Origin: Enterobacteria phage Aplg8
Sequence record: NC_054902.1
Strand: one strand, 5' to 3'
Length of the DNA stretch: 64,000 bases
Part shown: piece by piece, positions 1-64,000 of the stretch
Layout of the letters: every line of letters starts with the position of its first letter
How positions within the stretch are numbered: position 1 is the stretch's first letter
Translations under genes and position numbers: made by a program
The notes under the pieces: model-generated
The model's database searches: none
Seen by the model: only the letters and a program-made list of their open reading frames with translations
Told to the model about the DNA's origin: nothing

Positions 1-1757
1 CTACACCATTAAAAATTAAAACTAGATTTAATAGTACTGATCGTACTTCTGTTGTTGCTCTATCTGGATTAGTTGAATCAGGAACTCTCTGGGACCATTA
101 TACCCTTAATATTCTTGAAGCAAATGAGACACAGCGTGGTACACTTCGTGTAGCTACACAAGTTGAAGCTGCTGCAGGAACATTGGATAATGTTTTGATA
201 ACTCCTAAAAAGCTTTTAGGTACTAAATCTACCGAAGCACAAGAAGGTGTTATTAAAGTTGCAACCCAGTCTGAAACCGTAGCTGGAACATCAGCAAATA
301 CTGCTGTATCTCCAAAAAATTTAAAATGGATTGTGCAGAGTGAACCTACTTGGGCAGCTACTACTGCAATAAGAGGTTTTGTTAAAACTTCATCTGGTTC
401 AATTACATTCGTTGGTAATGATACAGTCGGTTCTACCCAAGATTTAGAACTGTATGAGAAAAATAGCTATGCAGTATCACCATATGAATTAAACCGTGTA
501 TTAGCAAATTATTTACCGTTAAAAGCAAAAGCTGCTGATACAAATTTATTGGATGGTCTAGATTCATCTCAGTTCATTCGTAGGGATATTGCACAGACGG
601 TTAATGGTTCACTAACCTTAACCCAACAAACGAATCTGAGTGCCCCTCTTGTATCATCTAGTACTGCTGCGTTTGGTGGTTCAGTTTCGGCAAATAGTAC
701 ATTAACTATTTCTAATACTGGAACGGCAACTCGTCTGATTTTTGAGAAAGGACCTCAAACTGGAACTAACCCAGCACAGACGATGACTATCAGAGTATGG
801 GGAAATCAGTTTGGTGGCGGATCAGATACAACACGTTCTACTGTATTTGAAGTTGGTGATGAAACATCTAATCACTTTTATTCTCAACGTAATAAAGCTG
901 GTAATATTACGTTTAGCATTAATGGTACTGTAATGCCAATAAATGTTAACGCTTCCGGTTCATTGAATGCGAATGGCGTAGCAACATTTGGTAGTTCAGT
1001 TACAGCCAATGGTGAATTCATTAGCAAGTCTGCAAATGCTTTCAGAGCAATAAACGGTGATTATGGATTCTTTATTCGCAATGATGCTGCTAACACATAT
1101 TTTATGCTTACTGCATCGGGTGATCAGACTGGTGGATTTAATGGATTACGTCCTTTAGCTATTAATAATGCATCTGGTCAAGTAACGATTGGTGAAAGCT
1201 TAATCATTGCCAAAGGTGCTACTATAAATTCAGGCGGTTTAACTGTTAACTCGAGAATTCGTTCTCAGGGTACTAAAACATCTGATTTATATACCCGGGC
1301 GCCAACATCTGATACCGTAGGATTCTGGTCAATCGATATTAACGATTCAGCCACTTATAACCAGTTCCCGGGTTATTTTAAAATGGTTGAAAAAACTAAT
1401 GAAGTGACTGGGCTTCCATACTTAGAACGTGGCGAAGAAGTTAAATCTCCTGGTACATTGACTCAGTTTGGTAACACACTTGATTCACTTTACCAAGATT
1501 GGATTACTTATCCAACAACTCCAGAAGCACGTACAACCCGTTGGACTCGTACATGGCAGAAAACTAAAAATTCTTGGTCGAGTTTTGTTCAGGTATTTGA
1601 TGGAGGTAACCCTCCTCAGCCGTCTGATATCGGTGCTTTACCATCTGATAATGCTACAATGGGGAATCTTACTATTCGCGATTTCTTACGAATTGGTAAT
1701 GTTCGCATTATTCCTGACCCAGTAAATAAATCTGTTAAATTTGAATGGATTGAATAA
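1..1757 (+). CDS. 34: Long tail fibre proximal subunit gp34, C-terminal part; 5' end lies upstream of the window
   Basis: Frame 3 is open from the window edge to the stop at 1755-1757; the Met at 183 is internal. Sequence is T4 gp34-like and is followed by 35-36-37-38 in T4 order. Confidence 0.85.
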   Translation, partial: TPLKIKTRFNSTDRTSVVALSGLVESGTLWDHYTLNILEANETQRGTLRVATQVEAAAGTLDNVLITPKKLLGTKSTEAQEGVIKVATQSETVAGTSANTAVSPKNLKWIVQSEPTWAATTAIRGFVKTSSGSITFVGNDTVGSTQDLELYEKNSYAVSPYELNRVLANYLPLKAKAADTNLLDGLDSSQFIRRDIAQTVNGSLTLTQQTNLSAPLVSSSTAAFGGSVSANSTLTISNTGTATRLIFEKGPQTGTNPAQTMTIRVWGNQFGGGSDTTRSTVFEVGDETSNHFYSQRNKAGNITFSINGTVMPINVNASGSLNANGVATFGSSVTANGEFISKSANAFRAINGDYGFFIRNDAANTYFMLTASGDQTGGFNGLRPLAINNASGQVTIGESLIIAKGATINSGGLTVNSRIRSQGTKTSDLYTRAPTSDTVGFWSIDINDSATYNQFPGYFKMVEKTNEVTGLPYLERGEEVKSPGTLTQFGNTLDSLYQDWITYPTTPEARTTRWTRTWQKTKNSWSSFVQVFDGGNPPQPSDIGALPSDNATMGNLTIRDFLRIGNVRIIPDPVNKSVKFEWIE

Positions 1758-1765
1758 GAGGTATT

Positions 1766-2881
1766 ATGGAAAAATTTATGGCAGAGTTTGGACAAGGATA
1801 TGTCCAAACGCCATTTTTATCGGAAAGTAATTCAGTAAGATACAAAATAAGTATAGCGGGTTCTTGCCCGCTTTCTACTGCAGGACCATATGTTAAATTT
1901 CAAGATAATCCTGTCGGAAATCAAACATTTAGCGCAGGACTTCATCTAAGAGTTTTTGACCCTTCCACCGGAGCATTAGTTGATAGTAAGTCATATGCTT
2001 TTTCTACTTCAAATGATACTACATCAGCTGCTTTTGTTAGTTTCATGAATTCTTTGACGAATAACAGACTTGTTGCTATATTAACTAGCGGAAAGGTTAA
2101 TTTTCCTCCTGAAGTAGTATCTTGGTTAAGAACCGCCGGAACGTCTGCTTTTCCATCTGATTCTGTATTGTCAAGATTCGACGTATCATATGCTGCCTTT
2201 TATACTTCTTCTAAAAGAGCTATTGCATTAGAGCATGTTAAACTGAGTAATAGAAAAAGCACAGATGATTATCAAACTATTTTAGATGTTGTATTTGACA
2301 GTTTAGAAGACGTTGGAGCTACAGGGTTTCCAAGAAGAACGTATGAAAGCGTTGAGCAATTCATGTCAGCAGTTGGTGGAACTAATAACGAAATTGCGCG
2401 TTTGCCAACTTCAGCTGCTATAAGTAAACTCTCTGATTATAATTTAATTCCTGGCGATGTTCTTTATCTTAAAGCTCAGTTATATGCTGATGCCGATTTA
2501 CTTGCTCTTGGAACTACAAATATATCCATCCGTTTTTATAACGCATCTAATGGATATATTTCCTCGACGCAAGCTGAATTTACTGGGCAAGCTGGGTCAT
2601 GGGAATTAAAGGAAGATTATGTAGTTGTTCCAGAAAATGCAGTAGGATTTACGATATATGCACAGAGAACTGCTCAAGCGGGACAAGGCGGTATGCGAAA
2701 TTTAAGCTTTTCTGAAGTATCAAGAAACGGCGGCATTTCAAAACCTGCTGAATTTGGCGTCAATGGTATTCGTGTTAATTATATCTGTGAATCTGCTTCA
2801 CCTCCGGATATAATGGTACTTCCTACACAAGCATCGTCTAAAACTGGTAAAGTGTTTGGGCAAGAATTTAGAGAAGTATAA
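1766..2881 (+). CDS. 35: Long tail fibre hinge protein gp35
   Basis: 371 aa (T4 gp35 about 372 aa); position between 34 and 36; starts 9 nt after the gp34 stop. Confidence 0.8.
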   Translation: MEKFMAEFGQGYVQTPFLSESNSVRYKISIAGSCPLSTAGPYVKFQDNPVGNQTFSAGLHLRVFDPSTGALVDSKSYAFSTSNDTTSAAFVSFMNSLTNNRLVAILTSGKVNFPPEVVSWLRTAGTSAFPSDSVLSRFDVSYAAFYTSSKRAIALEHVKLSNRKSTDDYQTILDVVFDSLEDVGATGFPRRTYESVEQFMSAVGGTNNEIARLPTSAAISKLSDYNLIPGDVLYLKAQLYADADLLALGTTNISIRFYNASNGYISSTQAEFTGQAGSWELKEDYVVVPENAVGFTIYAQRTAQAGQGGMRNLSFSEVSRNGGISKPAEFGVNGIRVNYICESASPPDIMVLPTQASSKTGKVFGQEFREV

Positions 2882-2884
2882 ATT

Positions 2885-2908
2885 GAGGGAGCCTTCGGGT
2901 TCCCTTTT
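2885..2908 (+). terminator. GC-rich hairpin with UUCG-type loop after gene 35
   Basis: gggagcc-ttcg-ggttccc followed by a T-run, immediately downstream of the 35 stop. Confidence 0.5.
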
Positions 2909-2912
2909 TCTT

Positions 2913-2920
2913 TATAAATA
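2913..2920 (+). promoter_or_regulatory. T4-type late promoter (TATAAATA) upstream of gene 36
   Basis: Exact TATAAATA about 24 nt upstream of the ATG at 2944; gp55-dependent late promoter consensus. Confidence 0.6.
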
Positions 2921-2943
2921 CTATTAAAATAAAGGGGCATACA

Positions 2944-3609
2944 ATGGCTGATTTAAAAGTAGGTTCAACAACCGGAGGCTCTGTCATTTGGCATCAAGGA
3001 AATTTTCCATTGAATCCAGCCGGTGACGATGTACTCTATAAATCATTTAAAATATATTCAGAATATAATAAACCGCAAGCTGCTGATAACGATTTCGTTT
3101 CTAAAGCTAATGGTGGTACTTATGCATCAAAGGTAACATTTAACGCTGGTGTTCAAGTACCATATGCTATAAACAATACAAACCAAAGTGGTATTTTTCC
3201 TGGTAACGGTGATGCAGCTACTTTTGCTACAGCAAATATTGACATCGTTTCGTGGTATGGTATTGGTTTTAAATCATCACAAGGTTCAGCAGACCGAACT
3301 GTTGTTATTAACGCTCGTACCGGTGATATCAGCACTAAGGGCGGTTTTTATGCAACTGGTCCTGTCCGTTCTAACGCTACTGCTCCTATAGCAGCGAATG
3401 ACCTTACTAGAAAGGACTATGTTGATGGAGCAATAAATACTGTTACAGCAAATGCGAACTCTAGAGTGTTGCGTTCTGGTGACACTATGACAGGTAATTT
3501 AACAGCGCCAAACTTTTTCTCACAGAATCCTGCGTCTCAACCTTCACATGTTCCACGATTTGACCAAATCGTAATTAAGGATTCTGTTCAAGATTTCGGC
3601 TATTATTAA
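2944..3609 (+). CDS. 36: Long tail fibre distal small subunit gp36
   Basis: 221 aa, same length as T4 gp36; synteny. Confidence 0.8.
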
Positions 3610-3617
3610 GAGGACTT

Positions 3618-6600
3618 ATGGCTACTTTAAAACAAATACAATTTAAAAGAAGCAAAACTGCAGGTCAACGTCCTGCTGCTTCAGTATTAGCCGAAGGTGA
3701 ATTGGCTATAAACTTAAAAGACCGTACTCTTTTTACTAAAGATGACTCGGGAAATATTATTGATTTAAGCATTACCGCTGGCGGTAATATTAGTGGAAAT
3801 ATCACTCAAACTGGCGATTATACACAGACTGGAAAATTTAATTTAATTGGTCCGCAAATTGTAGCAAGCGGTGGATATATTGAGTTTAATTATCGTACTA
3901 CTGGAAGTGGGGCTTGGTCTGGTCAACACACTGCAAAAGCTCCAATTTTTGTAGATTTAAGCTCAGCTACTTCCACATCTGAATATAACCCTATAATTAA
4001 ACAGCGCTTTAAAGATGGAACTTTTTCATTAGGTACTTTAGTTTCTGAAGGTTCGTTGAAGATTCATTATATCAATGAATCTGGCGATTCGAAATATTGG
4101 ACGTTTCGACGTGACGGCGGATTTGTTGTTGACGGTGGAGGTTTAGCAGTATCAGGAGGTAGTATAACTACATCTGGAAATATTGCAGCTCTCGGAAATA
4201 TTACTTCGCCTCAGATTAATACTAAAAATATTATTTTAGATACAAAAGCATTTGGACAATACGATTCGCAATCATTAGTTCAATATGTTTATCCTGGAAC
4301 AGGTGAAGAAAATGGTATAAACTATCTTCGTAAAGTTCGAGCTAAATCAGGCGGAACCATTTACCATGAAATCGCTTCAGCTCAAACCGGTAAAAATGAT
4401 GAAATTTCTTGGTGGACCGGAAATACACTTACTACTAAATTAATGGGTCTTCGTAATGATGGCGCAATGGTATTACGTCGTTCACTTGCTATTGGCACAA
4501 TTACCACTGACGAAAATACTAACAACTATGGTTCTCCTACTCCAATGGGAGAAAGATATATTGCTTTGGGCGATGCTGCCACTGGTTTAAAATACATTAA
4601 GCAGGGTGTTTATGATTTAGTAGGTAATTGGAATTCTGTTGCTTCTATTACTCCTGATAGTTTCCGTAGTACTCGTAAAGCGTTATTTGGACGTTCAGAA
4701 GACCAAGGCAGAACCTGGACAATGCCTGGAACGAACGCTGCCTTTTTATCAGTTCAAACACAGGCTGATGAAAACACTGCTGGAGACGGCCAGACGCATA
4801 TTGGCTATAACTCAGGCGGAAAAATGAACCACTATTTCCGTGGTAAAGGCAAAACTAATATTAATACTCAGAAAGGTATGGAAGTTAATCCGGGTATTTT
4901 GAAATTGGTAACTGGCTCTAATAACGTACAGTTTTATGCCGACGGAACAGTATCTTCAATACAAAGAATTAAATTTGATAACGGATTAGTTCTTACTGGT
5001 GCTAGACCCGACGGTATTCAACTTGACGCTCCTACAGCAACAGATGGCACTAAAACTATATTGTGGGCCGGCGGTACTCGCCCAGGTCAGAATAAAAGTT
5101 ATCTATCTATCAAAGCATGGGGTAATGCCTTTAATGCATCTGGCGATCGTGCTCGTGAAACAGTTTTTGAAGTATCAGATGGACAAGGTTACCATTTTTA
5201 TTCTCAACGAGTTGCTCCCGGATCAGGTTCTACCGTCGGACCTATTCAATTTCGAGTTAATGGTGGTTTATTAACTTCTGGTGGTATTACATCATCTGGT
5301 TCTATTGTTACTGAATCAAGTTTAGTTGCAAATAATGGATTATCTGTAAATGGTCAGGCTAAATTCGGCGGAACTGCTGATGCATTAAGAATTTGGAATG
5401 CTGAATATGGCGCAATTTTCCGTCGTTCAGAAGCATCATTGCATATTATTCCAACCCCTAAAGATGCTGGTGAAAGTGGTGGAATAAGTAATCTTCGCCC
5501 GTTAAGTATCAGCCTTAATAACGGTATGGTACAAATGCGTCATTCTGTCACGTTAGGCGATGATGGCGCTGGCGGTAATATGATTACTGTGGACAATGAT
5601 AACAAACTTGTTGTTGTTACTAGTCATAGTCGTATTTCTCCTAATTACCGTATGCAGGTAGGACAAGCAGCTTATATTGATGCTGAATGTACTGACACCG
5701 TTCGCCCGGCTGGTGCAGGGTCTTTTGCTTCACAAAATAATGAAAACGTTCGTGCTCCGTTCTATATGAATATTAATCGCACAGATACAAGTACTTACGT
5801 TCCTATTTTAAAGCAACGTTATGTTCAAGGAAATAGCTGTTATTCTTTAGGTACTTTAATAAATGGCGGTAACTTCAGAGTTCATTATCATGAAGGTGGA
5901 GACGGAAGTTCAACAGGCGCAACTATAAAAGATTTAGGCTGGGAATTTACACGTTCTGGTGATTTTATATCTCCTAAGCGCATTTCTGCCGGGGGTTCAG
6001 TTTATTTAGGTACAGACGGTAACATCACAGGTGGTTCTGGTAATTTTGCCAACTTAAATAGTACAATTGAATCACTTAAAACTGATATTGTCTCAAGTTA
6101 TCCAATTGGTGCTCCGATTCCATGGCCTACTGATACACCTCCTGAAGGTTATGCCATCATGGAAGGTCAAACATTTGATGTTGACTTGTATCCTAAGTTA
6201 GCTGCTGTGTATCCTTCCGGCGCTCTGCCTGATATGCGTGGGCAAACGATTAAAGGTAAACCATCTGGGCGCGCTGTATTAAGTACAGAAGCAGACGGTG
6301 TTAAGTCACATAGCCATAGTGCAAGTGCATCAAGCACAGATTTGGGTACTAAGACCACTTCTAGTTTTGATTACGGTAGCAAAACGACTTCAAGCTTTGA
6401 TTATGGTACTAAGACCAGTAATACCACTGGTAACCATAACCATACAGTGAGTGGTAATACTAGTTCCGCAGGAGCTCACCAACACGCGCGTTCAGGTCCA
6501 CAGGTCACTGCTGCATGGGCAGACGATTTGTTTAGAGACGGGGTTACTACGATAGGTGCAAACTCATATGCTAAAATTAACTCAGGTATCACTGGTTCGA

Positions 6601-6854
6601 CTTTAGCAACTAAGGTCGGTAAAACATCAAATGACGGTGCCCACACCCATAGTTGGTCAGGAACTACTAGCTCTACGGGTAACCATGCTCATACGGTAGG
6701 TATTGGTGCTCATACCCATTCGGTAGGTATTGGTGCTCATTCTCATACTGTTGCAATTGGTTCCCATGGACATACAATAACTGTAAATGCCACAGGAAAT
6801 ACAGAAAACACAGTTAAAAACGTTGCTTTTAACTATATCGTTCGTTTAGCATAA
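3618..6854 (+). CDS. 37: Long tail fibre distal subunit gp37 (receptor-recognising tip)
   Basis: 1078 aa; C-terminal HxH 'His-box' repeats ([27 protein letters not shown]) and ...[11 protein letters not shown] terminus as in T4 gp37. Confidence 0.9.
6351..6407 (+). repeat. Tandem duplication inside gene 37 encoding KTTSSFDYG twice
   Basis: Units 6351-6377 and 6381-6407 encode identical peptides and differ at 6 synonymous positions. Confidence 0.8.
6696..6749 (+). repeat. Tandem His-box repeat inside gene 37 (VGIGAH(T/S)H(S/T))
   Basis: 18-nt gtaggtattggtgctcat is exactly repeated at 6696-6713 and 6723-6740. Confidence 0.8.
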
Positions 6855-6858
6855 GGAG

Positions 6859-6880
6859 AAGGGGCTTCGGTCCCTTTTTA
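6859..6880 (+). terminator. GC-rich hairpin with UUCG loop after gene 37
   Basis: aggggc-ttcg-gtccct followed by ttttta. Confidence 0.45.
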
Positions 6881-6884
6881 TAAT

Positions 6885-7436
6885 ATGAAACTCTATCACT
6901 ATTATTTTGACACTAAAGAATTTTACAAAGAAGAAAATTATAAACCATTAAAAGGCGTAGGATTTCCGGCTCATTCGACACCAAAAAAACCTTTAGACCC
7001 TAAAGAAGGCTATGCTGTTATATTTGACGAACGCGAGCAAGAATGGGTATATGTTGAAGACCATCGAGGAAAAACAGTATGGACATATGATAAGCAAAAA
7101 ATTGTTATTGACACTCCAGGTGCTCTTCAAAATGTTACTACAGAAGAACCTGGTGAATTTGACCTTTGGACCGACGACGGGTGGAAGGAAGATGAAGCAT
7201 ATAAACGCGTAGTTCAACGTGATAAGAAAATTCATGAACTCTATAAATTATTCAGTGTTTTAAGTTCTCTTATTGACGCAGAGGTTGCTAATAGAGAAGA
7301 AAAACGAAAATTTAAAGAGCTCAAAAAATTCTTTGCCCTTTTAGAAAAACATGAACATCTTGGCGGCGAATTCCCTAAATTCCCTGACCTTGAAAACAAA
7401 TCTATTATCAAAGCGATTATAAATATCTTTAAGTAA
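6885..7436 (+). CDS. 38: Tail fibre assembly chaperone gp38 (T4-type, not the T2-type adhesin)
   Basis: 183 aa, same as T4 gp38; lies between 37 and t. Confidence 0.75.
   Translation: MKLYHYYFDTKEFYKEENYKPLKGVGFPAHSTPKKPLDPKEGYAVIFDEREQEWVYVEDHRGKTVWTYDKQKIVIDTPGALQNVTTEEPGEFDLWTDDGWKEDEAYKRVVQRDKKIHELYKLFSVLSSLIDAEVANREEKRKFKELKKFFALLEKHEHLGGEFPKFPDLENKSIIKAIINIFK
7418..7425 (+). promoter_or_regulatory. T4-type late promoter (TATAAATA) upstream of holin t
   Basis: Exact TATAAATA about 20 nt upstream of the ATG at 7446, with an AAGGAGG ribosome-binding site between. Confidence 0.6.
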
Positions 7437-7445
7437 GGAGGTATT

Positions 7446-8105
7446 ATGGCAACACCAAAAGTATCATTTTCGCTTAGTGATATTCTATTTGGGTTGCTAG
7501 ATCGTATTTTCAAAGATAACGCTACTGGAAAGGTTTTAATGTCCCGAGTAGCGGTAATTATTCTTTTGTTCCTAATGGCACTAATATGGTACAAAGGAAG
7601 TATTTTGCTGGATTATTATGTAAGAGCTAAGTATGATACTTATACTGAAATAATCCAAAAAGAACGAGCTTTACGTTTTGAATCTGCGGCTCTAGAACAA
7701 CTGCAAATAGTTCATATCTCATCTGGTGCAGATTTTAGTGCTGTGTATTCTTTCAGACCTAAAAACTTAAATTATTTTGTCGACCTTATAGCTTATGAAG
7801 GCAAACTACCTAGCACAATTTCTGAAAAGTCCCTTGGCGGATTCCCGGTGGATAAAACGGCCAATGAATATATAATTCATTTAAGTGGCCGTCATTTCTC
7901 ATCTAAATCAGAATTTGCATTTTTGCCTACAAAATCTAAGACTGCCGAACTTTCTTATATGTATAGTTGTCCATACTTTAATTTGGATAACATCTACGCT
8001 GGAACTGTGACGATGTATTGGTATAAGGGGAGTAATATACTTGAGGAAGATCGCTTAGCGGCTATATGCAACCAAGCGGTCCGAATACTAGGAAGGGCTA
8101 AATAA
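7446..8105 (+). CDS. t: Holin T
   Basis: 219 aa; near-identical to T4 holin as I recall it (N-terminal TM segment, ...ICNQAVRILGRAK C-terminus). Confidence 0.9.
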   Translation: MATPKVSFSLSDILFGLLDRIFKDNATGKVLMSRVAVIILLFLMALIWYKGSILLDYYVRAKYDTYTEIIQKERALRFESAALEQLQIVHISSGADFSAVYSFRPKNLNYFVDLIAYEGKLPSTISEKSLGGFPVDKTANEYIIHLSGRHFSSKSEFAFLPTKSKTAELSYMYSCPYFNLDNIYAGTVTMYWYKGSNILEEDRLAAICNQAVRILGRAK

Positions 8106-8378
8106 TTAGTTGTTAGAATACATCGCTAAATGACGATAAATATTTTCAAAACCTTCATTGAATTCACTAATCAGTGTTTTCTTTTCTTCGGCAGTTAAAT
8201 TTGTAATTAGTTTTCTGAACGAATTCTGATTTAGCTGCCGACCATCTTTTTTAATTCCAATCTCATTCAAGAATCCGATGAAACTTGCTCGGTCTTCAAC
8301 AATATCTTCCCTAGAGAATTTAATCAAAATAGAAGCAATAGTAATAATTTCACGTACGATTTCAATGTCTTTATTCAT
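8106..8378 (-). CDS. asiA: AsiA anti-sigma70 factor / MotA co-activator
   Basis: 90 aa; MNK.I..VREIIT.ASILIKFSREDIVE... matches T4 AsiA; convergent with t. Confidence 0.9.
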   Translation of the reverse strand: MNKDIEIVREIITIASILIKFSREDIVEDRASFIGFLNEIGIKKDGRQLNQNSFRKLITNLTAEEKKTLISEFNEGFENIYRHLAMYSNN

Positions 8379-8404
8379 AACGGTTTATTCATTCCACTTA
8401 GTTG

Positions 8405-8450
8405 ATATGGATATAGTACCATTATCAGTGTTGATTGTAAACGGCTTTTT
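8405..8450 (-). promoter_or_regulatory. T4 early promoter (sigma70 type) for asiA
   Basis: On the - strand: GTTTAC, 17-bp spacer, extended -10 GGTACTATATC; member of the repeated early-promoter family. Confidence 0.6.
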
Positions 8451-8586
8451 CTACGCTTTTAACGTAATCAATGTAGTCTTCCTGTTCATACGAGTGTAAG
8501 GCCAAGAATGGAACTAATAGTTCATTATAGACTAAAGCCTCACGCTCACGTTCGGCCTCTACTACGTTCTGAAGATTATGACTCAT
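8425..8586 (-). CDS. Hypothetical small protein (about 53 aa from internal Met)
   Basis: ORF between arn-like and asiA; start chosen to avoid overlap with the upstream ORF. Confidence 0.3.
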   Translation of the reverse strand: MSHNLQNVVEAEREREALVYNELLVPFLALHSYEQEDYIDYVKSVEKAVYNQH

Positions 8587-8875
8587 ATTGTTCCTTATAA
8601 CTATCAATGTAGTCCTGTATGTCGAAGAATGACATTTCATATTCTAGGACATTAAGAGCCCGTTCTTCAGTATAGTCAGAACCAAAGACGATAGTGATTT
8701 CACCAGGCTTCATATGGTTGAAATCGACACTAAAAGGAATACGAGAACAGACTTCATCTTCCATATCTACGATAACACTACGACACACTTCTCGGTTAAC
8801 CTGATAAAGCTCTGCAAGTTCTTCACAACGAATAACAAGTTCAGTGGCAGGATTTTCTTTGATTTTAGTAAACAT
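8576..8875 (-). CDS. arn: Arn-like anti-restriction protein (acidic, DNA-mimic-like)
   Basis: 99 aa with an acidic C-terminal half; T4 position of arn between asiA and motA. Confidence 0.5.
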   Translation of the reverse strand: MFTKIKENPATELVIRCEELAELYQVNREVCRSVIVDMEDEVCSRIPFSVDFNHMKPGEITIVFGSDYTEERALNVLEYEMSFFDIQDYIDSYKEQYES

Positions 8876-8949
8876 AGTCTTTACCCTTATGTTTTTGTTT
8901 GCGTTTAGATTGAAGTTCTGATTTCTTCTTGTACTTATGGACAGAAGCC

Positions 8950-9177
8950 TTATTGAAATCGTGTTTTGCTACAAGATTGTTCATAATGATTTATAACCTC
9001 GTTTAAACATTTACTAGTGAAAGAAAACTTTTTAGCCACAGAGCATTCGATAATGTGCTCTTTCAAATCTTTAGAGTTAGTATAACCCATCTCAGTAATA
9101 AAGTGGCGAATTAAAGCTTTATTCTTATCATTAACAGAATTAAAATAATCTGCTTTAGAATCAATTATTCTCATCAT
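8950..9177 (-). CDS. Hypothetical protein, 75 aa
   Basis: ORF in the arn-motA interval, co-oriented. Confidence 0.4.
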   Translation of the reverse strand: MMRIIDSKADYFNSVNDKNKALIRHFITEMGYTNSKDLKEHIIECSVAKKFSFTSKCLNEVINHYEQSCSKTRFQ

Positions 9178-9442
9178 CTAATTTCCTTAATTGATACTGC
9201 AACGAGCTAATAATTTCTTCGTTCATTTTAATATACATGTCGCGCAAGAAAGGTTTTAACCCGTCACGAATAATTGCTAACGTATCACCTTTACATAAAT
9301 TAACCAAATAAGGATGGTCTAAAGCATCCCAACCAGGCTGATTAGCATACATACCATAATTTTCTTCCATCATAGCATTCAGGCGTTTGATATGATTAAT
9401 GTTGGCTTCAATAGCATCAATCTGGAGTTGTTTAAGATTCAT
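9161..9442 (-). CDS. Hypothetical protein, 93 aa
   Basis: ORF in the arn-motA interval. Confidence 0.4.
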   Translation of the reverse strand: MNLKQLQIDAIEANINHIKRLNAMMEENYGMYANQPGWDALDHPYLVNLCKGDTLAIIRDGLKPFLRDMYIKMNEEIISSLQYQLRKLDDENN

Positions 9443-9903
9443 TAGTAAAGGTCCTCAGAGTAAAGTTCTTTTTCACTACCACCACGTTCAATACGTACTT
9501 GTCCAGCGTAAGTTGCAATAATCATTGCTTCTTCACGTGTCCAATAATTACTATATTGGTCAATAAACCCTTGGTCATCATCACAAACTTGTTGAGTAAC
9601 TAATTGAGGTTTAACTACATCTAAAACTTCTGCCATATCTTTAGAATAATGACGAGCACCTGGAATAATAAGAGTTCGTCCATCTTTTAATTTAAAACGG
9701 TTGGCTGCACAGACAATTCGTCGTTGATACTTTTGGTTTTCATCCCAGTACGCAGTCTGCCAACAGATTTCAGGAACTTCTTTCAGAATATCTTCTTCTG
9801 TGCATTTATAACCATGCGCTTTAAATTTTTCAACAAGACTTTCTGGAGTTTCACGAGATAAAGGAACATTCAGCATTTTTAAACGATTAACAAACGGGTT
9901 CAT
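9442..9903 (-). CDS. Hypothetical protein, 153 aa
   Basis: ORF in the arn-motA interval; stop/start overlap with neighbours. Confidence 0.45.
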
Positions 9904-10229
9904 TTAAACCATCCTTTAATACGTTGCCACAAAGTTTTCTGTTGAGCTTTGTTAACACCAATTGAACGAATAACTGGTTGAGATTCCTGGAATTCTTTAT
10001 AATCAGCAAGGTAAATTTCATAAGCCGCTTGAACAAAAGTACTAATCGCTGCCATAAAGTTCTTGCGAATTCCCATAGAGGCTTCAGAACCACCACGGAT
10101 GATTAAATATTTACCAGTCTTAATCTTTACAATAGTTCCAAGATAAGCTCCATGGTACCAAATATCCCAACCCTCTTGAGTAGGTTCTGCACAACGACGA
10201 AGTTCATTGACAATTTCTAACTTGTTCAT
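9900..10229 (-). CDS. Hypothetical protein, 109 aa
   Basis: ORF immediately downstream of motA. Confidence 0.45.
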
Positions 10230-10239
10230 TATTTATTCC

Positions 10240-10875
10240 TCACAGTTCAGATGCTACAGTGATTACAGCTTCAATGTTTTCTACTGAGCGTTTAATGTCA
10301 AGATACACATTACCGTTTTTAGCGATTTTACATGACATTCCGATATCAGTAAATTTCTGAATATGATGTTCCATCATTTTGTATCCAAAAATTCGCATGT
10401 TTCCATTGTTGTTAATTTCAAAATTACGAATTCCGTGAGTGCGTTTTTCTAAAATAGCGAGATAGTTACTGCGATAAGTTTCGACCTTTTTAAGAACAAA
10501 TCCATTTTCATCTAAAAGTTTTAACATGAGGTCTTTATCTTCTTCCATATCAGAAGTAATCTCACGAGCTTTACGAGTTGCTCGTTTTTTCAGCAGTTCC
10601 GGAGCATTTTCCTGCGCGTATAAAGTTGCTGCGTTTGAAATAATATCCTGAGCTTCACCTGTAATGATTAATCCATCACCAGATTTCTCCACCAGGCCTT
10701 TTTTAATCAATACCCCAATATTACTATTAACTACTGCGTTACCTAAATCTGGATGCACCTCACGAACTTCTGCAGCTGTAATGAAATCTTTCTTAGCAAT
10801 GGTAATTAAAATCGCAGCAGTTTTTTCATTCAGAACATCGTTAGAAGCTTTGATGATGTAAGTTACTTTAGACAT
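10240..10875 (-). CDS. motA: MotA middle-transcription activator
   Basis: 211 aa; MSKVTYIIKASNDVLNEKTA... matches T4 MotA. Confidence 0.9.
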   Translation of the reverse strand: MSKVTYIIKASNDVLNEKTAAILITIAKKDFITAAEVREVHPDLGNAVVNSNIGVLIKKGLVEKSGDGLIITGEAQDIISNAATLYAQENAPELLKKRATRKAREITSDMEEDKDLMLKLLDENGFVLKKVETYRSNYLAILEKRTHGIRNFEINNNGNMRIFGYKMMEHHIQKFTDIGMSCKIAKNGNVYLDIKRSVENIEAVITVASEL

Positions 10876-10909
10876 TTTCTAATCTCCGTAATTCTGTATC
10901 AGTAGTTGA

Positions 10910-10960
10910 TAGTTGTATAGTACCACAGTATGCTTTGGTTGTAAACCGTTTTGTGAAAAA
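10910..10960 (-). promoter_or_regulatory. T4 early promoter for motA
   Basis: - strand GGTTTAC, spacer, GGTACTATAC, with an A/T-rich upstream element. Confidence 0.6.
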
Positions 10961-10978
10961 AATTTTTGAAATAAAAAA

Positions 10979-10998
10979 GGGAGAGCCGAGGCTCTCCC
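10979..10998 (-). terminator. Rho-independent terminator downstream of the gene 52 operon
   Basis: 8-bp stem gggagagc/gctctccc with a 4-nt loop, followed on the - strand by a U-run. Confidence 0.55.
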
Positions 10999-11003
10999 TA
11001 AAA

Positions 11004-11153
11004 TTACTGCATGACTGTGATAACTGTCATGATAACACGTTGAATTCCGAACGCAAGAAGACCTCCTGCTACGGCTGGAACAACACCTAAACCCGCCAGT
11101 AAAATGCTACCGGATACTAATGCAGCGCTTGTAATACCTATGAATGGACTCAT
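11004..11153 (-). CDS. Small hydrophobic protein, 49 aa
   Basis: ATG overlaps the gene 52 TGA (ATGA); product MSPFIGITSAALVSGSILLAGLGVVPAVAGGLLAFGIQ... is entirely hydrophobic. Not in the ORF track (under 60 aa). Confidence 0.35.
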   Translation of the reverse strand: MSPFIGITSAALVSGSILLAGLGVVPAVAGGLLAFGIQRVIMTVITVMQ

Positions 11154-12478
11154 TTGATTTCCTCTAAATCTTTAGTGTATTCGGTAACTACATCAGTAGT
11201 TTTCCAATATTCGTTTTCTTCTTTCTTAGCTTTAGCTTCTTCAGCAAGTTTCTTTGCTTCGTCGGAAGTCATATGAAAAATATTCATTCCGACTAGTTTA
11301 TCAACATAAGAAGAATACATCTCAATTTTAGAAAGTTCTTCGGTCAGTTCTTTACGAGTTTTACCTTGAACAACAATTTCACCTGAAATTACTTTCTTAA
11401 TGAAATGTGCCTTGGCAAAGGCTAAACGAAAAGCTGACTCAGTTTCTTTGATTTTGTTATCAATTCGTTTTTGGACATAAGTTTTACGAACTTCAACAAA
11501 GTCTTTAATTAAATCAACTACGTTATCGTAAACTTGCAGTTTTCCTTTCTCATTAATGACGGTAATATTCTGAGAACGACGCTCAATCAACCCGAAGTCT
11601 TTCATAATTTTTGCATGGCGTTCTTCTTCATTATCGCTCAAAGAATATTCTTTACGGAATTTAACTTTGAATCCAAAACCATGCTCACCACAAGCATCAT
11701 CCCATGTAATGAAGCCTTTATCTTCAAGTGGGTCTAAGATTTTACTCACATAAGTTTCACGATCATACTTATACGGAATCTCAGTGATATGCATTTGAGT
11801 TCGTGAAGTAAACTTATATGTTCCACGAATTTCATATTGCCCATCAATTTCAACGACTTCACCACGAAATTCTGGGAATTCTACCTTCGGTTTAGTTACT
11901 TTCTTTCCTTGAAGAGCTTGCAGTACAGCTTTCTTAACAGAAGAAACACTATGAGGAAGAATGTAAGTTGCATAACCAGTTGCAATACCGGAAACGCCAT
12001 TAAGAAGAACAGTAGGAATAATAGGCAAATAGAAAGCAGGCGGAATGTGTTCTTTATCTTGATGTACCGGAGCATATTCAGTATCTTTATATACGTTATA
12101 GAAATTTTTACTTACACGAGCAAAAATATAACGACTTGCTGCTGCTTTTTGGACGGTACGAGAACCGAAGTTTCCTTGACCATCTAACAAAGGAAAGTTA
12201 TTATTCCAAGTGTTAGCCATCAAAGCCCCCGCATCTTGTGCAGAGTTTTCACCATGGTGATATCCAAGGTCCGCTACACCACCTGCAATAGAAGCGAGTT
12301 TGTGAAACTTATCTTTATTTCCTCGTGCCAAATCAAGAGCTCGAGCAATAACAAATCGTTGAACTGGCTTAAATCCATCAATCATATTTGGAATAGCACG
12401 ATTTTCAACCGTGTACATAGCATAAGCCAATGCTTCATTATCAATGATACTTTTTAAATCGCGATTATTCAGTTGCAT
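11150..12478 (-). CDS. 52: DNA topoisomerase II medium subunit gp52 (GyrA-like)
   Basis: 442 aa, same as T4 gp52; GyrA-like N-terminus. Confidence 0.9.
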   Translation of the reverse strand: MQLNNRDLKSIIDNEALAYAMYTVENRAIPNMIDGFKPVQRFVIARALDLARGNKDKFHKLASIAGGVADLGYHHGENSAQDAGALMANTWNNNFPLLDGQGNFGSRTVQKAAASRYIFARVSKNFYNVYKDTEYAPVHQDKEHIPPAFYLPIIPTVLLNGVSGIATGYATYILPHSVSSVKKAVLQALQGKKVTKPKVEFPEFRGEVVEIDGQYEIRGTYKFTSRTQMHITEIPYKYDRETYVSKILDPLEDKGFITWDDACGEHGFGFKVKFRKEYSLSDNEEERHAKIMKDFGLIERRSQNITVINEKGKLQVYDNVVDLIKDFVEVRKTYVQKRIDNKIKETESAFRLAFAKAHFIKKVISGEIVVQGKTRKELTEELSKIEMYSSYVDKLVGMNIFHMTSDEAKKLAEEAKAKKEENEYWKTTDVVTEYTKDLEEIK

Positions 12479-12482
12479 AAAT

Positions 12483-12623
12483 TTACCATACTAGTGAATG
12501 TAGTGCCATAATAACATCAGAAATGAAAAGCACGACTTGAATTAATCCAAACATTACTCCATAATATAGTGCTATTAATAAAATAGCAAGGGCTAATGAA
12601 TAGCCCAAGATTTTCTTAATCAT
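12483..12623 (-). CDS. Small membrane protein, 46 aa
   Basis: Hydrophobic ORF immediately upstream of gene 52; not in the ORF track. Confidence 0.3.
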   Translation of the reverse strand: MIKKILGYSLALAILLIALYYGVMFGLIQVVLFISDVIMALHSLVW

Positions 12624-12774
12624 TAGTAGATAACAACACAAATGTTAAATATGCACACATACCCTGAGCTAAAGCTTGCGAAAACACACTGCTGGCATCA
12701 ATACAGATAGTTAAAACACATGCTACTATCCAACAAATAAATGAAATAACTCCTAATAATTTTGCAATATTCAT
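12616..12774 (-). CDS. ac-like small membrane protein, paralogue 1
   Basis: About 52 aa from internal Met (MNIAKLLGVISFICW...SVFSQALAQG...); T4 has ac next to stp. Confidence 0.4.
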   Translation of the reverse strand: MNIAKLLGVISFICWIVACVLTICIDASSVFSQALAQGMCAYLTFVLLSTND

Positions 12775-12784
12775 AATATTCTCC

Positions 12785-12940
12785 TCAACTATTTTTAGAA
12801 CCAATGTACGCGAATAATGATAAAATCGCTAATACGCCCTGAGCTGATGCTTGCAAAAATACTGAAGTTTCTCCAGTTATTACTGTTCCGATGCATAAAA
12901 AGAACCAACAGAAAAAGGCTATACCGTGAACAAATTTCAT
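12785..12940 (-). CDS. ac-like small membrane protein, paralogue 2
   Basis: 51 aa (MKFVHGIAFFCWFFLCIG...SVFLQASAQG...), clear paralogue of the 12616-12774 ORF; not in the ORF track. Confidence 0.4.
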   Translation of the reverse strand: MKFVHGIAFFCWFFLCIGTVITGETSVFLQASAQGVLAILSLFAYIGSKNS

Positions 12941-12947
12941 ATTTTCC

Positions 12948-13028
12948 TCACTGGCGTCCGAAGACGCCTTTGGTTTTAAGATTGTTACGATAGAACTGCA
13001 TCACGTGTTCGTTGTGGAAATTACTCAT
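12948..13028 (-). CDS. stp: Stp peptide (activator of the host PrrC anticodon nuclease, anti-restriction of EcoprrI)
   Basis: 26-aa [29 protein letters not shown] matches T4 Stp as I recall it; lies between ndd and ac-like as in T4. Not in the ORF track. Confidence 0.7.
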
Positions 13029-13486
13029 TAATATGCCTGCAAAACGAATTTAAAGTTATCAGCCAACATACGGTTCATTTCTTCAAGTGTTTGATACTCA
13101 GAATGATGATTACGAGTAAACGCCAAAGCTAACTGACCTTTACCAAATCCTGTCGTCAGAGGTTTCATCTTAGAAGCAGGCAGATAAAATACTGTGTATG
13201 GAACATTGTTATTTGCAATAGTACGTGCAAGCTGAGACCGACGTTGACGAATATGACTTAGAACTGCACTGAATCCTTGCTTAGAACGCTGATTACCTAC
13301 ATAAAATCGTGCAGACACGCATGGATTACTAAATGGACGACCATCTAATTTACTTACTAAAAAGTAAAATCCAGGTTTAGATAAAATATCTTTATGCGGA
13401 GTTCCCAAAAACCATTCACCACCCTTGATTGTACCAATAACAGTAGCACCTGCGTTGTTCAGATCAGTAACAGTCATATATTTCAT
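13028..13486 (-). CDS. ndd: Ndd nucleoid-disruption protein
   Basis: About 152 aa from [13 protein letters not shown]...; Shine-Dalgarno GAGGAAA precedes this Met; T4 position and size. Confidence 0.7.
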
Positions 13487-13544
13487 ATTAATTTCCTCTA
13501 AATTATTTTCTACTCCAAGGCCGCATGAATACGCGGCCATTAAA

Positions 13545-13760
13545 TTAATCGTCACAGTCGACGCTCAATTCCCAAAACTCTTCTACGGTATAAGTTTCAG
13601 TATCATTTTCAATACAGAAACGTTCATTACTGTTATTTGCTAAAGTAGCATTAACTGTCGGTTTCTCGCTAGTGCTCTTAAGAGGTGAAATACGAATTAA
13701 CTGATCACCGTTATCTAAACAGAAAATTTCACCAACTTTTACATCTTTAAAACTTTTCAT
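13545..13760 (-). CDS. Hypothetical protein, 71 aa
   Basis: ORF upstream of ndd, co-oriented. Confidence 0.4.
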
Positions 13761-13875
13761 AATTCACCTCAAGGAGTATAAAATCCAAATGCAGTTGTTG
13801 ACCATCCCATCCAATACGGAAAATTTGCACCAATGTAAAACATAAGAATATAAAACCAAATGTTTAGTAAATTCA

Positions 13876-14073
13876 TCATTTTACACCATTCCAAATTGTT
13901 TCAACTACGGATTTTAAACCATTTTGATGAATATCCATTCCGACTACCGCCATCAAATAGATTCCAACTACAACTGAACCTAAGGCAAAAATCAGCATGA
14001 AAATGAATAAAGCCGGAAAAATATTATCGAAAAACCATTCAATAAATGTAAAAGCACTGCGTTTACGCTTCAT
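13876..14073 (-). CDS. Small membrane protein
   Basis: Hydrophobic ORF (…FFDNIFPALFIFMLIFALGSVVVGIYLMAVVG…). Confidence 0.35.
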   Translation of the reverse strand: MKRKRSAFTFIEWFFDNIFPALFIFMLIFALGSVVVGIYLMAVVGMDIHQNGLKSVVETIWNGVK

Positions 14074-14080
14074 ATTTTCC

Positions 14081-14194
14081 TCACATAAATCCAAAGTAAA
14101 CGTTTAATACATCAATCATTAAAACGATTGGGAATATACTCAAAACTACTAGTATTATAACTACATTCCATATAGCTTTAACAATCTTTTTCAT
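14081..14194 (-). CDS. Small membrane protein, 37 aa
   Basis: MKKIVKAIWNVVIILVVLSIFPIVLMIDVLNVYFGFM with GGAGG ribosome-binding site; the ORF-track 82-aa version extends over the promoter. Confidence 0.35.
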   Translation of the reverse strand: MKKIVKAIWNVVIILVVLSIFPIVLMIDVLNVYFGFM

Positions 14195-14214
14195 TTTCTG
14201 TTCCTCCGTAGTTG

Positions 14215-14260
14215 ATAGGGTAATAGTACCACGGAAGAACAGTCTTGTAAACAACTTTTT
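14215..14260 (-). promoter_or_regulatory. T4 early promoter
   Basis: - strand GTTTAC, spacer, GGTACTATTAC; GGAGG ribosome-binding site and ATG follow. Confidence 0.55.
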
Positions 14261-14437
14261 TAAAAATATTCGTAATAAATGTGAATACCAACTACTACCG
14301 CTGAAACCTGTGCAACCCACCACGCACAAGCAATAAGTACAGAATTCAAAATTTTCATAATAACCTCATCACAAAAGTAAATGTTAAACAAATTACTGGA
14401 ATACTAATTAACCAAACAAAACACCACCATAGTGAAC

Positions 14438-14701
14438 TCATAACTCAATCTCAGCGATTTTCATTTCATTACTATTAATAGCCGCTTTAAGACTATCTGA
14501 AAGAATTACATTCCAGTGGTCATTCATATGACCATTAACTAAGCGTGTAATTTCTTCAGGAGTTGAAAAATAAGGCTGATCAGACTCCCAATGCGATAAT
14601 CCTAAGCGAGTATAAATCATGCCTTCATCATCACTAGAATATTCAACTGACACAAACTCATCAGTTATTTTATGTTTAGCGTAATAAAATTTAAATTTCA
14701 T
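14438..14701 (-). CDS. Hypothetical protein, 87 aa
   Basis: Start at MKFKFYYAK... with GGAGAATAAAA ribosome-binding site; downstream of denB. Confidence 0.4.
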   Translation of the reverse strand: MKFKFYYAKHKITDEFVSVEYSSDDEGMIYTRLGLSHWESDQPYFSTPEEITRLVNGHMNDHWNVILSDSLKAAINSNEMKIAEIEL

Positions 14702-14724
14702 TTTATTCTCCAAATCCGTATCAG

Positions 14725-14770
14725 TTGATAGTTGTATAGTACCACGGTCCTTGTGGTACGTAAACTGTTT
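14725..14770 (-). promoter_or_regulatory. T4 early promoter
   Basis: - strand GTTTAC, 17 bp, GGTACTATAC. Confidence 0.55.
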
Positions 14771-14781
14771 TGTGAAATTTT

Positions 14782-15339
14782 TTAAATGGAAAGATACCAT
14801 CCGTTGTAGTTGCTTTTTCTTACAACCCTACGAAGGTCTTCTCTGTCACCGATGAACTTCGGAGTGTACTGGATGACACCTGGATGAATTTCTTTAGTGT
14901 TGAATATAATTATACAGTCAGCGACTTGATGATTTAGAATGGGCCCTAGATTTATTCCAGAACCATATGGATACTCTCCGCTGCATCCTGTTGTTACCGA
15001 AATCCAACGTGAGTCAGTTTGATGTGTCTTAACTTCTACGCGAAGCCCGCAATATTTTGGATGCGCCAATACATCCCATGCATATGTGTACGGATCATCG
15101 ACATCTTCTTGGCCTTTATTGACATATCCGCTTAGCCAATCTGCCACAAAAAACTCTGCGTACACAGCGATACGGCATCTTTCGATAACTTCTGCCTTAT
15201 CCTGGTTCGGGTTTTGTTTTAAAGAGTATCTTACAGTATCAGCAATTTTGACCTTCATTTCATTGGTTAAATCGCTGTTCGATAGAGTAAATGTCGGAAT
15301 CTGAAATAGTCTCTGTAACCCAGGATTCGTTTTCTGCAT
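14782..15339 (-). CDS. denB: DenB endonuclease IV-like (dC-specific ssDNA endonuclease)
   Basis: 185 aa, same as T4 DenB; position between rIIB and ndd. Confidence 0.6.
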   Translation of the reverse strand: MQKTNPGLQRLFQIPTFTLSNSDLTNEMKVKIADTVRYSLKQNPNQDKAEVIERCRIAVYAEFFVADWLSGYVNKGQEDVDDPYTYAWDVLAHPKYCGLRVEVKTHQTDSRWISVTTGCSGEYPYGSGINLGPILNHQVADCIIIFNTKEIHPGVIQYTPKFIGDREDLRRVVRKSNYNGWYLSI

Positions 15340-15402
15340 TTAAACTTTCCTTTATGTCGGAATCACTGATATTCATATAAATCATAATTTCTCTTAAAAC
15401 AA

Positions 15403-15420
15403 AAGGGCCGAAGCCCCTTA
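15403..15420 (-). terminator. GC-rich tetraloop hairpin and U-run
   Basis: gggccgaagcccc followed on the - strand by a U-run. Confidence 0.45.
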
Positions 15421-15422
15421 TT

Positions 15423-15617
15423 TTATTTGAATTGTGCAATTCTTTTCTCTAGACACTCAGCATAAGATTTCATTGAGATGAACTGTGAAAGCAGCAGTTC
15501 TTGCTCAACTGCACTAACCGTTAGAAACTTTGTGCTTTCTAAAAATTTGCTCAGTGCATTAATTTTGAGCATTAATTGATCGTATTCTTCTTTTACTCGT
15601 GCTTGATAACCTAACAT
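15423..15617 (-). CDS. Hypothetical protein, 64 aa
   Basis: ORF between rIIB and denB. Confidence 0.4.
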   Translation of the reverse strand: MLGYQARVKEEYDQLMLKINALSKFLESTKFLTVSAVEQELLLSQFISMKSYAECLEKRIAQFK

Positions 15618-15632
15618 AATTTTCCTTAGTTA

Positions 15633-15648
15633 AGGGCCGAAGCCCTTA
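15633..15648 (-). terminator. GC-rich tetraloop hairpin at the 3' end of rIIB
   Basis: agggccgaagccct overlapping the rIIB stop. Confidence 0.4.
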
Positions 15649-16584
15649 TTTAAATTGTTCAGTAACGTCTTCAACTACTTCGTATTGGCAGGTACGCATT
15701 TTAGCATCGTTGTAATCAATCGGAATTGATACTACATCACGTGGATGTACTTTAACTTTTACAACTCGGCTAGTTGAACTGCCAAAGTGACGAATATAAG
15801 ATTTAGAACACACATGCAGACCACGAGAACAAGTTTGTGTATCATCGTCATTCACACGAGTACGCGGCATTTTAACTACTTTACCAGGACTGTTATCAAA
15901 GGTGTTTGAGTGACAGTCAAAGTAGTTGTCACGAACTACTTTCCAAGCATAGAAGTAACCATCTTCTGTAATTTCAATATCGTTTGCTACCAAGAAATCA
16001 AAGAGTCGAGATACCGCTTTCTGGCTTGGGTTTTCCAGCAGATTTTCCAAGAACGGAAAATAAAATTCAAAGTTTTCACCTTTTTCCATCGAATCGAGAA
16101 TACGATCAACTAAACCAGACCGTAATTCGATATTTTGATAGAACAAGCTTCCGCCTTCAATTCGAACATCGCCGGAAATATATTTTTCAACAGCGCGACG
16201 AACATTAATTTTTTGTGCCGCTTCTTCCAGCTTATCCGCTACAAGCAGATTAAGAATTTCCTGGAAGTTTGAATGAGTATTAGGAGTTGCGTTATAAGTT
16301 ACACCGTCAACAGTAATTGAAATGAATTTTTTAGATGCATTCCAAATAATGTCAGATTTAGCAACTGGAGCAATAACTTCATCGCTATTAACTTTAACTG
16401 TAATATCACCGCTAATAGTAACTTTAGGGTGTTTAGCTTCTTCAGCATTTTTCAAAACACGACGGATTGTGTCAACCGATACATCCTTCCAATAAGCTAA
16501 TTCCTGCTGAGTGTAATTACCGCTTGAATACAGTTTAACAATTTCAGCTTGTTCGTTTTTGGTCAGGCATTTAATATTGTACAT
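15646..16584 (-). CDS. rIIB: rIIB rapid-lysis/membrane integrity protein
   Basis: 312 aa, same as T4 rIIB; MYNIKCLTKNEQAEIVKLY... Confidence 0.9.
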   Translation of the reverse strand: MYNIKCLTKNEQAEIVKLYSSGNYTQQELAYWKDVSVDTIRRVLKNAEEAKHPKVTISGDITVKVNSDEVIAPVAKSDIIWNASKKFISITVDGVTYNATPNTHSNFQEILNLLVADKLEEAAQKINVRRAVEKYISGDVRIEGGSLFYQNIELRSGLVDRILDSMEKGENFEFYFPFLENLLENPSQKAVSRLFDFLVANDIEITEDGYFYAWKVVRDNYFDCHSNTFDNSPGKVVKMPRTRVNDDDTQTCSRGLHVCSKSYIRHFGSSTSRVVKVKVHPRDVVSIPIDYNDAKMRTCQYEVVEDVTEQFK

Positions 16585-16595
16585 AATTTTCCTTA

Positions 16596-18773
16596 TTAGG
16601 CCGCAAGGGCCTTCATAGTTTTAGCGATTTGGGAAACTTCATCATCACTTAAAGAACTGCGATATCCGATGAAGTCGGAAACAATACGGAATTTCTTGGT
16701 AAACTCAGCAACCATTTTATCACTGTTTTTTGAAGCATTATTTGATAATACATCAAAAAGATTAGTTACTGTCCAGATGTCATGACCGATGGTATCTTTT
16801 CCACCATTAAAATATACACCGCGCAATGAACTAACTATATTAGCGAGTCGTGTATATTCTTCAGAAACTTCATCTGTACTGAAGTACTTCATCATAAAAT
16901 CTAGTTCAGGATACTTGATAATTTTATCAATATATCGTTGAGCTGAACTTGAATAACCTACATACTTATCATAATCTACATCATCAAAAGCATCTACATA
17001 TAAATCACGCAAAGCTTCAAAAATACATTGGCACTGACCAAGCTCTTTTACCTTTTTCTGCAAAAGCGGACGAATAACATAAAATTCATTAATGCCAATA
17101 AGATTAGCCATACGAATCAAAATATTCATAGATGGATGACAAAGTGATGTAGTACCATCCATAGAGAAAATATCAGAACGATGCATATACGCTACATAAC
17201 CAGTAATTTCATCTGCTTCTGACGTAAGTGTAAATAGTTCCTCTTTTTCCCAGCGCCCGTCTTTAATTTCAAACTTAAATGCTGTAGCAGCTTTAGGACG
17301 AGGAGCTTTACTTTTAACTACCTTTGGAATATAGCTTTTAACTAAAGCTTCAATTTCTGACAAATAATGAATGTTAACTTCATCACTTTCAAACATCGCC
17401 ATAATATCAGGAAGTAAATCAATCTGCGATTCTACTTCTGGGTTAATAAACAAAAGGCGTTCGTTATGATGAATATTCAAAGTGTTATTAAATTCACTAT
17501 CATCTAACGCATGTGCTAATCCACGAACAATATTAACACGATTTTTAATATTATCAATAACGATATTAATTTTTGTTGTATTAATACCAAACAGACGATA
17601 ACTTGATGCAACGGCTGAAGTTTCATGACTTTGCTTAATGCGCTTCAGTCGAGGGTCAAGATTTACTTCATACACAACTCCTGCATTGCATAACTTACTG
17701 TCAGGTTCAAACATGCTCTGCATCTTTTTATATGACAGATTTTTAGTCGTGAATTTGACTGAATTACTAATCATATAATCTCGAGCAGAATACCCCATCT
17801 TCATTAATTCACGATATGTGTGACGAGGAGATGTAGATTCTTTAAATCGTTTTACATCTTCATTAAATGCTTTCTCACTAAGCTCTTTAACTCGTTCAAT
17901 AATATTTTTACGAGTGCGATCATCTAATGAAAGAGCTTCACGTGATGGAGCAATATCAAGTGAACCCATTGGAAATTTAATGTAATTCACTTCATTACGA
18001 ATGCTTAGCCAGTTACGGTCTCTAATAACACCATCGATAGGATAAACAATACCACCATAGATAGCATATAATCCACCACGATCAGGCCAGTATCTTTCTG
18101 GATTTACACCGTAATAGTCATCAAAATCCGGAAAATAGTCAATTTCACGGTCAAGACCATTAATGATAGCCAAATCTTTGAACGGCCGCATGATATAAGA
18201 AACTTCATAAGCAAAGTTTCTAAAGTCTTTTTCTTCAACTGGAACTACGATTTCAATACCAGTTTTATCATCTGGACCCATTTCTTTTACGAATGTAGGT
18301 TTAATCTGTGGTCCATCGCCATCCATGTAAGCTACATAACCACGAATTTCACCTTTATGATACGAAGTAATACTAAATGTATCAGTATAACTAAACGGAG
18401 ATTTAGAACCTAAACCAAACCCGCCAATAAAGTCATTAGATTCAGCCTTAGATGAACTGAAGTATGAATTATACAGACCAGGAGAATTATCATCACCCTG
18501 AATATCAAAATCACTCATACCCGGACCAAAATCTCGACAAACAAATCGTGGATCTAATCGTCCTGGAACTTGAATGATAAATTTTTCAGGATTTCCATTA
18601 AGTGCATGAGCATCAATCATGTTAGTAATCAATTCACGGACTACTGCGCGAATCTTGTTTGTATACAAATCAGATGACAGAATTTTAAATACTTTAGGAT
18701 TTGCTGCGATGCTAAATGCTTTTGATTTAGAACCATTGCCAAGAATTGTTTCTTTTTCAGTGGTGATAATCAT
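16596..18773 (-). CDS. rIIA: rIIA protein
   Basis: 725 aa, same as T4 rIIA; MIITTEKE... N-terminus with a GHKL-ATPase-like motif ([10 protein letters not shown]...DFGPGMS). Confidence 0.9.
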
Positions 18774-18783
18774 AATTTCCTCA

Positions 18784-18987
18784 TTAATTCATATTACGCT
18801 TAATAACTTCAGCAACTTCTAGTAGTTCATCTTTAGTTGCGGTGTCTGATTGAATTTTATCTCTAATATCCTTAAAGCGGTTTTTAAACTCTTCGGCTTC
18901 TCCCATATCGAAAAAGCGTTGAATGATTCTATATTCTCGATGAACTGCTTTATCAAAAAGTTCTAAATTTACTTTATATGATTTCAT
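18784..18987 (-). CDS. rIIA.1-like hypothetical protein, 67 aa
   Basis: Small ORF immediately upstream of rIIA. Confidence 0.45.
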
Positions 18988-19004
18988 TTCAATATCCTCA
19001 TTTG

Positions 19005-19045
19005 CCCAATTAATTATACCACATCCTTGTGGTAAAGTAAACTAC
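19005..19045 (-). promoter_or_regulatory. T4 early promoter
   Basis: - strand GTTTAC (19037-19042) and -10-like GGTATAATTA. Confidence 0.45.
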
Positions 19046-20859
19046 TGGCTCATCCATTCTTTGCGAAGGTCAGCATTATCTCCCATGAGCATTTCAAAAA
19101 GCTCTTTCCAGTTCTCAGGAAGTTTAACAACATCATATACTGGATTTTGAATCATCTCACGATATTCAGATTTTTCCAAAGAGCCAAGTCCTTTAATATA
19201 ACGGATGCTATGTTTAGGTAGAGCATCTTTGGCACTCTCATATTCAGCGACTGTATAAAACCATTCTTGTTTTTTACCGACCTGAGCGATGATTACAGGA
19301 GTTTTGACAAAGCGAATTCGTCCTTGCTCAAACAATTCTGGCCAATTACTAAAAAACCCGAGCAGAGAAGGATAAATGCTTCCTAGACCATCATGGTCAG
19401 CATCAGTCATAATAGCAATATTGCGATAATTCAAGTTTTCAGCTTTTTCACCAAGAACTAGACCAGTGATTGCGCAAATATCAAATAGTTCTTTGTTTTT
19501 AAGCATATCGGCATATGACATACCCCAGCTATTAAGAACTTTACCGCGCAATGGATAACCACCATGAAGTTCTTTATCGCGAACATCAATAAGATATCCG
19601 ATAGCTGAATCACCCTCAGTCAAGAACAATGTAGTGTCAGCATCTTTACCGCAAAGATTCGCTTTGATATGTTTGTGAACCTTAGCTTTAGAAGCCTTTT
19701 TAGCTGCTTTAGTTTCTGCTGCTTTTTCTGCCGCCAATTTACGAGCCAAAGCAGCTTCAATAATCGGCATTAAAATTGCTTCATTATTTAGAATAGCGCG
19801 TGAAATCTTTTTAGCATCAAGTTGAATATGACTACGGATTTCACCAAATGGAGAAGTCAAACGCTCTTTAGTTTGAGAATCAAATCGCATGTTTTTCATA
19901 TCACGAACAAACATAACGATAGTCAAACATTCTTTGACACGCGCTTTGGTTACATCAATTTTGAACTTACGTTTGATTTGTGGAATAAGGTCTTCACAAA
20001 TATCATCCATAACACAGTCAATGTGATGGCCACCATTCTTAGTATGAATGTTATTGACGTATGTTAATTGACGAAAACCATCCGGTGAACGACCAACCGC
20101 AATAGAACAATTTTCTTGTTCTTGAACGATAGCATGTTCATCATATTGGCGTGCGTATTTCTTAAAATTACCCTGAACCTTTTTACCATTAAAGGTAAAT
20201 TGAATATCAGGATAAACAACAGCAAGTGTTTGGAGACGATCTAGTGTAATGTCAAGATAAACTTGGGACAGCTCATTAGTTTCAAATGACATAAAATCAG
20301 GAATGAAAGTAACACGAGTTCCTTTCCATTTTCCAGGAATATCTTCCCATGATTTATTTTCCATGCCATTTGAGCAACGAACTACAATATTATTTTGACC
20401 ATCGCCAGTTTCACCGACAAACATCACAGAAAAAATGTTTGTCAAACTAGAACCAACACCGTTCATACCGCCAGTGACGCGTTCTTTATCATCACCGAAG
20501 TTACCACCTGCTTTTGGAATAGTCCATGCGGCAACAGGACCAGGAATTTCTTCACCGGTAGGTGTTTTAACCATCGCTTGTGGAATACCGCGACCGTTAT
20601 CTTCAACTGTTACTTGATTGTTTTTAATAGTAACATTAATTTTATTTGCGAATTTAAACTTAGTACGAATACCTTCATCTACTGAGTTATCGATAATTTC
20701 ATCAATAAGCTTAACAAGACCAGGTACATACTGAACACTTTCCCATTTACCAAACAGAAAGCGCTCATGCATTTCATTAGCAGAAGAGCCAATGTACATG
20801 CCACTACGCTTTTTGATATGTTCAATATCGCTCAGAATTTTAATTTCATTCTTAATCAT
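19042..20859 (-). CDS. 39: DNA topoisomerase II large subunit gp39 (GyrB-like), uninterrupted
   Basis: 605-606 aa single ORF; MIKNEIKILSDIEHIKKRSGMYIGSS... ATPase N-terminus and Toprim-like C-terminal region in one reading frame. Confidence 0.9.
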   Translation of the reverse strand: MIKNEIKILSDIEHIKKRSGMYIGSSANEMHERFLFGKWESVQYVPGLVKLIDEIIDNSVDEGIRTKFKFANKINVTIKNNQVTVEDNGRGIPQAMVKTPTGEEIPGPVAAWTIPKAGGNFGDDKERVTGGMNGVGSSLTNIFSVMFVGETGDGQNNIVVRCSNGMENKSWEDIPGKWKGTRVTFIPDFMSFETNELSQVYLDITLDRLQTLAVVYPDIQFTFNGKKVQGNFKKYARQYDEHAIVQEQENCSIAVGRSPDGFRQLTYVNNIHTKNGGHHIDCVMDDICEDLIPQIKRKFKIDVTKARVKECLTIVMFVRDMKNMRFDSQTKERLTSPFGEIRSHIQLDAKKISRAILNNEAILMPIIEAALARKLAAEKAAETKAAKKASKAKVHKHIKANLCGKDADTTLFLTEGDSAIGYLIDVRDKELHGGYPLRGKVLNSWGMSYADMLKNKELFDICAITGLVLGEKAENLNYRNIAIMTDADHDGLGSIYPSLLGFFSNWPELFEQGRIRFVKTPVIIAQVGKKQEWFYTVAEYESAKDALPKHSIRYIKGLGSLEKSEYREMIQNPVYDVVKLPENWKELFEMLMGDNADLRKEWMSQ

Positions 20860-20911
20860 CACTTATCCTCGTTTGGTTTCGGGAATATTATACTCCGGTA
20901 ATCATAAAGCT

Positions 20912-20929
20912 AAAGGCCCGAAGGCCTTT
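20912..20929 (-). terminator. GC-rich tetraloop hairpin
   Basis: aaaggcccgaaggccttt. Confidence 0.4.
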
Positions 20930-21198
20930 TATTTAAAACGAATAGTTGAATCCTTAAAGAACAGCCCAGAACATACTGTTCCTTCTACTTTCTGCCCAGT
21001 AGGTCCAATAGCACGAAATCCAGTATGTTGGAAATCATTTTCAGAACAACCAAACCAATTATATCCAGTGATTTCAATATTAGTAAAACCACTTGAAGAT
21101 AAAACTTTGGTTGCATTATCAGCATCAGTACATCCTGCTAAAGACACTGCTAATACTAATGCCGCGATAGAACGATTAATATATTTCATAATTTTCAC
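20929..21198 (-). CDS. Putative lipoprotein, 89 aa
   Basis: Signal peptide plus lipobox (…ALVLAVSLAGC). Confidence 0.45.
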   Translation of the reverse strand: MKIMKYINRSIAALVLAVSLAGCTDADNATKVLSSSGFTNIEITGYNWFGCSENDFQHTGFRAIGPTGQKVEGTVCSGLFFKDSTIRFK

Positions 21199-21566
21199 TC
21201 AAATTTAATGGCTTGAAGAAGACTAATAATTCTCAAGCGACTTCTTTCATCTTTAACTGTAAAAGAAAGAGGGTCACCAGATTTCATAGTAATAGTACAT
21301 TCAAAATCAAAATCTTCTGTGACTTCTTCGAAGAAGTCAAATTCTTCATCATAAATTAGAACATTACTCTGACAACTATGAAGAATTTTTCCATCATTTC
21401 CAGATGCTGTACTAATCATTGTAACATTATGACCTTTCATATCTTCAACGATAAATTCACTAGTCAATATTACGGCATTAATAGAACTATTCCTATTACT
21501 AGCAGAAAGTAGATATTTCTGTTCTTCACCTTCACGAATACGATATTTCTTACCGATTTTAAACAT
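21195..21566 (-). CDS. Hypothetical protein, 123 aa
   Basis: ORF in the 39-upstream variable region. Confidence 0.45.
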   Translation of the reverse strand: MFKIGKKYRIREGEEQKYLLSASNRNSSINAVILTSEFIVEDMKGHNVTMISTASGNDGKILHSCQSNVLIYDEEFDFFEEVTEDFDFECTITMKSGDPLSFTVKDERSRLRIISLLQAIKFE

Positions 21567-21568
21567 AA

Positions 21569-21745
21569 TTACCCTTTAAGTAAGTCGTAAAATCCACCAT
21601 TCACATGCTTAGGAGCAGAAGGCCGACGAATAGACAGACGATGACATTTAGGGCAAACATCATTTTCTCGTTCAGAAATCTTTTTAATTTTTTCATATTC
21701 ATGCCCGCAATCTTCGGATTGGCATTTATAATCATACATTGGCAT
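21569..21745 (-). CDS. Zinc-ribbon protein, 58 aa (FmdB-like CxxC...CxxC)
   Basis: MPMYDYKCQSEDCGHEYEKIKKISERENDVCPKCHRLS...; fills the gap between flanking ORFs. Not in the ORF track. Confidence 0.4.
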   Translation of the reverse strand: MPMYDYKCQSEDCGHEYEKIKKISERENDVCPKCHRLSIRRPSAPKHVNGGFYDLLKG

Positions 21746-21747
21746 AA

Positions 21748-22173
21748 TTATTCCTTAAAGTGAGCTTTCAACATCTGATACAAGGACCATGCATGTTCAT
21801 TATTTTCAATAGTAACTTTCATGACTGGGAATTCTGTGAAATCTTCTATTTGTTCTTGCTCTTTCTCTTCCTGCTCTTGCTCTTCAACTGCCTGATATGG
21901 ATTTTCCACTTCATCAAAGAACCCAGCTTCGTTAGTAGAAAGCCAAATAAAGTTTTCGTCAAGGATATCACCATGTGTTGCATATCCAACTGTGCCAGTA
22001 GATGTCACAATTTTAGTAGGACGACCAAGATGGTCAACATCTAAAATTTTAAAAGGATGCATACCTAAACGGCGTGCATAGATTCCGTTATCAGTATGAT
22101 CTTTAATAAAATTTTCTTGAGCTTGTTTATTTTTAAATTGATACCATTTATTAACTTCAAATCTAATAGCCAT
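21748..22173 (-). CDS. Hypothetical protein, 141 aa (goF-sized), acidic C-terminal region
   Basis: 141 aa, the size of T4 GoF, at a similar map position; assignment is tentative. Confidence 0.4.
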
Positions 22174-22421
22174 TAATAAATTTCCTTCCAGTAAGTTGTA
22201 CCGTCTTCAGTGATTTCACGGAATACACCATAAATCGGTTGTTTATCACCAACCTTTTCATACACATAAACCGAAGTCAAGTGAGTAAACTTGATGGTGT
22301 GTTCCTTTTGAACTACTACCAAATCTGGATCGAATAATACATCTTCAAATTCGTCATTAGTGCAATTCTGAACAATTTTACGTTTCATTACAATTTCCTC
22401 ATTAATTGAACAGTGGAGCAA
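22173..22421 (-). CDS. Hypothetical protein, 82 aa
   Basis: ORF; stop/start overlap with neighbours. Confidence 0.35.
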
Positions 22422-22683
22422 TGCGTTTCAGAAGAGTAGCAGCACCTTTGGCGAATTTTACATCATGAAAAACAGTTTCTTCTTCCGTTACAACACGAGC
22501 TTTAATGTTTTCACAATCCCAATTTTTGCGAACAATCTTCAAAAGCTGCAGTAAATCTTTACATTCAGCAATATCGATAACACATCCACGAGAATCTTCC
22601 ATTATCGCACGATAACCGTAAGCCATACCATAATTGTTGAAAGATTGCTCGATGATAATTAAGTTTTCCATTTTATTCTCCAA
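22402..22683 (-). CDS. Hypothetical protein, 93 aa
   Basis: ORF downstream of an early-promoter-like element at 22690-22765. Confidence 0.35.
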   Translation of the reverse strand: MENKMENLIIIEQSFNNYGMAYGYRAIMEDSRGCVIDIAECKDLLQLLKIVRKNWDCENIKARVVTEEETVFHDVKFAKGAATLLKRIAPLFN

Positions 22684-22778
22684 GTTGTTTTCTGTATCAG
22701 TAGTTGATATTGATATAGTACCATAATCAACTACTGATGTATATAGTTTTATGAAAAAATTTTAAACTTTATGCAAAT

Positions 22779-23198
22779 TTATGCTAAAGCTGCTTCGCAC
22801 CATTTTTTAATTTGGAATTCAGGAACTACCATGAACTGGCCTGCAAAAACAATATTGTAGAGCTTGACACCATCTTCTACCCAACGGTCCGAAATAAAAC
22901 CAGCGACTTGATTCGTTGTCCATGGAGTTCCATCTGTTGCCGCCGCAATTGTGAATTTATGGTCTTTTACAACTAAAACTGAAGAACAAAGTTTCCATTT
23001 AAATGCGCTTTCTTCTGGCTCAATGAACTGACTTGAGACATAACCAATGTTACCATCAGCGTCACGAACTTTAACCTCGTTACGACCAAAAACTGGATCA
23101 CTTACAGAAAGAACTTCAACCAGCTTTCCTGCAACTTTAGAACGAGAAGCAACGGATACATATACGTAATCACCAGTAGAGAGATTTACAATATTCAT
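22779..23198 (-). CDS. Paralogue-family protein P3 (KOW/SH3-like N-terminus, conserved C-terminal motif)
   Basis: 139 aa; N-terminus VSVASRSKVAGKLVEV...; C-terminus FISDRWVEDGVKLYNIVFAGQFMVV, shared with 23208-23681 and 23754-24248. Confidence 0.5.
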   Translation of the reverse strand: MNIVNLSTGDYVYVSVASRSKVAGKLVEVLSVSDPVFGRNEVKVRDADGNIGYVSSQFIEPEESAFKWKLCSSVLVVKDHKFTIAAATDGTPWTTNQVAGFISDRWVEDGVKLYNIVFAGQFMVVPEFQIKKWCEAALA

Positions 23199-23207
23199 AA
23201 TAATTCC

Positions 23208-23681
23208 TTAAGCTTTACGAGGAGAAGCATAACGAGTGATTTCAGATTCTTCAACAACCCGGAAGTCACCTAAAAATACAATATTGTATAGCTTTTTACC
23301 GTCTTCAATCCATTGGTCTGTGATGAAGCCACACATCCTATCAGTTTTACTTGGACCAGCGAAATCATCAATATAATCGAATTCTTCATCAGTTACAAAT
23401 TCAACGCCTTTACACAACGCCCATTTAAATTGTGCATTAGACTCAGTGGATTCAACTTCTTCAACAGAAGCAAAATGAGAGCTAACACGAGTTTCCAGAA
23501 ATTTAGGACTTACGTAAGCGTACTGAGTTTCAGTTTTTCCAGAACTAGGAATGATTCGAACTTTAACTTCTATAACACGACCAGTACCATTAGTACGAAG
23601 TCCTACCACTTCAACTAGACGACCTGCAGCTTTAGAACGAGATGCAGACGATACACGCTTAATTTCACCGATAGTAATCAT
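23208..23681 (-). CDS. Paralogue-family protein P2
   Basis: 157 aa; VSSASRSKAAGRLVEVVG... and FITDQWIEDGKKLYNIVFLGDFRVV. Confidence 0.5.
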   Translation of the reverse strand: MITIGEIKRVSSASRSKAAGRLVEVVGLRTNGTGRVIEVKVRIIPSSGKTETQYAYVSPKFLETRVSSHFASVEEVESTESNAQFKWALCKGVEFVTDEEFDYIDDFAGPSKTDRMCGFITDQWIEDGKKLYNIVFLGDFRVVEESEITRYASPRKA

Positions 23682-23753
23682 AATTTTTCTCTCTTTGCTG
23701 TTAAGATTTATTCTCCATGAGAGCCATTATAACAGGCTCTCTATAAAGTAAAC

Positions 23754-24248
23754 TTAATTAAGGATATTAATTACTGCACTACGTGGAACTACACTAAAAT
23801 CACCTGCATGAACAACGTTCAGAAGTTCAACACCGTCTTCAATCCACTGATCAGTTACCCATCCACTCACTGGACCTGCGAACGGACGTCGAATTGAAAC
23901 AGCTTTACACAACAAATCAGTAGGCTCAATAGGCTTAACCAGAGTACCGTACATACAAGCGATATCCATATCAATACAGATGTCTTTAACGGGTTCTACT
24001 TCTTCAATCAACAGTTCAAAGTCGGTGCTTGGAAGGGCGGTAGTAGAAATTGTACCGTATGAATTTTTAATTTCTAAGAATAACCAAGGGCCTTCAGCTT
24101 GTTTGATGAAGTTAACAATAGTGAAACTATTACCTTGAGTGGCGCCTAAAATTTCACAAAACTTTTCATAAGCTCGCACTGAAGCACCATACCAGTTGAT
24201 TTGCTTTTCGTCTTTCAGGATGTAAGTAGCTGTAGTACTGATATTCAT
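23754..24248 (-). CDS. Paralogue-family protein P1 (shares only the C-terminal motif)
   Basis: 164 aa; WVTDQWIEDGVELLNVVHAGDFSVV. Confidence 0.5.
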   Translation of the reverse strand: MNISTTATYILKDEKQINWYGASVRAYEKFCEILGATQGNSFTIVNFIKQAEGPWLFLEIKNSYGTISTTALPSTDFELLIEEVEPVKDICIDMDIACMYGTLVKPIEPTDLLCKAVSIRRPFAGPVSGWVTDQWIEDGVELLNVVHAGDFSVVPRSAVINILN

Positions 24249-24260
24249 GATGTTTTCCCC

Positions 24261-24764
24261 TTAATCTAAGGTAATAAAGCCTTTTAATTCGGCATGTGAC
24301 TTGCGGAACATTACTTGATGACCGCCAATGATAACTTGGTCATCAGGTACTTCGTATACAGCGAGATAAAATCCTTTAGAAGCTAATTCTTCACGCTCTT
24401 CTCGTGTGAACCATCTCATCATATCATATTCGCTAGCGAAAGCAAAATGATAAAGAGCTATAAACCATCCTGGAATATAGTGATCTACGCCTACATATTC
24501 TTCTTTCTCAAAATTAGTATTAATTGCTATATTAGCATTTTTAACTAATAATTTGTCTTCATGCGGCACAGGAATTCTTTTATTATCATTACTATGATGC
24601 ATAAAATTAGGTCTGTCATAACCTACGTGTAATAACCACTCTTCACTCCATGAATCTATTATACTCCTGTACGGAGTTATTTGAACACAAAGATCTCGAC
24701 GTATTGTTATAGCATCTTCATAATTAAGAATACTAAATGATGATTCAACACGATAAATTTTCAT
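24261..24764 (-). CDS. Hypothetical protein, about 167 aa
   Basis: Start at MKIYRVESS with GAGGATAATAAA ribosome-binding site; early promoter directly upstream. Confidence 0.45.
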   Translation of the reverse strand: MKIYRVESSFSILNYEDAITIRRDLCVQITPYRSIIDSWSEEWLLHVGYDRPNFMHHSNDNKRIPVPHEDKLLVKNANIAINTNFEKEEYVGVDHYIPGWFIALYHFAFASEYDMMRWFTREEREELASKGFYLAVYEVPDDQVIIGGHQVMFRKSHAELKGFITLD

Positions 24765-24784
24765 TTTATTATCCTCAGTAGCTA

Positions 24785-24825
24785 TGGTGTTATAATACCA
24801 CAACTAACCGAGGAAGTAAACAACT
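24785..24825 (-). promoter_or_regulatory. T4 early promoter
   Basis: - strand GTTTAC, spacer, GGTATTATAAC. Confidence 0.55.
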
Positions 24826-24827
24826 TT

Positions 24828-25511
24828 TTATCGTTTTGTTGGAAGAGACAGAGGATCGCACTCTTCCTCTGACGGAGCATCTTCAAGACCCATAGCGTAT
24901 CGCAAAGCATACTTCATCATCAGGATGTCTTTCGCACAGTCATGAATAGAATCATGCGCAACGAATCCATCTAAGGTTCCCTTTGGAAGAGGACATGTTG
25001 TCATATCACGAACAAGCAGAAGTGCTTCAATTCTGGTACGAATATCACGCTGATTCCAGAATTTACATGGTTCTAACTTAAATGTGTCAAGCTCATTCTC
25101 AGAAACACCATTAAGACGTTGAATATCACGAATGAGATCGACTAAAATTGGAAAATCAAACGACATTCCACGGCACCAGCCTTGAGATTTCCAAGGATCG
25201 ATATTATGTGCATTGATGTAATCATTAAATTTTGCAATACCGTCGATAGTGCTTACATCTTCATCGGATGGTGCAATATTTTTTCGAGCTTCAGGAGATT
25301 GATTTTTCCACCATTCGATAGTGCTTTTAGTAAAAAGACGATGTCCTTTTTGGCTTTTTAAATCAAATTTGATTTTAATGCCACGTGAAACTAATTCATC
25401 AAACGTTTCAACTACTTCTGGGTTAGGGTCAAAAGCAATTACAGCCAAATCAATAACAGCTGCTTTTTCACCGCTTCCCATTGTTTCAAAATCTATAATA
25501 AAATCAAACAT
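24828..25511 (-). CDS. dexA: Exonuclease A (DnaQ-like 3'-5' exonuclease)
   Basis: 227 aa, same as T4 DexA; MFDFIIDFETMG... Exo-I motif. Confidence 0.85.
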   Translation of the reverse strand: MFDFIIDFETMGSGEKAAVIDLAVIAFDPNPEVVETFDELVSRGIKIKFDLKSQKGHRLFTKSTIEWWKNQSPEARKNIAPSDEDVSTIDGIAKFNDYINAHNIDPWKSQGWCRGMSFDFPILVDLIRDIQRLNGVSENELDTFKLEPCKFWNQRDIRTRIEALLLVRDMTTCPLPKGTLDGFVAHDSIHDCAKDILMMKYALRYAMGLEDAPSEEECDPLSLPTKR

Positions 25512-25786
25512 TAAATTTTCCTTGCTAAATCGCGAATTTGACCTACAGTATAATCTTGGATATAAACTTTATTAATAGGCTCATCAATAAATTTTGCCAT
25601 AGATTCAATATCTTTTTGCATCTCTTCAAGACTGTATATTATCTTTAAAGCTTTTTCGCGAATAGTAATATTTTCAGGACCAGAATTTTTCTCAATGACA
25701 GCTTTAACATTTGTCATAAGAGATTTAAACTGCTGCAAACTTAATTCAATCATTAATAACCGCCTTATAAAGATGGCTAATTTCAC
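25511..25786 (-). CDS. Hypothetical protein, 91 aa
   Basis: ORF; paralogous to 25746-26006. Confidence 0.4.
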   Translation of the reverse strand: MKLAIFIRRLLMIELSLQQFKSLMTNVKAVIEKNSGPENITIREKALKIIYSLEEMQKDIESMAKFIDEPINKVYIQDYTVGQIRDLARKI

Positions 25787-26006
25787 CTAAAATGTAATCA
25801 CTGATTGTAACAGTTTTTACTTCACCACAAAAGAATTCTAACGCAATTAAATCTCGTTCAATTTCTTCTAATTGAAGCATTAACTTGCCAGATTCAATTT
25901 TTACATTTCTACGATTTTTACTATAAGCTATTTCATAAATTTCGCTCACTTTATCTTGAAGCAGATAAAACTGGTCTTTAGTTATTTCCACGAATAGCTT
26001 CCTCAA
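25746..26006 (-). CDS. Hypothetical protein, 86 aa
   Basis: ORF with recognisable similarity to the downstream 91-aa ORF (QF..L...V......LEE...D......V.I.DY..G.I..L). Confidence 0.4.
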   Translation of the reverse strand: MRKLFVEITKDQFYLLQDKVSEIYEIAYSKNRRNVKIESGKLMLQLEEIERDLIALEFFCGEVKTVTISDYILGEISHLYKAVIND

Positions 26007-26238
26007 ATTTAATTAGTAATTTACAGACACTTTCATCTAGTGTAATTACCGTATCTGTATTACTGTGATATGATTGTTTTTCAATTCGTTTAATTGCTAA
26101 TATAGTATCACTTATAAGATAAAGCTTATGAAGGAGCTCAGCTCCTGTTACCATAACATCGAGATTATCTTGCTTATTAGTATGCTTCCTTATACCATCT
26201 ATTAGACGATTTAAATATTTTGAATTGATGTTAATCAT
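25978..26238 (-). CDS. Hypothetical protein, 86 aa
   Basis: ORF immediately downstream of dda. Confidence 0.4.
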   Translation of the reverse strand: MININSKYLNRLIDGIRKHTNKQDNLDVMVTGAELLHKLYLISDTILAIKRIEKQSYHSNTDTVITLDESVCKLLIKFEEAIRGNN

Positions 26239-26244
26239 ATAGCC

Positions 26245-27564
26245 TCACACATAAAACACATCATAACGACCACGTGTTACACCAACATAAAGAAGTTGTT
26301 GAGCTAGTTCAGCATCTGCATAATGAATACAAGGCGTATAAATGAAAGCACGGTCTACAGACATACCCTGAGCTTTATGGAATGTTGATGCAGGAAGTGC
26401 TTTCACTTTACTAAACTGTGATTTAGCATCCCAAAAATCACTCCACGGAGCCTTTCCGCCTTTATTCCAATTTTTATAAGTTTCTGCCGTTTTACCTAAA
26501 AACAGGTTAAACTTATATAGCTCTTCATCAGATGAAATTATTTTAATCTTTTCACGATAATATTCATCATCGCCGTAAGTTTCTACTGTTAAATCCCAAT
26601 GACGAATTAAGTATTCTCCAGGAACACCACGAGCTTTAACAAACGTTGATGTATACTCTGCTTCTATAATACGAACTAATTGTCCATTATTAAAAATAAT
26701 TTCTGATACAGGCTTTCCATCAATTTTATATGTTTTAATTAATGGTTCCTGCATTACAATAATTTCACCAACAATAAAATCTTTATCAGTTTCAAAAATC
26801 TTTTTACGAATAATATTGTTTAACTTGTCAACAGATTTATTCGTAAATGCCATTACGCGATTTTCAAACAAATCATCTAGTGATTTGACGATTGAAAAAT
26901 AATTTACCATAAAATCGCGTAAAGCGGTATCACCAGTAAATCCACGTACTCCATGCCCGTCAACAACTTTATCATAAATCCACTTACCGTTACGAACGTC
27001 AGTAGCTACATCAATAATAGGAGCATTACTGCGTTTAACTTCAGTGAGTTCACACTGATAAAAATCTTTATGCGTAAAGAATGGACTGATATAAGCAGTA
27101 TTTTCTCCTGGGTCAACAGGTCTAATTTGCTTATTATCACCTATTCCAATTATAGTACACCACGGCGGGATAGTTGAAAGCAGAATTTTAAATAGCTTTC
27201 TATCATACATTGACACTTCATCGCAGATTAATACTCTGCATTTAGCTAAATCTGGTACTTCCTTCTGCTCAAAGAGGACATTTTCTTCATATGTTACCGG
27301 GTTAATTTTGAGAATACTGTGAATAGTACTCGCTTCTTTCCCTGATAGTTTTGAAAGAATCTTTTTAGCTGCATGAGTAGGAGCTGCTAAAATAATGCCA
27401 GTTTCGCCCGTAGATATTAAGGCTTCAATGATGAACTTAGTAAGAGTAGTCTTACCAGTACCAGCAGGTCCATTAATAGTTACATGATGTTTCTTTTCTT
27501 TAATAGCCCTCATAACAATGTTAAAGGCATTTTTCTGGCCTTCAGTCAAATCATCAAATGTCAT
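26245..27564 (-). CDS. dda: Dda DNA helicase (SF1B)
   Basis: 439 aa, same as T4 Dda; Walker A GPAGTGKTT; near-identical to T4 Dda as recalled. Confidence 0.9.
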   Translation of the reverse strand: MTFDDLTEGQKNAFNIVMRAIKEKKHHVTINGPAGTGKTTLTKFIIEALISTGETGIILAAPTHAAKKILSKLSGKEASTIHSILKINPVTYEENVLFEQKEVPDLAKCRVLICDEVSMYDRKLFKILLSTIPPWCTIIGIGDNKQIRPVDPGENTAYISPFFTHKDFYQCELTEVKRSNAPIIDVATDVRNGKWIYDKVVDGHGVRGFTGDTALRDFMVNYFSIVKSLDDLFENRVMAFTNKSVDKLNNIIRKKIFETDKDFIVGEIIVMQEPLIKTYKIDGKPVSEIIFNNGQLVRIIEAEYTSTFVKARGVPGEYLIRHWDLTVETYGDDEYYREKIKIISSDEELYKFNLFLGKTAETYKNWNKGGKAPWSDFWDAKSQFSKVKALPASTFHKAQGMSVDRAFIYTPCIHYADAELAQQLLYVGVTRGRYDVFYV

Positions 27565-27872
27565 CGTAAATTCCCTGCAATTGGTATACTAACAATACGC
27601 CCAGTATCTAAAATTCGCCGATATAATCTTTGTGTGTCTACATCAGGCTTAACATGTTTAACTTCTATTTTATTAAACCAAAACTTGCGTGGAGTCTCAA
27701 CTAATCTTGGAATTCCCTTACCTAAAGCTAATCGATACTGCTCTTTAAGAGTAGTAAATACTTTATCAGCAATATTCCATTCAAAAAATACAGCAGGACG
27801 ATGTTCATCAAGCGGAACTGGCGCCGTAAATCCGTCTTTGTCTCGGTAAACTATCGCATATACATAAACCAT
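27561..27872 (-). CDS. dda.1-like hypothetical protein, 103 aa
   Basis: ORF with stop/start overlap with dda. Confidence 0.45.
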   Translation of the reverse strand: MVYVYAIVYRDKDGFTAPVPLDEHRPAVFFEWNIADKVFTTLKEQYRLALGKGIPRLVETPRKFWFNKIEVKHVKPDVDTQRLYRRILDTGRIVSIPIAGNLR

Positions 27873-27873
27873 A

Positions 27874-28629
27874 TTATCCTCGGATAAGTTTAAAAATTGA
27901 ACAATTTAGCGGGTATCCTCTTTTCAGTTTAAGTTTATCAATAAAAGACAAGTTTTGATACCGCTCTACACCTTGAATAATTTTATCACACATATCATAT
28001 TGCATTTCTGCTTCTGACAACTTTTTCACAATTTTCCAATCCGAGCCTTTAAGAAGAACGTTCAGTTTAACAACTTCAGCGCCTTCTGCTATGCGAGAAC
28101 CATCAATACGAGCTTTAAGTGCTATAATTCTTAGCTTAATGTCAGAGGTCTGTTTTGATTTAGAAAGCTGAGAAATGTGTTCAATTCGGTTTTCACGTTT
28201 TTTCTGTATAGCTTTAATTTGATTATAAGTCTTTTTGATTTTAGCCCATTTCTTTTCATCTAAATTTAGTTTATGAACTTTTTTCGCAGATGAACGACCA
28301 ATTCGCAAAGCAAACAAATCACGTTTTTCAATTAACTCCTCTAAAGTATAATCAGAACGAAATGTATTATACTTTTTCTTTACTGCAATAACATTCCCTT
28401 TAATGTATCCAACGTTATTATCAAAACGTTCTAATGATAATTTCTCTCCTTCAATACGATTATCAAAAGGTTCTCCCGAGTAAGCACAAACTTTTTGATC
28501 TAAAATGTTCTTAATGTAATTGAAGTCTAAGTTAAAATCTTTAGAACGTCTTTTTGCAGATGCCTGAGTATGCTCTAAACGACGTTTAATTTTACGAATT
28601 TGGTTATTAGACATATTATGCAGTTTCAT
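27874..28629 (-). CDS. Srd-like protein (putative anti-sigma/sigma-decay factor)
   Basis: 251 aa basic protein at the T4 srd position between modA and dda.1; assignment by synteny only. Confidence 0.45.
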   Translation of the reverse strand: MKLHNMSNNQIRKIKRRLEHTQASAKRRSKDFNLDFNYIKNILDQKVCAYSGEPFDNRIEGEKLSLERFDNNVGYIKGNVIAVKKKYNTFRSDYTLEELIEKRDLFALRIGRSSAKKVHKLNLDEKKWAKIKKTYNQIKAIQKKRENRIEHISQLSKSKQTSDIKLRIIALKARIDGSRIAEGAEVVKLNVLLKGSDWKIVKKLSEAEMQYDMCDKIIQGVERYQNLSFIDKLKLKRGYPLNCSIFKLIRG

Positions 28630-28654
28630 ATTTTTATCACATCTTACGGACGAT

Positions 28655-28700
28655 TGACTACTATACTATAACATTTTTACTTTAACTTGTAAACAACTTT
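28655..28700 (-). promoter_or_regulatory. T4 early promoter
   Basis: - strand GTTTAC (28689-28694), spacer, -10-like TATAGTATAG. Confidence 0.45.
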
Positions 28701-28751
28701 ATGTAAAAATGCTTTAAAAATTTCATGGTATAATGAATCTAAGTCCTTCCA

Positions 28752-29354
28752 TTATAGATTAAATCCTTCAAAATCAAGAGTATAGATAGTGTATGTTGAA
28801 TACTTTTTGTACTCATATCTATCTGCAATTTTAAATACACTTCCAGCTGGTATCATTACTTCTTGTTCATCTGAAACTAATTCCATATTACGATAACGAT
28901 GGCTATCCGGAAACTTAAAGTTTGGATTGTATTCTTTACAGCGTAGAGCTTTTATAGCATACTCCTGGAAATTGAATACCATAGGAGCTTTGAATTCAAA
29001 AATAACTTGTGTGTTGTATTCTAATCCAGAAGCAAAATGTAGAGCTATATTTTTATCATATGAAGCTGATACTACTTTATCAAATGTAATAATATCAATT
29101 CCTTGATTTAACACCTGCTTAGTCTCAACTGGAACACCTCTCCAAAGAGGTTTATCGTTTGGAACCAAACGAGATTTGATTATTTCATTTAACCAAGTAT
29201 GGTCATCTGGCTTATTAGTAATACAATGAATTAAAAGTTCAATTTCAGATAAATTAAACCCTTCAGAAAGTAATTCTTCACGAATAGAAGCACGCACCGA
29301 TGCATCCATTGATTTTATTTTAAAATCTTTTAGTTGCATTACTGAGTATTTCAT
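28752..29354 (-). CDS. modA: ModA ADP-ribosyltransferase
   Basis: 200 aa, same as T4 ModA; R...S...E-type motif (RGVP ... SASYD ... EQEVMIP). Confidence 0.7.
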   Translation of the reverse strand: MKYSVMQLKDFKIKSMDASVRASIREELLSEGFNLSEIELLIHCITNKPDDHTWLNEIIKSRLVPNDKPLWRGVPVETKQVLNQGIDIITFDKVVSASYDKNIALHFASGLEYNTQVIFEFKAPMVFNFQEYAIKALRCKEYNPNFKFPDSHRYRNMELVSDEQEVMIPAGSVFKIADRYEYKKYSTYTIYTLDFEGFNL

Positions 29355-29974
29355 TCAACTACCTCAATATCATAAACTTTAAATGTTCCAAATGAATCGT
29401 GTAATTTTTCTTTTGAAATAGAAGTTATTTTATACTTTCCAATTGGAATCATCCATTCTTGTTCATGTGCAATCATCATTAAGTTATCAGTACGTTCTGA
29501 ATCTAATCCATCAGTATCTTCATATGTATACTTAAACTCAGTATTAGGAGAAGAAAGTATAATATCGCTGATATGGTCAGAGTAATTAAAAGCTTTATCC
29601 GTTTTTAAGCGAAGTACTATTTCAGTGAAATATTCAGCATAAGAAAAAGAACACGCTGTATGCAAACTAGTAGTAAATGAATCTACTCTGTTCGTTGAAA
29701 ACACTTCTCCAACTTGTAAATCTTTAATGAGTTCTTTTGTCGATTTTGATATACCACGATATAGCTGATACGGCGATTTAGTTAAATGCTTTTTAACGAT
29801 TTTATTCAACTGTTGGTGAAGAGCTTCATTCTTTTTGGCTTCCATACATTGCCAAAGAACTGACTGTTCAAAGTCAGTAAATTTTTCACAGACCTTTTTA
29901 TACATATCATATTGAAAATCAACACTTTCAGCTTTTATAGATAGCTGTTCAACATCTGCAAGATTAATAATCAT
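29351..29974 (-). CDS. modB: ModB ADP-ribosyltransferase
   Basis: 207 aa, same as T4 ModB; paralogue of ModA (RGIS ... EQEWMIP). Confidence 0.7.
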   Translation of the reverse strand: MIINLADVEQLSIKAESVDFQYDMYKKVCEKFTDFEQSVLWQCMEAKKNEALHQQLNKIVKKHLTKSPYQLYRGISKSTKELIKDLQVGEVFSTNRVDSFTTSLHTACSFSYAEYFTEIVLRLKTDKAFNYSDHISDIILSSPNTEFKYTYEDTDGLDSERTDNLMMIAHEQEWMIPIGKYKITSISKEKLHDSFGTFKVYDIEVVE

Positions 29975-30041
29975 GATAGCCTCCGTATACTTCAGAAGCT
30001 ATCATATCATTGTTAGGAAGGAAAGTAAACAACTTTTTGAA

Positions 30042-30224
30042 TTATTTTGCCCAGGGAGCCCAGGGCGGAGGGTCAAGATGGTATGAAGCTAGTTCTTCTA
30101 GAAGAGCATCTGGGGCTTCAATTCCATAATTCTGTAATACTATACGGTATTCTTTCTTATAATCACTAGAATCATTCTGGATATTCGTAGAATGATTATC
30201 TTCTAACATCTCAAATAAATCCAT
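30042..30224 (-). CDS. Hypothetical protein, 60 aa
   Basis: ORF. Confidence 0.35.
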   Translation of the reverse strand: MDLFEMLEDNHSTNIQNDSSDYKKEYRIVLQNYGIEAPDALLEELASYHLDPPPWAPWAK

Positions 30225-30232
30225 ACTAATTC

Positions 30233-30703
30233 CTAGCGATAAAAACCAAATTGACGATTAGCTTCAATAATCTTTCTTTCTTCTTCGGACATTCTCCAAC
30301 GTAGTCCAACATCAAAATGAGCCCAGACCATCTTAACAAATGCATTTATATCTTTAATATCTTCAATAATGAATGTTTTACTTTTAGAAGGTTGACTCGC
30401 TAATTTAACTTTATCGTCTTCAAACATGTCAAAAAGACCATATTCATGAGCTCTTTTATAGCCTTTAATAGTTAAAGCTTCAGAAGAAGAAAATGGTGAA
30501 TCTGTATTCTGCAAAATATCTTCAGTATGCTTTATAATTAGAATAATATTTTCTGGATATTTTCTTTCTTTTATATCTTTAATTAAAATATCCGGATTTT
30601 CTGCTAAAGGAATAATTAACGAGCATTTTTTATCAAGTGTATTTACTGATTTACCTTCTTTAGACATAAATCCTATTGAATACAGTTTTGCTACTTCAAT
30701 CAT
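30233..30703 (-). CDS. Hypothetical protein, 156 aa
   Basis: ORF. Confidence 0.45.
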
Positions 30704-30856
30704 GTGATTTCCTCTTGCCTACTAATGGACCATCAGGAATTTTGTTTTCCTGGATATATTTCTCATTTTCTTCCATCATTTTACTACCGATTTTAAGAAG
30801 CAAATCTAAGGCTTCATTTGCTTTATCCTTAGCCTCTTCTAACGTCATGTTCTTGT

Positions 30857-31060
30857 TCATGATTTATCCCCATAGATGTCTCTCATCAATTTAAGCACTG
30901 AGCGTTCTAATTTCTTTTCTTTCTCAGCACTAATCATTGATTTCATCCATTCTTCTGATTCGTTCTGCATTTCTTTATTTGCCTGTTCAACCCAACCATC
31001 ATCAATATACATTGAGTTTGGTCTACTGAACCATTCAAGCATCTTCTTCAGAACTTTCAT
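30857..31060 (-). CDS. Hypothetical protein, 67 aa
   Basis: ORF. Confidence 0.35.
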
Positions 31061-31520
31061 TTGTTTTACCTAAAACAATAGTAGGAGCATCGTCAAATTC
31101 ATGAATTTTTAGCAATTTTGGATTTAAATTATTCCATACATAATAAATAAAGTATGATAAAGCATCTTCACTCGCAATTATAAATTTATTTCCTTCATTT
31201 ATTTTCCAGTCATATACTGAATCGTACGAATAAAAAGATAAAGGATTACCATTATATTGTTCTGCGCTAACATTAATGTATTCGGATTTAGTAAATGCTT
31301 CAATTGCTCTAAACGGACTATTTGGCACAGTTTCAATAATTCCGATCTTTTTAAGTTTTATTTCAACATCTTCTGGAACTGGCATTGAAACGAAATTTTC
31401 TACGAGATACATAGGGTTACAATAACCCCTATCAATCACTACGGCTACAGTAATTGGAACATCTTTAGCAAACGACATGCTATTACTGCTAATATACATT
31501 TCAAACAAAATCGCTTCCAT
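31035..31520 (-). CDS. Hypothetical protein, about 161 aa (mrh-sized)
   Basis: Start at MEAILFEMY avoids overlap with the upstream ORF. Confidence 0.4.
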
Positions 31521-31528
31521 AATTTTCC

Positions 31529-31870
31529 TCAATCGCAAGATGTAGATGAACAACCAGAATCACAAGAACTTCCACATGAATCACCTGCCCATACATGAAC
31601 AGGAACATTGGTGTCATATGAATCAGAACTAGACTGTGTATTTTGTGTGTTAGATGATGCAGTAGGTGTTGACCAGCGCCAAGGATTTTTATAATATTCT
31701 TGGGCTTCTTCATAAGTCATAGTAACTGCTTCTACTGTTCCATCTCCCATATAAACATACTCAACTACAGTTAAAGGAAGGTAGTCATTTGAAATAGGAA
31801 CTACACCTTCTCCAGGAGTCGTAGAGAAAAAATCCGTAAAGAAACTTTTAAACCAATTAAAAATAAACAT
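31529..31870 (-). CDS. Hypothetical protein with Cys/Ser-rich C-terminal tail
   Basis: 113 aa; C-terminus ...[20 protein letters not shown]. Confidence 0.4.
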
Positions 31871-32076
31871 TACAAAAAGCCTCTTTTGAATTCGACTTGC
31901 TTCTCACCATAATCATATCGAATCTCTGCATTAAATTCGACAGAACCATCTGCGTACATCATAAATGAATGCACAACAACTTCTGTAGACCATGGTTGTA
32001 GTTCATATTTCTTCATTACATGCCGTGAAATGATAATATCTAAATCTTCATTTGGTTTAATCCAACGATTTAACAT
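31870..32076 (-). CDS. Hypothetical protein, 68 aa
   Basis: ORF downstream of an early promoter. Confidence 0.4.
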   Translation of the reverse strand: MLNRWIKPNEDLDIIISRHVMKKYELQPWSTEVVVHSFMMYADGSVEFNAEIRYDYGEKQVEFKRGFL

Positions 32077-32097
32077 AGTGCTCTCCTCTATAAGATA

Positions 32098-32135
32098 ATT
32101 CTATTATACCATACTCATTTTGGAAAGTAAACCAT
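32098..32135 (-). promoter_or_regulatory. T4 early promoter
   Basis: - strand GTTTAC, spacer, GGTATAATAG. Confidence 0.5.
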
Positions 32136-32146
32136 TTAAATGAAAA

Positions 32147-32168
32147 AAGGACTCCCGAAGGAGTCCTT
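32147..32168 (-). terminator. Rho-independent terminator downstream of soc
   Basis: 9-bp stem aaggactcc/ggagtcctt with cgaa loop, followed on the - strand by a U-run. Confidence 0.6.
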
Positions 32169-32172
32169 GAAT

Positions 32173-32418
32173 TTATTCACCAGTTACTTTCCACAAATCT
32201 TCATTTGCAGCAATCCATTCAGTACGTTGATTTTCTTCATATACTGTAGAATATGCTGCTTTTTCTGAAGGGAATGTCTGATAATGAGCACCAGAAATTT
32301 TGTGAACGTCAGAATAAAGAGGGAAAGCTACAGAAATTTCCTTTCCTTCAATTTTCTTATTTCCATCTAATTTCTGCTCAAATGTTTTGATATTAACATA
32401 ACCGCGAGTACTAGCCAT
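32173..32418 (-). CDS. soc: Small outer capsid protein Soc
   Basis: 81 aa; MASTRGYVNIKTFEQKLDGNKKIEGKEISVAFPLY... matches T4 Soc. Confidence 0.85.
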   Translation of the reverse strand: MASTRGYVNIKTFEQKLDGNKKIEGKEISVAFPLYSDVHKISGAHYQTFPSEKAAYSTVYEENQRTEWIAANEDLWKVTGE

Positions 32419-32434
32419 GTAATTCTCCTTTTAT

Positions 32435-32644
32435 TTAAATTACATGATTATTTATAATAAATTCTCGCGGAACGTTAAAATACCCAATTTTAGTTAATAT
32501 AACAATATCGCCGTTAATAATTACCGGAGAATAATCGGCTGGAGCATTAAATTTCCAATGGGCTCTAATATTATATCCATCAGAACCAAATGCTCGACTA
32601 GCCGGTCTCCCGGCTTTTTGCCACGCGTAGAAATCAAATTTCAT
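32435..32644 (-). CDS. Hypothetical protein, 69 aa
   Basis: ORF between 56 and soc. Confidence 0.35.
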   Translation of the reverse strand: MKFDFYAWQKAGRPASRAFGSDGYNIRAHWKFNAPADYSPVIINGDIVILTKIGYFNVPREFIINNHVI

Positions 32645-32835
32645 TTTGAATGATCTATAATTAATTTTAAATCTTCTTCACTGACAAAAATTTCGTCAGG
32701 ACCTTCTATAACTTCAACCATACGAAGTTGATTAGTTAAGAGCTCACATACGAGCTCCTTGTTATAATCTTTAAATAGCTGGTCAATACGTTTCTTGCGG
32801 GCTTTCTTAAGCTGGCGTTTATTTAAACGAGCCAT
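32641..32835 (-). CDS. Hypothetical protein, 64 aa
   Basis: ORF between 56 and soc. Confidence 0.35.
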   Translation of the reverse strand: MARLNKRQLKKARKKRIDQLFKDYNKELVCELLTNQLRMVEVIEGPDEIFVSEEDLKLIIDHSK

Positions 32836-33353
32836 TAATAGCCTCTGTCTTGACGAGCGAAGTTTTCAGCATTTTTCAGATAATAAAGTTTAAATATTTC
32901 TTCAGCTGACATTCCAAGAGCAATGAATTTATTCATGAAAAAGTGAAATTGATCAATCAGTTCAAATTTAATTTCAAGTTGATCTTCAGGAGATAAATCT
33001 TGAATTTTCTTGGATTGCATTTCAGAATAACGTTTCTTCCAAGGTTTCCATACAGCAGAAGCTTCTTTTTCACCATTACTCATACCACCAAGAGAAGTAT
33101 ATAGCTCGCGAGTTTCGTCTGCGATATAATCGTCTTGGTTTCGCAGCCAAGCAAGAACTTCTCCTGCAGTTTCAAGTGAATCAGGATGACGATTTGTTTC
33201 TGGTTTATCATTAGCCAAACGAATCTGTAAATGCCGCTGCATATCAAGCATAACCTGCAGTGGGTCAATATTGTGCATAATATTCTCAGCATATGCACGA
33301 TTTGCTTTATCAACACCTTCGATCAAATGAGCACATTCATTAAAGTAAGCCAT
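32835..33353 (-). CDS. 56: dCTP pyrophosphatase gp56 (MazG-like)
   Basis: About 172 aa from MAYFNECAHLIEGVDKA... with GAAAGGAAA ribosome-binding site; the ORF-track N-terminal extension is probably not translated. Confidence 0.85.
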   Translation of the reverse strand: MAYFNECAHLIEGVDKANRAYAENIMHNIDPLQVMLDMQRHLQIRLANDKPETNRHPDSLETAGEVLAWLRNQDDYIADETRELYTSLGGMSNGEKEASAVWKPWKKRYSEMQSKKIQDLSPEDQLEIKFELIDQFHFFMNKFIALGMSAEEIFKLYYLKNAENFARQDRGY

Positions 33354-33424
33354 TATTTTTCCTTTCAATTCATGGGTTAGTAGATTAATTATACAATAAA
33401 TATATAAAGCAATAAGGAGGACAT

Positions 33425-33625
33425 ATGATACAAAAATTAATGGCACTTGTTAATGCCATAAAAGGTAATAAGAAACGTATAGCTTTTACTATTTCTGCTA
33501 TGGTAGGAATTTTACTCTGGAACTTTATTTTATCACCTGTTGCAATTGCACATGGTATTAATATTCCAGTAGTTACTCTTGATACATTCGTAGATTTAGC
33601 ATTTGCTTTAGTTGGGTTAATTTAA
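33425..33625 (+). CDS. Small membrane protein, 66 aa, on the opposite strand in the 56-61 gap
   Basis: Strong AAGGAGG ribosome-binding site 5 nt before the ATG; two hydrophobic segments; its stop overlaps the stop of gene 61. Confidence 0.5.
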   Translation: MIQKLMALVNAIKGNKKRIAFTISAMVGILLWNFILSPVAIAHGINIPVVTLDTFVDLAFALVGLI

Positions 33626-34650
33626 ATCTTAGCATATTTAGATAACCTCATTTTAGCCATCAACCCCTGGGCAATATTATTTTTCATATATTCCATAATT
33701 TGTTCAGGGGTTGCACCTTCCTTTCTAATCATATCATTAACATCTTTTGATTTCCAGGGAGATTTATCCCAAAACATAACTCTTTCTCCTGCATCAACTA
33801 ATTTAGTCATTCGTTTGATAGTGTCAGGATGACGAGGTTCATTATCTAAAACCCACACACGTCTATCTTTAAATGGAACAACTTCTAGGTCTAATTGACC
33901 ACCCGTAATAGCTATACCATTTTCAATAAAAAGTGAATCTATAGGTCCTTCTAGAACATATACATCACCATCTTTAACTCGTTCGACTCCATAGATTTTT
34001 GTTGCTTCAGGATAAGCTTTGATGGTGATATATTTTTGGGGAGCATCTTTCTTTAATGCACGTCCTTGAAAAGACTCAGCTTTTCCATTAGCATTATAAA
34101 TTGGAATAACAAGACGAGGCTCAGAAATTTCCTTTTTGTATGTTCCCGGTGCTATGCTATTAACTAATTTAGGCCATTCGGTTGTAAACCAAAGATATTT
34201 CCATTTATCCTTTGGAATACAACGAGCTTTTACATATTTTATAATTGGATGGTCTTCCGCCAGTTTATCTAATCTAACACATGACGGAAGAGATTTAATT
34301 ATTTTCTTCTCAGGTTGCTTAGGAAGTTCTTTAGGTTTTTCTACTGGACGACTTTTACCTTTTTCTTTTCTTATTTCAAAGATATACTCACGATATAAAT
34401 CAGGTTCAAACTCCTTTAAATATATTCCGATTGGTGCATGATAATTACAGTTATAACAATGAATATTTCCTTCATTATTATCACCATAATACCATCCACG
34501 AGCTTTATTCTGGTCGGTTTTTGAATCTCCACAAACAGGACATCTAAACCGCAATTTAAAAGTTGAACTATTATTTACTTGTGTGAATTTAGGTAAATGA
34601 GCTAATGCACGGTATGCAAACTCATTATCAATCCAAGGTATTGATGACAT
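33622..34650 (-). CDS. 61: DNA primase gp61
   Basis: 342 aa, same as T4 gp61; N-terminal zinc ribbon CPVCGDS...CYNC. Confidence 0.9.
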   Translation of the reverse strand: MSSIPWIDNEFAYRALAHLPKFTQVNNSSTFKLRFRCPVCGDSKTDQNKARGWYYGDNNEGNIHCYNCNYHAPIGIYLKEFEPDLYREYIFEIRKEKGKSRPVEKPKELPKQPEKKIIKSLPSCVRLDKLAEDHPIIKYVKARCIPKDKWKYLWFTTEWPKLVNSIAPGTYKKEISEPRLVIPIYNANGKAESFQGRALKKDAPQKYITIKAYPEATKIYGVERVKDGDVYVLEGPIDSLFIENGIAITGGQLDLEVVPFKDRRVWVLDNEPRHPDTIKRMTKLVDAGERVMFWDKSPWKSKDVNDMIRKEGATPEQIMEYMKNNIAQGLMAKMRLSKYAKI

Positions 34651-34652
34651 TT

Positions 34653-34817
34653 TTACTCTTCTTTTTCTTTAGATTCCTCTTTCTTCTTTTTAGGAATCTG
34701 TTCAGGACCTTTATTTACTACAGCACCTGACGTTGTTCCAGTAGAGATATTTTCAGGATTACCGCCTGAATCTCCAGCGACCATATCTTCTTTAATAAAT
34801 TCTTTATATGTTTTCAT
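34653..34817 (-). CDS. Hypothetical Lys/Glu-rich protein, 54 aa
   Basis: Fills the gap between the 208-aa ORF and gene 61. Not in the ORF track. Confidence 0.3.
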   Translation of the reverse strand: MKTYKEFIKEDMVAGDSGGNPENISTGTTSGAVVNKGPEQIPKKKKEESKEKEE

Positions 34818-34818
34818 A

Positions 34819-35445
34819 TTAACCTCTATTCATAAAAGCATTAAAAATTTGGTCATCAATAGAAACATTTACTTTAGACTGTTTTTCAGATGGCAATTCA
34901 TATCCACATATTACAATTTTGTGATCAATATCAAAATATACAGAAGCAATATGATTAATGATGTTTTCAGTAAAGTCTAAATCAACATCAATATCTTTTT
35001 GACCACAGCCCAAAGGATAAATAATGCGAGTAATTCGATTATCTTTAACAAAGATTCCACCGACATACTCTGTACTGCGTTTAAAGTCTACACGCCGACG
35101 AAATGAAAAATATTCAGGCTCTTTATGAGCTCGGCTCATAGGACACAACGAATAACTAGAATAAGAGATGTCAAATCCTACGCCTTCGATATGAGCCAAA
35201 GTGTCATGATTAAACCAATTATAATCGTACGCCAAATCCATTAGATTATAATATGTAAAAGGCACCGGATTAACATCATTAGTCACAAGCATGTAATTAG
35301 CAACTGCTATAATTTCATTGTTTTTAACGAATACAAACCGTGATTGATGCGAATGACCTGGACCCGCGTTTTCACGATTAATGATATAACACTGGGCACC
35401 TTTATATTTGTATGTATCTTTGCACTTGTGCATTTGATAGAGCAT
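34819..35445 (-). CDS. Hypothetical protein, 208 aa
   Basis: ORF between sp and 61. Confidence 0.5.
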   Translation of the reverse strand: MLYQMHKCKDTYKYKGAQCYIINRENAGPGHSHQSRFVFVKNNEIIAVANYMLVTNDVNPVPFTYYNLMDLAYDYNWFNHDTLAHIEGVGFDISYSSYSLCPMSRAHKEPEYFSFRRRVDFKRSTEYVGGIFVKDNRITRIIYPLGCGQKDIDVDLDFTENIINHIASVYFDIDHKIVICGYELPSEKQSKVNVSIDDQIFNAFMNRG

Positions 35446-35738
35446 TATTCACCTACCACTTCAGCGATGATATTTTTGTTATTAAAGTTTTTATCGCAAT
35501 ACAGAACATAATTATACTGCATTACACCACCAGACTTAAGTTGTTTTTGCACTTCAGCTTTCATTTCAGGACGATCACGCTCAACGATATTCATAATATC
35601 CGCTTCAATTTGAGTTTCAACTTCAGTCTGATCCGCAGTCATAGACCATTCGCACAAATCTTTATCATAACCTGCCATAGCAGGCTGAGCAGCGCAAGAA
35701 GCTAAAGCAAAAATTGTAGCAAAGATAAATTTTTTCAT
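35445..35738 (-). CDS. sp: Spackle-like periplasmic protein (superinfection exclusion; lysozyme inhibitor)
   Basis: 97 aa with signal peptide MKKFIFATIFALASCAAQPAMA; T4 position (61.3) and size. Confidence 0.55.
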   Translation of the reverse strand: MKKFIFATIFALASCAAQPAMAGYDKDLCEWSMTADQTEVETQIEADIMNIVERDRPEMKAEVQKQLKSGGVMQYNYVLYCDKNFNNKNIIAEVVGE

Positions 35739-35759
35739 GATAATCTCCTCAGTAGTTTA

Positions 35760-35800
35760 TGTTTATATAGTATCTCAATTTCCAACAAAAGTAAACAGTT
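35760..35800 (-). promoter_or_regulatory. T4 early promoter
   Basis: - strand GTTTAC (35791-35796), spacer, GATACTATATAAAC. Confidence 0.5.
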
Positions 35801-36098
35801 ATTTTAAAATTTCTGCGTAATCACATGTTACAAACTGTTTCTCTAGCTTGACGATTTTACGAAAGTATCTTTTACATTGACGAATCTGTCGCTTAGTAGG
35901 GCGCACAGCAAACTTAATAAATTCCACTCGACCAAATGGAGGGCTTTCTTCTGATGGAATATCTAACACCAATTCCCACGTATCTGCAATAAGTGCTTTG
36001 AATTGCGTATTTTTCCTGACGTTATACGGAGTAGGTTTAAATAAAACAATATGCATATTATCCTCGGCAATCCACTTCACATACTTTCTTGTCATCAA
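35799..36098 (-). CDS. Hypothetical protein, 99 aa
   Basis: ORF. Confidence 0.4.
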   Translation of the reverse strand: MMTRKYVKWIAEDNMHIVLFKPTPYNVRKNTQFKALIADTWELVLDIPSEESPPFGRVEFIKFAVRPTKRQIRQCKRYFRKIVKLEKQFVTCDYAEILK

Positions 36099-36240
36099 TG
36101 AAAGCTTTAACTAATGCTTTATTAACTTCAGCATATTGAGTAGTAGCCCATTGAACGTCATCTTTCATCATTGTGGTTTCTTTAGTAAACATGCTTTCAT
36201 TCTTAAACCACCCCATAAAAACTACCTTTACCAATTCCAT
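36058..36240 (-). CDS. dmd: Dmd-like protein (inhibitor of RnlA/LsoA toxin RNases)
   Basis: 60 aa, immediately downstream of gene 41, as for T4 dmd (61.5); assignment by size and position. Confidence 0.5.
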   Translation of the reverse strand: MELVKVVFMGWFKNESMFTKETTMMKDDVQWATTQYAEVNKALVKAFIDDKKVCEVDCRG

Positions 36241-36298
36241 AACAATCTCCTCATTTAACCAACAAGACTACTATACCATAGTCTTGTCAGCTTGTAAA

Positions 36299-37726
36299 CT
36301 AAAATTTTAATTCATTCGCCAAAGCATCTAACTGAGCTCGAGTGGATTCATTTCTTTGATAGCGATTCTGCTCAGCCTGAATCTGTTGTGAACCTGCTAC
36401 TTCGTTCACTTCAGTTGGAGTAGAATCTTGTTCAATTTCTACCCATTTCTGATTTCCTTTTTGAACACCCATCAAAAACTTATTCCATTTGTTCTTATCG
36501 CCATATCGTGATTTGATTTGCTTAATGAGTTGTTGTTCAGCAGCTGCTAGCTCCTCGGTTTCAATGACCGCAAGCATAAAATCAGCTGTTGCTGGAAGAC
36601 CAGCAGATTCTGCAATATCGCTCATGTTAACATCAGAAGAGTCCCAAGCTTGTTTACCGACCTGTGCTGCAGTCCAAAGAACAGTTTCGGTTTCAACAGC
36701 AAGAGCACGCAATTCCTCTGCAATAGCTTTAACAGTTGTGTAACTATTTTCTGAATAAACTCGGATGCGACAAGATTTACAAATACCTAGATAGTCGACA
36801 ATAATGATTGTTGGAACAAAATTCTTTTTGAGCTTCAATTCATTCAAGAGAGACCTGAATGTATTAGCGTCTGCTCCACCAGTAGGATACTGTTTAACGA
36901 TTAAACGACCGAGGGTAGATTTCTCACGCCATTTTTCCATTTTTCCTTTATACTCGGCGTAAGAAATATGTCCATCATCAATATCGTCAAGAGAAACATC
37001 GAGCATATTAGCATCAATACGTTTAGCACAGACTTCTTCTGCCATTTCCATGGAGATATAAAGAACGTTATGACCAAGCTGCAAATAATCTGCTGCTAAT
37101 GAACAAAGTCCTAATGATTTACCAACGTTAACGCCAGCCATTAAAACGTTCAGTGTTCCAGTCTCAGCTCCGCCTTTAGTAATTTTGTTTAGAATTCTGA
37201 GTTTAAATGGAACCTTACGAGCTTTATTCATATAAGATAGCCAACGCGCTTCGTAGTCATCCATCCAATCATGACCAACGTAACTATCAAATGAAATTGA
37301 TAATGCTTGGCGCATGATGTCAGGAATAGCACCAACATCCGGCATTTTCTTATTTCGTTTTTCCGGAGGAAGTTCAGCATTAGTTTGAATTTCGATTATT
37401 TTAGACGTAGCATTAAACATCGCCCTTTGCTGAACATATTTTTCTGTTTCTTTTACTAACCAACTGTGGTCTTCCGGAGAATCAGCTAGTTTTGAAATAA
37501 GTGTTTTTACACCAGAATATTCTGTTTCAGTAAATGAACTATTTTCTAATGCAACATTTAACGCATTAATAGATGGAACGCTATGGTACTCATTAACATG
37601 AGATTTAATTAATTTGAATGTATTTTTAGCTGGACCACTTTCAAAATATTCTGAATCCATATATGGCCAAACTTTTGAAAAATAAGCTTGATCAAATATA
37701 AGATGAGAAAGAATAATTTCTACCAC
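36299..37726 (-). CDS. 41: Replicative DNA helicase gp41 (DnaB-like)
   Basis: 475 aa, same as T4 gp41; Walker A GVNVGKS. Confidence 0.9.
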   Translation of the reverse strand: MVEIILSHLIFDQAYFSKVWPYMDSEYFESGPAKNTFKLIKSHVNEYHSVPSINALNVALENSSFTETEYSGVKTLISKLADSPEDHSWLVKETEKYVQQRAMFNATSKIIEIQTNAELPPEKRNKKMPDVGAIPDIMRQALSISFDSYVGHDWMDDYEARWLSYMNKARKVPFKLRILNKITKGGAETGTLNVLMAGVNVGKSLGLCSLAADYLQLGHNVLYISMEMAEEVCAKRIDANMLDVSLDDIDDGHISYAEYKGKMEKWREKSTLGRLIVKQYPTGGADANTFRSLLNELKLKKNFVPTIIIVDYLGICKSCRIRVYSENSYTTVKAIAEELRALAVETETVLWTAAQVGKQAWDSSDVNMSDIAESAGLPATADFMLAVIETEELAAAEQQLIKQIKSRYGDKNKWNKFLMGVQKGNQKWVEIEQDSTPTEVNEVAGSQQIQAEQNRYQRNESTRAQLDALANELKF

Positions 37727-37735
37727 ACTTACTCC

Positions 37736-38098
37736 TTAAAAGAATTTAAACTTTTTCTTTGACCTTTTATTAAATGCATCTTGTAGTTGCATTGTAATAC
37801 ATTTTTCTACATGAGGAGCTAACTCAGCTTTTCTTTCTTGGTCAAGAACAGCAAAGTCCATTACAACCTTTCCATCAACCCAATCCAGTTTAGTTACATA
37901 CACTATATGTGTAGAACCATCTTCTAGTTTAATGACAATCTCCTGGATAACATTTTCCATGGCAGATTTAATTATCTTAAGAGATTCATTAAAAAGACGT
38001 TCTTTTCTTTCTTCTTCCCCCTCCGAAGAGGGGGATTCGTCGATAATTTCTAGATCTAAATCTAAATCATCTTTATTCATTAAATTCTTCCATATCAC
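37736..38098 (-). CDS. gp40-like protein (head assembly)
   Basis: 120 aa between uvsX and 41, as for T4 gene 40. Confidence 0.45.
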   Translation of the reverse strand: MIWKNLMNKDDLDLDLEIIDESPSSEGEEERKERLFNESLKIIKSAMENVIQEIVIKLEDGSTHIVYVTKLDWVDGKVVMDFAVLDQERKAELAPHVEKCITMQLQDAFNKRSKKKFKFF

Positions 38099-39254
38099 TT
38101 AACTGTTCGAGGTCAGTTTCTAAATCAGCTGCTGATTTACTTTTACTTTCTGGAGATTTAAATTTTTCAACCTTTGAGTTAATCAATTCATCAACTTCAG
38201 CTTCAACAATTTCATTACTATCAATAGCACCTAATTGATAAGCACGTTTAATAGCATCTCGGAATGGTTGATGCTTAAATAAAGGACCCCAGAATGTAGT
38301 GCAGTTGGTATCTTTTGCACGCCAAGATTTTTCTTCGCGAATCATCTCGCCGGTTTCTTCGTCAAGAAATTCACGAGCATACCAGCCATTTTTAGGTTTT
38401 ACTACAAATCCTAATTCTAGAGCCATATCTAACAATCCAGAATAAGGATCGATACCACCGTCAAATTTAACATCAATAAAGAATTTACTTTTTTCTTTAA
38501 CGGTACGAGATTTTTCTACATTTAGAACAAATTGATACCCCTGAAGATCAGAACCATCTTTAATCTGGCGTTTACCGATAATGAATACAGTATCAGCCGA
38601 ATACATTACGCCTGTACCACCTGTCATCACGGTTTTACTAAACATTTCAATTGTTTCAATTGTATGGTTAACCGCAACGCACGGAATATTTTTAATGCTA
38701 AAATAAGGAGTAACAATACGGAATAATGACTTCAGTGATTTAGCACGAGTCATATCTGCCACAGATTTTTCATTCAAGGCATCTTCCGTTTCTTTCTTAG
38801 AAGCCATATTACCAATTGAGTCGATGAATACTATAACCTTTTCACCACGCTCAATAGCTTCAAGCTGATTCACCATATCAATTTTCAGCTGTTCAACTGA
38901 CTGGATTGGCGTATGAATTACTCGTTCCGGGTCAACTCCCATGGATCGCAAATAAGCTGGAGTAATACCAAATTCGCTATCATAGAATAGACAAACCGCG
39001 TCAGGATATTTGTTCAAATACGCCGCAACCATAGTCAAAGACATATTTGATTTAAAGTGTTTAGAAGGACCTGCAAAAATAGTTAAACCAGACTGCATGC
39101 CGCCATCAATCGCACCAGAAATAGCAATATTAAGCATTGGGATTTTTGTACGGATTACATCCTTTTCATTAAAGAATTTAGATGTAGTCAGTTCAGCAGT
39201 CATTTTAGAAGTGGAAGCTTTAATCAAACGGGATTTTAAATCTGCAATAGACAT
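38073..39254 (-). CDS. uvsX: UvsX recombinase (RecA-like)
   Basis: 393 aa; MSIADLKSRLIKASTSKMTAEL..., Walker A GPSKHFKS; T4 UvsX-like. Confidence 0.9.
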   Translation of the reverse strand: MSIADLKSRLIKASTSKMTAELTTSKFFNEKDVIRTKIPMLNIAISGAIDGGMQSGLTIFAGPSKHFKSNMSLTMVAAYLNKYPDAVCLFYDSEFGITPAYLRSMGVDPERVIHTPIQSVEQLKIDMVNQLEAIERGEKVIVFIDSIGNMASKKETEDALNEKSVADMTRAKSLKSLFRIVTPYFSIKNIPCVAVNHTIETIEMFSKTVMTGGTGVMYSADTVFIIGKRQIKDGSDLQGYQFVLNVEKSRTVKEKSKFFIDVKFDGGIDPYSGLLDMALELGFVVKPKNGWYAREFLDEETGEMIREEKSWRAKDTNCTTFWGPLFKHQPFRDAIKRAYQLGAIDSNEIVEAEVDELINSKVEKFKSPESKSKSAADLETDLEQLSDMEEFNE

Positions 39255-39331
39255 TCATTTTTTCCATAGGCATCATTATATTTTCCTCACTGGTTAAAGA
39301 TAGAGTAATTATAACACAATAAATTTAGGCA

Positions 39332-40174
39332 TTAATCAACTGCTATTGGATGAATAGCATTAAACTTATGAAATGCTTCTGATTTTTCTTTACGCGAAAC
39401 ACACATGCGAAGAACCTTTAATGGCTCGTCTTCTTCACCCAACGATTTTCGTTTTTCAATATTCGACGTTTTCCAACGAGCTTGCTCTGGAAACTCTCTA
39501 TTGATTTGCTCAAGCGCTCTATTATGTTTAGAATTACTACGAATTGAACTACACCCACCAGGAGCTTGCGCTTTACCTGATACAACCAGATATTTGAACA
39601 AGGCCAAATGCGGATAACCTTGATTAATTAAATTGAGAAATGCATACATATCTTCGCACAAATCAATTTTTCCATACCCAATTTGTTCTGTCGTAAGTTT
39701 TCCGAGGTCATACCATGTATTCGTGAATCCATATGAATTTTCACGATAATTACCCCAAGATGAAGTAATTTTAAAAATAGGTAGACGAGCATGGCCATGA
39801 TAATACCCGCAATCCATGGCATCCTCAACATATTGAATCAATTCATAGAACTGTTCACGAGTCAATTGATTGACTTTATCTACGCAACGACGATCATCTC
39901 TTTTTCGCATTGAACTCATACGAATAGTAGTATCATCGTCAATCATCCAGATTCGTTGGCCTGCATACATATCAGTAATTGCTTTACGAGTACCGGCAAT
40001 TCCGTTTACATCATCAGGAATAGTTATAATTTTAGCTCTAGACCCATAGGCATCATAATAAGCTTTTTCTTCATGTTCACGCACTACAATATGGGGTTCA
40101 TAATCAGTCGGAAACATATCAAGGGCAGAAACTGCCCCTACACGTTGATAACTTGGAATTACGAATTGAATCAT
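39332..40174 (-). CDS. Putative GT-A fold glycosyltransferase (DxD motif) at the beta-gt locus; candidate hmC-glucosyl modifying enzyme
   Basis: About 280 aa; N-terminal FVIPSYQR strand and IWMIDDDTT (DxD) motif; sits between uvsX and 42 where T4 has beta-gt; ATG overlaps the gene 42 TGA. Confidence 0.55.
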   Translation of the reverse strand: MIQFVIPSYQRVGAVSALDMFPTDYEPHIVVREHEEKAYYDAYGSRAKIITIPDDVNGIAGTRKAITDMYAGQRIWMIDDDTTIRMSSMRKRDDRRCVDKVNQLTREQFYELIQYVEDAMDCGYYHGHARLPIFKITSSWGNYRENSYGFTNTWYDLGKLTTEQIGYGKIDLCEDMYAFLNLINQGYPHLALFKYLVVSGKAQAPGGCSSIRSNSKHNRALEQINREFPEQARWKTSNIEKRKSLGEEDEPLKVLRMCVSRKEKSEAFHKFNAIHPIAVD

Positions 40175-40911
40175 TTCCACTCACCGTTATAATCTTTTTT
40201 CACAATATGAGTTTCGCCAGTATTCCACCAATGATCAACCAAGTAAAAATGACGAGAATATACATGAAGACTTCCAACATTCCATATAATAGAACCTGCT
40301 TTATACTGACGAGTTGAATCGCCGGCATTCAAATCAGATACTAATTTATCTAATACGTATTTTTGCCATGCATAATCATTACGGAATCCGAAGACCACGT
40401 CATTTGAGCGCATGCTTACTACTGCATTGACTTTCTTATCACGAATCAGGTACTGTACTGTATTAGTACACATGAAATCTGACATACCATCTTTATTGTA
40501 GTCAAATTGCATGGATGGACGAGTATAAATCATGATACCACGTCGAGAATCAGGATTTTGACCAAGTTCAGCTAAACACATATCATACTGGGCATAGTTA
40601 TCTTCTGACCAAATAGCCCAACCATAATTCGAGTTAATTTCGCCTTTAGAAGATGCTACCTGCTGCCAAATCTTTGGTGTTTCGCCTGGAATATCTTTGA
40701 CAAACAGACTTTGAGACTTGTACCATTCAAGTTCACGCTGAATGTATTCATCATTAAGAGCGCCAAAAATAAAGGGTTCATCTGCTACAAATGATGCGCC
40801 AATAATTTCAATAGTTTTAACACCGGTTTTATCAACTACGAAATCTTTTTCTTTTAATGCAAGCCCCAAATGAAGACGGATTTCTTCAACTGTCATAGAG
40901 TCACTAATCAT
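40171..40911 (-). CDS. 42: dCMP hydroxymethylase gp42
   Basis: 246 aa, same as T4 gp42; thymidylate-synthase-like fold motifs. Confidence 0.9.
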   Translation of the reverse strand: MISDSMTVEEIRLHLGLALKEKDFVVDKTGVKTIEIIGASFVADEPFIFGALNDEYIQRELEWYKSQSLFVKDIPGETPKIWQQVASSKGEINSNYGWAIWSEDNYAQYDMCLAELGQNPDSRRGIMIYTRPSMQFDYNKDGMSDFMCTNTVQYLIRDKKVNAVVSMRSNDVVFGFRNDYAWQKYVLDKLVSDLNAGDSTRQYKAGSIIWNVGSLHVYSRHFYLVDHWWNTGETHIVKKDYNGEWK

Positions 40912-41064
40912 TTAAACCTCAATTGATACATTCATATTTAAATTGTAACAGTAATAAACCCCACCCTATGATAAGAGTTGGAATCATAGCAGGAACTGTT
41001 ACGCTATAGTATATACTTATTATAACCATCAAGATTAAAAGCAACACTGTTATAATTTTGCTTT

Positions 41065-41316
41065 TCATTCTTTCTCTCTGATGATAATTACCTGATTTGG
41101 CTGTGCAGACTTTTTAGTTTCACCAGCAATTGACCAAATAAATGTAATAAACCAACCAATAATTGACCAGTTAAACAGTAAAGATGTGAAAAAGATTCCT
41201 ACTGTCGATTTTGACCCACGCATCAAGGCGATAAACCATGGAAGCATGTATATAATAATAGCCAACACACCTGAAACTAAAACCATAAAAATTGAACCTG
41301 CTACTAAAGTTTCCAT
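41065..41316 (-). CDS. imm: Immunity protein Imm (superinfection exclusion membrane protein)
   Basis: 83 aa with two TM segments, same size and position as T4 Imm. Confidence 0.7.
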   Translation of the reverse strand: METLVAGSIFMVLVSGVLAIIIYMLPWFIALMRGSKSTVGIFFTSLLFNWSIIGWFITFIWSIAGETKKSAQPNQVIIIREKE

Positions 41317-41323
41317 GTTTTCC

Positions 41324-41704
41324 TCACTTAGTCAAATTTTTTACACATGAATTATAAGAATTCACTACATACTCCATCGGAGCATTTTTACCAGTACGCC
41401 ATTGGTAATTATTAGCCCAATTAGCCCAAATTTCGGCGCAGTAGTTTTCAATTTTTTCTTCGCGTGTAATTACATCAGAATTACGATATGCTTGAGCAGA
41501 TTCATCTGGACGAATAGCTTCGTCAAAATTCGCCTGCATTTGTTCGACTGTTTGCTTTGGAGCTTCTTTATAACACTTGACATTAGGATTATAAAATTTG
41601 CTTGAACAGTTTACAATTTTTCCTACATCAGACTGATTTACTACCGGTCCTTGAGCTATACAACCAGTAAGACCTAATGCAATAACCAAAATAGCGATTT
41701 TCAT
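41324..41704 (-). CDS. Putative lipoprotein, 126 aa
   Basis: Signal peptide plus lipobox (LGLTGC). Confidence 0.45.
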   Translation of the reverse strand: MKIAILVIALGLTGCIAQGPVVNQSDVGKIVNCSSKFYNPNVKCYKEAPKQTVEQMQANFDEAIRPDESAQAYRNSDVITREEKIENYCAEIWANWANNYQWRTGKNAPMEYVVNSYNSCVKNLTK

Positions 41705-41714
41705 AATAATTTCC

Positions 41715-41963
41715 TCAAATGCAAGTAGTAATTACTCCAGTAGTGCTTATGCAGGTATTACCCATTTGCACACCTAAAGATCCATTTGTATTCACATGAA
41801 GATTATCATCAATTTTAACTGATATTTTACCATTAGTGTGAATAACGGTGCTAGATTCAATCACAGGTTGAGTATCATTTTCAACACTAACAAATGGAAC
41901 TGCTGCTAATGCAACTAAACAAACTGCTAAGCATCCCATAACAATTTTCATTTTATTCTCCAA
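41715..41963 (-). CDS. Secreted/membrane small protein, 82 aa
   Basis: N-terminal signal-like hydrophobic segment. Confidence 0.4.
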   Translation of the reverse strand: MENKMKIVMGCLAVCLVALAAVPFVSVENDTQPVIESSTVIHTNGKISVKIDDNLHVNTNGSLGVQMGNTCISTTGVITTCI

Positions 41964-41974
41964 ATCCGTATTAG

Positions 41975-42020
41975 TTGATAGTTGTATAGTACCATGGAAG
42001 AACAGTCTTGTAAACAGTTT
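41975..42020 (-). promoter_or_regulatory. T4 early promoter
   Basis: - strand GTTTAC, 17 bp, GGTACTATAC. Confidence 0.55.
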
Positions 42021-42102
42021 TGTGAAAATTTTTTAGGGAATTCTAAAGGTCCAGAATCATCTGTTTTTCATAAGTATAGATTTATATTACTTGTATGAAA
42101 AA

Positions 42103-42118
42103 GGGACCCGGAGGTCCC
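42103..42118 (-). terminator. Rho-independent terminator downstream of gene 43
   Basis: gggacc-cgga-ggtccc followed on the - strand by a U-run. Confidence 0.55.
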
Positions 42119-42131
42119 CAGATTTATTCTA

Positions 42132-44828
42132 TCAGCCAAACAGGAAGTCTAACGAAGCTTTTTCTTCATAGTCCATACCAGCCGATTCACACATACCCGC
42201 AAGCGGTTTAACAAACGATTTTTGGAACAAAGTTGAGTAGTCAATCCAAGACAGTACGTCAGAACGAATTTCTTTTGGAAGTTCTGTGCCCGACGGCCAA
42301 GCAATACACTTGTCACCAAATGGATTTCCTTCACGTAATGGAAGAACCATTACTTTATTTCCATCCAAAATTGGAGCTACACCCAGACCATTAACAGCTC
42401 GACGATAAGTTAGCACACCACGAATATGGAACGGGCATTTAAATCCTGGCCAACCTTTATCATCATATTTCGCTATATCGTTCGCAGTTTTTACTTCAGC
42501 AATAACTTTATAGTCAAGTTGACGATATTCTTTCTCGAAGTTCTTGTAATATTCTTGGACAGACTCTTCACCTTCCTGAAGAATACGACGAATACTTTCT
42601 TCGAGAGCTTCTTGCACTGCTTTTGGTGTTGAACTCTGCTGAGTTTCCATACCCATGATTTTTAGATGCGGTTCAGCAAATCGCTTATCTTCCATATCAT
42701 AAACGTTCAGAGCATAACGCTTTTTCGCTTTCCAAAATCCGCCAACGCCTTTTGAACCAAGTGGAGGGCAAGAAATAGCTTCACGGTCCATATGCATCAG
42801 ATGCTCGCGGTTATTCATATAATCACATAACTCACGATATGCAACATCAATCATAGGTTCCATCTTTTTCTTACCGAACTGATTCATGAATTCAACTAAA
42901 TCGTTCTGCTCTTTGAATCGGTCAAGACCAACTTTTTCAATAACTTTATCTACACAAACATATACCGAATCAGTATCACCTGCTGCGATGAAATCTTCGC
43001 CATTAGTTCCACATACTTTATTCAGATACTCATTAATTTTACGAGCAATCCACTGAATACCGACTTGACCAAAAATTGTAATAGCAGTAGCATTTCGCAA
43101 ATCATAGTAGCGGAAATGAATATTACCAAGAGCACCGTAAAGGCTGTTAATAAGAATTTTACGGTTCAGCTGATTTGTATTAGCAAGTGTAGCCGCTTTT
43201 TCACATTCTTCAATCAAACTATTGAGAACAGATTCAGTATAATTCGATAGTTCATTTAAGAAATCATCACTGAACTTAACATATCGTTCAACTTCAGGTT
43301 TAGTTGAACAAGACCCTGCGCCTTTCATAATAATCTTTTTAATAGCTTCGGCATTCATTTCTTCAGCGAACATTTTCTTTTTCCAATCTTTACGCTGGAA
43401 AAATACTTTAGCGATTTCCTTTGGAATGATACCTTCTTGATGCTTATCATACATCCATCCATTCGGAGAACAAGAATATTCATCACTCGGTTTAGGAGCT
43501 GTTCCTGCGATATATTCATGAATTGGATGAACTTTAAACTGCCCACGAATAGTCTCAGGACTAATGTTAACCTGACGAATAATGCTCGGATACAGAGACG
43601 TCAAGTCAAAACTCATAATATATCGACGAGCAATTGGTTTAGGTTCAAACACAAATGCACCCGGAAAACTCTGTTTAACATGCGAACCTTGTTGAGGAAT
43701 AACCTTATGTTCACCTTTCAATGAGTTAAAAATAATAGCATCCCAGGTTTTAATAGGACTCATTACACCGGAAAAAGGCATTTTAGCGTAATAAGACATA
43801 CTTAAAACTAGATCGATAAACCCGCGAATTTTATCAATTGCTTGAACTGATTCTACGTCAATGATGTTATAACTAATGTATCGTTGATGATTAGTCTCAC
43901 GAAGTTTATTAATAGGACCGTCGTATGGTAATTTACCTTTTTTGGTTTCATGTTGAGCAACTGATTCCAAAGAGAATGACGGCAAATTAGTAAAAGCGAA
44001 TTTCTTGTACAAATCTAAATAATCAAGAATAGATACGCCATCAATAGAATAAATTTCTTTGCTACCGTACATATTTTGAATTAATTTAGATTTTACTCGA
44101 CCGATTGGAGAGAAGCGTTTCATACTACGTTCACCGAGAACCATTTTAACGCGATTCATGATATACGGAACGTCAAATCCCTCAATATTCCAACCGGTAA
44201 AAATAGCAGGTCGTTTCTGTTCCCAAAGATTAATATATTCCATGAGCATATCACGCTCATTATCGAATGGCATATAAATTACTCGGTCAAGAATTTCTTG
44301 AGGAACTTCATCACCACCTTCACAGTCAAGCTTAGCAGCTAACTTTGCATCCCATTTTGATACTGAACCATACATTGAATTCAAAAGGTCGAAAACATAA
44401 AAACGATCATCAATTGAATCGTAATGAGTGATAGCATCAATTTCATATTCAGCTTTCATTGGGTCAGGAAATTTATCACCAGTAACCTCAATGTCACAGT
44501 TAGCTACACGAACAAATTTTCGGTCATAAACAATTTCTGAACCGTATGTATCACTGATATAAGCGAGTTTAAAATCGTTCATACCGAGAGCTTCGAGACC
44601 GATGTCTTCCATTCGTTTCATCCAATCTCGAGCATCTTTCATTGATGAAAATTTTTGAGGAGCGCAATTTTTACCATAGATGTCTTTGTACTTTGACTCT
44701 TCCTTACAATGCCTAAACATAGTCGGAAGATATTCTACTTCACGAGTACGTTCCTTTCCGTTTTCATCAATATAACGTTCAACAATGTTATTTCCGACTG
44801 TTTCGATAGAGATATAAAATTCTTTCAT
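42132..44828 (-). CDS. 43: DNA polymerase gp43 (family B)
   Basis: 898 aa, same as T4 gp43; exonuclease motifs and polymerase motif C (AAGDTDSVYV). Confidence 0.95.
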   Translation of the reverse strand: MKEFYISIETVGNNIVERYIDENGKERTREVEYLPTMFRHCKEESKYKDIYGKNCAPQKFSSMKDARDWMKRMEDIGLEALGMNDFKLAYISDTYGSEIVYDRKFVRVANCDIEVTGDKFPDPMKAEYEIDAITHYDSIDDRFYVFDLLNSMYGSVSKWDAKLAAKLDCEGGDEVPQEILDRVIYMPFDNERDMLMEYINLWEQKRPAIFTGWNIEGFDVPYIMNRVKMVLGERSMKRFSPIGRVKSKLIQNMYGSKEIYSIDGVSILDYLDLYKKFAFTNLPSFSLESVAQHETKKGKLPYDGPINKLRETNHQRYISYNIIDVESVQAIDKIRGFIDLVLSMSYYAKMPFSGVMSPIKTWDAIIFNSLKGEHKVIPQQGSHVKQSFPGAFVFEPKPIARRYIMSFDLTSLYPSIIRQVNISPETIRGQFKVHPIHEYIAGTAPKPSDEYSCSPNGWMYDKHQEGIIPKEIAKVFFQRKDWKKKMFAEEMNAEAIKKIIMKGAGSCSTKPEVERYVKFSDDFLNELSNYTESVLNSLIEECEKAATLANTNQLNRKILINSLYGALGNIHFRYYDLRNATAITIFGQVGIQWIARKINEYLNKVCGTNGEDFIAAGDTDSVYVCVDKVIEKVGLDRFKEQNDLVEFMNQFGKKKMEPMIDVAYRELCDYMNNREHLMHMDREAISCPPLGSKGVGGFWKAKKRYALNVYDMEDKRFAEPHLKIMGMETQQSSTPKAVQEALEESIRRILQEGEESVQEYYKNFEKEYRQLDYKVIAEVKTANDIAKYDDKGWPGFKCPFHIRGVLTYRRAVNGLGVAPILDGNKVMVLPLREGNPFGDKCIAWPSGTELPKEIRSDVLSWIDYSTLFQKSFVKPLAGMCESAGMDYEEKASLDFLFG

Positions 44829-44886
44829 AGATATTCCTTAGTTTATAGCCCGAGTTATTAGGCTCTTGATATATTATACTCCAAAT

Positions 44887-44904
44887 AAGGGGCCGAAGCC
44901 CCTT
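44887..44904 (-). terminator. GC-rich tetraloop hairpin after regA
   Basis: aaggggccgaagcccctt. Confidence 0.4.
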
Positions 44905-44906
44905 GC

Positions 44907-45275
44907 TTAATTACCAATCGTATATTTAGGAACGAGTTTCCATTCATGTTTTTGTTTAAAAGAAATAACTCGGAAGTTATTAGTTAAATCTTTCATAAAA
45001 GTTCTTTGACCAGGAACGATTTCAATCAGTCCCCAATCTTCTAACAACCATGCAATCGAATCACGACGAACTTCATCTTCTTCTGTCATTTCAACTTGAC
45101 GGCCATCCATACGAAGCATTTCTTTAAAATGAACGATATAGTATAGTCCTTTTTTCTGAAGAATATGACAGGACTGATACAGAACTTTATCTTTATTATT
45201 AGCAATTCCCATACGAGTCAAAGTTTCTTTTACTTTCAGAAAATCTTCAGGTTTTTTAAGAGTAATTTCAATCAT
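44907..45275 (-). CDS. regA: RegA translational repressor
   Basis: 122 aa, same as T4 RegA. Confidence 0.85.
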   Translation of the reverse strand: MIEITLKKPEDFLKVKETLTRMGIANNKDKVLYQSCHILQKKGLYYIVHFKEMLRMDGRQVEMTEEDEVRRDSIAWLLEDWGLIEIVPGQRTFMKDLTNNFRVISFKQKHEWKLVPKYTIGN

Positions 45276-45276
45276 T

Positions 45277-45840
45277 TTACCATTCCAATGCTAGTTTTTT
45301 GAGTTGTTTCTGTTCTTTTACGTTCTTAGTCACTTCTTTCAAAAAATCATCCGTGACTAAACCTTTTAGTTCTTTTAATACTAAAGGAAGTTTTCCATTT
45401 TTAGTAAGAATTGATTTATAGTTAATTGCATCATTTGTATTAACTTGATACCGCTTAGCAAGTAACTTAATAATCAATACTTCGGTGGAATCTTCAACTA
45501 GTTTTGCCCATTTACCATATCTTTTACCACGAGGAACTGCAGCCATTAGATAATTAAAATGGGCTTCATCACTTAAGCCTGATCCAATTAAATTCATAGC
45601 ATATACGGCTGGCATGCACTCTGGAAATTGTGATAATGCATTTTCAACCATGAATTTTGAATAATCTTTTTGAGCAATAGAGCATTTAGTTTTATTATTA
45701 ATAGCTCCAATTATTTCAAAAAATTCATTTTCAGCTTTTTCTTTAAAAGAATCAGCAGCGGATTGGACAGCTGTCCAATCTTTAGAATACCAAGCAACTT
45801 GATGCTCGTTTAATTGAATATCATCTTCAAATAAGCTCAT
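45277..45840 (-). CDS. 62: Clamp-loader subunit gp62
   Basis: 187 aa from MSLFEDD...; position between 44 and regA. Confidence 0.8.
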
Positions 45841-45841
45841 A

Positions 45842-46801
45842 TCACTTCCACTGCATTTCACATGCTAACTGAATGAAAAGATAAGCTAAATGCAATTCAG
45901 TATTAGCTGCAATACCATGATACTGATTATTTTCGCCGACAATTTCGTACATACGAATAATACTCTGTGGAGTTACACGTGAATAGATTTCTTCGGCAAG
46001 TTTACCCACGAACCACGAATAATCGGCTGCATATTTTGGTGCTAAAGCTCTGAGTTGTTTAACATCTTTATTTTTGAGAGACTCAAGAACATCATCAATA
46101 GCACCACGATCGTTAGTAACCAGTGATAAAATACCAGCATCCAAAACACCTTTAGATGAATAACTATCGAGCTCGCCAATAGTTTTACGAAAATCAGGAA
46201 AATTCTTTTTAACCAAAGCTGCTACAACTTTCATATCAGCTATAGCAATACCTTCATGTTTACAGATTTCAGTCAATCGACGAATCATCTGCTTCATCAT
46301 TTCAATTTTATCTTCATCGGTCGGTTGACCGAACGTAATAACTCGGCAGCGTGACTGAAGTGGTTTAATAATACCATCAATATTGTTAGCAGTAATAATA
46401 ATACTACAGTTCGAACTATAAGCTTCCATAAAGGAACGAAGATGTCGCTGAGACTCTGCTAATCCTGAGCGGTCAAATTCATCAATAACGATTACTTTTT
46501 GACGCCCATCAAATGAAGCGGCGCTAGCAAAATTAGTCAAAGGACCACGAACGAAATCAATTTTACAGTCTGATCCATTTACAAACATCATATCAGCATT
46601 TACATCATGACACAATGCTTTCGCTACAGTTGTTTTACCTGTTCCTGGAGAAGGAGAATGAAGAATAATATGTGGAATCTTACCTTTACTTGTAATAGAT
46701 TTAAAGGTTTCTTTATCAAAGGCGGGAAGAATACATTCATCGATAGTAGATGGACGATATTTCTGTTCAAGAATGTGTTCTTTTTCATTTACGGTAATCA
46801 T
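45842..46801 (-). CDS. 44: Clamp-loader subunit gp44 (AAA+)
   Basis: 319 aa from [17 protein letters not shown]...; Walker [11 protein letters not shown]. Confidence 0.9.
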
Positions 46802-46835
46802 AATTTCCTCATTCAAGTTTTAGTGTAAATTATAA

Positions 46836-46849
46836 AGGGCCGAAGCCCT
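46836..46849 (-). terminator. GC-rich tetraloop hairpin between 45 and 44
   Basis: agggccgaagccct; may act as an RNA-stability or attenuating element rather than a full terminator. Confidence 0.35.
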
Positions 46850-46852
46850 CTA

Positions 46853-47539
46853 TTAAAAATCGTGGGTAGAATCAGCTTCAAGAGCTACTACATAATTCGC
46901 GTGTTCACCTTCAAATTTAGCAGCACCTTGTTTACCTTTTGCCCAGAGCAGAAGTTTATAATTTCCTGGTTGCATTTTCATATTTGCCATATTGATAATG
47001 AAATTAAATGTATTTTCACCATCATAATCACCAAGAGTCAAAGAATATTTAACACGGGTAAGAGCAGAATCTTCTACTTTATTAAAACCGTTAATTACGA
47101 TTTTACCTTCTTTTACCGTGATAGCAATTGTATCAATCTGCAGACCACGAGATACACGCAACAGCTGTTGAAGGTCTTCAGCTTTAATTTCAGTAACAAC
47201 AGATGCTACCGGGAATGGAATTGGTTTATTAGGAGCAACTACTGTACTCGGATCGGCTGCTGGCCAAAAAATTGTTGAACGGGCATCAGCAATTTTAATA
47301 TTACCATCTTCTGACTGGGAAATTTCTGCATCGTCATTAACTAGAGACAGAATACCGAGAAAACCGTTCAAATCGTAAATCGCTACATCAAAATCAATAG
47401 TGTCAGAAATATTTGCTTCCGCATAAGTTGTACCATTAACTGCGCGAGTCATAATAAATTGACCGGATTTAAGCATAATACCAGAGTTAATAGTAGCGAA
47501 ATTTTTAAGCAGAGCAGTAGTATCTTTAGACAGTTTCAT
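46853..47539 (-). CDS. 45: Sliding clamp gp45
   Basis: 228 aa, same as T4 gp45. Confidence 0.9.
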   Translation of the reverse strand: MKLSKDTTALLKNFATINSGIMLKSGQFIMTRAVNGTTYAEANISDTIDFDVAIYDLNGFLGILSLVNDDAEISQSEDGNIKIADARSTIFWPAADPSTVVAPNKPIPFPVASVVTEIKAEDLQQLLRVSRGLQIDTIAITVKEGKIVINGFNKVEDSALTRVKYSLTLGDYDGENTFNFIINMANMKMQPGNYKLLLWAKGKQGAAKFEGEHANYVVALEADSTHDF

Positions 47540-47594
47540 GTAATTTCCTTCAATTCAAATGAGATTTAATTTTATAACTAATTTAATAAAGCAA

Positions 47595-47984
47595 TTAACG
47601 ATTAAAATCAGCCGCAATTGTTTCCGCAACAATTTGAGCAGCAACAATTAGACGTTCATCTGCATTACCACAATAATCATCTTCAAGGCGTTCACCACAT
47701 GAAGTCATAATAAATTTAGCACCGGCGTTTAGAGATTCTGTAGTATGTTTGCGCATTAGTTCAATCCATTTATTACTTACTTCACGATCGATAGCTTCAT
47801 AATACGCATGACGAGCAGGTGCAGATTTAATTTTGTTCTGAATAACTTCCATTGCGTTATCAGAAAGAGACAAAACCCATGCTCGACGGATTTTATTTTG
47901 GTTTTGTGGATTTGATTCAGAACGCACGTGTTTTGGCTGAATATCTTTTACATCAACAGTATAATTCACAGTAATTTTAGTCAT
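47595..47984 (-). CDS. rpbA: RpbA RNA-polymerase-binding protein
   Basis: 129 aa, same as T4 RpbA; position upstream of 45. Confidence 0.7.
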
Positions 47985-47993
47985 AATACACCT

Positions 47994-48185
47994 TTAGTCA
48001 TAATAATCAGTAACAGTCCAAGCTTCATTTCTATTGGACATTATTTTTGTATATTCTGCTTTAAATGCATTCCTAAGCATATATTCAGTAACTATATGCT
48101 CTTCATTAGAAAAATTATTTCTCAGAATATATCGTTTTATTTCAGGAAAAGTTAATAGATGCTGTCCAGTTGAATATTCTGCCAC
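47994..48185 (-). CDS. Hypothetical protein, 63 aa
   Basis: ORF between 46 and rpbA. Confidence 0.4.
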   Translation of the reverse strand: MAEYSTGQHLLTFPEIKRYILRNNFSNEEHIVTEYMLRNAFKAEYTKIMSNRNEAWTVTDYYD

Positions 48186-48195
48186 AGTTCCTCCG

Positions 48196-48203
48196 TATAA
48201 ATA
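48196..48203 (+). promoter_or_regulatory. T4-type late promoter (TATAAATA) upstream of the + strand HNH ORF
   Basis: Exact TATAAATA about 34 nt upstream of the ATG at 48237. Confidence 0.5.
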
Positions 48204-48236
48204 TGTTTATCACTCGCTGTATCAAAAGGATATGTT

Positions 48237-48953
48237 ATGAATTATAAACTAATTTATGAAAAGTTAATCTCTAATGCTAAATCTCGAAAACTTGATTGCT
48301 ATACTGAATCTCATCACATTATACCACGCTGTTTAAATGGCAGCGATGATGCCTCAAACTTAGTAGATTTAACACCAGAAGAGCACTATGTAGCTCATCA
48401 ACTTTTAGTAAAAATTTATCCTTCTGAACCAAAATTAGTCTATGCTGCTAACATGATGACAGTTTCCACGAAATACGCTAAACGTAACAATAAAACTTTC
48501 GGTTGGATTCGTCGTAAACTCTGGGAAATAGAAAAGAATAAAGAATTCTCCCAGGAGACACGAAAGAAAATGTCTGATGCAGTAGCTAATAAAGCAAGAC
48601 TAACTTGTCCACATTGCGGTAAGTCCGGATTAAGCGGGAATATGAATCGATGGCATTTTGATAACTGCCCGAATCACCCTAATCCTAAAGTTAGACCACC
48701 GATGTCTAAAGAACACAGAAATAATATCTCAAACGGGCTTAAAGCAATCATTCTTGAAGAAACATCCTGCGAATTCTGCGGAATGATAGGCAAGAAATGC
48801 GTTATCGCAGCGCATAGAAATTTCTGCAAGAAAAATCCAAATGGACGCAAGAAAACTGAAAAGACTGGTACTTGCGTCCATTGTGGTAAAGTTACCACTT
48901 TCGGAAATTTATCAAGATGGCATAATGATAACTGTAAATATAAACCTAGCTAA
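48237..48953 (+). CDS. HNH-family (homing) endonuclease-like protein with three C-terminal zinc-finger-like repeats
   Basis: 238 aa; HNH core ESHHIIPRCLNGSDDASNLVDLTPEEHYVAH; three repeats of C-x2-C-G...RWH.DNC...NP (from CPHCGK, CEFCGM, CVHCGK); opposite strand to its neighbours; its stop overlaps the gene 46 stop. Confidence 0.6.
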   Translation: MNYKLIYEKLISNAKSRKLDCYTESHHIIPRCLNGSDDASNLVDLTPEEHYVAHQLLVKIYPSEPKLVYAANMMTVSTKYAKRNNKTFGWIRRKLWEIEKNKEFSQETRKKMSDAVANKARLTCPHCGKSGLSGNMNRWHFDNCPNHPNPKVRPPMSKEHRNNISNGLKAIILEETSCEFCGMIGKKCVIAAHRNFCKKNPNGRKKTEKTGTCVHCGKVTTFGNLSRWHNDNCKYKPS

Positions 48954-50634
48954 TCTTAGCTAAACTAAATCTACCAACTTTTTCCATTTGAATATGCTGA
49001 CCATATTCTTGTGGGTCATGGTCTTTATGCGAAATTATGAAGAAGTTGGTATCCTTCAAACCATCTAAAATTTTAGCTACATTTTTAATACCTTCAGCAT
49101 CAAATGCACCGTCATACACTTCATCAAGAAATAAACAACTTATTTTAACACCTGAAACTTTTTCAGCAATATCACGCCAAGTAAATAAAAGAGCAATATC
49201 AATTCGTGCTTTTTCACCTTGACTGAATGAAGCATAACTAAAATCTTCACGACCACGGGATTTAATTGTCTCATTAAATTCTTCATCTAATGTAAACACA
49301 TAATCCGCTTCCATTATTTTAAGATAATGGTTAATCTGCTTATTAAATAATGGAATGTACTTTTTAATAATAGCACCTTTAATACCAGAATCTTTGAGCA
49401 TATCAGTCAAAATTCCTCGGTGGTATTTTTCCATTACTAAATTAGTTTTTGTCTTAACAATTTTATCAAGTTCTTCTTGAAGCAGTGCTATTTCATCAGC
49501 ATGGTCAATAAACTCAGAAGATGCTTTTTCTATAGCTGCTTTAACTTTTTTAGCTTTATCTACCGTCGTGATTAGAGATTGCTTTTTATTGCGAATATCA
49601 TTTGCCAACGACTGCTGAGTTTTAATATTATCTCGGTATTCATCAACAAGAACTTTTAAATTATCACGGTGTGTTGAAAGCTGTTCAAACGAATGCGTAC
49701 ATTCAGAAACTTTATCTTTAATTTTAGAAACAACTTTATCACCGGAACTTAATTGTGACAAGCAGGTTGGACATAATCCACCTTCGTGATACATATTAAT
49801 GACTTTATTATACGAGTCAATTTTTGATTTAATTAAAACTGCTTCTTGACCGATTTTATTAAATGCATCAGTCGGGTCTTCATCCAAAACAATATTAACT
49901 AATCTTTCATTAGCTTCTTCTATTTCCGATTTTAGCGTTCTAGCTTCTTTTGCCAAATCATCATACATATTTTGTAGACGAGTAAGGTTGTCACCCGTTA
50001 ATTTTTTCTGGCGTTCAACGTTATCATTATATATTTTAATTTGTTGGATAATACTATCTTTTTTAACATCAAGCACTTGGTTTTGTGAATTTAATTCACG
50101 TATTAGTGCTTTATTAAGCTTATCCATTTCAGCTAATGTTCCTACCTCAAGCAGGTCTTCCACAAGCTTTCTTCGCGCAGGGGTCGACAAACCCATGAAA
50201 GGGGTATACCCTGCTGTACCAAGGACAACAATCTGCTTGAAACTGGCATATGACATTCCGATAAGCTGTTCAAATTCTGCTTGGAAATCTTTACTGCTGG
50301 CAGATTCATTAAGACGTGTACCGTTAACGGTGATTTCGAAAACGTTTGGTTTTTGTCCTCTTTTGATATAGTACTTTTTCTCATCATATTCCATCCACAA
50401 TTCAACTAAAAGTTCTTTCTTATTTGTGCTGTTTATTAATTGACCTTTCTTTACATCACGAAATGGCTTGCCAAAAAGCCCAAATGTGATGGCTTCTAAC
50501 ATAGTAGACTTACCACCGCCATTTCGTCCAGTAATAAGAGTTTTTTGAACCTTATCTAATTGAATGTCAACTCCATTTTGACCAACTGACATTATATTTT
50601 TATATTTTACTCTATTAAGTTTAAATGATTTCAT
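48946..50634 (-). CDS. 46: Recombination endonuclease subunit gp46 (Rad50/SbcC-like)
   Basis: 562 aa; Walker A GRNGGGKST, zinc hook CPTC, signature and D-loop at the C-terminus. Confidence 0.9.
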   Translation of the reverse strand: MKSFKLNRVKYKNIMSVGQNGVDIQLDKVQKTLITGRNGGGKSTMLEAITFGLFGKPFRDVKKGQLINSTNKKELLVELWMEYDEKKYYIKRGQKPNVFEITVNGTRLNESASSKDFQAEFEQLIGMSYASFKQIVVLGTAGYTPFMGLSTPARRKLVEDLLEVGTLAEMDKLNKALIRELNSQNQVLDVKKDSIIQQIKIYNDNVERQKKLTGDNLTRLQNMYDDLAKEARTLKSEIEEANERLVNIVLDEDPTDAFNKIGQEAVLIKSKIDSYNKVINMYHEGGLCPTCLSQLSSGDKVVSKIKDKVSECTHSFEQLSTHRDNLKVLVDEYRDNIKTQQSLANDIRNKKQSLITTVDKAKKVKAAIEKASSEFIDHADEIALLQEELDKIVKTKTNLVMEKYHRGILTDMLKDSGIKGAIIKKYIPLFNKQINHYLKIMEADYVFTLDEEFNETIKSRGREDFSYASFSQGEKARIDIALLFTWRDIAEKVSGVKISCLFLDEVYDGAFDAEGIKNVAKILDGLKDTNFFIISHKDHDPQEYGQHIQMEKVGRFSLAKIS

Positions 50635-50649
50635 TTTGTATCCAATTGT

Positions 50650-51504
50650 TCACAATGAAGAAAATTCTTTAACTAAAGCCTGTAATGAAGCCTCTATTGG
50701 ATATCCATTCTTAACTAACATTTTCCTAAACATTACATGTTTAGGACGATTATATGATATCCACAATTCATACAATTTATCTTTATTATCCCAATGATAG
50801 CCTTTTCGTCGAGATGCTATATGAGCTTTTCTAATCTCCGGATTTTTCCAACTAGCAGCTACTGAATTTGATATAGCTATTTTATATTCAGGTTTTGATA
50901 AAGCAGCACGAACAGCCTTTTGGTGTTTAATTTTATTTTCTTCGTTATTAAACCATTCCCTTGAAGCCATTGAAATTTTTTGTTTTGTTTTAAAATTATT
51001 TAATCTTTCTTTATTATCTTTCCTATTTTTTGCTACTGAAAAATATTTTAATGCCCTTTCTCTAGCAGCATTTCTATTTTGCGGATTTGAATAATACTGT
51101 TGAAGCCTTTTTGATATTGTGTCACTTACATCTTGTTTTATAAAACTATATTCAGCAGCTATTAAATCAACTTCGGCTAAAGATAAATTTTTATATGTTT
51201 TTCCTGACATCATTCTATTTAAAGCATTTAGCATTTTTCCATTTTTACCTTTTGCTAATAAGAAGTGTGCTTTAAAATGATTAAAATGACTTAAATTAAC
51301 TAAATTCCATGTAGATTTTAAATATTCAGGAAATATTGATTTAGGAAGCACGTGGTGTGCTTCCGTTTTACCTGGAGTTTTAACAGTTGAATTCACAGAA
51401 ATAAAATTAATGTAAGACTTGGCGTCTTCTTCACTCAACGCTAATTTTTCAACTAATTCCTTTATTAAAAATTCATCATTAATGTCAAGTTTAAAATTCT
51501 TCAC
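50650..51504 (-). CDS. HNH-family (homing) endonuclease-like protein, apparent GTG start
   Basis: 284 aa; HNH core EAHHVLPKSIFPEY...NLVNLSHFNHFKAH; basic repeat-rich C-terminal half; AT-rich; first 12 codons duplicate the 5' end of the upstream small ORF. Confidence 0.55.
   Translation of the reverse strand: MKNFKLDINDEFLIKELVEKLALSEEDAKSYINFISVNSTVKTPGKTEAHHVLPKSIFPEYLKSTWNLVNLSHFNHFKAHFLLAKGKNGKMLNALNRMMSGKTYKNLSLAEVDLIAAEYSFIKQDVSDTISKRLQQYYSNPQNRNAARERALKYFSVAKNRKDNKERLNNFKTKQKISMASREWFNNEENKIKHQKAVRAALSKPEYKIAISNSVAASWKNPEIRKAHIASRRKGYHWDNKDKLYELWISYNRPKHVMFRKMLVKNGYPIEASLQALVKEFSSL
51470..51488 (-). repeat. Direct repeat copy A (aattcatcattaatgtcaa) at the 5' end of the HNH ORF
   Basis: 19/19 identical to 51673-51691, with about 10 of 15 flanking matches; encodes (L/F)DINDEF. 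Confidence 0.8.
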
Positions 51505-51716
51505 AAAAGATTCCTTTTAATGTATCTTTTAGACCATTCTATCATATCATCATAATCTAAAAAGTATTCATCAAATTCAGCCATGCAAACAACGCCTTGT
51601 GCTGTTTTTGATGTAATATAAATTATTCCAACATATCTAGAATCTTCTTCGGTATAATCAATGTTTGCTATGAATTCATCATTAATGTCAAATGTCGAAA
51701 ACTTCACAGTATGCAT
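51501..51716 (-). CDS. Hypothetical protein, about 71 aa
   Basis: ORF from MHTVKFSTFDINDEF...; shares its 5' sequence with the HNH ORF. Confidence 0.4.
   Translation of the reverse strand: MHTVKFSTFDINDEFIANIDYTEEDSRYVGIIYITSKTAQGVVCMAEFDEYFLDYDDMIEWSKRYIKRNLL
51673..51691 (-). repeat. Direct repeat copy B (aattcatcattaatgtcaa)
   Basis: See copy A at 51470-51488. Confidence 0.8.
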
Positions 51717-51951
51717 CCTTAATACAAGATACAGCCATATCTCGTAATGATTTAGGTGTGTCATTATCTAAAATGTTGAAGTTAAAAGATACAGCCCAGT
51801 CAGTGCAGACTGTAACCTTTTTAATACAATTATCTTCAACTTCTAGCGGTTCAAACCAATATTCAATAATTTCTTTATGCCCAATATCATCTTTTACTTC
51901 GCATTCAAAATGCTGACTCATCATGACATCTTTAAATTCATCAAAAATCAT
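51688..51951 (-). CDS. Hypothetical protein, 87 aa
   Basis: ORF immediately downstream of gene 47. Confidence 0.4.
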   Translation of the reverse strand: MIFDEFKDVMMSQHFECEVKDDIGHKEIIEYWFEPLEVEDNCIKKVTVCTDWAVSFNFNILDNDTPKSLRDMAVSCIKDAYCEVFDI

Positions 51952-52967
51952 TGTGTTGCCTCTACATATAACTGATTTGCATATTGAATAAGTGCTTCAC
52001 GATCAGAATCAGTGATGTCTGGAATTGCATTAATGTATTCTTCCATTAACGTCTGAAGAGATTGAACTTCAACTTCTTCACTGTCATCTGACTCGACAGA
52101 GTTATCAATCTTTGACACAACTCGTAATGAATGCACAACTTTTTCTAGTTCAGATTCGAACTTCGTCAGATTTTTGTCTACCTCAGTTACTATAACACGT
52201 ACTGATAGATTTGTAAAATCTTTATAGTCAATTTTTCCTTTAAATGGATAATGAATTCTACGATGCCAGGTAGTGTTGTTTGGAATAAATTCCATTCGTT
52301 CTGTTTTTGTATCAAACATCCAGAACCCGCGAGGGTCATTCTCGTCACCTGCAGTTAGTGTCCATGGTGTCCCAATATATCTGACGTTAGCAGCCTCAGA
52401 GATAGTATGGAAGTGACCAGACCACACTTCTTTATAAGTCTTAAGGAAATCAGGTTCAAGACCGTGAGATTTCATTCCTTTATAAAAATAAAATCCATTC
52501 AGTTCCCAGTGACCAACACAAAAAGAAGCAGAAGAAGTTTTTATGTGCTCGAGAATTTCACCAGTATTTTCTTCACACATCCAAGGAATTAAATCAATTA
52601 AACATCCGTCAAAATCTACTGTAGTAGGCTTATCATATACTTTAACATTAGGATATTTAGCCAAAAGCTCAGTAGAGGCATTTGGAGTTAAAGTATTTTT
52701 AAAGTGCATATCATGGTTTCCTACAACAGTATGCAGGGTAATACCAGCATCATCAAGCATTTGAACTATTTCACGAGCGAACTCCATAGTTTTATGTGTG
52801 ATTGCTTTTCGCACATCAAAAATATCACCATATTGAATCCAGGTAGTAATTCCATTTTTCTTAGAATATTCTATTGCTTGTTTAATTCCATCTAACTGAA
52901 TGGATTGAACCCACTCATCATCGGCTTTAACGCCTAAATGCCAATCACCTAAATTTAAAATTTTCAT
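51948..52967 (-). CDS. 47: Recombination nuclease subunit gp47 (Mre11/SbcD-like)
   Basis: 339 aa, same as T4 gp47; phosphoesterase motifs (GDWHLG, GNHD, GHFH). Confidence 0.9.
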   Translation of the reverse strand: MKILNLGDWHLGVKADDEWVQSIQLDGIKQAIEYSKKNGITTWIQYGDIFDVRKAITHKTMEFAREIVQMLDDAGITLHTVVGNHDMHFKNTLTPNASTELLAKYPNVKVYDKPTTVDFDGCLIDLIPWMCEENTGEILEHIKTSSASFCVGHWELNGFYFYKGMKSHGLEPDFLKTYKEVWSGHFHTISEAANVRYIGTPWTLTAGDENDPRGFWMFDTKTERMEFIPNNTTWHRRIHYPFKGKIDYKDFTNLSVRVIVTEVDKNLTKFESELEKVVHSLRVVSKIDNSVESDDSEEVEVQSLQTLMEEYINAIPDITDSDREALIQYANQLYVEATQ

Positions 52968-53104
52968 ATATCAAGAACCGTCATTGAAATGCAAAATAAA
53001 ATTATTGAAATAAACCCATCTGGTGTGCTAAAGAAACCAATCCAGCATGCTCTAGTGAATAGATAAAATGCGAGAAAAAGTATCACATATCCAAGAAATA
53101 TCAT
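52964..53104 (-). CDS. Small membrane protein, 46 aa
   Basis: Hydrophobic ORF; TGA overlaps the gene 47 ATG (ATGA). Not in the ORF track. Confidence 0.3.
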   Translation of the reverse strand: MIFLGYVILFLAFYLFTRACWIGFFSTPDGFISIILFCISMTVLDI

Positions 53105-53127
53105 TATATCAAACTCCGTATAAAGCT

Positions 53128-53145
53128 AAAGGGCCGAAGCCCTTT
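53128..53145 (-). terminator. GC-rich tetraloop hairpin at the 3' end of agt
   Basis: aaagggccgaagcccttt followed by a T/U-run. Confidence 0.5.
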
Positions 53146-54346
53146 ATTTTGTAATAATGTCAAACTGTTCTTTAAAGCAGAAGCTTGAATCTTGATGCTG
53201 ATACAAAAATTCATAAGCTTTTTCGCGTTCACGGTCATAAAGAGTTCGGTCAGATGACAGTTCTTTAATACGTTCAAACGTTGATTCCATGTCATTTTCA
53301 TCAAACCAAATGATACCGCTATCATGCGAGGTCAAAGGAGTATTATCAACACGGAATTTTAAATTTTCGCCAGTAGATTTCCAAAATACCGGAATTGTTC
53401 CACATGCACCAAGCTCGAGATGAGTATATTCTAAAGAACGTTGTAGATATTTTTTATCCAACTTACTCAACTGATAACCAAATCCGGATTTACTCATGCG
53501 TTCAAGCATTTCGCTATTTACATAACGGTCAAGAATTTGCGTTGGCAAATTAGGAGCAATTTTAATTTGGTCTACTTGATGAAGACGATAATACTCGTAT
53601 GGAATTCCTTTTTCTTTAATAGGAATGAACGCTGGAGAACGTTCCAGACCTTCCATAATAGTACTTAGTCCTGCAGGTTTAAGATGTTTTTCATGAAAAT
53701 CAAACATCTGATAAAAACCTTTCCATGTAGTCGTACGACCAATCCAACGGTTGATATTCATGTTAATTTCAGAAACATCTTTCCAGTAGGTTGACCGAAC
53801 CTTCGCAATATCCATAGGAGGCTGAAAGTTATATACTGTCGGTGCTTCTTCAATATCATCAAACAGAGAAACTGTTTCAGGATACCATTCTTTCATCAGA
53901 ACTTTATTAAAATCACCATTATCAGAATGGCTAAAAATAACATCAGCTCGACGAACAGTTTCTTCTAATCCCAAATTTCGGCGCAAAGAAAGAGAAGAAT
54001 GGTCATGTTGATAAACTACAACACGAACCGAAGGTTTAATGTTATCAATAATTTTTTTATAGTTATTAATAGTGTCTTCTTCAACCGAAGTAGCAGGAAC
54101 TGAATTGATAATTAGAATATCACAATCATTTACCAGCTTAAGTGTTTTATCATATTCTTTTGCCAATAAAACCGGAATTGAAAATGATTTATAATCATGC
54201 GCGCAATTACGAGTAAATGATTTATCTTTAGCATAAACCAAAGTTACTTCATGACCATTCTTAATAAACCAATCACGTTGCTCAAGAGAAAATTTAGTTA
54301 CACCACAACCTTCAAGACCTCGAGCCATAAAAATACATACTTTCAT
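53144..54346 (-). CDS. agt: DNA alpha-glucosyltransferase (hmC alpha-glucosylation)
   Basis: 400 aa, same as T4 AGT; MKVCIFMARGLEGCGVTKF... near-identical to T4 AGT as recalled. Confidence 0.9.
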   Translation of the reverse strand: MKVCIFMARGLEGCGVTKFSLEQRDWFIKNGHEVTLVYAKDKSFTRNCAHDYKSFSIPVLLAKEYDKTLKLVNDCDILIINSVPATSVEEDTINNYKKIIDNIKPSVRVVVYQHDHSSLSLRRNLGLEETVRRADVIFSHSDNGDFNKVLMKEWYPETVSLFDDIEEAPTVYNFQPPMDIAKVRSTYWKDVSEINMNINRWIGRTTTWKGFYQMFDFHEKHLKPAGLSTIMEGLERSPAFIPIKEKGIPYEYYRLHQVDQIKIAPNLPTQILDRYVNSEMLERMSKSGFGYQLSKLDKKYLQRSLEYTHLELGACGTIPVFWKSTGENLKFRVDNTPLTSHDSGIIWFDENDMESTFERIKELSSDRTLYDREREKAYEFLYQHQDSSFCFKEQFDIITK

Positions 54347-54398
54347 TTAATATCCTCTTTGTTTTGGTTTATTTTACCAAAAATTTATAAAGCAATAT

Positions 54399-54414
54399 AG
54401 GAGCCGAAGCTCCT
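54399..54414 (-). terminator. GC-rich tetraloop hairpin
   Basis: aggagccgaagctcct. Confidence 0.35.
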
Positions 54415-54589
54415 ATCCACATAATACGCCATACAGAGGCTCGTTAGAACTTTTAAATTTTATGCGCTTATATTTTATAGTTCCTTCTGCTTTAGCTTTA
54501 TCATGAGACGCTTTAAAGAGTCTCATCATTTCCTCTTTAGAGGAACGAATTTTATTATAATCTATTTCAGAAGTCTGGGTGTTCATCTT

Positions 54590-54796
54590 TCATAACTGCC
54601 ACCATTTTTTGACTTGATAAGAATCAACCCACACTTTCATATTAGGGTCTGCTCTTACAATAGGAGGATTAACTTCTTTAATTGAACTATCATGGTATTC
54701 TTTTTCAGAAATTTTCACACAAAGATGACCATTCAAAGATTCAGTAAATCCTGCATTAATTTTAAGACGCTTGAATTTTACGTGTGTAAGCATCAA
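54590..54796 (-). CDS. Hypothetical protein, 68 aa
   Basis: ORF in the 55-agt interval. Confidence 0.35.
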   Translation of the reverse strand: MMLTHVKFKRLKINAGFTESLNGHLCVKISEKEYHDSSIKEVNPPIVRADPNMKVWVDSYQVKKWWQL

Positions 54797-55079
54797 TCAT
54801 ATCCTCAATTTGCGATCTAGTAGTCTTCCAAAGAATACTGATGAGTTCATCGTTATATGGCTGTTTTAGAATATCCCGACTTTTCTTGATAGCATATTCG
54901 TATTGAGCAAAATTATTATTTTCAGCTGCAATCTGAGCGTGCTTATAAAGACGATTCAGTTCGCGTTTGTTTTTAGACAATAACTTATTTGCTTTTCTTT
55001 CTGCTTCAAGACGGTTCTTTTCTTCAATAGAAGAAATAAGCTTTTCCACTTCATCATTAATTTCGGGTTTATCAGTCAT
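54762..55079 (-). CDS. Hypothetical protein, 105 aa
   Basis: ORF in the 55-agt interval. Confidence 0.4.
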   Translation of the reverse strand: MTDKPEINDEVEKLISSIEEKNRLEAERKANKLLSKNKRELNRLYKHAQIAAENNNFAQYEYAIKKSRDILKQPYNDELISILWKTTRSQIEDMIDAYTRKIQAS

Positions 55080-55080
55080 A

Positions 55081-55299
55081 TTATTTCTCTAATATAAAAT
55101 AAAAATCATCATCTGTTAAATGATACCGATAGTTTAATTCTACACCATTAGATTTAAAAGCGGTATCATACGGATTTTCTGGATCAATATCAATGTCAAG
55201 AGCTAAAACTTCCCTGAGATACATTTTAAGTAAATAGGGAATAGCTTCAACTTCAGGTATTTCTTCCAAGAATCCGGAGAGGTTAATCGTTAGCCTCAT
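55081..55299 (-). CDS. Hypothetical protein, 72 aa
   Basis: ORF immediately downstream of gene 55. Confidence 0.4.
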
Positions 55300-55840
55300 A
55301 TAAAAAATCCAAACTAGGAGAATCGTCTACAACACTTTTCTTTTCAGCCCCCGGTGTTCTATAGGTTGATTCTTCGTAATGCGTCATTTTATCATAGATG
55401 TCTTGAATAAAAGTTTCATCTACTAACGCAACCATATCGTCGTCACGGCTGTCATAGACATTGTGAACGAAGTAACTATATTTCTTTGCAACTTCCTTAC
55501 GTTCTTTTTTAATACGTTGGACGAATGCATTAAAACAAGCTTGAGTTATATATGCATGTGGGTTTTTATATTTCGTTTCATCAAAATTATGAAGCCCCTT
55601 AATAGAAGCTTCTATACCATCTGCAATCATTTCTTGTTTCCAAGACTGGGTGTATCCTGAAAAGTTGAAACGTTTAGATAAGCCTTCTGCAATAAGCATA
55701 ATGGCTAATCCGATAGTATCATTCTGACGAACTACTTTATTTGGGTCTTTATTATTTGCTAATTCTGTTTTCCAATCAATAATAGCTTGTAAAAGCTCTT
55801 TATTGTTTACGTAATTATATTTAGGCTTAGTTTCTGACAT
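55283..55840 (-). CDS. 55: Late sigma factor gp55
   Basis: 185 aa from [24 protein letters not shown]...; matches T4 gp55. Confidence 0.85.
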
Positions 55841-55918
55841 TTTCACCTCTTAGCTCAATTCATAGATCTATTATATCATAATATTTGAAGATCTATCTTA
55901 AAGCATAGAGGATATCAG

Positions 55919-56188
55919 TTATCTAAGTAAACAGTATGCTTGGAACACTTTCTCCATCATCTTTTTAAATTCATGAATATCTATATAATGACTAGTTAGA
56001 TCAGCATGATATAAAAAGTCTAAAAACTTTTCATGTGTACTAACATATTCACTTTCATTTAATTCAGAAACATGGCTTTCCCAATATCCAACACCAGTCT
56101 TATTTGGGAAAAATGAAATTTTCATGTATTGGTCAACATAGAAAATGCCATAATTTTCAATAGTAATAGAAATATTAATAAATTTCAT
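55919..56188 (-). CDS. Hypothetical protein, 89 aa
   Basis: ORF. Confidence 0.35.
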   Translation of the reverse strand: MKFINISITIENYGIFYVDQYMKISFFPNKTGVGYWESHVSELNESEYVSTHEKFLDFLYHADLTSHYIDIHEFKKMMEKVFQAYCLLR

Positions 56189-56400
56189 ACATTCATCAAC
56201 TTAGCCGCTCCAAGAGCTGCATCTAGTGAATCAAATTGGTCAACATATTCAATCAATTCGCCGTAATTGGCATATAACCACCATTGGCTAAATTCATACT
56301 CAAGGATGAATCCATTTCCTTCAATTTGAGTTAAACCATTGCCGTTTGTATTTACTTCATATCCGGAAAGACGCAAATCGTTAATAAGAGCTTCGTTCAT
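56185..56400 (-). CDS. Hypothetical protein, 71 aa
   Basis: ORF. Confidence 0.35.
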   Translation of the reverse strand: MNEALINDLRLSGYEVNTNGNGLTQIEGNGFILEYEFSQWWLYANYGELIEYVDQFDSLDAALGAAKLMNV

Positions 56401-56402
56401 AA

Positions 56403-56729
56403 TTATACCTTAGTAATTTTCAGGTCTGCAAATTTTTTCTTGCGTTGATTTTTCATGCGACGAATAGTTTTATCGGAAATTTCATGCTTTTGATAAGCTT
56501 TAGATTCTACACCAAAAGCTTTAACATCAAATTCTGACAAGATATATTGAACCAACAATTCACGGACAGTATTGCGTCCAATCTTCTGATCATTCTGTTT
56601 CATCATTTGATGAAGCTCTTTTTCCCATTTATCCAAAATTTGAGGAGTTACAATATCGCCTTTTTCTAGCAAAGAAACTACTTTATCATATGCGTAAGAA
56701 TTGATGGCGTTTTTAATTTGAATAGTCAT
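56403..56729 (-). CDS. Hypothetical protein, 108 aa
   Basis: ORF. Confidence 0.4.
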   Translation of the reverse strand: MTIQIKNAINSYAYDKVVSLLEKGDIVTPQILDKWEKELHQMMKQNDQKIGRNTVRELLVQYILSEFDVKAFGVESKAYQKHEISDKTIRRMKNQRKKKFADLKITKV

Positions 56730-56768
56730 ACATTATCCTCAATTGCATTAAAATTTTATTATCCAAAA

Positions 56769-56784
56769 AGGGCCGAAGCCCTTA
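56769..56784 (-). terminator. GC-rich tetraloop hairpin
   Basis: aagggccgaagccctt. Confidence 0.4.
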
Positions 56785-56982
56785 GCTAAACCGTTTGGCA
56801 CCCTTCCAGCCTTCGTACATCATTGCGGCTGATATTAATATTGCTCCTGAGCAACTTGAATATTTGTGATTCCAAAACCAGTTTAGAAAAACTTCGTCAT
56901 CAATACCTTGGGCTATCATATTTTCAAAGAACTGACGACGAGCTTCAGCAATTCGTTGCGATAATTTAGATTCGGGATTCAT
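56782..56982 (-). CDS. Hypothetical protein, 66 aa
   Basis: ORF. Confidence 0.35.
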   Translation of the reverse strand: MNPESKLSQRIAEARRQFFENMIAQGIDDEVFLNWFWNHKYSSCSGAILISAAMMYEGWKGAKRFS

Positions 56983-57114
56983 TTAAATTTTCCAGTTACC
57001 ATTTTCATCAATAAATTTAATCCAGTCATTTACTGACCACTTAGTTGTATCGCCTTTTGGAGTAACATTTAAAGTATATAGCCCTTGCTTAAAAAGCATT
57101 CGTTTGATATTCAT
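56983..57114 (-). CDS. Hypothetical small protein, about 43 aa
   Basis: Internal Met with GAGGAAAAT ribosome-binding site; the longer ORF-track version overlaps the upstream gene. Confidence 0.3.
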   Translation of the reverse strand: MNIKRMLFKQGLYTLNVTPKGDTTKWSVNDWIKFIDENGNWKI

Positions 57115-57121
57115 ATTTTCC

Positions 57122-57415
57122 TCAGCTGTAACGATAACACTCGTTTGATTTACGTTTAGCAACTCGTTGAGAAGTATTATAATCAAAATCATCGTCAATG
57201 TAAACTGATTTTTTCAACTTTCTTACTTCACCACGTAATTGGCGATTTAGCTCATCTTTAACTTCTGAATCAATGCCTTTCATTCTACGCCATTTATCTG
57301 AGCGAAAAATGTTTTCAACCATATCTTTATGACTTACCCCATCAGGGGCTTTACGCTTTCCGAAATAGTCATAATCACGAACTTTCAAGTCTTTACGACG
57401 ATACGTTTTACCCAT
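57122..57415 (-). CDS. Hypothetical basic protein, about 97 aa
   Basis: Start at MGKTYRR with AAGGAAAT ribosome-binding site. Confidence 0.35.
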   Translation of the reverse strand: MGKTYRRKDLKVRDYDYFGKRKAPDGVSHKDMVENIFRSDKWRRMKGIDSEVKDELNRQLRGEVRKLKKSVYIDDDFDYNTSQRVAKRKSNECYRYS

Positions 57416-57590
57416 GGAGTTTAATTTCCTTAGCAACTGAACTAAATACAGCACGATCACAAATCATGTGTTTATGTAACTTGAGTATAATATAGCAAAC
57501 TTCAAAACTATTTACATGAGTAACACGAACAGCATTACCATTAATGAGATAATACTGTCCCTTTTTAATTTCTTTATCAACCACAACCAT
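57408..57590 (-). CDS. Hypothetical protein, 60 aa
   Basis: ORF downstream of an early promoter. Confidence 0.35.
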   Translation of the reverse strand: MVVVDKEIKKGQYYLINGNAVRVTHVNSFEVCYIILKLHKHMICDRAVFSSVAKEIKLHG

Positions 57591-57611
57591 ATCAATTCCT
57601 CAAAGGTAATT

Positions 57612-57655
57612 CATGTGTTAATAATACCACAGTTTGAGCTCGTTGTAAACAACTT
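57612..57655 (-). promoter_or_regulatory. T4 early promoter
   Basis: - strand GTTTAC (57645-57650), spacer, GGTATTATTAAC. Confidence 0.5.
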
Positions 57656-57748
57656 TGTGAAAATTATTTTAGGGAATGATAAGAAGGGAACGATAGCTTA
57701 GAATGGTAATATACAGAATGTAAGAAAGAAAGGCCCAGAGGGCCCGTC

Positions 57749-58057
57749 TCAGTCTTCTATGATATCTCTATCATATCCAAGTGAAATGAGAGTTTCTTTG
57801 AAGTGTTTAATGTTCTTTTGTCTAGAATCATTAATGAAAATGACTGGATAACGAATGTTAAGAGATGTGAATCCAGCGCGTTTAGCAAGAGATACAATCA
57901 GTGGACGATCATACTCAATCTTACCATTATTTGTAAGAACTTTATAGAAAGTAAAAGGAGCATTGAGCTCCTTTAGAAGTTTTGTAACTGATTGACATCC
58001 AGGACAACGACCTACTTCATCTGGAATTCCATAGACTTCAATCTTATTTTGTTTCAC
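57749..58057 (-). CDS. nrdH: NrdH-like glutaredoxin
   Basis: 102 aa; redox motif CPGC near the N-terminus; position upstream of nrdG. Confidence 0.6.
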   Translation of the reverse strand: MKQNKIEVYGIPDEVGRCPGCQSVTKLLKELNAPFTFYKVLTNNGKIEYDRPLIVSLAKRAGFTSLNIRYPVIFINDSRQKNIKHFKETLISLGYDRDIIED

Positions 58058-58059
58058 AA

Positions 58060-58272
58060 CTATTCCTTACTAAGAGCAGCATTCAGCTTGTTAGTAATTT
58101 TATCCAGACGCTTATTGAACTCACTAGAAGATAAGCCCTTTTCTGGAGAAATTAAACTAATAACGAAAAATACAACAATAAAAGGAATAAGGAAAATAGC
58201 TCCAACTGCCATAAACAGAAAGAATGTTACAGTTGTAAGAAAATCAGCTAAACCTTTACGAAATTTATACAT
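58060..58272 (-). CDS. Small membrane protein, 70 aa
   Basis: Hydrophobic core. Confidence 0.35.
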   Translation of the reverse strand: MYKFRKGLADFLTTVTFFLFMAVGAIFLIPFIVVFFVISLISPEKGLSSSEFNKRLDKITNKLNAALSKE

Positions 58273-58387
58273 ATTTTACCCTTAATTGATTAACCAAGCA
58301 TTGATAAGCACTAAACTATATTGCGAATAAAATTCTGGACCAAAATGAAAAATCATATCATTTATAGTATCCATAATGTAATTCAAT

Positions 58388-58858
58388 TTAATCATGTGTC
58401 CACACCCCATCGGTATTTGACCAAAGTCGCTGATTATCTGATCCTCGCCACAGCTTTTTAGTCGGAAGATTTTTCTCATACTTCCCATCAATAATAACAT
58501 CAACATATTTAAGCATTTCTAGTTGTTTAATATCTTCAAACTTATATCCTGTCCACAACCAAATGCTTTTATTGGGATAAAGATTTTTAATAGTTTGAAC
58601 CACAGAGTGAATCACGTCTCTGTTATCAGGATAGAGAGGGTCTCCTCCAGTTATAGTTAATCCTTCTATATAATCATTATTCAAACATTCAATTAATTGC
58701 TCTAGTGTTTCACCAGTGAATGGAATACCATTTCTAGCATTCCATGTTGATTTATTATAACACCCTTCACATTTATGCAAACAACCTGTAACGAAAAGAA
58801 CGACCCTGCAACCAGGGCCATTCACAAAATCACAGGGATAAAATCTATCGTAATTCAT
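58388..58858 (-). CDS. nrdG: Anaerobic ribonucleotide reductase activating protein NrdG (radical SAM)
   Basis: 156 aa; Cys cluster CDFVNGPGCRVVLFVTGCLHKCEGC. Confidence 0.85.
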   Translation of the reverse strand: MNYDRFYPCDFVNGPGCRVVLFVTGCLHKCEGCYNKSTWNARNGIPFTGETLEQLIECLNNDYIEGLTITGGDPLYPDNRDVIHSVVQTIKNLYPNKSIWLWTGYKFEDIKQLEMLKYVDVIIDGKYEKNLPTKKLWRGSDNQRLWSNTDGVWTHD

Positions 58859-60672
58859 TGGTGTTTAACCCTATGCATGATTTCTTTATTTTTACCGAGA
58901 TTAAATCCGCGCTCGTTCGGATTTCCCAAATAACCACATGTTCTTCTTATGGTATTCATCTTTTTAGGATCAGTTTCTCCACAAATAGAACAAACAAATC
59001 CGTTTTCAGTAGGAGTCATTTCATGGGTACTTCCGCATGTAAAACACTTATCTACTGGCATGTTAACACCAAAATAATCTAAATGTTGTGCAGCATAATC
59101 CCACACGGCCTCAAGACCTTTTAAGTTATTTTTCATATCAGGAAGTTCAACATAAGAAATGTGACCACCTGTCGCAATGAAATGATATGGCGCTTCACGA
59201 GAAATCTTTTCAAACGGAGTAATATTTTCTTCTACTGAAACATGGAAACTGTTAGTGTACCAGCCTTTATCGGTAACATCTTTTACACTTCCATATTTTT
59301 CTGTATCAAGTTTACAGAAGCGATAACAAAGGTTTTCAGCAGGAGTCGAATACAAACTAAAAGCAAACCCAGTTCTTTCAGCCCACTGTTTAAGACGAGC
59401 ATTCATTTTAGTTAAAATTTCTTGTCCAATGTCACGACCGACAAGAATATTCAATTCATGAATACCAATGTATCCTAAAGACACTGAACTTCTACCGTTT
59501 TTAAATAACTCAATTATGTCGTCATCAGGTTTAAGACGAACCCCGAATGCACCTTCTTGGTAAAGAATAGGAGCAACAGTCGCTTTAACTCCTTTTAAGG
59601 AACTAATTCTACACATCAAAGCTTCAAAACACAGATCCATTCGTTCATTGAATAATTCAACAAATTTCTGTTCATTGAACTGTGTTCCAATATAAGAATC
59701 TAACGCGATGCGAGGAAGATTCAGTGTTACAACACCAAGATTATTACGTCCATCAAGAATTTCATTACCAGTCGAATCTTTCCATACGCTCAAGAAACTA
59801 CGACAACCCATTGGAGAAACAGGAATAGATGAGCCAGTGATAGCTTTATTGTTCTTAGCTGAAATAATATCAGGATACATTCTTTTGCTTGCGCACTCTA
59901 GAGCAAGCTGCTTAATATCGTAGTTCGGATCGTCTTTATAAAGATTAACACCTTCTTCAACGAACATAACAAGCTTAGGGAAAATAGGAGTTATCCCATC
60001 ACGACCGAGACCTTTAATACGATTTTTCAGAATTGCTTTCTGAATCATTCGTTCAGTCCAGTCAGTTCCTGTACCAAATGTAATTGTTACAAAAGGTGTT
60101 TGTCCGTTTGAACTAAAGAGAGTATTTACTTCATATTCATAAGCTTGGAACGCATCGTATACGTCTTTTTCTGTTTTAGATTGGGCATAATTCAACGCAT
60201 CAGCGATTTGCCATTTTTCTGCATCCTCAATATGTTTTGCATAGGTGCGTTTAACATAAGGAGAAAGGACTTTGTCTACATTTGCAAAAGTCGTTCCACC
60301 GTATTGATGGGAAGCAACCTGTGCAGTAATTTGTGCCATAATTGCAGTAGCAACACCGATTGATTTAGGAGTTTCAATCTGTGCATTACCGAGCTTAAAT
60401 CCGTTCTCAAGCATTCCTTTTAAATCTACTAAACAGCAATTAGTAAATGGAAGAGCAGGGGAATAATCAATATCATGGAAATGAATAATTCCGCTTTCAT
60501 GCGCTTTCATAATAAAAGACGGGACCATATTTTTGGCAATGTGTTTAGACACAATACCAGCCATAAGGTCCCGTTGAGTTGGAAAAACACGAGAATCTTT
60601 ATTAGCATTCTCGTTCAAAAGGTCTTTATTAGTTTTATGAATCAATCCTTCAATTTCTTTTTCAATTGTCAT
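58855..60672 (-). CDS. nrdD: Anaerobic ribonucleoside-triphosphate reductase NrdD, uninterrupted
   Basis: 605 aa continuous ORF; C-terminal zinc ribbon (CFTCGS...CSICG) and glycyl-radical region (RTCGYLG). Confidence 0.9.
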   Translation of the reverse strand: MTIEKEIEGLIHKTNKDLLNENANKDSRVFPTQRDLMAGIVSKHIAKNMVPSFIMKAHESGIIHFHDIDYSPALPFTNCCLVDLKGMLENGFKLGNAQIETPKSIGVATAIMAQITAQVASHQYGGTTFANVDKVLSPYVKRTYAKHIEDAEKWQIADALNYAQSKTEKDVYDAFQAYEYEVNTLFSSNGQTPFVTITFGTGTDWTERMIQKAILKNRIKGLGRDGITPIFPKLVMFVEEGVNLYKDDPNYDIKQLALECASKRMYPDIISAKNNKAITGSSIPVSPMGCRSFLSVWKDSTGNEILDGRNNLGVVTLNLPRIALDSYIGTQFNEQKFVELFNERMDLCFEALMCRISSLKGVKATVAPILYQEGAFGVRLKPDDDIIELFKNGRSSVSLGYIGIHELNILVGRDIGQEILTKMNARLKQWAERTGFAFSLYSTPAENLCYRFCKLDTEKYGSVKDVTDKGWYTNSFHVSVEENITPFEKISREAPYHFIATGGHISYVELPDMKNNLKGLEAVWDYAAQHLDYFGVNMPVDKCFTCGSTHEMTPTENGFVCSICGETDPKKMNTIRRTCGYLGNPNERGFNLGKNKEIMHRVKHQ

Positions 60673-61142
60673 TTTAAACTCTTTCTAAGCTGCTTCTTAA
60701 ATGAAGCTATTAATTGTGTTTTAGTGTCAGATTCATTATATTCAAATCCTCTTTGAAGCATCTCAGCCATCATTTCCTCTTTTCCTAAACGAGAAAATTC
60801 CTTTGATTTATCTCCAACGAAGTTAGGGTGAATATTATTTTGGGTGTAATCGGATTTTAAATAAGTAAGTAAATTTTCTAACCATTCAAGATAATCAACG
60901 CCTTGTCCCTTTAAGCCGGAACGATTAAATTTGTGCTTCATTTGACCTTCCGCTGCATTGCAGAGATTACAGAGCAATCCACGTACCTTTCCTGCTTTTT
61001 GTCCATTTAATTCATGATCATGGTCAAGGTGATTAGCTTGAACATCAGGATTTAGTTCTCGTTGGCAAATTAAGCATTTACCGTTTTGTGCATTATAAAA
61101 TTTCTGTTTTTCTTCTTTATATAATTTGCCAGTCAATAACAT
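60669..61142 (-). CDS. 49: Endonuclease VII (Holliday junction resolvase) gp49
   Basis: 157 aa; MLLTGKLYKEEKQKFY.AQNGKCLICQREL... matches T4 endonuclease VII. Confidence 0.9.
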   Translation of the reverse strand: MLLTGKLYKEEKQKFYNAQNGKCLICQRELNPDVQANHLDHDHELNGQKAGKVRGLLCNLCNAAEGQMKHKFNRSGLKGQGVDYLEWLENLLTYLKSDYTQNNIHPNFVGDKSKEFSRLGKEEMMAEMLQRGFEYNESDTKTQLIASFKKQLRKSLK

Positions 61143-61184
61143 AATAAAACCCTTACCTTAAATAGATAAGGGTATTTATTATTT

Positions 61185-61361
61185 TCAAGTATTGTAAAAC
61201 ATTCGATGCAATCGCTTATATTGTCGAATCATCTTTTTAGTAGGACGAGAATAAGTTCCTATACAAGTGGTCATATTAGGGTCAGTAGGACTTCCTTTAA
61301 TAAAAAGTTTCCAAACCTTACCACCATTTAACTTTTCAGTATAAATTAATTCGGTTTTCAT
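61185..61361 (-). CDS. Hypothetical basic protein, 58 aa
   Basis: ORF filling the gap upstream of gene 49. Not in the ORF track. Confidence 0.3.
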   Translation of the reverse strand: MKTELIYTEKLNGGKVWKLFIKGSPTDPNMTTCIGTYSRPTKKMIRQYKRLHRMFYNT

Positions 61362-61825
61362 TAAAACGCTCGGTCAGAAAAAGAAATTTGAGTTTCAAGC
61401 CATTCAATATATTCTGCCGCGGCTTGCATTAAATTTCCTTCGTAATCATCAATATCTTTTTTCAACGCCGATTTAGATAATGCATATGAAATGCGTTCAC
61501 CCTGAAATCCAGCTTTAGGTTTATGAATAACTTGATCAATTCGTTCTACGACTTCTTCAATTTCGCCATTTTCTGCGGATTCAGTATTCCACAAGCACCA
61601 ATATGTAATTGGCTTATCATAGATGTTAATAATCTTTCCATCAGAAAGTTCAATTTCAATAATTCCAGTGTCAGGCTCTATATCATCTTCACATTCTTTT
61701 GCAAGTTCACGAACTTTAAAGACAGTACCTGCACTAAGTTCCGGCCAGTAATTACACAGCCCTTTATCAGCACGATTAATTCTAAACCACTTATCTACTG
61801 CAATCATACCCCATCTCCATATCAA
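61361..61825 (-). CDS. Hypothetical protein, 154 aa (pin-region)
   Basis: ORF between nrdC and 49; T4 has pin here, but I cannot confirm identity. Confidence 0.4.
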   Translation of the reverse strand: MIWRWGMIAVDKWFRINRADKGLCNYWPELSAGTVFKVRELAKECEDDIEPDTGIIEIELSDGKIINIYDKPITYWCLWNTESAENGEIEEVVERIDQVIHKPKAGFQGERISYALSKSALKKDIDDYEGNLMQAAAEYIEWLETQISFSDRAF

Positions 61826-61930
61826 TTAAGTCATTTATCGTCGGTTCATTATATACTGTTTCTTCATCAGTGTAAACCGGTTCTTTCGGCTCTGGCTCTA
61901 CAGTTTCCCATCTAGCCGCCCACCAAGGTT

Positions 61931-62251
61931 TTATAGTGTAATCCATTCTCGTACTGTCTGAGTTACTACACGTTCACGGGGCTCGACTAGTTCAACAGTC
62001 GGAACTGCATAATACCAGTCAGAATGATAAGAACCTGACCGAGATTCATTTACAGCCACATGTACATTATGTTTTGGACTAAAGTAAACACACTGACGAT
62101 ATTGACATTTACCATCTTGCACCCAGTCTTCTATTTCGACAGGTTTAAGATAATCGGAAAAATCGAAATCATAGTTTTCCGAAAATGCATCATGGTCTTC
62201 GATGATTTCGCTCAGAACTGCATCAACATCTAATTTATTTTCAATAGTCAT
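61931..62251 (-). CDS. Hypothetical protein, 106 aa
   Basis: ORF. Confidence 0.4.
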   Translation of the reverse strand: MTIENKLDVDAVLSEIIEDHDAFSENYDFDFSDYLKPVEIEDWVQDGKCQYRQCVYFSPKHNVHVAVNESRSGSYHSDWYYAVPTVELVEPRERVVTQTVREWITL

Positions 62252-62434
62252 TTTTCACCAATTAATTTCGCAATTTATTAAGTTCTTCATCATCAATCCA
62301 GGATTCTAGTCCTGATGGCAGGTCACATTCAATTTCCCAAAGAAGTTCTTCAATTTTCTGAAGACGATCTAGTTCTTCGGCTGGAATAGTAACCATTGAC
62401 GGAGCTCGTGATACATTAATATCGTAAATCATAT

Positions 62435-62650
62435 TTACCCCAATTTAACCATACAATCGCCGTATTTCCACTTAGAAATAGACTTTTCACCATTAGAATA
62501 ATAAACTTCGAGTTTAGCACGATTATTTTTAATTTGAATAACCTTGGCTGTCATCAAAGTTCCATACCCATAATAAACTGCAACTTCATCACCTACATAT
62601 ACCGCGCTTCCGCGGTAATCATGAATATAGTCAGTTCCTTCGAGCATCAT
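62435..62650 (-). CDS. Hypothetical protein, 71 aa
   Basis: ORF immediately downstream of nrdC. Confidence 0.4.
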   Translation of the reverse strand: MMLEGTDYIHDYRGSAVYVGDEVAVYYGYGTLMTAKVIQIKNNRAKLEVYYSNGEKSISKWKYGDCMVKLG

Positions 62651-62910
62651 TTAAAATATTCTCGCAGTTGGTCAAATCCACCAATATGACTTCCATCAGG
62701 AGCAAATACCTGAGGCATTGTCAAGCCGATTTGAGTATCACGACCTAGTTTAGTCAGAAGCTCAGCGATTTTCTCATCATCAAAAACACCTTTTTCCGGC
62801 ATAATGTTGATAAATTCAAACGGCTGTTTCTTCACAGTCAAAAGACGTTTTGCATTATCGCAATACACGCATTTATGAATGTTGCTATCATAACCATATA
62901 CTTTAAACAT
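62647..62910 (-). CDS. nrdC: Thioredoxin/glutaredoxin NrdC
   Basis: 87 aa; CVYC active site; matches T4 NrdC. Confidence 0.85.
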   Translation of the reverse strand: MFKVYGYDSNIHKCVYCDNAKRLLTVKKQPFEFINIMPEKGVFDDEKIAELLTKLGRDTQIGLTMPQVFAPDGSHIGGFDQLREYFK

Positions 62911-62911
62911 A

Positions 62912-63154
62912 TTATTCCTTAATTCCTAGTACTTGTTTAAAAGTCTCGTCGTAATCAAGACTTTGGCCCGTTTGTTCTTTATGTTTGTATATAATATCAC
63001 TTACTTCTGATAGCATATTTTTATATGAACGAGTTAAAGCAGATTTAAGCACGCTGTATCTATCAGGAAATTTACCATGTTCATTATAATAAGCTATTGC
63101 TAATTCACGGACTGCCTTTTCAGCAGTCTCCATATATTCTTTACGCTTGGTCAT
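62912..63154 (-). CDS. Hypothetical protein, about 80 aa
   Basis: Start at [10 protein letters not shown]...; the longer ORF-track version overlaps the upstream ORF. Confidence 0.35.
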
Positions 63155-63437
63155 TTTCTTCTCGGTCAAATCGGTGTTTACAATGGCGACATTTATAACG
63201 AAGATTATTAGTCTGCCAATGGACCAATTGCACCTGTTCAGTTCCACATTCAGGGCAATTAGGAACGTTTTTAGAAGCCCTTTCGCGACGTTCAACCATA
63301 GCCATAATAGCATCCCATGCTGGAGGTTTAAAATCTAAATCGTCAGTAACTAGCAGTCCTTTATCAAACCCAGCGCATGGAGTCCATTCAGGAAAATCTG
63401 AAGCTTCGGCAATATCTTCTAATAAACGCTTTTTCAT
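63141..63437 (-). CDS. Zinc-ribbon protein, 98 aa
   Basis: C-terminal CPECG...CRHCKH. Confidence 0.4.
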
Positions 63438-63955
63438 TTCAGTACCTCAATAGCATCACGTAAACCATTTGCTTTGGCGGTTAAAGCCTTAATAACTTTA
63501 GTATGCTCTTCAATCTGTTTTTCAACTTCAATCAAACGGGCACTGAGATATTCGCGTTCTTCTTTCATAGTATCATTCCCATGATTGGGCTTTGGCGTAG
63601 GTTTAAATTTATTAGGGTCCTTTAACTTAATAACAACTTTAGTTTCAAACAGTGAAAGACCATAATTCGTATTATCATCAAAGGATTCAACTACGTCCAT
63701 TTTAGACAATAACGTACGAAGATTATAAGTCAAAGAACGAATCGTTTTATTATGTTTATTAGCTTCACATGGTTTCATATATGGAAGATTTTTATATATT
63801 TCATGCGGAGCACAAACAATAATTGACAATTCAAATGGTCCATTCTGTGATGATGGAATGAATTTAGCCGTAACCCAATCTTTTACATTTACATTAATAG
63901 TACGATCATCGCCATGACAAAACAGTCTACGAGAATGCTTAAAAAGCATATTCAC
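63434..63955 (-). CDS. Hypothetical protein, about 171-173 aa
   Basis: ORF; the ORF-track start is GTG, an in-frame ATG lies 2 codons in. Confidence 0.4.
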   Translation of the reverse strand: MNMLFKHSRRLFCHGDDRTINVNVKDWVTAKFIPSSQNGPFELSIIVCAPHEIYKNLPYMKPCEANKHNKTIRSLTYNLRTLLSKMDVVESFDDNTNYGLSLFETKVVIKLKDPNKFKPTPKPNHGNDTMKEEREYLSARLIEVEKQIEEHTKVIKALTAKANGLRDAIEVLK

Positions 63956-64000
63956 ATTATTATTAAATTCGTGTGAAAACTCACTGGCAAATTTTTCTTT

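Follow-up and report, generated by a model that had tools for sequence, protein, structure and literature searches.

Stp, the EcoprrI/PrrC system and the repair loop formed by polynucleotide kinase and RNA ligase have been textbook phage–host counter-defence since the 1980s and 1990s. In prr+ E. coli, Stp is both necessary and sufficient to turn on a latent tRNA-Lys anticodon nuclease, PrrC, which is kept inactive through its association with the Hsd proteins (PMC3014915, PMC1484252, PMC12409349). Besides Stp, activation of PrrC requires GTP hydrolysis and DNA whose EcoprrI sites are unmodified, while dTTP acts as co-activator, and the activated nuclease cuts tRNA-Lys 5′ of the wobble base, a break that T4 Pnk and RNA ligase 1 mend (PMC3014915, PMC1484252, PMC12409349). 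Suppressor (loss-of-function) mutations in stp cluster at residues 4-14, and removal of the eight C-terminal codons lowers both activities of the peptide only moderately (PMC3014915). The same logic, in which a restriction inhibitor triggers a linked suicide effector, is followed by PARIS in sensing T7 Ocr and by Ronin (PMC12409349; bioRxiv 10.1101/2023.04.06.535777). However, the proteins and effectors of those systems are unrelated, and Stp is a 26-residue peptide specific for type Ic enzymes rather than a DNA mimic.

Here we examine a 64,000-nucleotide stretch of the Enterobacteria phage Aplg8 genome (NC_054902.1; the window), in which an earlier note had recognised T4 Stp in a very short open reading frame. 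In the following, we compare this locus with T4 and with more distant phages, at the level of the peptide, of the hairpin in its 3′ codons and of the genes that surround it.

The stp reading frame and its neighbourhood

The stp coding sequence occupies 12948..13028 on the minus strand, a strand that the earlier note had left out, and consists of 26 ATG-initiated codons followed by TGA. An open reading frame of this size carries little weight by itself. Within the same 3-kb stretch, 41 overlapping frames of at least 20 amino acids were counted, which places a bare 26-aa frame at chance level, and the case for stp was therefore built on homology, together with the pattern of substitutions discussed below. 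The encoded peptide is identical at all 26 residues (100%) to T4 Stp (T4p267 of NC_000866, NP_049878) and to the stp products of RB3 and RB27, and the identity includes residues 4-14, where the loss-of-function mutations of T4 Stp cluster. At the DNA level, the window and T4 genes differ by two synonymous changes, at codons 5 and 19. The Pfam family PF08133 ('Anticodon nuclease activator family') aligns residues 1-26 to the whole of its 26-position profile with 75.3 bits (E=2e-21) against a cutoff of 25 bits, and PHROG 6763 matches the peptide with 75.4 bits. A tblastn search of 50,697 phage records with the peptide gave matches in 816 records, with an identity of at least 99% in 421, and the matches include T4, RB3 and RB27, in which the feature is described as 'stp: activator of host PrrC lysyl-tRNA endonuclease'. 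The same query found no matching chain in the PDB, that is, no solved structure containing Stp.

The recognition of T4 Stp is thus borne out by a tblastn identity of 100% to T4 stp, by PF08133, by PHROG 6763 and by synteny with T4, and no observation spoke against it. We put the probability at about 95% that this frame is the orthologue of T4 stp in a T4-like (Tequatrovirus) genome, an estimate that also covers the translational coupling and the hairpin role proposed below. Both the gene and its mechanism are already known, and a copy identical to the T4 prototype is not a discovery.

The genomic setting is that of the T-even phages. In the T4 reference (NC_000866), stp (165505..165585, 81 nt) adjoins ndd (165585..166040), and ac, 52.1 and 52 follow; the order ndd-stp-ac-52.1-52 is present in the window as well. 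The window copy of ndd, encoding the nucleoid disruption protein (152 aa, ATG at 13486), lies at 13028..13486 on the minus strand and is matched over residues 1-152 by Pfam PF06591 (317.8 bits) and by PHROG 1102. Its TAA stop (13030..13028) and the stp ATG (13028..13026) form the sequence TAATG at 13026..13030 of the minus strand, with base 13028 in common, as the earlier note had read it. This one-nucleotide overlap recurs in the T4 reference (at 165585), RB3 and RB68. Because the sole Shine-Dalgarno-like element ahead of stp is a weak AGG, 9 nt upstream, we infer that stp would be translated through coupling to ndd by way of the overlap.

Downstream of stp, and likewise on the minus strand, the window contains an additional ac-like small membrane gene (51 aa, MKFVHG..., 12785..12940; phrog_2501, 91 bits) and then the ac (acridine resistance) orthologue (52 aa, MNIAKLL..., 12616..12774; phrog_2501, 88.6 bits), whose N-terminus is that of ac in T4 and RB3. 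These are followed by the 52.1 orthologue (46 aa, 12483..12623; Pfam DUF7396, 80 bits, and phrog_3595), in the position of T4 52.1, and by gene 52 for the topoisomerase II medium subunit (442 aa, 11150..12478), an open reading frame that is a topoisomerase in the matching records and serves as the synteny anchor. The window therefore has two paralogous ac-like genes, both phrog_2501, where the T4 reference has one. The 51-aa gene is also found in Shigella phage ESh33, and it is the sole ac-type gene of RB68. Over 1.2 kb, the closest relatives are ESh33 (99.3%) and Escherichia phage 132 (99.2%), both Tequatrovirus. Taken together, the T4 and window loci share the 26-residue sequence, the one-base overlap with ndd, the neighbouring genes and the hairpin, and differ by the additional ac-like gene directly after stp and the two synonymous changes.

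The earlier note had called the gene unannotated. This holds for the ORF track of the window and for many automatically annotated relatives, but not for the records of T4, RB3, RB27 and RB68, in which stp is named. In both closest relatives, ESh33 and phage 132, the stp slot is empty. Among the 28 listed rows with a 100% identical peptide, 2 name stp, whereas at least 21 have ndd alone at this place. The gene appears unannotated because automatic pipelines with length thresholds skip such short genes, and the empty slot is an annotation gap, not a discovery. As a consequence, Stp will be undercounted wherever anti-defence genes are surveyed from deposited annotations. The biological gain from the locus is small, and its modest value lies in flagging this systematic gap. 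To this can be added some small refinements of T4 biology from the comparison of homologues: a hairpin that is dispensable for the peptide, a deletion-fusion in the T2 type, and a duplicated, truncated stp in some T4-like contigs.

Predicted action of the peptide and selection on its core

Published work on the identical peptide provides a rationale for how Stp may act in this phage. Stp would be made in the delayed-early period, and its N-proximal residues, about 18 in number, would act on a type Ic restriction-modification complex of the host (EcoprrI, and also EcoR124I), blocking restriction and leaving modification unaffected. In a host that carries prrC inside the restriction-modification locus, Stp would thereby unmask latent PrrC, in a reaction that involves GTP hydrolysis, dTTP and unmodified target DNA. 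PrrC would then cleave tRNA-Lys 5′ of the wobble base, and the phage polynucleotide kinase/phosphatase and RNA ligase 1 would repair the tRNA. The path from EcoprrI inhibition to PrrC release, which the earlier note had also put forward, agrees with the literature on the identical T4 peptide and would by analogy apply here (PMC3014915, PMC1484252). The window begins inside gene 34, and in the T4 gene order pnk and rnlA would lie upstream of its first base. Phage 132, which together with ESh33 is closest to the window, has annotated genes for Pnk and RNA ligase 1 (133181..134089 and 135820..136944).

To follow the peptide beyond these near-identical copies, we used a homologue set of 16 annotated phage loci and 19 IMG/VR loci, the latter obtained with a degenerate DNA pattern scan. 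Residues 1-18/19 are nearly invariant among T4-like myoviruses (Tequatrovirus, Dhakavirus, Gaprivervirus) and siphophages, the latter comprising Drexlerviridae (Rtp, P818, U136B), Kagunavirus (K1ind2, ZCEC5) and Caminolopintovirus, so that the conservation of the N-terminus spans Straboviridae, Drexlerviridae and Guernseyvirinae, whereas the C-terminal tail is variable. Compared with Kagunavirus K1ind2, codons 1-19 show 11 synonymous changes and 1 nonsynonymous change (pN 0.02), with synonymous sites saturated, and the comparison with VR7 gives a pS of 0.82 and a pN of 0.13. Such a synonymous bias is the mark of a translated peptide and not of a conserved RNA or spacer, and by this measure the stp peptide is under strong purifying selection. 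The combination of a conserved N-terminus and a varying tail is in keeping with the published genetics of stp (PMC3014915).

The same data bear on whether the frame might be retained as nucleic acid only, for instance as a spacer between ndd and ac that carries the hairpin, with no functional peptide in this phage. The frame is indeed very short, it has no strong Shine-Dalgarno sequence of its own (the AGG lies 9 nt upstream), and most automatic annotations leave it out. However, the excess of synonymous over nonsynonymous changes in codons 1-19 (11 to 1) holds across families, and siphophages keep both the frame and its start in unrelated genomic contexts. Moreover, loss-of-function missense mutations map inside the frame, and the peptide is active when synthesised chemically or expressed from a plasmid (PMC3014915). 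We consider a purely nucleic-acid role extremely improbable, and a translated, functional Stp is the reading that we retain.

The siphophage copies (rtp6 of Rtp, U136B_009, gp63 of STGO-35-1 and the unannotated copies in K1ind2 and ZCEC5) resemble the window gene in being very short and in the common core (S/N)(F/H/W)HNEH(V/I)MQ(F/W)YR. They differ from it in having no ndd neighbour, in N- and C-termini that are different or extended, and in the absence of a C(UUCG)G hairpin, also from copies whose tail reads GVFGK. In two Drexlerviridae, Rtp (L007 1-134 and 583-675) and U136B (L014 601-681 and 1251 onward), a gene for polynucleotide kinase/phosphatase lies within about 0.5 kb of stp. This proximity suggests that, outside the T-even phages, the PrrC trigger travels together with one component of the antidote.

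T-even DNA contains glucosyl-hydroxymethylcytosine and is already largely resistant to type I restriction. For this reason, it is not evident what a T-even phage gains from Stp, and anti-restriction may not explain everything about the peptide. Siphophages that have ordinary DNA share an almost unchanged 18-residue core with the T-even phages, and its synonymous sites are saturated. A further target or benefit of Stp in T-even infection, beyond the block of type Ic enzymes, would make this conservation easier to understand. It is a speculative proposal, which we judge rather unlikely; a lesser option under the same heading is that the hairpin and the ribosome-binding junction behind it form a point of cassette exchange.

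The C(UUCG)G hairpin in the 3′ codons of stp

The 3′ end of stp contains a hairpin, GGCGUC-UUCG-GACGCC, at 12968..12953 of the minus strand. Hairpins of this CUUCGG type, reportedly first described in T4 mRNAs by Tuerk et al. in 1988, are said to be unusually ('extraordinarily') stable. That the C(UUCG)G motif originates from T4 mRNA is also summarised in a later paper (PMC4371310). In the window copy, the 6-bp stem and its loop span codons 21-25 and extend one base into codon 26 (GGC GTC TTC GGA CGC C(AG)). The hairpin is thus read as coding sequence, and only 2 nt separate its 3′ end from the TGA. Folded alone, it has a free energy of -10.0 kcal/mol, and the minimum free energy and centroid folds of the surrounding 141 nt both contain it. 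A GC hairpin in the 3′ codons had been proposed before and does exist, but it is one of a genome-wide class and not a feature peculiar to stp.

The extent of this class is evident from a scan of the window. Counting C(UUCG)G loops with at least 4 stem pairs, we found 15 hairpins, compared with 0.7 expected and a maximum of 4 in 200 shuffles. The well-formed ones lie on the plus strand in the late tail-fibre block (for example 2885-2906 and 6856-6879), whereas those of the early block are minus-strand hairpins (for example 15402-15419, 15631-15648, 20912-20929, 32147-32168, 44887-44904, 46832-46853, 53127-53146, 54397-54416 and 56768-56783), and in each block this is the transcribed strand. Most begin within 4 nt of a stop codon, and only some are followed by a U-run. 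The stp hairpin shares with the T4 class the C-G closing pair, the UUCG loop, the G+C-rich stem, the transcribed strand and the location at a gene 3′ end. It differs in that members of the class are mostly non-coding, with the stop codon before or overlapping the 5′ arm, whereas the stp copy is coding and its stop follows 2 nt after the stem. On the strength of class membership, the stp hairpin would act on the sense mRNA as a T4 gene-end stabilising hairpin, positioned directly ahead of the downstream gene's ribosome-binding site. It is not an intrinsic terminator of the sense strand, as the tail after the stem is AGUGAGGAAAAUAUG, which contains no U-run.

The palindrome might instead work on the opposite strand. 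Its 16 nt could constitute a rho-independent terminator of the plus strand that halts antisense or late-strand transcription into the early block, with stp merely accommodating it. Read on that strand, the stem precedes TTTGGTTTTA, and the antisense fold retains a stability of -9.1 kcal/mol; a consensus scan lists the site as terminator-like, with 5 such sites in 2 kb compared with 0.9 expected, and the record of phage G50 places a 'putative transcriptional terminator' on the same bases. However, the T-rich tail is a mere complement of the Lys-Thr-Lys codons AAAACCAAA, and the plus-strand loop would be CGAA rather than UUCG. In addition, 13 of the 15 hairpins of the window carry UUCG on the local gene strand, the exceptions being two weak hairpins at 21708 (plus) and 40385 (minus), which argues for a function in the sense RNA. 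The nearest upstream late-promoter consensus on the plus strand is at 7418, 5.5 kb away. Given the CGAA loop and the distance to this promoter, we rate an antisense terminator low and regard it as decidedly unlikely. The same consensus scan also marks, on either strand, a second terminator-like palindrome, GGGCTA-ATGAA-TAGCCC, at 12590-12606 within the 5′ portion of 52.1. It is visible as well in T2, in TOPO13 and in the 52.1 fragments of the IMG/VR contigs L030 and L034.

Returning to a role as a gene-end hairpin of the sense mRNA, the structure itself would play no part in the activity of the peptide. In Kagunavirus, the GVFGK tail is encoded by structure-free codons (0.0 kcal/mol), and in T2 and TOPO13 the hairpin is deleted; these homologues indicate that the hairpin is dispensable for the peptide. 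Whether the structure itself is selected can be approached through the substitutions within it. Over codons 20-25, pS is 0.30, compared with 0.82-1.06 over codons 1-19 (VR7/L034), although this rests on about 1.5 differences versus 7-9, and the lower synonymous divergence is only suggestive of selection on structure. Three natural variants of the hairpin were seen, namely a UUCG-to-UUUG change in the loop (VR7 type), A to G (TH22) and C to U (L030/L034). All three are third-position transitions, and because a transition gives a G-U pair or a loop change regardless, they cannot separate structural selection from mutation bias. A larger structured RNA around stp was also considered and rejected, as the 141-nt fold is no better than its shuffles (z = -0.46). 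Rfam has no family at the stp region, and its single listed match (TarB, 20 bits against a gathering score of 80) is noise.

The junction after stp and gene turnover around it

Directly behind the hairpin lies a junction, TGAGGAAAATATG, at 12938..12950 of the minus strand, which combines the stp stop codon, a Shine-Dalgarno sequence GAGG (12949..12946) and the ATG of the next gene. The stp TGA overlaps the GAGG, and the ATG follows 7 nt further on. RegB targets GGAG; cleavage by RegB at the junction was considered and rejected, as the Shine-Dalgarno sequence here is GAGG and not GGAG. In a comparison of homologues, the junction is invariant across all hairpin-bearing T4-like copies collected, whereas the downstream gene differs, with at least five sequence types among the phages examined.

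Related phages also show rearrangements of this region. In T2 (L005 601-684) and TOPO13 (L010 601-687), alignment to positions 12600-13060 of the window shows stp codons 1-18 followed by the remnant of the ac-like gene that in the window comes directly after stp. The T2-type peptides accordingly end in …NNLK-NFGILGFKK (T2) or -NFGILGSKNS (TOPO13), and the TOPO13 peptide (...GSKNS) terminates where the ac-like gene itself does, at its stop codon and ribosome-binding junction. The window and the T2 type agree in codons 1-18 and in the ndd overlap, whereas the tail and hairpin are replaced in the latter. These alignments show T2-type Stp to be a natural deletion-fusion that has lost the GVFGRQ tail along with the C(UUCG)G hairpin, and this agrees with the dispensability of the Stp tail.

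A second arrangement is seen in two T4-like contigs of IMG/VR, L030 (6163-6575) and L034 (minus strand, about 4078-4700). In each, a complete stp precedes an ac-like gene and the 5′ portion of 52.1, and this portion is joined at a GAGTAATT microhomology to a second, 5′-truncated copy of stp. The truncated copy, too, is equipped with a hairpin and a TGAGGAAAATATG junction, and another small membrane gene comes next. The arrangement reads as the footprint of a cassette insertion or duplication at the stp locus. Together, the fusion, the duplication and the variable downstream gene suggest recombination-driven turnover in the stp-ac-52.1 region of T4-like phages.

These rearrangements raise the question of whether the hairpin and the TGAGGAAAATATG junction also provide a short patch of homology for swapping cassettes of small membrane-protein genes between T4-like phages. 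Such a role would fit a junction that stays invariant while the gene behind it takes at least five sequence types, the presence of the junction twice in L030 and L034, the second time behind the truncated stp fused to the 52.1 fragment, and the deletion in T2 and TOPO13, which places the end of the ac-like gene directly after stp codon 18. However, a conserved ribosome-binding site beside fast-evolving genes gives the same picture without any role in recombination. Moreover, the L030/L034 breakpoint is at the GAGTAATT microhomology inside stp and 52.1, away from the hairpin, and the sample consists of few genomes. An exchange patch is a tentative possibility that we hold at well below even odds.

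Two loci elsewhere in the window merit a brief description. Gene 39, encoding the topoisomerase II large subunit, is a single 606-aa reading frame at 19042-20862 on the minus strand, with HATPase_c, DNA_gyraseB and TOPRIM_C domains. In T4, the site is split into 39, mobA, 60.1 and gene 60 with its 50-nt translational bypass, whereas gene 39 of the window is unsplit. Gene 46 (48946-50634) is flanked by two reading frames of the homing-endonuclease family phrog_655, at 48237-48953 on the plus strand and 50650-51504 on the minus strand, which encode 238 and 284 aa and have no Pfam hit. The first of these shares 8 nt with the end of gene 46 and has a late-promoter consensus, TATAAATA, at 48196-48203; no other plus-strand frame in the early-gene block past 9 kb reaches 150 aa.

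What the first reader, a model, noticed from the sequence alone, without database searches (positions are those of the whole stretch)
22779..24248. Three tandem paralogues sharing a conserved C-terminal FxTDQWIEDGxxLYNIVFxGDFxVV module, two with a KOW/SH3-like N-terminus
The ORFs at 23754-24248, 23208-23681 and 22779-23198 end with nearly the same about 25-residue motif. The latter two also share an N-terminal VS(S/V)ASRSK(A/V)AG(R/K)LVEV segment. Tandem paralogue families in the 39-dexA hyperplastic region of T-even phages are typical of diversifying host-interaction or anti-defence genes. The map position corresponds to the motB region, and MotB is a KOW-like DNA-binding protein by my recollection.
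Basis: partly seen in the sequence, partly recalled or inferred. Interest (0 to 1): 0.45.

Follow-up and report, generated by a model that had tools for sequence, protein, structure and literature searches.

The report
Known MotB gene trio in T4-like phage

Summary
The three minus-strand ORFs 23754-24248 (C, 164 aa), 23208-23681 (B, 157 aa) and 22779-23198 (A, 139 aa) share a C-terminal module. Pairwise BLASTP gives E 7e-12 and 6e-11 for C against B and A, and 6e-29 over the full length for A against B. All three pass the Pfam PF17613 (motB) gathering score. The window is a Tequatrovirus, 99.6% identical to Shigella phage Sf23.

B is the positional motB. C is motB.1. A is the 'second motB' already annotated in RB69, RB51 and RB68.

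Patterson-West et al. 2021 already reported three things: MotB and MotB.1 share a C-terminal domain but differ at the N-terminus, MotB has a KOW-like N-terminus, and some phages carry extra copies. The finding is therefore already known.

What I add:
- The family is tiny: 27 clusters among 1.84 billion representative proteins.
- Copy number ranges from 1 to 3 per genome.
- The trio appears to move as a cassette between phage genera.
- dN/dS is 0.14-0.30, which indicates purifying rather than diversifying selection.
- The T4 reference motB.1 (119 aa) is truncated by an extra G that is absent from 13 other T4 records.

There is no evidence for an anti-defence role.

The parts
23754..24248 (-). 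ORF-C, 164 aa: motB.1 orthologue. N-terminal beta-rich domain (res 1-83), low-confidence linker, MotB-family C-terminal domain (res 109-164).
   Evidence: ORF; 38% identity to T4 MotB.1, E 3e-28. PF17613 at 35 bits, C-terminal part only. PHROG 2333, 1e-82. AF2 model, pLDDT 80.5.
23931..23975 (-). Conserved linker peptide IDMDIACMYGTLVKP inside ORF-C (res 92-106). The same motif lies at other positions in other family members.
   Evidence: the motif [IF]D[MF]D[IV]A[CS]MY sits between the N- and C-terminal domains here, and ahead of the N-terminal domain in the ~180- and ~250-aa members; residues 86-101 have pLDDT below 50.
23784..23864 (-). Core shared motif in ORF-C: GWVTDQWIEDGVELLNVVHAGDFSVVP (res 129-155), forming strands 2-4 of the C-terminal barrel.
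23208..23681 (-). ORF-B, 157 aa: motB orthologue. KOW-like N-terminal domain (res 1-62, net charge +7), acidic linker, C-terminal domain (res 85-157, net charge -5).
   Evidence: PF17613 full length, 1e-40. PHROG 1671, 3e-67; annotated MotB in Sf23 and RB51; 48% identity to T4 MotB; charges.
23250..23330 (-). Core shared motif in ORF-B: GFITDQWIEDGKKLYNIVFLGDFRVVE (res 118-144).
23726..23753 (-). Promoter-like element upstream of ORF-B: GTTTAC, 16 nt, TATAAT, followed by a GGAG-containing leader. It aligns with the element upstream of T4 motB.
   Evidence: Read directly (window; T4). The consensus scan did not list it, so its role is inferred only.
22779..23198 (-). ORF-A, 139 aa: second MotB-type copy (orthologue of RB69ORF010c / RB51ncORF010c). 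KOW-like N-terminal domain (res 1-62), short linker, C-terminal domain (res 66-139). It starts 9 nt after the ORF-B stop and has its own TAAGGA Shine-Dalgarno sequence.
   Evidence: PF17613, 6e-20. PHROG 1671, 1e-50; 39% identity to B. AF2 model, pLDDT 83.9; intact 139-aa orthologues in 206 phage records; sequence.
22821..22901 (-). Core shared motif in ORF-A: GFISDRWVEDGVKLYNIVFAGQFMVVP (res 100-126).

Best explanation
The three ORFs are a tandem array of MotB-family early genes of a T4-like phage, in the order motB.1 (C), motB (B) and a second motB-type copy (A).

Each protein consists of two small beta-barrels joined by a flexible linker. The C-terminal barrel is common to all three. The N-terminal barrel is KOW/SH3-like in A and B, and is a different LSm/SH3-like barrel in C.

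By homology with T4 MotB, B (and less certainly A) is an abundant early protein that coats DNA without sequence preference, compacts the nucleoid and disturbs H-NS/StpA binding, which modestly raises burst size. C pairs the same C-terminal barrel with another N-terminal barrel. Its activity is unknown.

I infer that the shared acidic, aromatic-rich C-terminal barrel is a common docking or self-association module rather than the main DNA-binding surface, and that the N-terminal barrels provide the nucleic-acid specificity.

Shown here: homology, domain layout, predicted fold class, distribution, selection regime. Inferred: DNA binding by B and A, and the role of the C-terminal domain.
For: Family membership: Pfam PF17613 is above threshold for all three. 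PHROG 1671 and 2333 match, with cross-hits between them. Near-identical phages annotate B as MotB and A as MotB-like.

Synteny with T4 (dexA, motB.2, motB.1, motB, cef).

Published function of T4 MotB:
- It is toxic in E. coli, binds host and modified T4 DNA non-specifically, co-purifies with H-NS and StpA, and gives a 2-fold larger burst (PMC6070864).
- It alters H-NS footprints and derepresses H-NS-regulated genes (PMC7827196).
- It is present at about 40,000 copies per cell at 5 min (PMC12152347 citing Son et al. 2021).
- A shared C-terminal domain and differing N-terminal domains of MotB and MotB.1 have been published.

Structure:
- AF2 models have pLDDT 83.9 (A) and 80.5 (C).
- Every barrel shows the strand4, 3-10 turn, strand5 order typical of SH3-like folds.

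Charge: the N-terminal domain of B is +7, while the C-terminal domains of B and C are -5 and -2.

Selection: purifying, dN/dS 0.14-0.30. A is always intact at 139 aa in 206 records.
Against: - Only T4 MotB has been tested biochemically, and B is only 48% identical to it.
- T4 MotB is basic overall (pI 9.2, net +6), whereas B, A and C are acidic overall (pI 5.6, 5.4 and 4.5). T4-like DNA coating may therefore not carry over, least of all to A, whose N-terminal domain has net charge -2.
- The published analysis assigns the C-terminal domain to the OB-fold cold-shock DNA-binding class and allows that it binds DNA.
- Deleting or amber-mutating T4 motB.1 gave no phenotype.
Confidence: 0.8

Rival explanations
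1. The array is a diversifying anti-defence or host-range locus. On this view the paralogues are kept and varied because each counters a different host immune factor.
For: Copy number varies from 1 to 3 per genome. The third copy is present in only about a quarter of carriers (206 of 779 records). N-terminal domains are shuffled among family members. motB and motB.1 are only 48% and 53% identical to T4's although the flanking dexA is 100% identical. The region is dispensable in the laboratory.
Against: dN/dS is 0.14-0.30 in every comparison, with no excess of amino-acid change. The deep divergence is matched by saturated synonymous sites (dS 1.6-1.9), so the alleles are old rather than fast-evolving. 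The shared module is the most conserved part: the C-terminal domain of C is 98% identical to RB51's and 86% to T4's. No paper read links MotB to a defence system. The known activity is nucleoid and H-NS remodelling.
Confidence: 0.1
2. C (MotB.1), and possibly A, act on RNA rather than DNA. The LSm-like N-terminal barrel of MotB.1 would bind RNA, as proposed for the GoF/MotB.1/Frd.2 group.
For: Kim et al. 2025 model the MotB.1 N-terminal domain as an LSm-like barrel related to GoF and Frd.2. My model of C finds GoF among viral structures, though only weakly (Foldseek E 0.074, probability 0.99). C is strongly acidic (pI 4.5), which is unlike a DNA-coating protein.
Against: MotB.1 had no effect in the RNA reporter assay of that paper (abstract). 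However, the construct was synthesised from NC_000866.4 and so encoded the truncated 119-aa form. The similarity to GoF is weak. An acidic protein is not an obvious RNA binder either.
Confidence: 0.1

Closest known systems
Bacteriophage T4 MotB (Pfam PF17613; NP_049626)
   Same: Same Pfam family. Same two-domain layout (KOW-like N-terminus plus conserved C-terminal domain) in B and A. Same genomic slot between dexA/motB.2 and cef. Similar promoter-like leader upstream of B.
   Different: B is only 48% and A about 37% identical to T4 MotB. T4 MotB is basic (pI 9.2), whereas B and A are acidic overall. The window has two MotB-type copies where T4 has one.
T4 MotB.1 (Patterson-West 2021 'Category 2'; PHROG 2333)
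   Same: C matches it over the N-terminal domain and the start of the C-terminal domain (38% identity, E 3e-28). It occupies the same slot, immediately upstream of motB.
   Different: C carries a 20-residue insert holding the DMDIACMYG motif. The annotated T4 reference protein (119 aa) lacks the last 28 residues of the module because of an extra G. Other T4 records encode 143 aa with the full module.
RB69 motB.1 / motB / RB69ORF010c trio (Mosigvirus)
   Same: The same three genes in the same order, 92%, 87% and 87% identical to C, B and A. RB69ORF010c has been annotated 'similar to motB' since the original record, and Patterson-West 2021 cite RB69 as having two motB copies.
   Different: In RB69, motB.2 lies after the trio instead of before it. 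The RB69 motB.1 reading frame is broken in that record, which produces the 29-aa 'Category 3' peptide.
KOW / Tudor / SH3-like small beta-barrels (NusG and Spt5 KOW, 53BP1 tandem Tudor)
   Different: There is no detectable sequence relationship (Pfam SH3_3 reaches only E 0.02-0.08). The resemblance is in fold class only and does not indicate family membership.

Membership tests
MotB family (Pfam PF17613) | Match to the family profile above the curated gathering score (25 bits) | tested here: met
   B 139.6 bits, A 72.1 bits, C 35 bits. Isolated C-terminal domains score 72.3, 56.9 and 33.5 bits.
MotB family (Pfam PF17613) | Conserved C-terminal domain with the core G-x-[IV]-[ST]-D-x-W-[IV]-E-x-G-x-x-L-x-N-[IV]-V | tested here: met
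   Present in all three. Conserved across 35-36 family members.
MotB proper (Patterson-West 2021 Category 1; PHROG 1671) | KOW-like N-terminal domain with V-S-x-x-S-R-S-K-x-A-G | tested here: met
   Met for A and B. Not met for C, which belongs to the MotB.1 branch (PHROG 2333, 1e-82).
MotB proper | Position in Tevenvirinae genomes between dexA and cef, transcribed with the early leftward genes | tested here: met
   The gene order matches T4, RB51, Sf23 and JS98.
MotB proper | Non-specific DNA binding, toxicity in E. coli, co-purification with H-NS/StpA | not testable with these tools
   Known only for T4 MotB. The overall charge of B and A differs from that of T4 MotB.
MotB.1 / GoF / Frd.2 LSm-like group (Kim 2025) | N-terminal five-stranded bent beta-sheet related to GoF | tested here: inconclusive
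OB-fold cold-shock DNA-binding domain (published assignment of the MotB C-terminal domain) | OB topology: five strands with the helix between strands 3 and 4, and structural matches to OB proteins | tested here: not met

The most novel reading that the evidence does not exclude
The shared C-terminal barrel may be a Tudor/SH3-like docking module, with conserved acidic and aromatic residues (D-x-W-x-E-D-G). It would bring different N-terminal nucleic-acid-binding barrels (KOW-type in A and B, LSm-type in C) to one common partner. Candidate partners are H-NS/StpA filaments or the other paralogues, through mixed oligomers. On this reading the trio works as a cooperating set for remodelling the nucleoid and relieving silencing, and is exchanged between phage genera as a unit.
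Probability: 0.15. Interest if true: 0.45.

Novelty: already known. Interest (0 to 1): 0.15.

Why it matters
As a discovery it matters little. The family, its shared C-terminal domain, the KOW-like N-terminus and the extra copies are all published, and the genes are annotated in RefSeq.

The modest value lies in three refinements.
1. The shared module looks SH3/Tudor-like rather than OB-fold. In most members it is acidic, which argues against it being the DNA-binding surface.
2. The three genes behave as an exchangeable cassette under purifying selection.
3. The T4 reference motB.1 is truncated, apparently through a sequence error. Published heterologous-expression tests of MotB.1 therefore probably used a protein missing half of the conserved module.

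Tried and rejected
- The consensus promoter and terminator scan of 22100-25700 found 17 promoter-like sites against 13.5 expected from shuffles. It was uninformative and missed the T4-type element that I read by eye.
- A profile search of solved structures found nothing significant (best E 0.35), so no experimental structure exists for the family.
- Weak Pfam hits at permissive thresholds (SH3_3 at E 0.02-0.08, YqiJ_OB at E 0.09) are far below their cut-offs and were not used.
- I looked for recent gene conversion or a DNA-level tandem repeat among the three genes. Only short patches remain: 48 nt at 79% identity and about 18 nt in the motif core. Synonymous sites between A and B are near saturation (dS 1.26). 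The duplication is therefore old.
- Son et al. 2021 (NAR 49:9229), the main mechanistic paper on MotB, is not held in the library. I cite it only through other papers' reference lists.
- The anti-defence reading was rejected for lack of any positive evidence and because dN/dS is low.

Full report
**What is there.** The window is a Tequatrovirus. Bases 22300-24900 are 99.6% identical to Shigella phage Sf23 and 95% identical to RB51/RB68. All genes in this stretch lie on the minus strand. Their order is dda, three small ORFs, dexA (24828-25511), a motB.2 homologue (24261-24764), ORF-C (23754-24248, 164 aa), ORF-B (23208-23681, 157 aa), ORF-A (22779-23198, 139 aa), a 93-aa ORF, cef and goF, with gene 39 further on. 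T4 has dexA, motB.2, motB.1, motB, cef in the same slot. C therefore sits where motB.1 does and B where motB does. A and the 93-aa ORF are extra relative to T4.

**Checking the observation.** The three proteins align with 22 invariant columns, almost all in the last 40 residues. Pairwise BLASTP gives:
- A against B: 39% identity over the full length, E 6e-29.
- C against B: 52% identity over 42 residues, E 7e-12.
- C against A: 59% identity over 29 residues, E 6e-11.

All three exceed the gathering score of Pfam PF17613 'motB': B over its whole length, C only in the C-terminal part. PHROGs places A and B in 1671 (MotB-like) and C in 2333, with significant cross-hits through the shared module. 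The shared N-terminal VS-x-ASRSK-x-AG-x-LVEV segment of A and B is real. C has a different N-terminus.

**What is already known.** Patterson-West et al. 2018 showed four things about T4 MotB. It is toxic in E. coli. It binds host and modified T4 DNA without sequence specificity. It co-purifies with H-NS and StpA. It doubles burst size.

Their 2021 paper predicted a KOW-like N-terminal domain and an OB-fold C-terminal domain by HHpred. [quoted passage not shown] It sorted 102 homologues into categories by N-terminus. It also noted that several phages carry extra copies, with RB69 having two motB plus motB.1.

Kim et al. 2025 modelled the MotB.1 N-terminal domain as an LSm/SH3-like barrel related to GoF and Frd.2.

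ORF-A is the orthologue of RB69ORF010c (87% identity), annotated 'similar to motB' in the original RB69 record. The finding is therefore a correct rediscovery of published facts.

**Structure.** AlphaFold2 models were built from family alignments. They reached pLDDT 83.9 for A and 80.5 for C.

A consists of two beta-barrels:
- N-terminal: strands 11-14, 26-32, 41-45 and 51-55, a short turn, then 59-60.
- C-terminal: strands 73-84, 93-108, 111-118 and 121-126, a short turn, then 130-133.

C has an N-terminal domain (res 8-83), a low-confidence linker (res 86-101) and the same C-terminal barrel. The conserved motif covers the second half of strand 2 through strand 4 of that barrel.

**Distribution and modularity.** A profile of the three C-terminal domains was searched against 1.84 billion representative proteins. 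It found only 27 clusters, all 43-251 aa. Most of the distant members have a KOW-like N-terminus followed by the module, which suggests that this is the ancestral layout.

Family members combine the module with at least three N-terminal arrangements. Many also carry a short conserved peptide, [IF]D[MF]D[IV]A[CS]MY. It lies between the domains in C, but ahead of the N-terminal domain in the ~180- and ~250-aa members.

tblastn with the 36-residue core found 779 phage records and 1681 places. In an evenly spaced sample of 40 records, 4 had one copy, 24 had two and 12 had three. Intact 139-aa orthologues of A occur in 206 records.

**Selection and history.** Against T4, the flanking genes are nearly identical: dexA 100%, cef 97% and motB.2 93% at the amino-acid level, with dS 0.19-0.41. 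B and C, by contrast, are only 48% and 53% identical, with dS 1.6-1.9.

Against RB69, which belongs to a different genus, the pattern reverses. C, B and A are 92%, 87% and 87% identical (dS 0.14, 0.33, 0.63). The flanks are far more diverged: dexA and cef at 69% with dS about 2, and motB.2 at 42%. The trio has therefore been exchanged between lineages as a block.

dN/dS is 0.14-0.30 in every comparison, and the shared module is the most conserved part: the C-terminal domain of C is 98% identical to RB51's and 86% to T4's. This is purifying selection on old alleles, not diversifying selection. At DNA level the paralogues retain only short patches of similarity, so the duplications are ancient.

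**Mechanism.** By homology, B is an abundant early nucleoid-binding protein that interferes with H-NS. Its N-terminal domain is strongly basic (+7). However, B as a whole, A and C are acidic (pI 5.6, 5.4 and 4.5), unlike T4 MotB (pI 9.2). The C-terminal domain is acidic or neutral in four of the five proteins examined.

I therefore infer that the N-terminal barrels carry the nucleic-acid binding, and that the shared C-terminal barrel is a common docking or self-association module. This inference is untested. The anti-defence suggestion has no support.

**Side observation on T4.** The reference record NC_000866/AF158101 has an extra G (ATTG-G-AAGATGG) inside the motif of motB.1. This gives a 119-aa product ending ...TDQWIGRWR. 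The next frame still encodes EDGVELLNVVHAGEYSVVPRSAVVAILN. Thirteen other T4 genome records match this stretch with a one-base gap. One of them, MT984581, annotates a 143-aa MotB.1 with the complete module. Kim et al. 2025 had motB.1 synthesised, citing NC_000866.4 coordinates, and describe a 13.8-kDa protein. Their negative results probably concern a truncated protein.

**Verdict.** The feature is real, the description is correct, and the naming as the MotB region is right. It is already known. Interest is low.

Noticed in passing
L002:4192-4330 (T4 NC_000866 7191-7329), compared with L004:170-601 (T4 MT984581): The T4 reference motB.1 carries an extra G inside the conserved motif. This truncates the protein to 119 aa. 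Thirteen other T4 records lack the G and encode a 143-aa protein with the full C-terminal module. Kim et al. 2025 synthesised motB.1 from the reference sequence, so their heterologous assays probably used the truncated form.
   Followed up: partly
L007:1482-1978 (RB69 AY303349): RB69 motB.1 is broken by frameshifts in the same stretch. The 29-aa RB69ORF012c, which is 'Category 3' of Patterson-West 2021, is simply the out-of-frame tail of motB.1. The intact reading is visible across three frames.
   Followed up: partly
window 22779-24248 compared with L007 and L002: The motB.1, motB, motB-like trio is much closer to that of RB69 (Mosigvirus; dS 0.14-0.63) than the flanking dexA and cef are (dS about 2). 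Against T4 the flanks are nearly identical and the trio is highly diverged. This indicates cassette exchange between genera.
   Followed up: partly
proteins P0148, P0149, P0151, P0240: Metagenomic proteins that look like recombinants between array members. Some have a T4-type or B-type MotB N-terminus fused to the C-terminal domain of A. A 43-aa product joins the first 17 residues of MotB.2 to the end of the MotB.1 module. These suggest deletions by recombination within the array.
   Followed up: no
window 23931-23975 (-): A conserved peptide, IDMDIACMYGTLVKP, lies in the low-confidence linker of ORF-C. It recurs at different positions in other family members and is absent from T4-type MotB.1. 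It may be a short linear interaction motif.
   Followed up: partly
window 22684-22778 (-): The 95-nt spacer between ORF-A and the 93-aa ORF contains a perfect 11-bp inverted repeat (CAGTAGTTGAT ... ATCAACTACTG). A GTTTAA, 16 nt, TATATA promoter-like element precedes the repeat, and a GGAG Shine-Dalgarno sequence lies downstream of the repeat, ahead of the 93-aa ORF. Function not examined.
   Followed up: no
window 22402-22683 (-): A 93-aa ORF (89 aa from the annotated start; PHROG 3720, unknown function) is present here and in RB51 and Sf23 but absent from T4. It has no Pfam match.
   Followed up: no
L001:5946-6191, L002:6144-6389, L003:4962-5207: RefSeq names the 81-aa DexA.2 protein 'dextranase' in Sf23, T4 and RB51. 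This looks like an annotation error propagated from the gene name.
   Followed up: no

Follow-up and report, generated by a model that had tools for sequence, protein, structure and literature searches.

Layout of the interval between genes 56 and 61

In the window, that is, the whole 64-kb stretch of DNA analyzed here, genes 56 and 61 are encoded on the minus strand and are separated by a gap of 268 bp (33354-33621), in agreement with the original prediction, which put the spacing at about 270 bp. The gap contains only a 66-aa ORF on the plus strand and a 71-bp spacer. The main properties of this ORF had also been described correctly, namely, an AAGGAGG ribosome-binding site, two hydrophobic segments in the product, and a stop codon that overlaps the stop of gene 61: its TAA (33623-33625) and the minus-strand stop of gene 61 (33622-33624) have two bases in common. 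The following features can be delineated in this region:

32835-33353, minus strand: gene 56 (dCTPase/dUTPase), 172 aa; from the ORF list, with a weak Pfam dUTPase_2 match
33388-33393, minus strand: TATAAT, -10 hexamer of the MotA-dependent gene 56 middle promoter; in alignment with T4 X01416, it coincides with the annotated -10
33395-33402, plus strand: late-promoter-like octamer AATAAATA, the A(-13) variant of the T4 consensus TATAAATA; predicted start near 33408
33405-33413, minus strand: MotA box ATTGCTTTA of the gene 56 middle promoter, 11 nt ahead of the -10; its counterpart in the X01416 alignment is the mot-box ATTGCTT
33413/33414, no strand: empty cargo site; 33340-33413 aligns with the intergenic region between 56 and dam of T2 and T4, and the stretch from 33414 aligns with the Shine-Dalgarno sequence and ORF start
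33414-33420, plus strand: Shine-Dalgarno sequence AAGGAGG, 4 nt ahead of the ATG, by direct reading of the sequence
33425-33625, plus strand: gene for the 66-aa conserved small membrane protein (predicted; PHROG 2024), product MIQKLMALVNAIKGNKKRIAFTISAMVGILLWNFILSPVAIAHGINIPVVTLDTFVDLAFALVGLI
33440-33459, minus strand: terminator-like hairpin ATGGCATTAACAAGTGCCAT followed by a T-run, located within the ORF at its 5' end and ~165 nt beyond the stop of gene 61; putative, from a consensus scan only
33622-34650, minus strand: gene 61 (DNA primase), 342 aa; its stop overlaps that of the small ORF

The homologues of gene 56 in Bas42, KRT47 and T4 are annotated as dCTP pyrophosphatase. Gene 56 is preceded by the characteristic elements of a middle promoter, a MotA box of the form (a/t)(a/t)TGCTT(t/c)A located ~11-13 nt upstream of a TATAAT-like -10 hexamer; the dam stop codon of T2 and T4 lies directly next to this box. 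The T4 counterpart of this promoter is P(M)16.53, the source of the oriA primer transcript.

This region of the window is 98% identical to Bas42, KRT47 and RB18 over 3.1 kb. The closest complete genome is KRT47, with 97.6% identity over 25 kb and collinearity across the whole window; this was the best match found, and none of the searched records was identical to the entire window. The dam-free Tequatroviruses RB18, KRT47, Bas42 (AndreasVesalius), RB32/RB51 and Shfl2 have an architecture identical to that of the window, with point differences only, and the RB18 junction is 100% identical to that of the window over 211 bp. Taken together, the results are best explained, with high confidence, by the window coming from a Tequatrovirus that carries the common, cargo-free allele of the 56-61 interval.

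In the corresponding regions of T4 (NC_000866, 16270-18963) and T2 (NC_054931, 14634-17867), genes 56, 61, 61.1, 61.2, sp, 61.4 and dmd are found in the same order and on the same strand, together with the small plus-strand ORF abutting gene 61 (97% identity) and the MotA-type middle promoter ahead of gene 56. In both T4 and T2, the position of dam is between 56 and 61, as the original prediction had it. Unlike these phages, the window contains neither dam (T4 16846-17625) nor the ORF with a restriction-endonuclease fold (T2_032). In addition, the window has soc.1 and soc.2 where T4 has segF, and the late-promoter-like octamer lies within the middle-promoter spacer in the window but upstream of the cassette in T4 and T2.

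Absence of dam and the alleles of the slot

T4-type Dam is a D12-class N6-adenine methyltransferase of GATC sites with FxGxG and DPPY motifs. The window encodes no homologue of this enzyme, and no such gene is present between 56 and 61, as had been predicted. A tblastn search of the window with T4 Dam and E. coli Dam produced no real match (best E = 0.022), whereas the T4 and T2 positive controls reached 1e-175, and a six-frame scan of the window for [DNS]PP[YFWH] returned two irrelevant matches only. The E = 0.022 match of T4 Dam (63747-63887) was discarded because it is antisense to a real 173-aa ORF (63434-63955), in a frame full of stops. The window also lacks any homologue of the nuclease-fold ORF and contains no methyltransferase gene next to a gene with a PD-(D/E)xK fold. 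Searches of all 167,485 bp of KRT47, with the T4 and T2 loci as positive controls, likewise detected no homologue of T4 Dam, E. coli Dam or the nuclease-fold ORF, and no methyltransferase is annotated in this genome. The visible 64 kb represent ~38% of the phage genome, and for the remainder, the absence of Dam rests on KRT47 and on the record counts given below. Most likely, dam is missing from the genome of this phage altogether, and therefore, its GATC sites are predicted to lack phage-made 6mA.

In T2-like phages, the site between gene 56 and the small ORF is occupied by a dam cassette that consists of an ORF with a restriction-endonuclease fold (181-186 aa) and dam, with spacers. The T4 slot contains dam and a stub of 23 codons, the last codons of the nuclease-fold ORF that is intact in T2. 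Across the database, the contiguous junction between 56 and the ORF was identified in 292 of 500 Tequatrovirus-type records, and T4-type Dam, at 90% identity or more, in 182 records; 155 records have the nuclease-fold ORF at full length, and T4-type records retain the 23-aa remnant. Thus, the dam-free junction is the majority allele, an ordinary architecture that is already catalogued. The interval had been singled out as a notable departure from T4 and T2, a claim that does not survive these counts, the perfect match to the RB18 junction, or the finding that the site is empty in four other groups, namely, Mosigvirus, Gaprivervirus, Gelderlandvirus and a Klebsiella T4-like phage. The 71 bp that separate 56 from the small gene are best viewed as a cargo slot, which is empty here and in most relatives.

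The cassette of T2-like phages resembles type II restriction-modification pairs although its nuclease activity and GATC specificity are putative. The assignment of the restriction-endonuclease fold rests on fold comparison: a PDB sequence search with the nuclease-fold ORF returned nothing significant, and its Pfam matches were below threshold. In a check for direct repeats around the dam cassette, which could mark a deletion or insertion, each T2 flank aligned weakly to the window spacer, and the alignment between the two flanks scored 23, no better than chance in DNA this AT-rich. A literature search for a description of the distribution of dam yielded nothing relevant.

The absence of dam was originally attributed to loss, but of this proposal, only the absence itself is shown. 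As to the direction of change, never gained versus lost, the empty site could just as well be the original condition, with the dam cassette inserted later, or else the cassette may be old and repeatedly lost, given that the divergent lineage L024 holds the nuclease-dam pair at the same site. A recent deletion of dam in this lineage from a T4/T2-like ancestor appears possible but somewhat unlikely. Deletions do occur in the slot, as attested by the T4 locus, where only the end of the nuclease-fold ORF is left, and the presence of the pair in L024 would fit an old cassette; Dam homologues exist in several other Tevenvirinae genera as well. However, no alignable remnant of dam or of the nuclease-fold ORF is detectable in the 71-bp spacer, the window or KRT47, and the empty sites of the other genera, as well as the location of the Dam of Jiaodavirus KP179 in the rIIB-ndd region rather than at 56-61, do not favor such an event. 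Furthermore, the spacer differs from the T2/T4 spacer between 56 and dam at many positions over ~40 bp while the flanking genes are ~97% identical, and this divergence of the spacer haplotype argues against a recent deletion. Relocation, with Dam still made from a gene outside the window, could be envisaged given that little more than a third of the genome is visible and that other genera have Dam at other loci. We consider it extremely unlikely, given the content of the collinear KRT47 genome and the counts of T4-type Dam against the empty junction among ~500 records (182 vs 292), with no Dam class of intermediate identity seen that would account for the remaining ones.

Conservation of the 66-aa ORF

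The small ORF had been taken for a gain at the position of dam. This part of the original prediction is refuted by the comparison with T4 and T2, both of which carry the ORF alongside dam. In T4, the ORF lies between dam and 61 (NC_000866, 17738-17938; L003, 3239-3439), and 64 of the 66 residues are identical to those of the window; the T2 version shows 97% identity, and the RB18 protein is 100% identical. The RefSeq annotation omits the ORF in both T4 and T2. All dam-positive relatives that we inspected, T4, T2, APTC-EC-2A and contig L024, contain the ORF together with dam.

A tblastn search with the 66-aa ORF identified 691 records; of these, 501 show at least 80% identity, and the other 190, from Mosigvirus and Gaprivervirus, 44-57%. 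With the Klebsiella-phage homologue as the query, 169 more were added (Klebsiella phages, Gelderlandvirus and Moonvirus). In total, the ORF was identified in ~860 phage records, which represent six or more Tevenvirinae genera. Convergence on the primase gene was verified at nine annotated loci, T4 and eight loci in five genera, and in the window, the ORF occupies the same position, on the opposite strand directly 3' of gene 61, with 56 at the other side. The protein matches PHROG 2024, a family without an assigned function, at E = 2.2e-31, with residues 3-66 aligned to profile positions 2-65 of 65 (64 of 65 positions). Where the ORF is annotated, it appears as KRT47_gp34 ("predicted membrane protein"), RB32ORF030w, Bas42_0142 and QXV75996.1.

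Across 18 loci from three genera, the ORF is intact in every case, with no internal stops. The dN/dS values are 0.15 in Tequatrovirus, 0.10 in Mosigvirus and 0.43 in Gaprivervirus, and between genera, synonymous sites are saturated (dS 1.2-3.0). Variable columns at codon positions 1, 2 and 3 number 45, 21 and 56, respectively, the second positions varying least. The intact frame in all 18 loci, the coding pattern of substitutions and the homologues at the equivalent position in further genera put the ORF far beyond chance: judging from sequence conservation, it is protein-coding and subject to purifying selection.

Searches for a function were less productive. Scans of Pfam and NCBIfam assigned the 66-aa protein to no family, and PHROGs only to the one without an assigned function. 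An exhaustive HMMER search of 1.84 billion representatives retrieved only close and moderately diverged phage homologues. Matches to three large proteins (P0032, P0036 and P0037) were discarded as repeat or composition artefacts; of the two inspected by sequence, one contains propeller-like "LLWNF" repeats and the other one SH3-like repeats. Another match, P0034, was excluded because it looks like a bisulfite-converted (C-to-T) read of the small-ORF gene. The BFVD fold search recovered one family member and two other phage proteins of 63 aa (one from Enterobacter phage CIP9), but no match that bears a function.

The upstream region of the ORF is conserved as well. A GGAG core is present in 18 of the 18 loci, extended to GGAGG in 15, and an xATAAATA octamer is located 24-30 nt upstream of the ATG in all 18, with unrelated flanks. 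Both the strong Shine-Dalgarno sequence and xATAAATA are thus retained across four unrelated upstream contexts. In L024, the octamer is a perfect TATAAATA; the T4 octamer has G at -13 (GATAAATA), and the Gelderlandvirus homologue has only TATTAAATA in its place.

These observations bear on two alternative interpretations of the ORF. It is very unlikely that the stretch is not a gene and is conserved for cis elements, such as a terminator for gene 61 or promoters for dam or 56. A reading of this kind could draw on the terminator-like minus-strand hairpin within the ORF, on the putative early promoters that X01416 places in this stretch, and on the omission of the ORF from the RefSeq T4 and T2 annotations together with the lack of expression data in our searches. 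It does not account, however, for the open frame and substitution pattern described above, for the persistence of the W-N-[F/Y] ... P ... G ... P motif and of the length at 24% identity in Gelderlandvirus and Klebsiella phages, or for the retention of the translation and octamer signals in different contexts, and the hairpin, as read from the Mosigvirus sequence, is not conserved in that homologue. Identification of the protein as a holin or pinholin is quite unlikely too. Its size, two hydrophobic segments and probable late expression are compatible with this assignment, and the family member from phage OE5505 is labelled "Holin" in UniRef/BFVD. This label is attached to one member only, and we take it for an automatic name, given that the other named members are "hypothetical" or "uncharacterized". 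The C-terminus (...FALVGLI) is hydrophobic, without the charged tail of class II holins and pinholins, and no holin family in Pfam, NCBIfam or PHROGs was matched. Moreover, the neighbours are the primase and dCTPase genes, not a lysis cassette, and in KRT47, the endolysin, the T holin (KRT47_gp247) and pseT.2/pseT.3 are encoded elsewhere, so that phages of this type already possess a T holin.

Predicted features, expression and role of the small protein

The small gene is predicted to encode an inner-membrane protein of 63-69 aa. The two hydrophobic segments noted originally correspond to residues 19-42 (Kyte-Doolittle about 1.9-2.05) and 47-66 (about 1.6-1.95), the second of which contains two Asp residues. 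The AlphaFold2 model (pLDDT 78) has helices at residues 2-13, 16-42 and 52-63. The N-terminus appears to be amphipathic and is probably cytoplasmic because a basic cluster, KGNKKR, immediately precedes the membrane segment. It would be followed by one strongly hydrophobic helix with an invariant W-N-[F/Y] and by a conserved P...G..P loop. The window protein contains, within or after this helix, the conserved core W-N-[F/Y] x4 P x5 G x3 P, of which W32, N33, P38, G44 and P48 do not vary even in homologues with 24% identity (alignment A5). The short, hydrophobic and acidic C-terminal segment might be periplasmic or interfacial, or could form a second membrane pass; in distant homologues, it is short for a membrane span.

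Late expression of the ORF is predicted from its promoter-like octamer. The ORF has the sequence hallmark of a late unit, a TATAAATA-type octamer at -13 to -6, which requires no -35 element, and the A(-13) variant occurs at 9 of 50 T4 late sites (PMC2988020). In the window, ATAAATA is depleted (11 copies against 38 +/- 5.5 expected), and for six of the 11 copies, an ATG follows at a distance of 20-33 nt and begins an ORF of 66 aa or more; soc and the ORF at the gp49 position are among these. The small ORF is thereby comparable to the T4 late genes that reside in early regions (soc and gene 49), which have an octamer with an ATAAATA core at the same distance; in the window, the soc octamer is TATAAATA, and that of the ORF at the gene 49 position is AATAAATA, the variant shared with the 66-aa ORF. 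Unlike soc and gene 49, the 66-aa ORF, whose late expression is a prediction, runs against the surrounding early genes and would be transcribed antisense into 61. Most likely, gp55-RNA polymerase transcribes the gene late, with AATAAATA as the promoter, and AAGGAGG directs its translation. In the cargo-free allele, this late promoter would sit on the strand opposite to the MotA-dependent middle promoter of gene 56, which is divergent from it, and within the spacer of that promoter. A literature search for T4 ribosome profiling and small-ORF studies returned nothing relevant to the 66-aa ORF, and no expression data for it were found in this search. According to a T4 dRNA-seq preprint, phage transcription starts at 150 sites, of which 22 are antisense; the table of these sites was outside the search.

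A late-acting role in the envelope, for example, in lysis timing or exclusion, is our best guess for the function, albeit a weak one. A more elaborate scenario, in which we place still less confidence, is that the ORF is a real gp55-dependent late gene that was overlooked in work on T4. Its product, conserved and inserted in the inner membrane with an HG..P..L[D/E] motif facing the periplasm, would act late on the envelope, for example, in lysis timing or exclusion. The transcript, for which a terminator has no space, would continue in antisense orientation into gene 61 and contribute to the shut-off of the primase. The empty slot nearby would, separately, mark the phage out as one without the GATC restriction-modification-like pair of T2-like phages, Dam and the nuclease-fold protein. 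This pair could bias inheritance in mixed infections, whereas Dam on its own may be a disadvantage in the face of methylation-sensing retrons.

Hundreds of deposited Tequatrovirus genomes already show the dam-free arrangement and have the small ORF annotated, and dam is a dispensable accessory gene; the finding therefore matters little for this particular window. Judging from its sequence, the remaining interest lies in a conserved, probably late-expressed membrane protein that is missing from the T4 reference annotation. The RefSeq records of T4 and T2 leave out this conserved gene, which is subject to selection and probably expressed, so omics data mapped to these references will not report it. 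Because T4 is atypical at the 56-61 interval, comparisons that take it as the norm are misleading. What the slot contains (nothing, dam, or the nuclease-fold gene with dam) may influence how sensitive a phage is to host defences that depend on or sense methylation and, possibly, how co-infecting phages compete.

Layout of the 56-61 interval and absence of Dam

In the window, genes 56 and 61 are 268 bp apart, and the gap holds an oppositely oriented ORF of 66 codons, hereafter the small ORF, with a strong Shine-Dalgarno sequence and a TAA (33623-33625) that has two bases in common with the stop codon of gene 61:

32835..33353, - strand: gene 56, dCTPase, 172 aa
33425-33625, + strand: small ORF, 66 aa
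33414-33420, + strand: AAGGAGG Shine-Dalgarno of the small ORF, 4 bases before the ATG
33622..34650, - strand: gene 61, primase, 342 aa

The original prediction, made from the sequence alone, described this layout correctly on all points, including two hydrophobic segments in the protein, which we found at residues 19-42 (very hydrophobic) and 47-66 (with two Asp within). It also held that dam, which T4 has between genes 56 and 61, is missing from this interval and from the window. T4 dam indeed maps there (16846-17625), and the absence was borne out: tblastn with T4 Dam and E. coli Dam returned only chance matches in the window, a six-frame scan of the window for [DNS]PP[YFWH] detected nothing relevant, and neither dam nor the nuclease-fold ORF that accompanies it in T2 is present in the window. 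The best tblastn match (E = 0.022) was rejected: it falls on the strand opposite a real ORF (63434..63955), and its own frame is interrupted by many stops. Beyond the window, the check was run on the closest relative, KRT47 (167,485 bp), in which neither Dam protein nor the nuclease-fold ORF gave a tblastn match (positive controls, T4 and T2: 1e-175) and no methyltransferase is annotated. Despite the lack of Dam, GATC is markedly under-represented in these phages, with observed/expected ratios of 0.34 in the window (68 vs 203) and 0.36 in the whole KRT47 genome; of the 16 four-base palindromes none has a lower ratio, and TCGA comes next (0.69).

Tequatrovirus genomes, among them Bas42 (AndreasVesalius), KRT47, FriedrichMiescher and RB18, share 98% identity with the region; no identical record for the window was found in the collection searched. 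KRT47 is the best match over 25 kb (97.6%), and the whole window is collinear with its positions 150035..167485, then 1..46046. KRT47 lacks a ~790-bp segment of the window that carries a 238-aa HNH-type (Mob-like) endonuclease ORF (48237-48953, +). This ORF starts 33 nt downstream of a perfect TATAAATA at 48196-48203 and abuts the 3' end of a 562-aa - strand ORF (48946-50634), which by collinearity with KRT47 is gene 46-like. Closer to the interval, gene 61.2 (34819-35445, -) matches Pfam AdfA (anti-DarT factor A) over its full length (E = 1.5e-136) and is followed, in T4-like order, by Spackle (35445-35738) and 61.1. Between soc and 56, the window contains soc.1 and soc.2 (69 and 64 aa; 32435-32835, -), the former matching DUF7422; this is the T2-type arrangement, and in T4 the position is taken by segF, a homing endonuclease gene.

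A gene for a small predicted membrane protein, shared with T4 and T2

The small ORF had been proposed as a gain in place of dam, but T4 and T2 both carry it. In T4, the 309-bp gap between dam and gene 61 (17935-18963), unannotated in NC_000866, contains the ORF at 17738-17938 (+; 3239..3439 of the T4 locus L003), with 64 of the 66 residues identical and the same overlap with the gene 61 stop; in T2, it occupies 2501-2701 (+) of locus L008, between the nuclease-fold ORF T2_032 and gene 61, and is unannotated in RefSeq. It is thus no new acquisition of this phage. It adjoins dam in dam-positive phages such as APTC-EC-2A, and it is annotated in newer T4 records (e.g. OZ209023) and in most relatives, as "hypothetical" in many records, "predicted membrane protein" in KRT47 (KRT47_gp34) and RB32ORF030w in RB51; the protein belongs to PHROG 2024, a family of unknown function.

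By tblastn, the small ORF is found in 691 phage records; identity is at least 80% in 501 of them and 44-57% in the other 190 (Mosigvirus, Gaprivervirus). The primase gene adjoins it in every locus inspected. The reading frame is intact in 18 loci of three genera, with within-genus dN/dS of 0.15 (Tequatrovirus), 0.10 (Mosigvirus) and 0.43 (Gaprivervirus); synonymous divergence between genera has reached saturation (dS 1.2-3.0). By codon position, the variable columns number 45/21/56. Gelderlandvirus UTK0003 encodes a 69-aa ORF with the same type of stop overlap, and Klebsiella phage RCIP0032 a 63-aa ORF at the same position, both with 24-25% identity to the window protein and with W32, N33, P38, G44 and P48 kept. 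Distant homologues, including those of Moonvirus and S16-like phages, add 169 records; an exhaustive HMMER search detected no relatives outside this phage group, and the ORF is not at the 56-61 site in Karamvirus EnA02 or Krischvirus KFS-EC. Judged by this pattern of conservation, the small ORF is a real, old gene.

An AlphaFold2 model of the protein (pLDDT 78) contains helices at 2-13, 16-42 and 52-63. A late envelope role would be no more than a weak guess. The "Holin" label of one homologue is unsupported: the protein lacks a charged C-terminal tail, its gene does not lie in a lysis cassette, and the T holin has its gene elsewhere.

In Gaprivervirus DK-13 (locus L005), an inserted HNH homing endonuclease gene (2872-3621, -) separates the small ORF from gene 61. 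Next to this insertion, at ~2760-2875 (+), the small ORF is present a second time as an incomplete, divergent copy (LWNLLVVPIAATQGVHLPQVTTEH...GIPS*), similar to the version in L024, a contig of a divergent lineage; this copy looks like a donor flank brought in by homing.

Promoters in the spacer and the position of the empty slot

The spacer between gene 56 and the small ORF contains a middle promoter that aligns with P(M)16.53, whose MotA box and -10 are annotated in X01416, a 1984 T4 record:

33413-33405, - strand: MotA box, ATTGCTTTA
33393-33388, - strand: -10, TATAAT, 11 nt after the MotA box

In NC_000866, the oriA primer RNA is annotated as the gene 56 transcript, the one that P(M)16.53 drives. 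Window positions 33340-33413 align with the 56-dam intergenic region of T2 and T4 as far as the MotA box, and the sequence from 33414 on aligns with the Shine-Dalgarno and start of the small ORF; because the two alignments meet there, the dam site in the window is exactly 33413|33414.

Within the spacer of this middle promoter lies a late-promoter-like octamer on the + strand. In 18 of 18 loci, xATAAATA is present 24-30 nt upstream of the small-ORF ATG together with a strong Shine-Dalgarno, and both are kept though the flanks differ (dam-positive, dam-free, Mosigvirus and Gaprivervirus contexts). TATAAATA, the late promoter of T4, is perfect in 32 of 50 listed sites and has A at -13 in nine (PMC2988020); the window octamer is the A(-13) variant, and the small ORF of L024 is preceded by a perfect copy. 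In the window, ATAAATA is ~3.5-fold under-represented (11 copies on both strands vs 38 +/- 5.5 expected):

2914, 3433, 7419, 8136, 31143, 33396, 35017, 48197, + strand: ATAAATA
10236, 32455, 61179, - strand: ATAAATA

Six of these copies precede, by 20-33 nt, the ATG of an ORF of 66 aa or more. These six ORFs include soc, the one at the gene 49 position and the small ORF; two others of the six, by position, look like late genes from the tail-fibre/holin cluster. This scarcity and placement fit selection against stray late promoters. From the 18-locus conservation, the match to the T4 consensus, and the rarity and placement of ATAAATA, we propose that a late promoter dependent on gp55 lies at 33395-33402 (+), with transcription starting near 33408. 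A T4 dRNA-seq study mentions 22 antisense start sites. A terminator-like hairpin with a T-run (33440-33459, -), identical in T4 and not kept in Mosigvirus, lies within the 5' end of the small ORF; gene 61 transcripts could end there, ahead of the 56 middle promoter.

The T2-type cassette and the origin of the dam-free allele

In T2, dam is preceded by an ORF of 181-186 aa (T2_032), found in 155 records in all, which contains a D...ExK motif (RFDIVIS...IIEIKHQ) and shows sub-threshold Pfam matches to the DpnII (GATC-specific), BanI and HsdR N-terminal nuclease families. The fold is the PD-(D/E)xK restriction-endonuclease fold, which makes the protein a putative nuclease, and L024 preserves its pairing with a D12 methyltransferase (at 63% identity). 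T4 retains no more than the final 23 codons of this ORF, 100% identical and directly upstream of dam:

17642-17710 of NC_000866 (3143-3211 of L003), - strand: T4 nuclease-ORF stub

By this comparison, the T4 reference has, at this locus, arisen by deletion from the T2-type cassette and is, with only the stub left, the unusual allele. Both side observations, the unannotated conserved T4 gene and the Dam partner with a restriction-endonuclease fold in T2-like phages, merit a note to annotators and to students of phage-phage conflict. According to one report (10.1101/2023.08.16.553469), phage methyltransferases, Dam among them, can set off retron defences; this is one possible cost of carrying dam.

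The contiguous, dam-free junction occurs in 292 of 500 records (211-bp probe; RB18, 100% identical), compared with only 182 records for T4-type Dam (at least 90% identity). Far from being a notable difference from T4 and T2, as had been proposed, the dam-free arrangement is the commonest one among the relatives; it has been deposited and annotated many times and is already known. Of the overall interpretation, therefore, the absence of dam stands, and neither the novelty of an ORF common to T4 and T2 nor the unusual arrangement does. Nothing separates 56 from the small ORF in Mosigvirus G2469, Gaprivervirus DK-13, Gelderlandvirus UTK0003 or Klebsiella phage RCIP0032, and Jiaodavirus KP179 has dam in the rIIB-ndd region. 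The dam-free spacer haplotype differs from the T2/T4 56-dam spacer at many positions, with the flanking genes ~97% identical. Taken together with the dam-free KRT47 genome, these allele counts, genera, dam location and haplotype favour an old polymorphism, in which the empty site is likely ancestral, over a recent deletion. Given the cassette at the same site in the divergent L024, repeated loss may nevertheless have occurred.

In Karamvirus EnA02 (2523-2807 of L025, +), an ORF of 93-94 aa (MN.EQHA.LKL.EEC.EVA...), on the same strand as gene 61, fills the 61-56 interval in place of the small ORF, and an ORF of this type adjoins the nuclease-dam pair in L024 (3157-3438, +), further evidence that the 56-61 interval is a cargo hot-spot.

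Follow-up and report, generated by a model that had tools for sequence, protein, structure and literature searches.

The genes for the beta-glucosyl-HMC-alpha-glucosyltransferases (ba-GT, also ggt) of phages T2 and T6 were reportedly cloned by Winkler and Rueger in 1993, in work said to have appeared in Nucleic Acids Research. The reaction of the enzyme has since been stated and its family named TAGT, and most glycosyltransferase-encoding phages pair an alpha-GT or a beta-GT with a TAGT protein (PMC13216743). Deletion of ba-gt from T6 results in DNA with only alpha-glucosyl-hmC and a greater sensitivity to Brig1 (PMC11078745). HPLC/MS analyses of nucleosides from Tequatroviruses carrying an alpha-GT together with a TAGT in the slot syntenic with T4 beta-GT, phage Solly among them, showed hmC, alpha-glucosyl-hmC and alpha-gentiobiosyl-hmC, and no beta-glucosyl-hmC (PMC13390438). 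Between them, these three papers cover the enzyme, its fold, its locus and its gentiobiosyl-hmC product. The published gentiobiosyl-hmC fractions are ~5% for T2 and ~72% for T6, despite 99% identical enzymes, and the fraction of diglucosylated hmC is therefore not readable from sequence. The stretch of DNA analysed here, 64,000 nucleotides of Enterobacteria phage Aplg8 (NC_054902.1) and hereafter called the window, carries the pair of an alpha-gt and a TAGT gene. Since the alpha-gt and beta-gt pair of T4 is found in only 6/753 genomes (PMC13216743), the arrangement of the window is the common one and that of T4 the exception.

Between uvsX and gene 42 the window contains the ORF of about 280 residues with the FVIPSYQR and IWMIDDDTT motifs on which the original prediction was based (Table 1). 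The start of ba-gt is the ATG at 40174, two codons 3' of the first GTG of the ORF, as annotated in AR1, T2 and KIT03. The protein from this start has the N-terminus MIQFVIPSYQR and IWMIDDDTT as residues 75-83. The start codon shares bases with the gene 42 stop codon, and the annotations of AR1, T2 and KIT03 have an identical overlap of 4 nt. Through this ATGA overlap, translation of ba-gt is probably coupled to that of gene 42. The copy in the window is intact and keeps all 40 family-invariant residues, including R11.

Table 1. Positions of the glucosylation genes, their neighbours and sequence motifs in the window
Feature	Position	Strand	Evidence or remark
uvsX recombinase, downstream neighbour	38073..39254	-	Pfam T4_UVSX_C E = 5e-39; RecA E = 2e-11
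Segment without DNA homology to T4	39243..40188		blastn of T4 20000-30000 vs window
ORF	39332..40180	-	ORF listing; 282 aa from first GTG
ba-gt / ggt CDS, assigned beta-glucosyl-HMC-alpha-glucosyltransferase (TAGT family)	39332..40174	-	280 aa + stop
DDD, codons 79-81, DxD motif	39932..39940	-	invariant; end of strand beta4
FVIPSYQR, codons 4-11	40142..40165	-	first beta-strand + loop, nucleotide-sugar-binding Rossmann-like domain; model strand E2-6
ATGA overlap, gene 42 stop / ba-gt start	40171..40174	-	minus-strand sequence GGTGAGTGGAAATGATTCAA
gene 42, dCMP hydroxymethylase, makes hm-dCMP	40171..40911	-	Pfam Thymidylat_synt E = 1e-15; annotated 42 in relatives
alpha-gt, DNA alpha-glucosyltransferase, makes alpha-glucosyl-hmC acceptor	53144..54346	-	Pfam AGT PF11440 E = 4e-237

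The ORF is almost certainly a T2/T6-type beta-glucosyl-HMC-alpha-glucosyltransferase, an inverting GT-A enzyme with a DxD motif that makes alpha-gentiobiosyl-hmC. Residues 2-277 align with profile positions 3-269 of the 270 of PHROG 842 ('beta-glucosyl-HMC-alpha-glucosyltransferase', E = 2.2e-89), and the Pfam TAGT profile (TET-associated glycosyltransferase, PF20691) is matched over positions 2-205 of 205 with 38.9 bits (E = 1e-9), above its gathering cutoff of 27.5 bits. Direct alignments with the ggt products of T2 (MH751506, AP018813) and T6 (MH550421, AP018814) showed 99% amino acid identity over the full 280 residues. In megablast, the gene is present at full length with at least 90% nucleotide identity in 473 phage records, mostly of Escherichia, Shigella and Yersinia Tequatroviruses and many of them annotated as beta-glucosyl-HMC-alpha-glucosyltransferase; the Solly gene is 98.2% identical to that of the window. 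In tblastn, a 100% identical protein is encoded in several deposited genomes, representing many independent isolates, and a second tier of ~65% identity is formed by T4-like phages of Klebsiella, Enterobacter and Citrobacter. One search of a large protein collection returned 11 relatives with identities as low as 28%, all 11 of them TAGT proteins. The window gene shares with those of T2 and T6 its position between uvsX and gene 42, the 4-nt overlap, the alpha-gt partner and the DDD motif, with only point differences. Family, near-identity to the T2 and T6 proteins, position, fold class, DDD conservation and the presence of alpha-gt and gp42 were computed here; the reaction chemistry, the need for the gene and its effects on host defences would carry over from published work on near-identical proteins.

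The original prediction, a second-sugar enzyme as in T2 and T6 in place of beta-gt, thus agrees with the near-identity, the PHROG 842 and TAGT matches and the GT-A-only structural matches described below. It identified the nature of the enzyme correctly and missed that the gene is the canonical T2/T6 gene rather than a variant, in the commonest arrangement of the genus. The gene is already known and has been annotated in hundreds of sequenced phages.

The fold was modelled with AlphaFold2 from an alignment of nine of the TAGT relatives with identities as low as 32%, which was also used to define the invariant columns. The 40 invariant columns include I6, P7, S8, Y9, R11, D79, D80, D81 and D175. 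The model is only moderate (mean pLDDT 72.5, pTM 0.73), with a confident N-terminal beta-alpha-beta core and with residues 131-150 and 203-211 below a pLDDT of 50. Structural comparisons of the model yielded GT-A-type folds only and no GT-B matches, that is, a single Rossmann-like alpha/beta/alpha domain for NDP-sugar binding. D79-D81 directly follow model strand E74-79 at its C-terminal end (pLDDT ~87). The end of the fourth beta-strand is the canonical position of the DxD motif in GT-A enzymes. The assignment as a GT-A enzyme with a DxD motif, already made from the letters of the sequence, is therefore borne out by the model and by the invariance of DDD in the nine sequences. D79-D81 are predicted to bind the metal and UDP-glucose, and D175, part of an invariant E-D motif with which a helix begins, may be the catalytic base. 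A sequence search of the PDB gave chance matches only (E > 1), and no solved structure was found for the TAGT family.

Comparison of the window with the T4 stretch showed DNA homology up to 39242, within the 5' end of uvsX, and again from 40189 onwards, within the 3' end of gene 42; both boundaries are sharp. The 946-bp segment between them stands for the 1941-bp T4 segment of segA and beta-gt (T4 extract 3557-5497). The T4 slot also contains segA, a GIY-YIG homing endonuclease gene lying between uvsX and beta-gt. No segA is present in the slot of the window, and tblastn found nothing significant for it anywhere in the window (its best match, over 32 aa, has E = 0.006). The slot between uvsX and 42 is syntenic with that of T4 beta-gt, as would be expected of a divergent T4 beta-gt equivalent placing a single beta-glucose on hmC, and according to the literature both enzymes take UDP-glucose as donor and attach the sugar to modified phage DNA in beta linkage. 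However, BLASTP of the ORF against T4 beta-gt (NP_049658, 351 aa, T4 RefSeq) found nothing, with a best E of 2.2 over 8 aligned residues, consistent with the lack of resemblance noted in the original prediction. Likewise, a tblastn search of the full 64-kb window with T4 beta-gt found nothing (best E = 1.5), and the ORF does not match Pfam PF09198 (T4-Gluco-transf), which T4 beta-gt itself matches with E = 9e-98. A T4-like beta-gt is ruled out by these searches both at the locus and in the window. T4 beta-gt is a GT-B enzyme of CAZy family GT63 that acts on hmC, whereas the window enzyme is modelled as GT-A and, from the literature, its acceptor would be alpha-glucosyl-hmC. Together with the LC-MS results for relatives without a beta-GT, in which beta-glucosyl-hmC is lacking, the sequence and fold comparisons make a beta-gt equivalent at this locus exceedingly improbable.

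The T2/T6-type assignment also has to be weighed against a TAGT glycosyltransferase of another specificity (a different donor sugar, a different linkage or direct action on hmC) and against a ba-gt that is present but inactive or weak. TAGT homologs are found with an alpha-GT, with a beta-GT or alone, indicating that specificity varies across the family (PMC13216743), and the product levels of T2 and T6 are far apart. However, divergent specificities have been proposed for distant homologs and not for near-identical ones, the 99% identity to T2 and T6 is interrupted only where the window carries the family consensus, and gentiobiosyl-hmC has been measured in closely related phages that encode this pair of genes. 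Another specificity is thus very improbable. The differences are R11 and P251 in the window versus H11 and S251 in T2, and Y40, D55 and R106 in the window versus N40, G55 and H106 in T6. At all of these positions the window agrees with the remaining aligned Tequatrovirus sequences (T2, T6, AR1). His11 is present in both independent T2 records (MH751506, extract 3286-4128; AP018813, extract 3283-4125); residue 11 of the window is Arg (codon 40142-40144), and the Arg of PSYQR is invariant in the aligned family. The T6 records show other oddities: in MH550421 (extract 3924-3980) codon 10 is an amber TAG instead of CAA and the CDS is annotated from Met20, and in AP018814 (extract 3135-3974) an in-frame one-codon deletion changes DDD to DD. 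Either could reflect a mutation in the phage stock or an error in sequencing. These lesions, and the ~5% of gentiobiosyl-hmC in T2 with its 99% identical gene, would favor an inactive or weak enzyme and a T2-like phenotype, with DNA of essentially alpha-monoglucosyl-hmC only. However, the window copy is intact, retains 40/40 invariant residues including the R11 that is His in both T2 records, and encodes a protein identical to that of many independent isolates, which makes an inactive or weak enzyme unlikely. It is conceivable, though somewhat doubtful, that H11 of T2 is a hypomorphic change behind the low T2 and high T6 levels. If so, the window enzyme with Arg11 would predict a T6- or Solly-like, mainly diglucosylated genome. 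There is no evidence against the T2/T6-type reading.

The surroundings of the gene are conserved. The order uvsX / ba-gt / 42 / 42.1 / imm / imm.1 / 43 is that of AR1, T2, T6 and KIT03, and gene 42 is 95% identical to its T4 counterpart at the nucleotide level. The T4-like alpha-gt of the original prediction was recovered at its predicted place with a strong AGT match (Table 1), syntenic with the annotated a-gt of KIT03. The GC content, which had appeared by eye to be somewhat higher than in the surroundings, is 0.374 for ba-gt versus 0.360-0.370 in the flanking genes (gp41 0.370, gp42 0.368, gp43 0.370, uvsX 0.360), so the impression did not hold. Among 843-nt windows (mean 0.351, s.d. 0.026) ba-gt lies at the 82nd percentile, with a typical GC3 of 0.246. 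A compositional anomaly or recent transfer of ba-gt was rejected, as GC and GC3 are the same as those of the flanking core genes. A scan of 39000-42200 for sigma-70 promoters gave 17 sites versus 14.8 ± 3.9 in shuffled sequence, showing no excess. Between ba-gt and uvsX (39255-39331, minus strand), the intergenic sequence AATGCCTAAATTTATTGTGTTATAAT, just upstream of uvsX, resembles by eye the layout of a T4 middle promoter: a TGCCTAA similar to the MotA box precedes a TATAAT -10 element by ~12 nt. A 9-bp GC-rich hairpin with a T-rich tail, TAGGGGCAGTTTCTGCCCTTG, lies at 40140-40120 on the minus strand in codons 12-18 of ba-gt and is conserved in T2 and T6. It was not read as a terminator because of its location inside the coding region, and may be a mere coincidence of the coding sequence.

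Assuming that the genes of the window act like their near-identical counterparts, gp42 would make hm-dCMP and the phage polymerase would put hmC into DNA. Alpha-gt would then use host UDP-glucose to attach an alpha-linked glucose to hmC, and ba-gt would add a second UDP-glucose-derived glucose in beta-1,6 linkage on the 6-OH of the alpha-glucose, the product being alpha-gentiobiosyl-hmC. By analogy with T2 and T6, the window enzyme should catalyze this beta-1,6 transfer from UDP-glucose to alpha-glucosyl-hmC. The mechanism would be inverting, since UDP-alpha-glucose gives a beta product, which fits a GT2-like GT-A enzyme. As the window contains no T4-type beta-gt, the DNA is predicted to contain hmC, alpha-glucosyl-hmC and gentiobiosyl-hmC without beta-glucosyl-hmC. 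The search covered the 64 kb of the window, and a beta-gt elsewhere in the genome would be excluded by synteny with complete relatives only.

Cellular inverting GT-A enzymes of the GT2 type (SpsA, TarS/TarP, K4CP, and the cellulose and hyaluronan synthases) have only 6-16% identity to the ORF, and the ORF has no match to Pfam Glycos_transf_2. Unlike these cellular enzymes, the acceptor of the ORF product would be a sugar on duplex DNA, and its C-terminal region of ~80 residues is family-specific. TAGT homologs from T4-like phages of Klebsiella, Enterobacter, Citrobacter and Serratia show 49-66% identity over the full length and usually adjoin a gene 42 homolog. They are more divergent than the T2/T6 enzyme, and their products are mostly uncharacterised.

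Several features elsewhere in the window were observed in passing. An insertion at 48180-48965 relative to KIT03, between 45.2 and 46, contains an ORF of 238 aa (48237-48953, plus strand) on the opposite strand to its neighbours, with a weak Pfam HNH match and an annotation as homing endonuclease in relatives. The insertion is absent from KIT03 and is covered by only 58 of the 502 related records, indicating a sporadically distributed mobile gene. Three consecutive ORFs of 139, 157 and 164 aa at 22779-24248 (minus strand) all match Pfam motB (modifier of transcription), and this region diverges strongly from KIT03, with 70% identity or no DNA match over 22776-24272. Four intergenic sequences of 60-100 nt (10883-10966, 14205-14266, 14696-14777 and 22665-22763) share 76-84% identity with the region between imm.1 and gene 43 of T4 (T4 extract 7008-7100) and have the appearance of a repeated regulatory element, perhaps an early-promoter region. 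No tRNA genes were found in the window.

For the window, the practical value of these results lies in a correct annotation and in the prediction of sensitivity to host defences rather than in a discovery. The ba-gt gene sets the sugar pattern of hmC, giving alpha-gentiobiosyl-hmC where T4 has both alpha- and beta-monoglucosyl-hmC. In vitro, gentiobiosyl-hmC is resistant to the Brig1 glycosylase, and deletion of ba-gt raises the sensitivity (PMC11078745). Gentiobiosyl-hmC also resists the glucose-removing activity of BapA (bioRxiv 10.64898/2026.02.25.707755). It is still targeted by type IV enzymes of the GmrSD/BrxU type (PMC13216743, PMC13390438). As published for T6 and its relatives, the sugar pattern alters the susceptibility of the phage to host defences.
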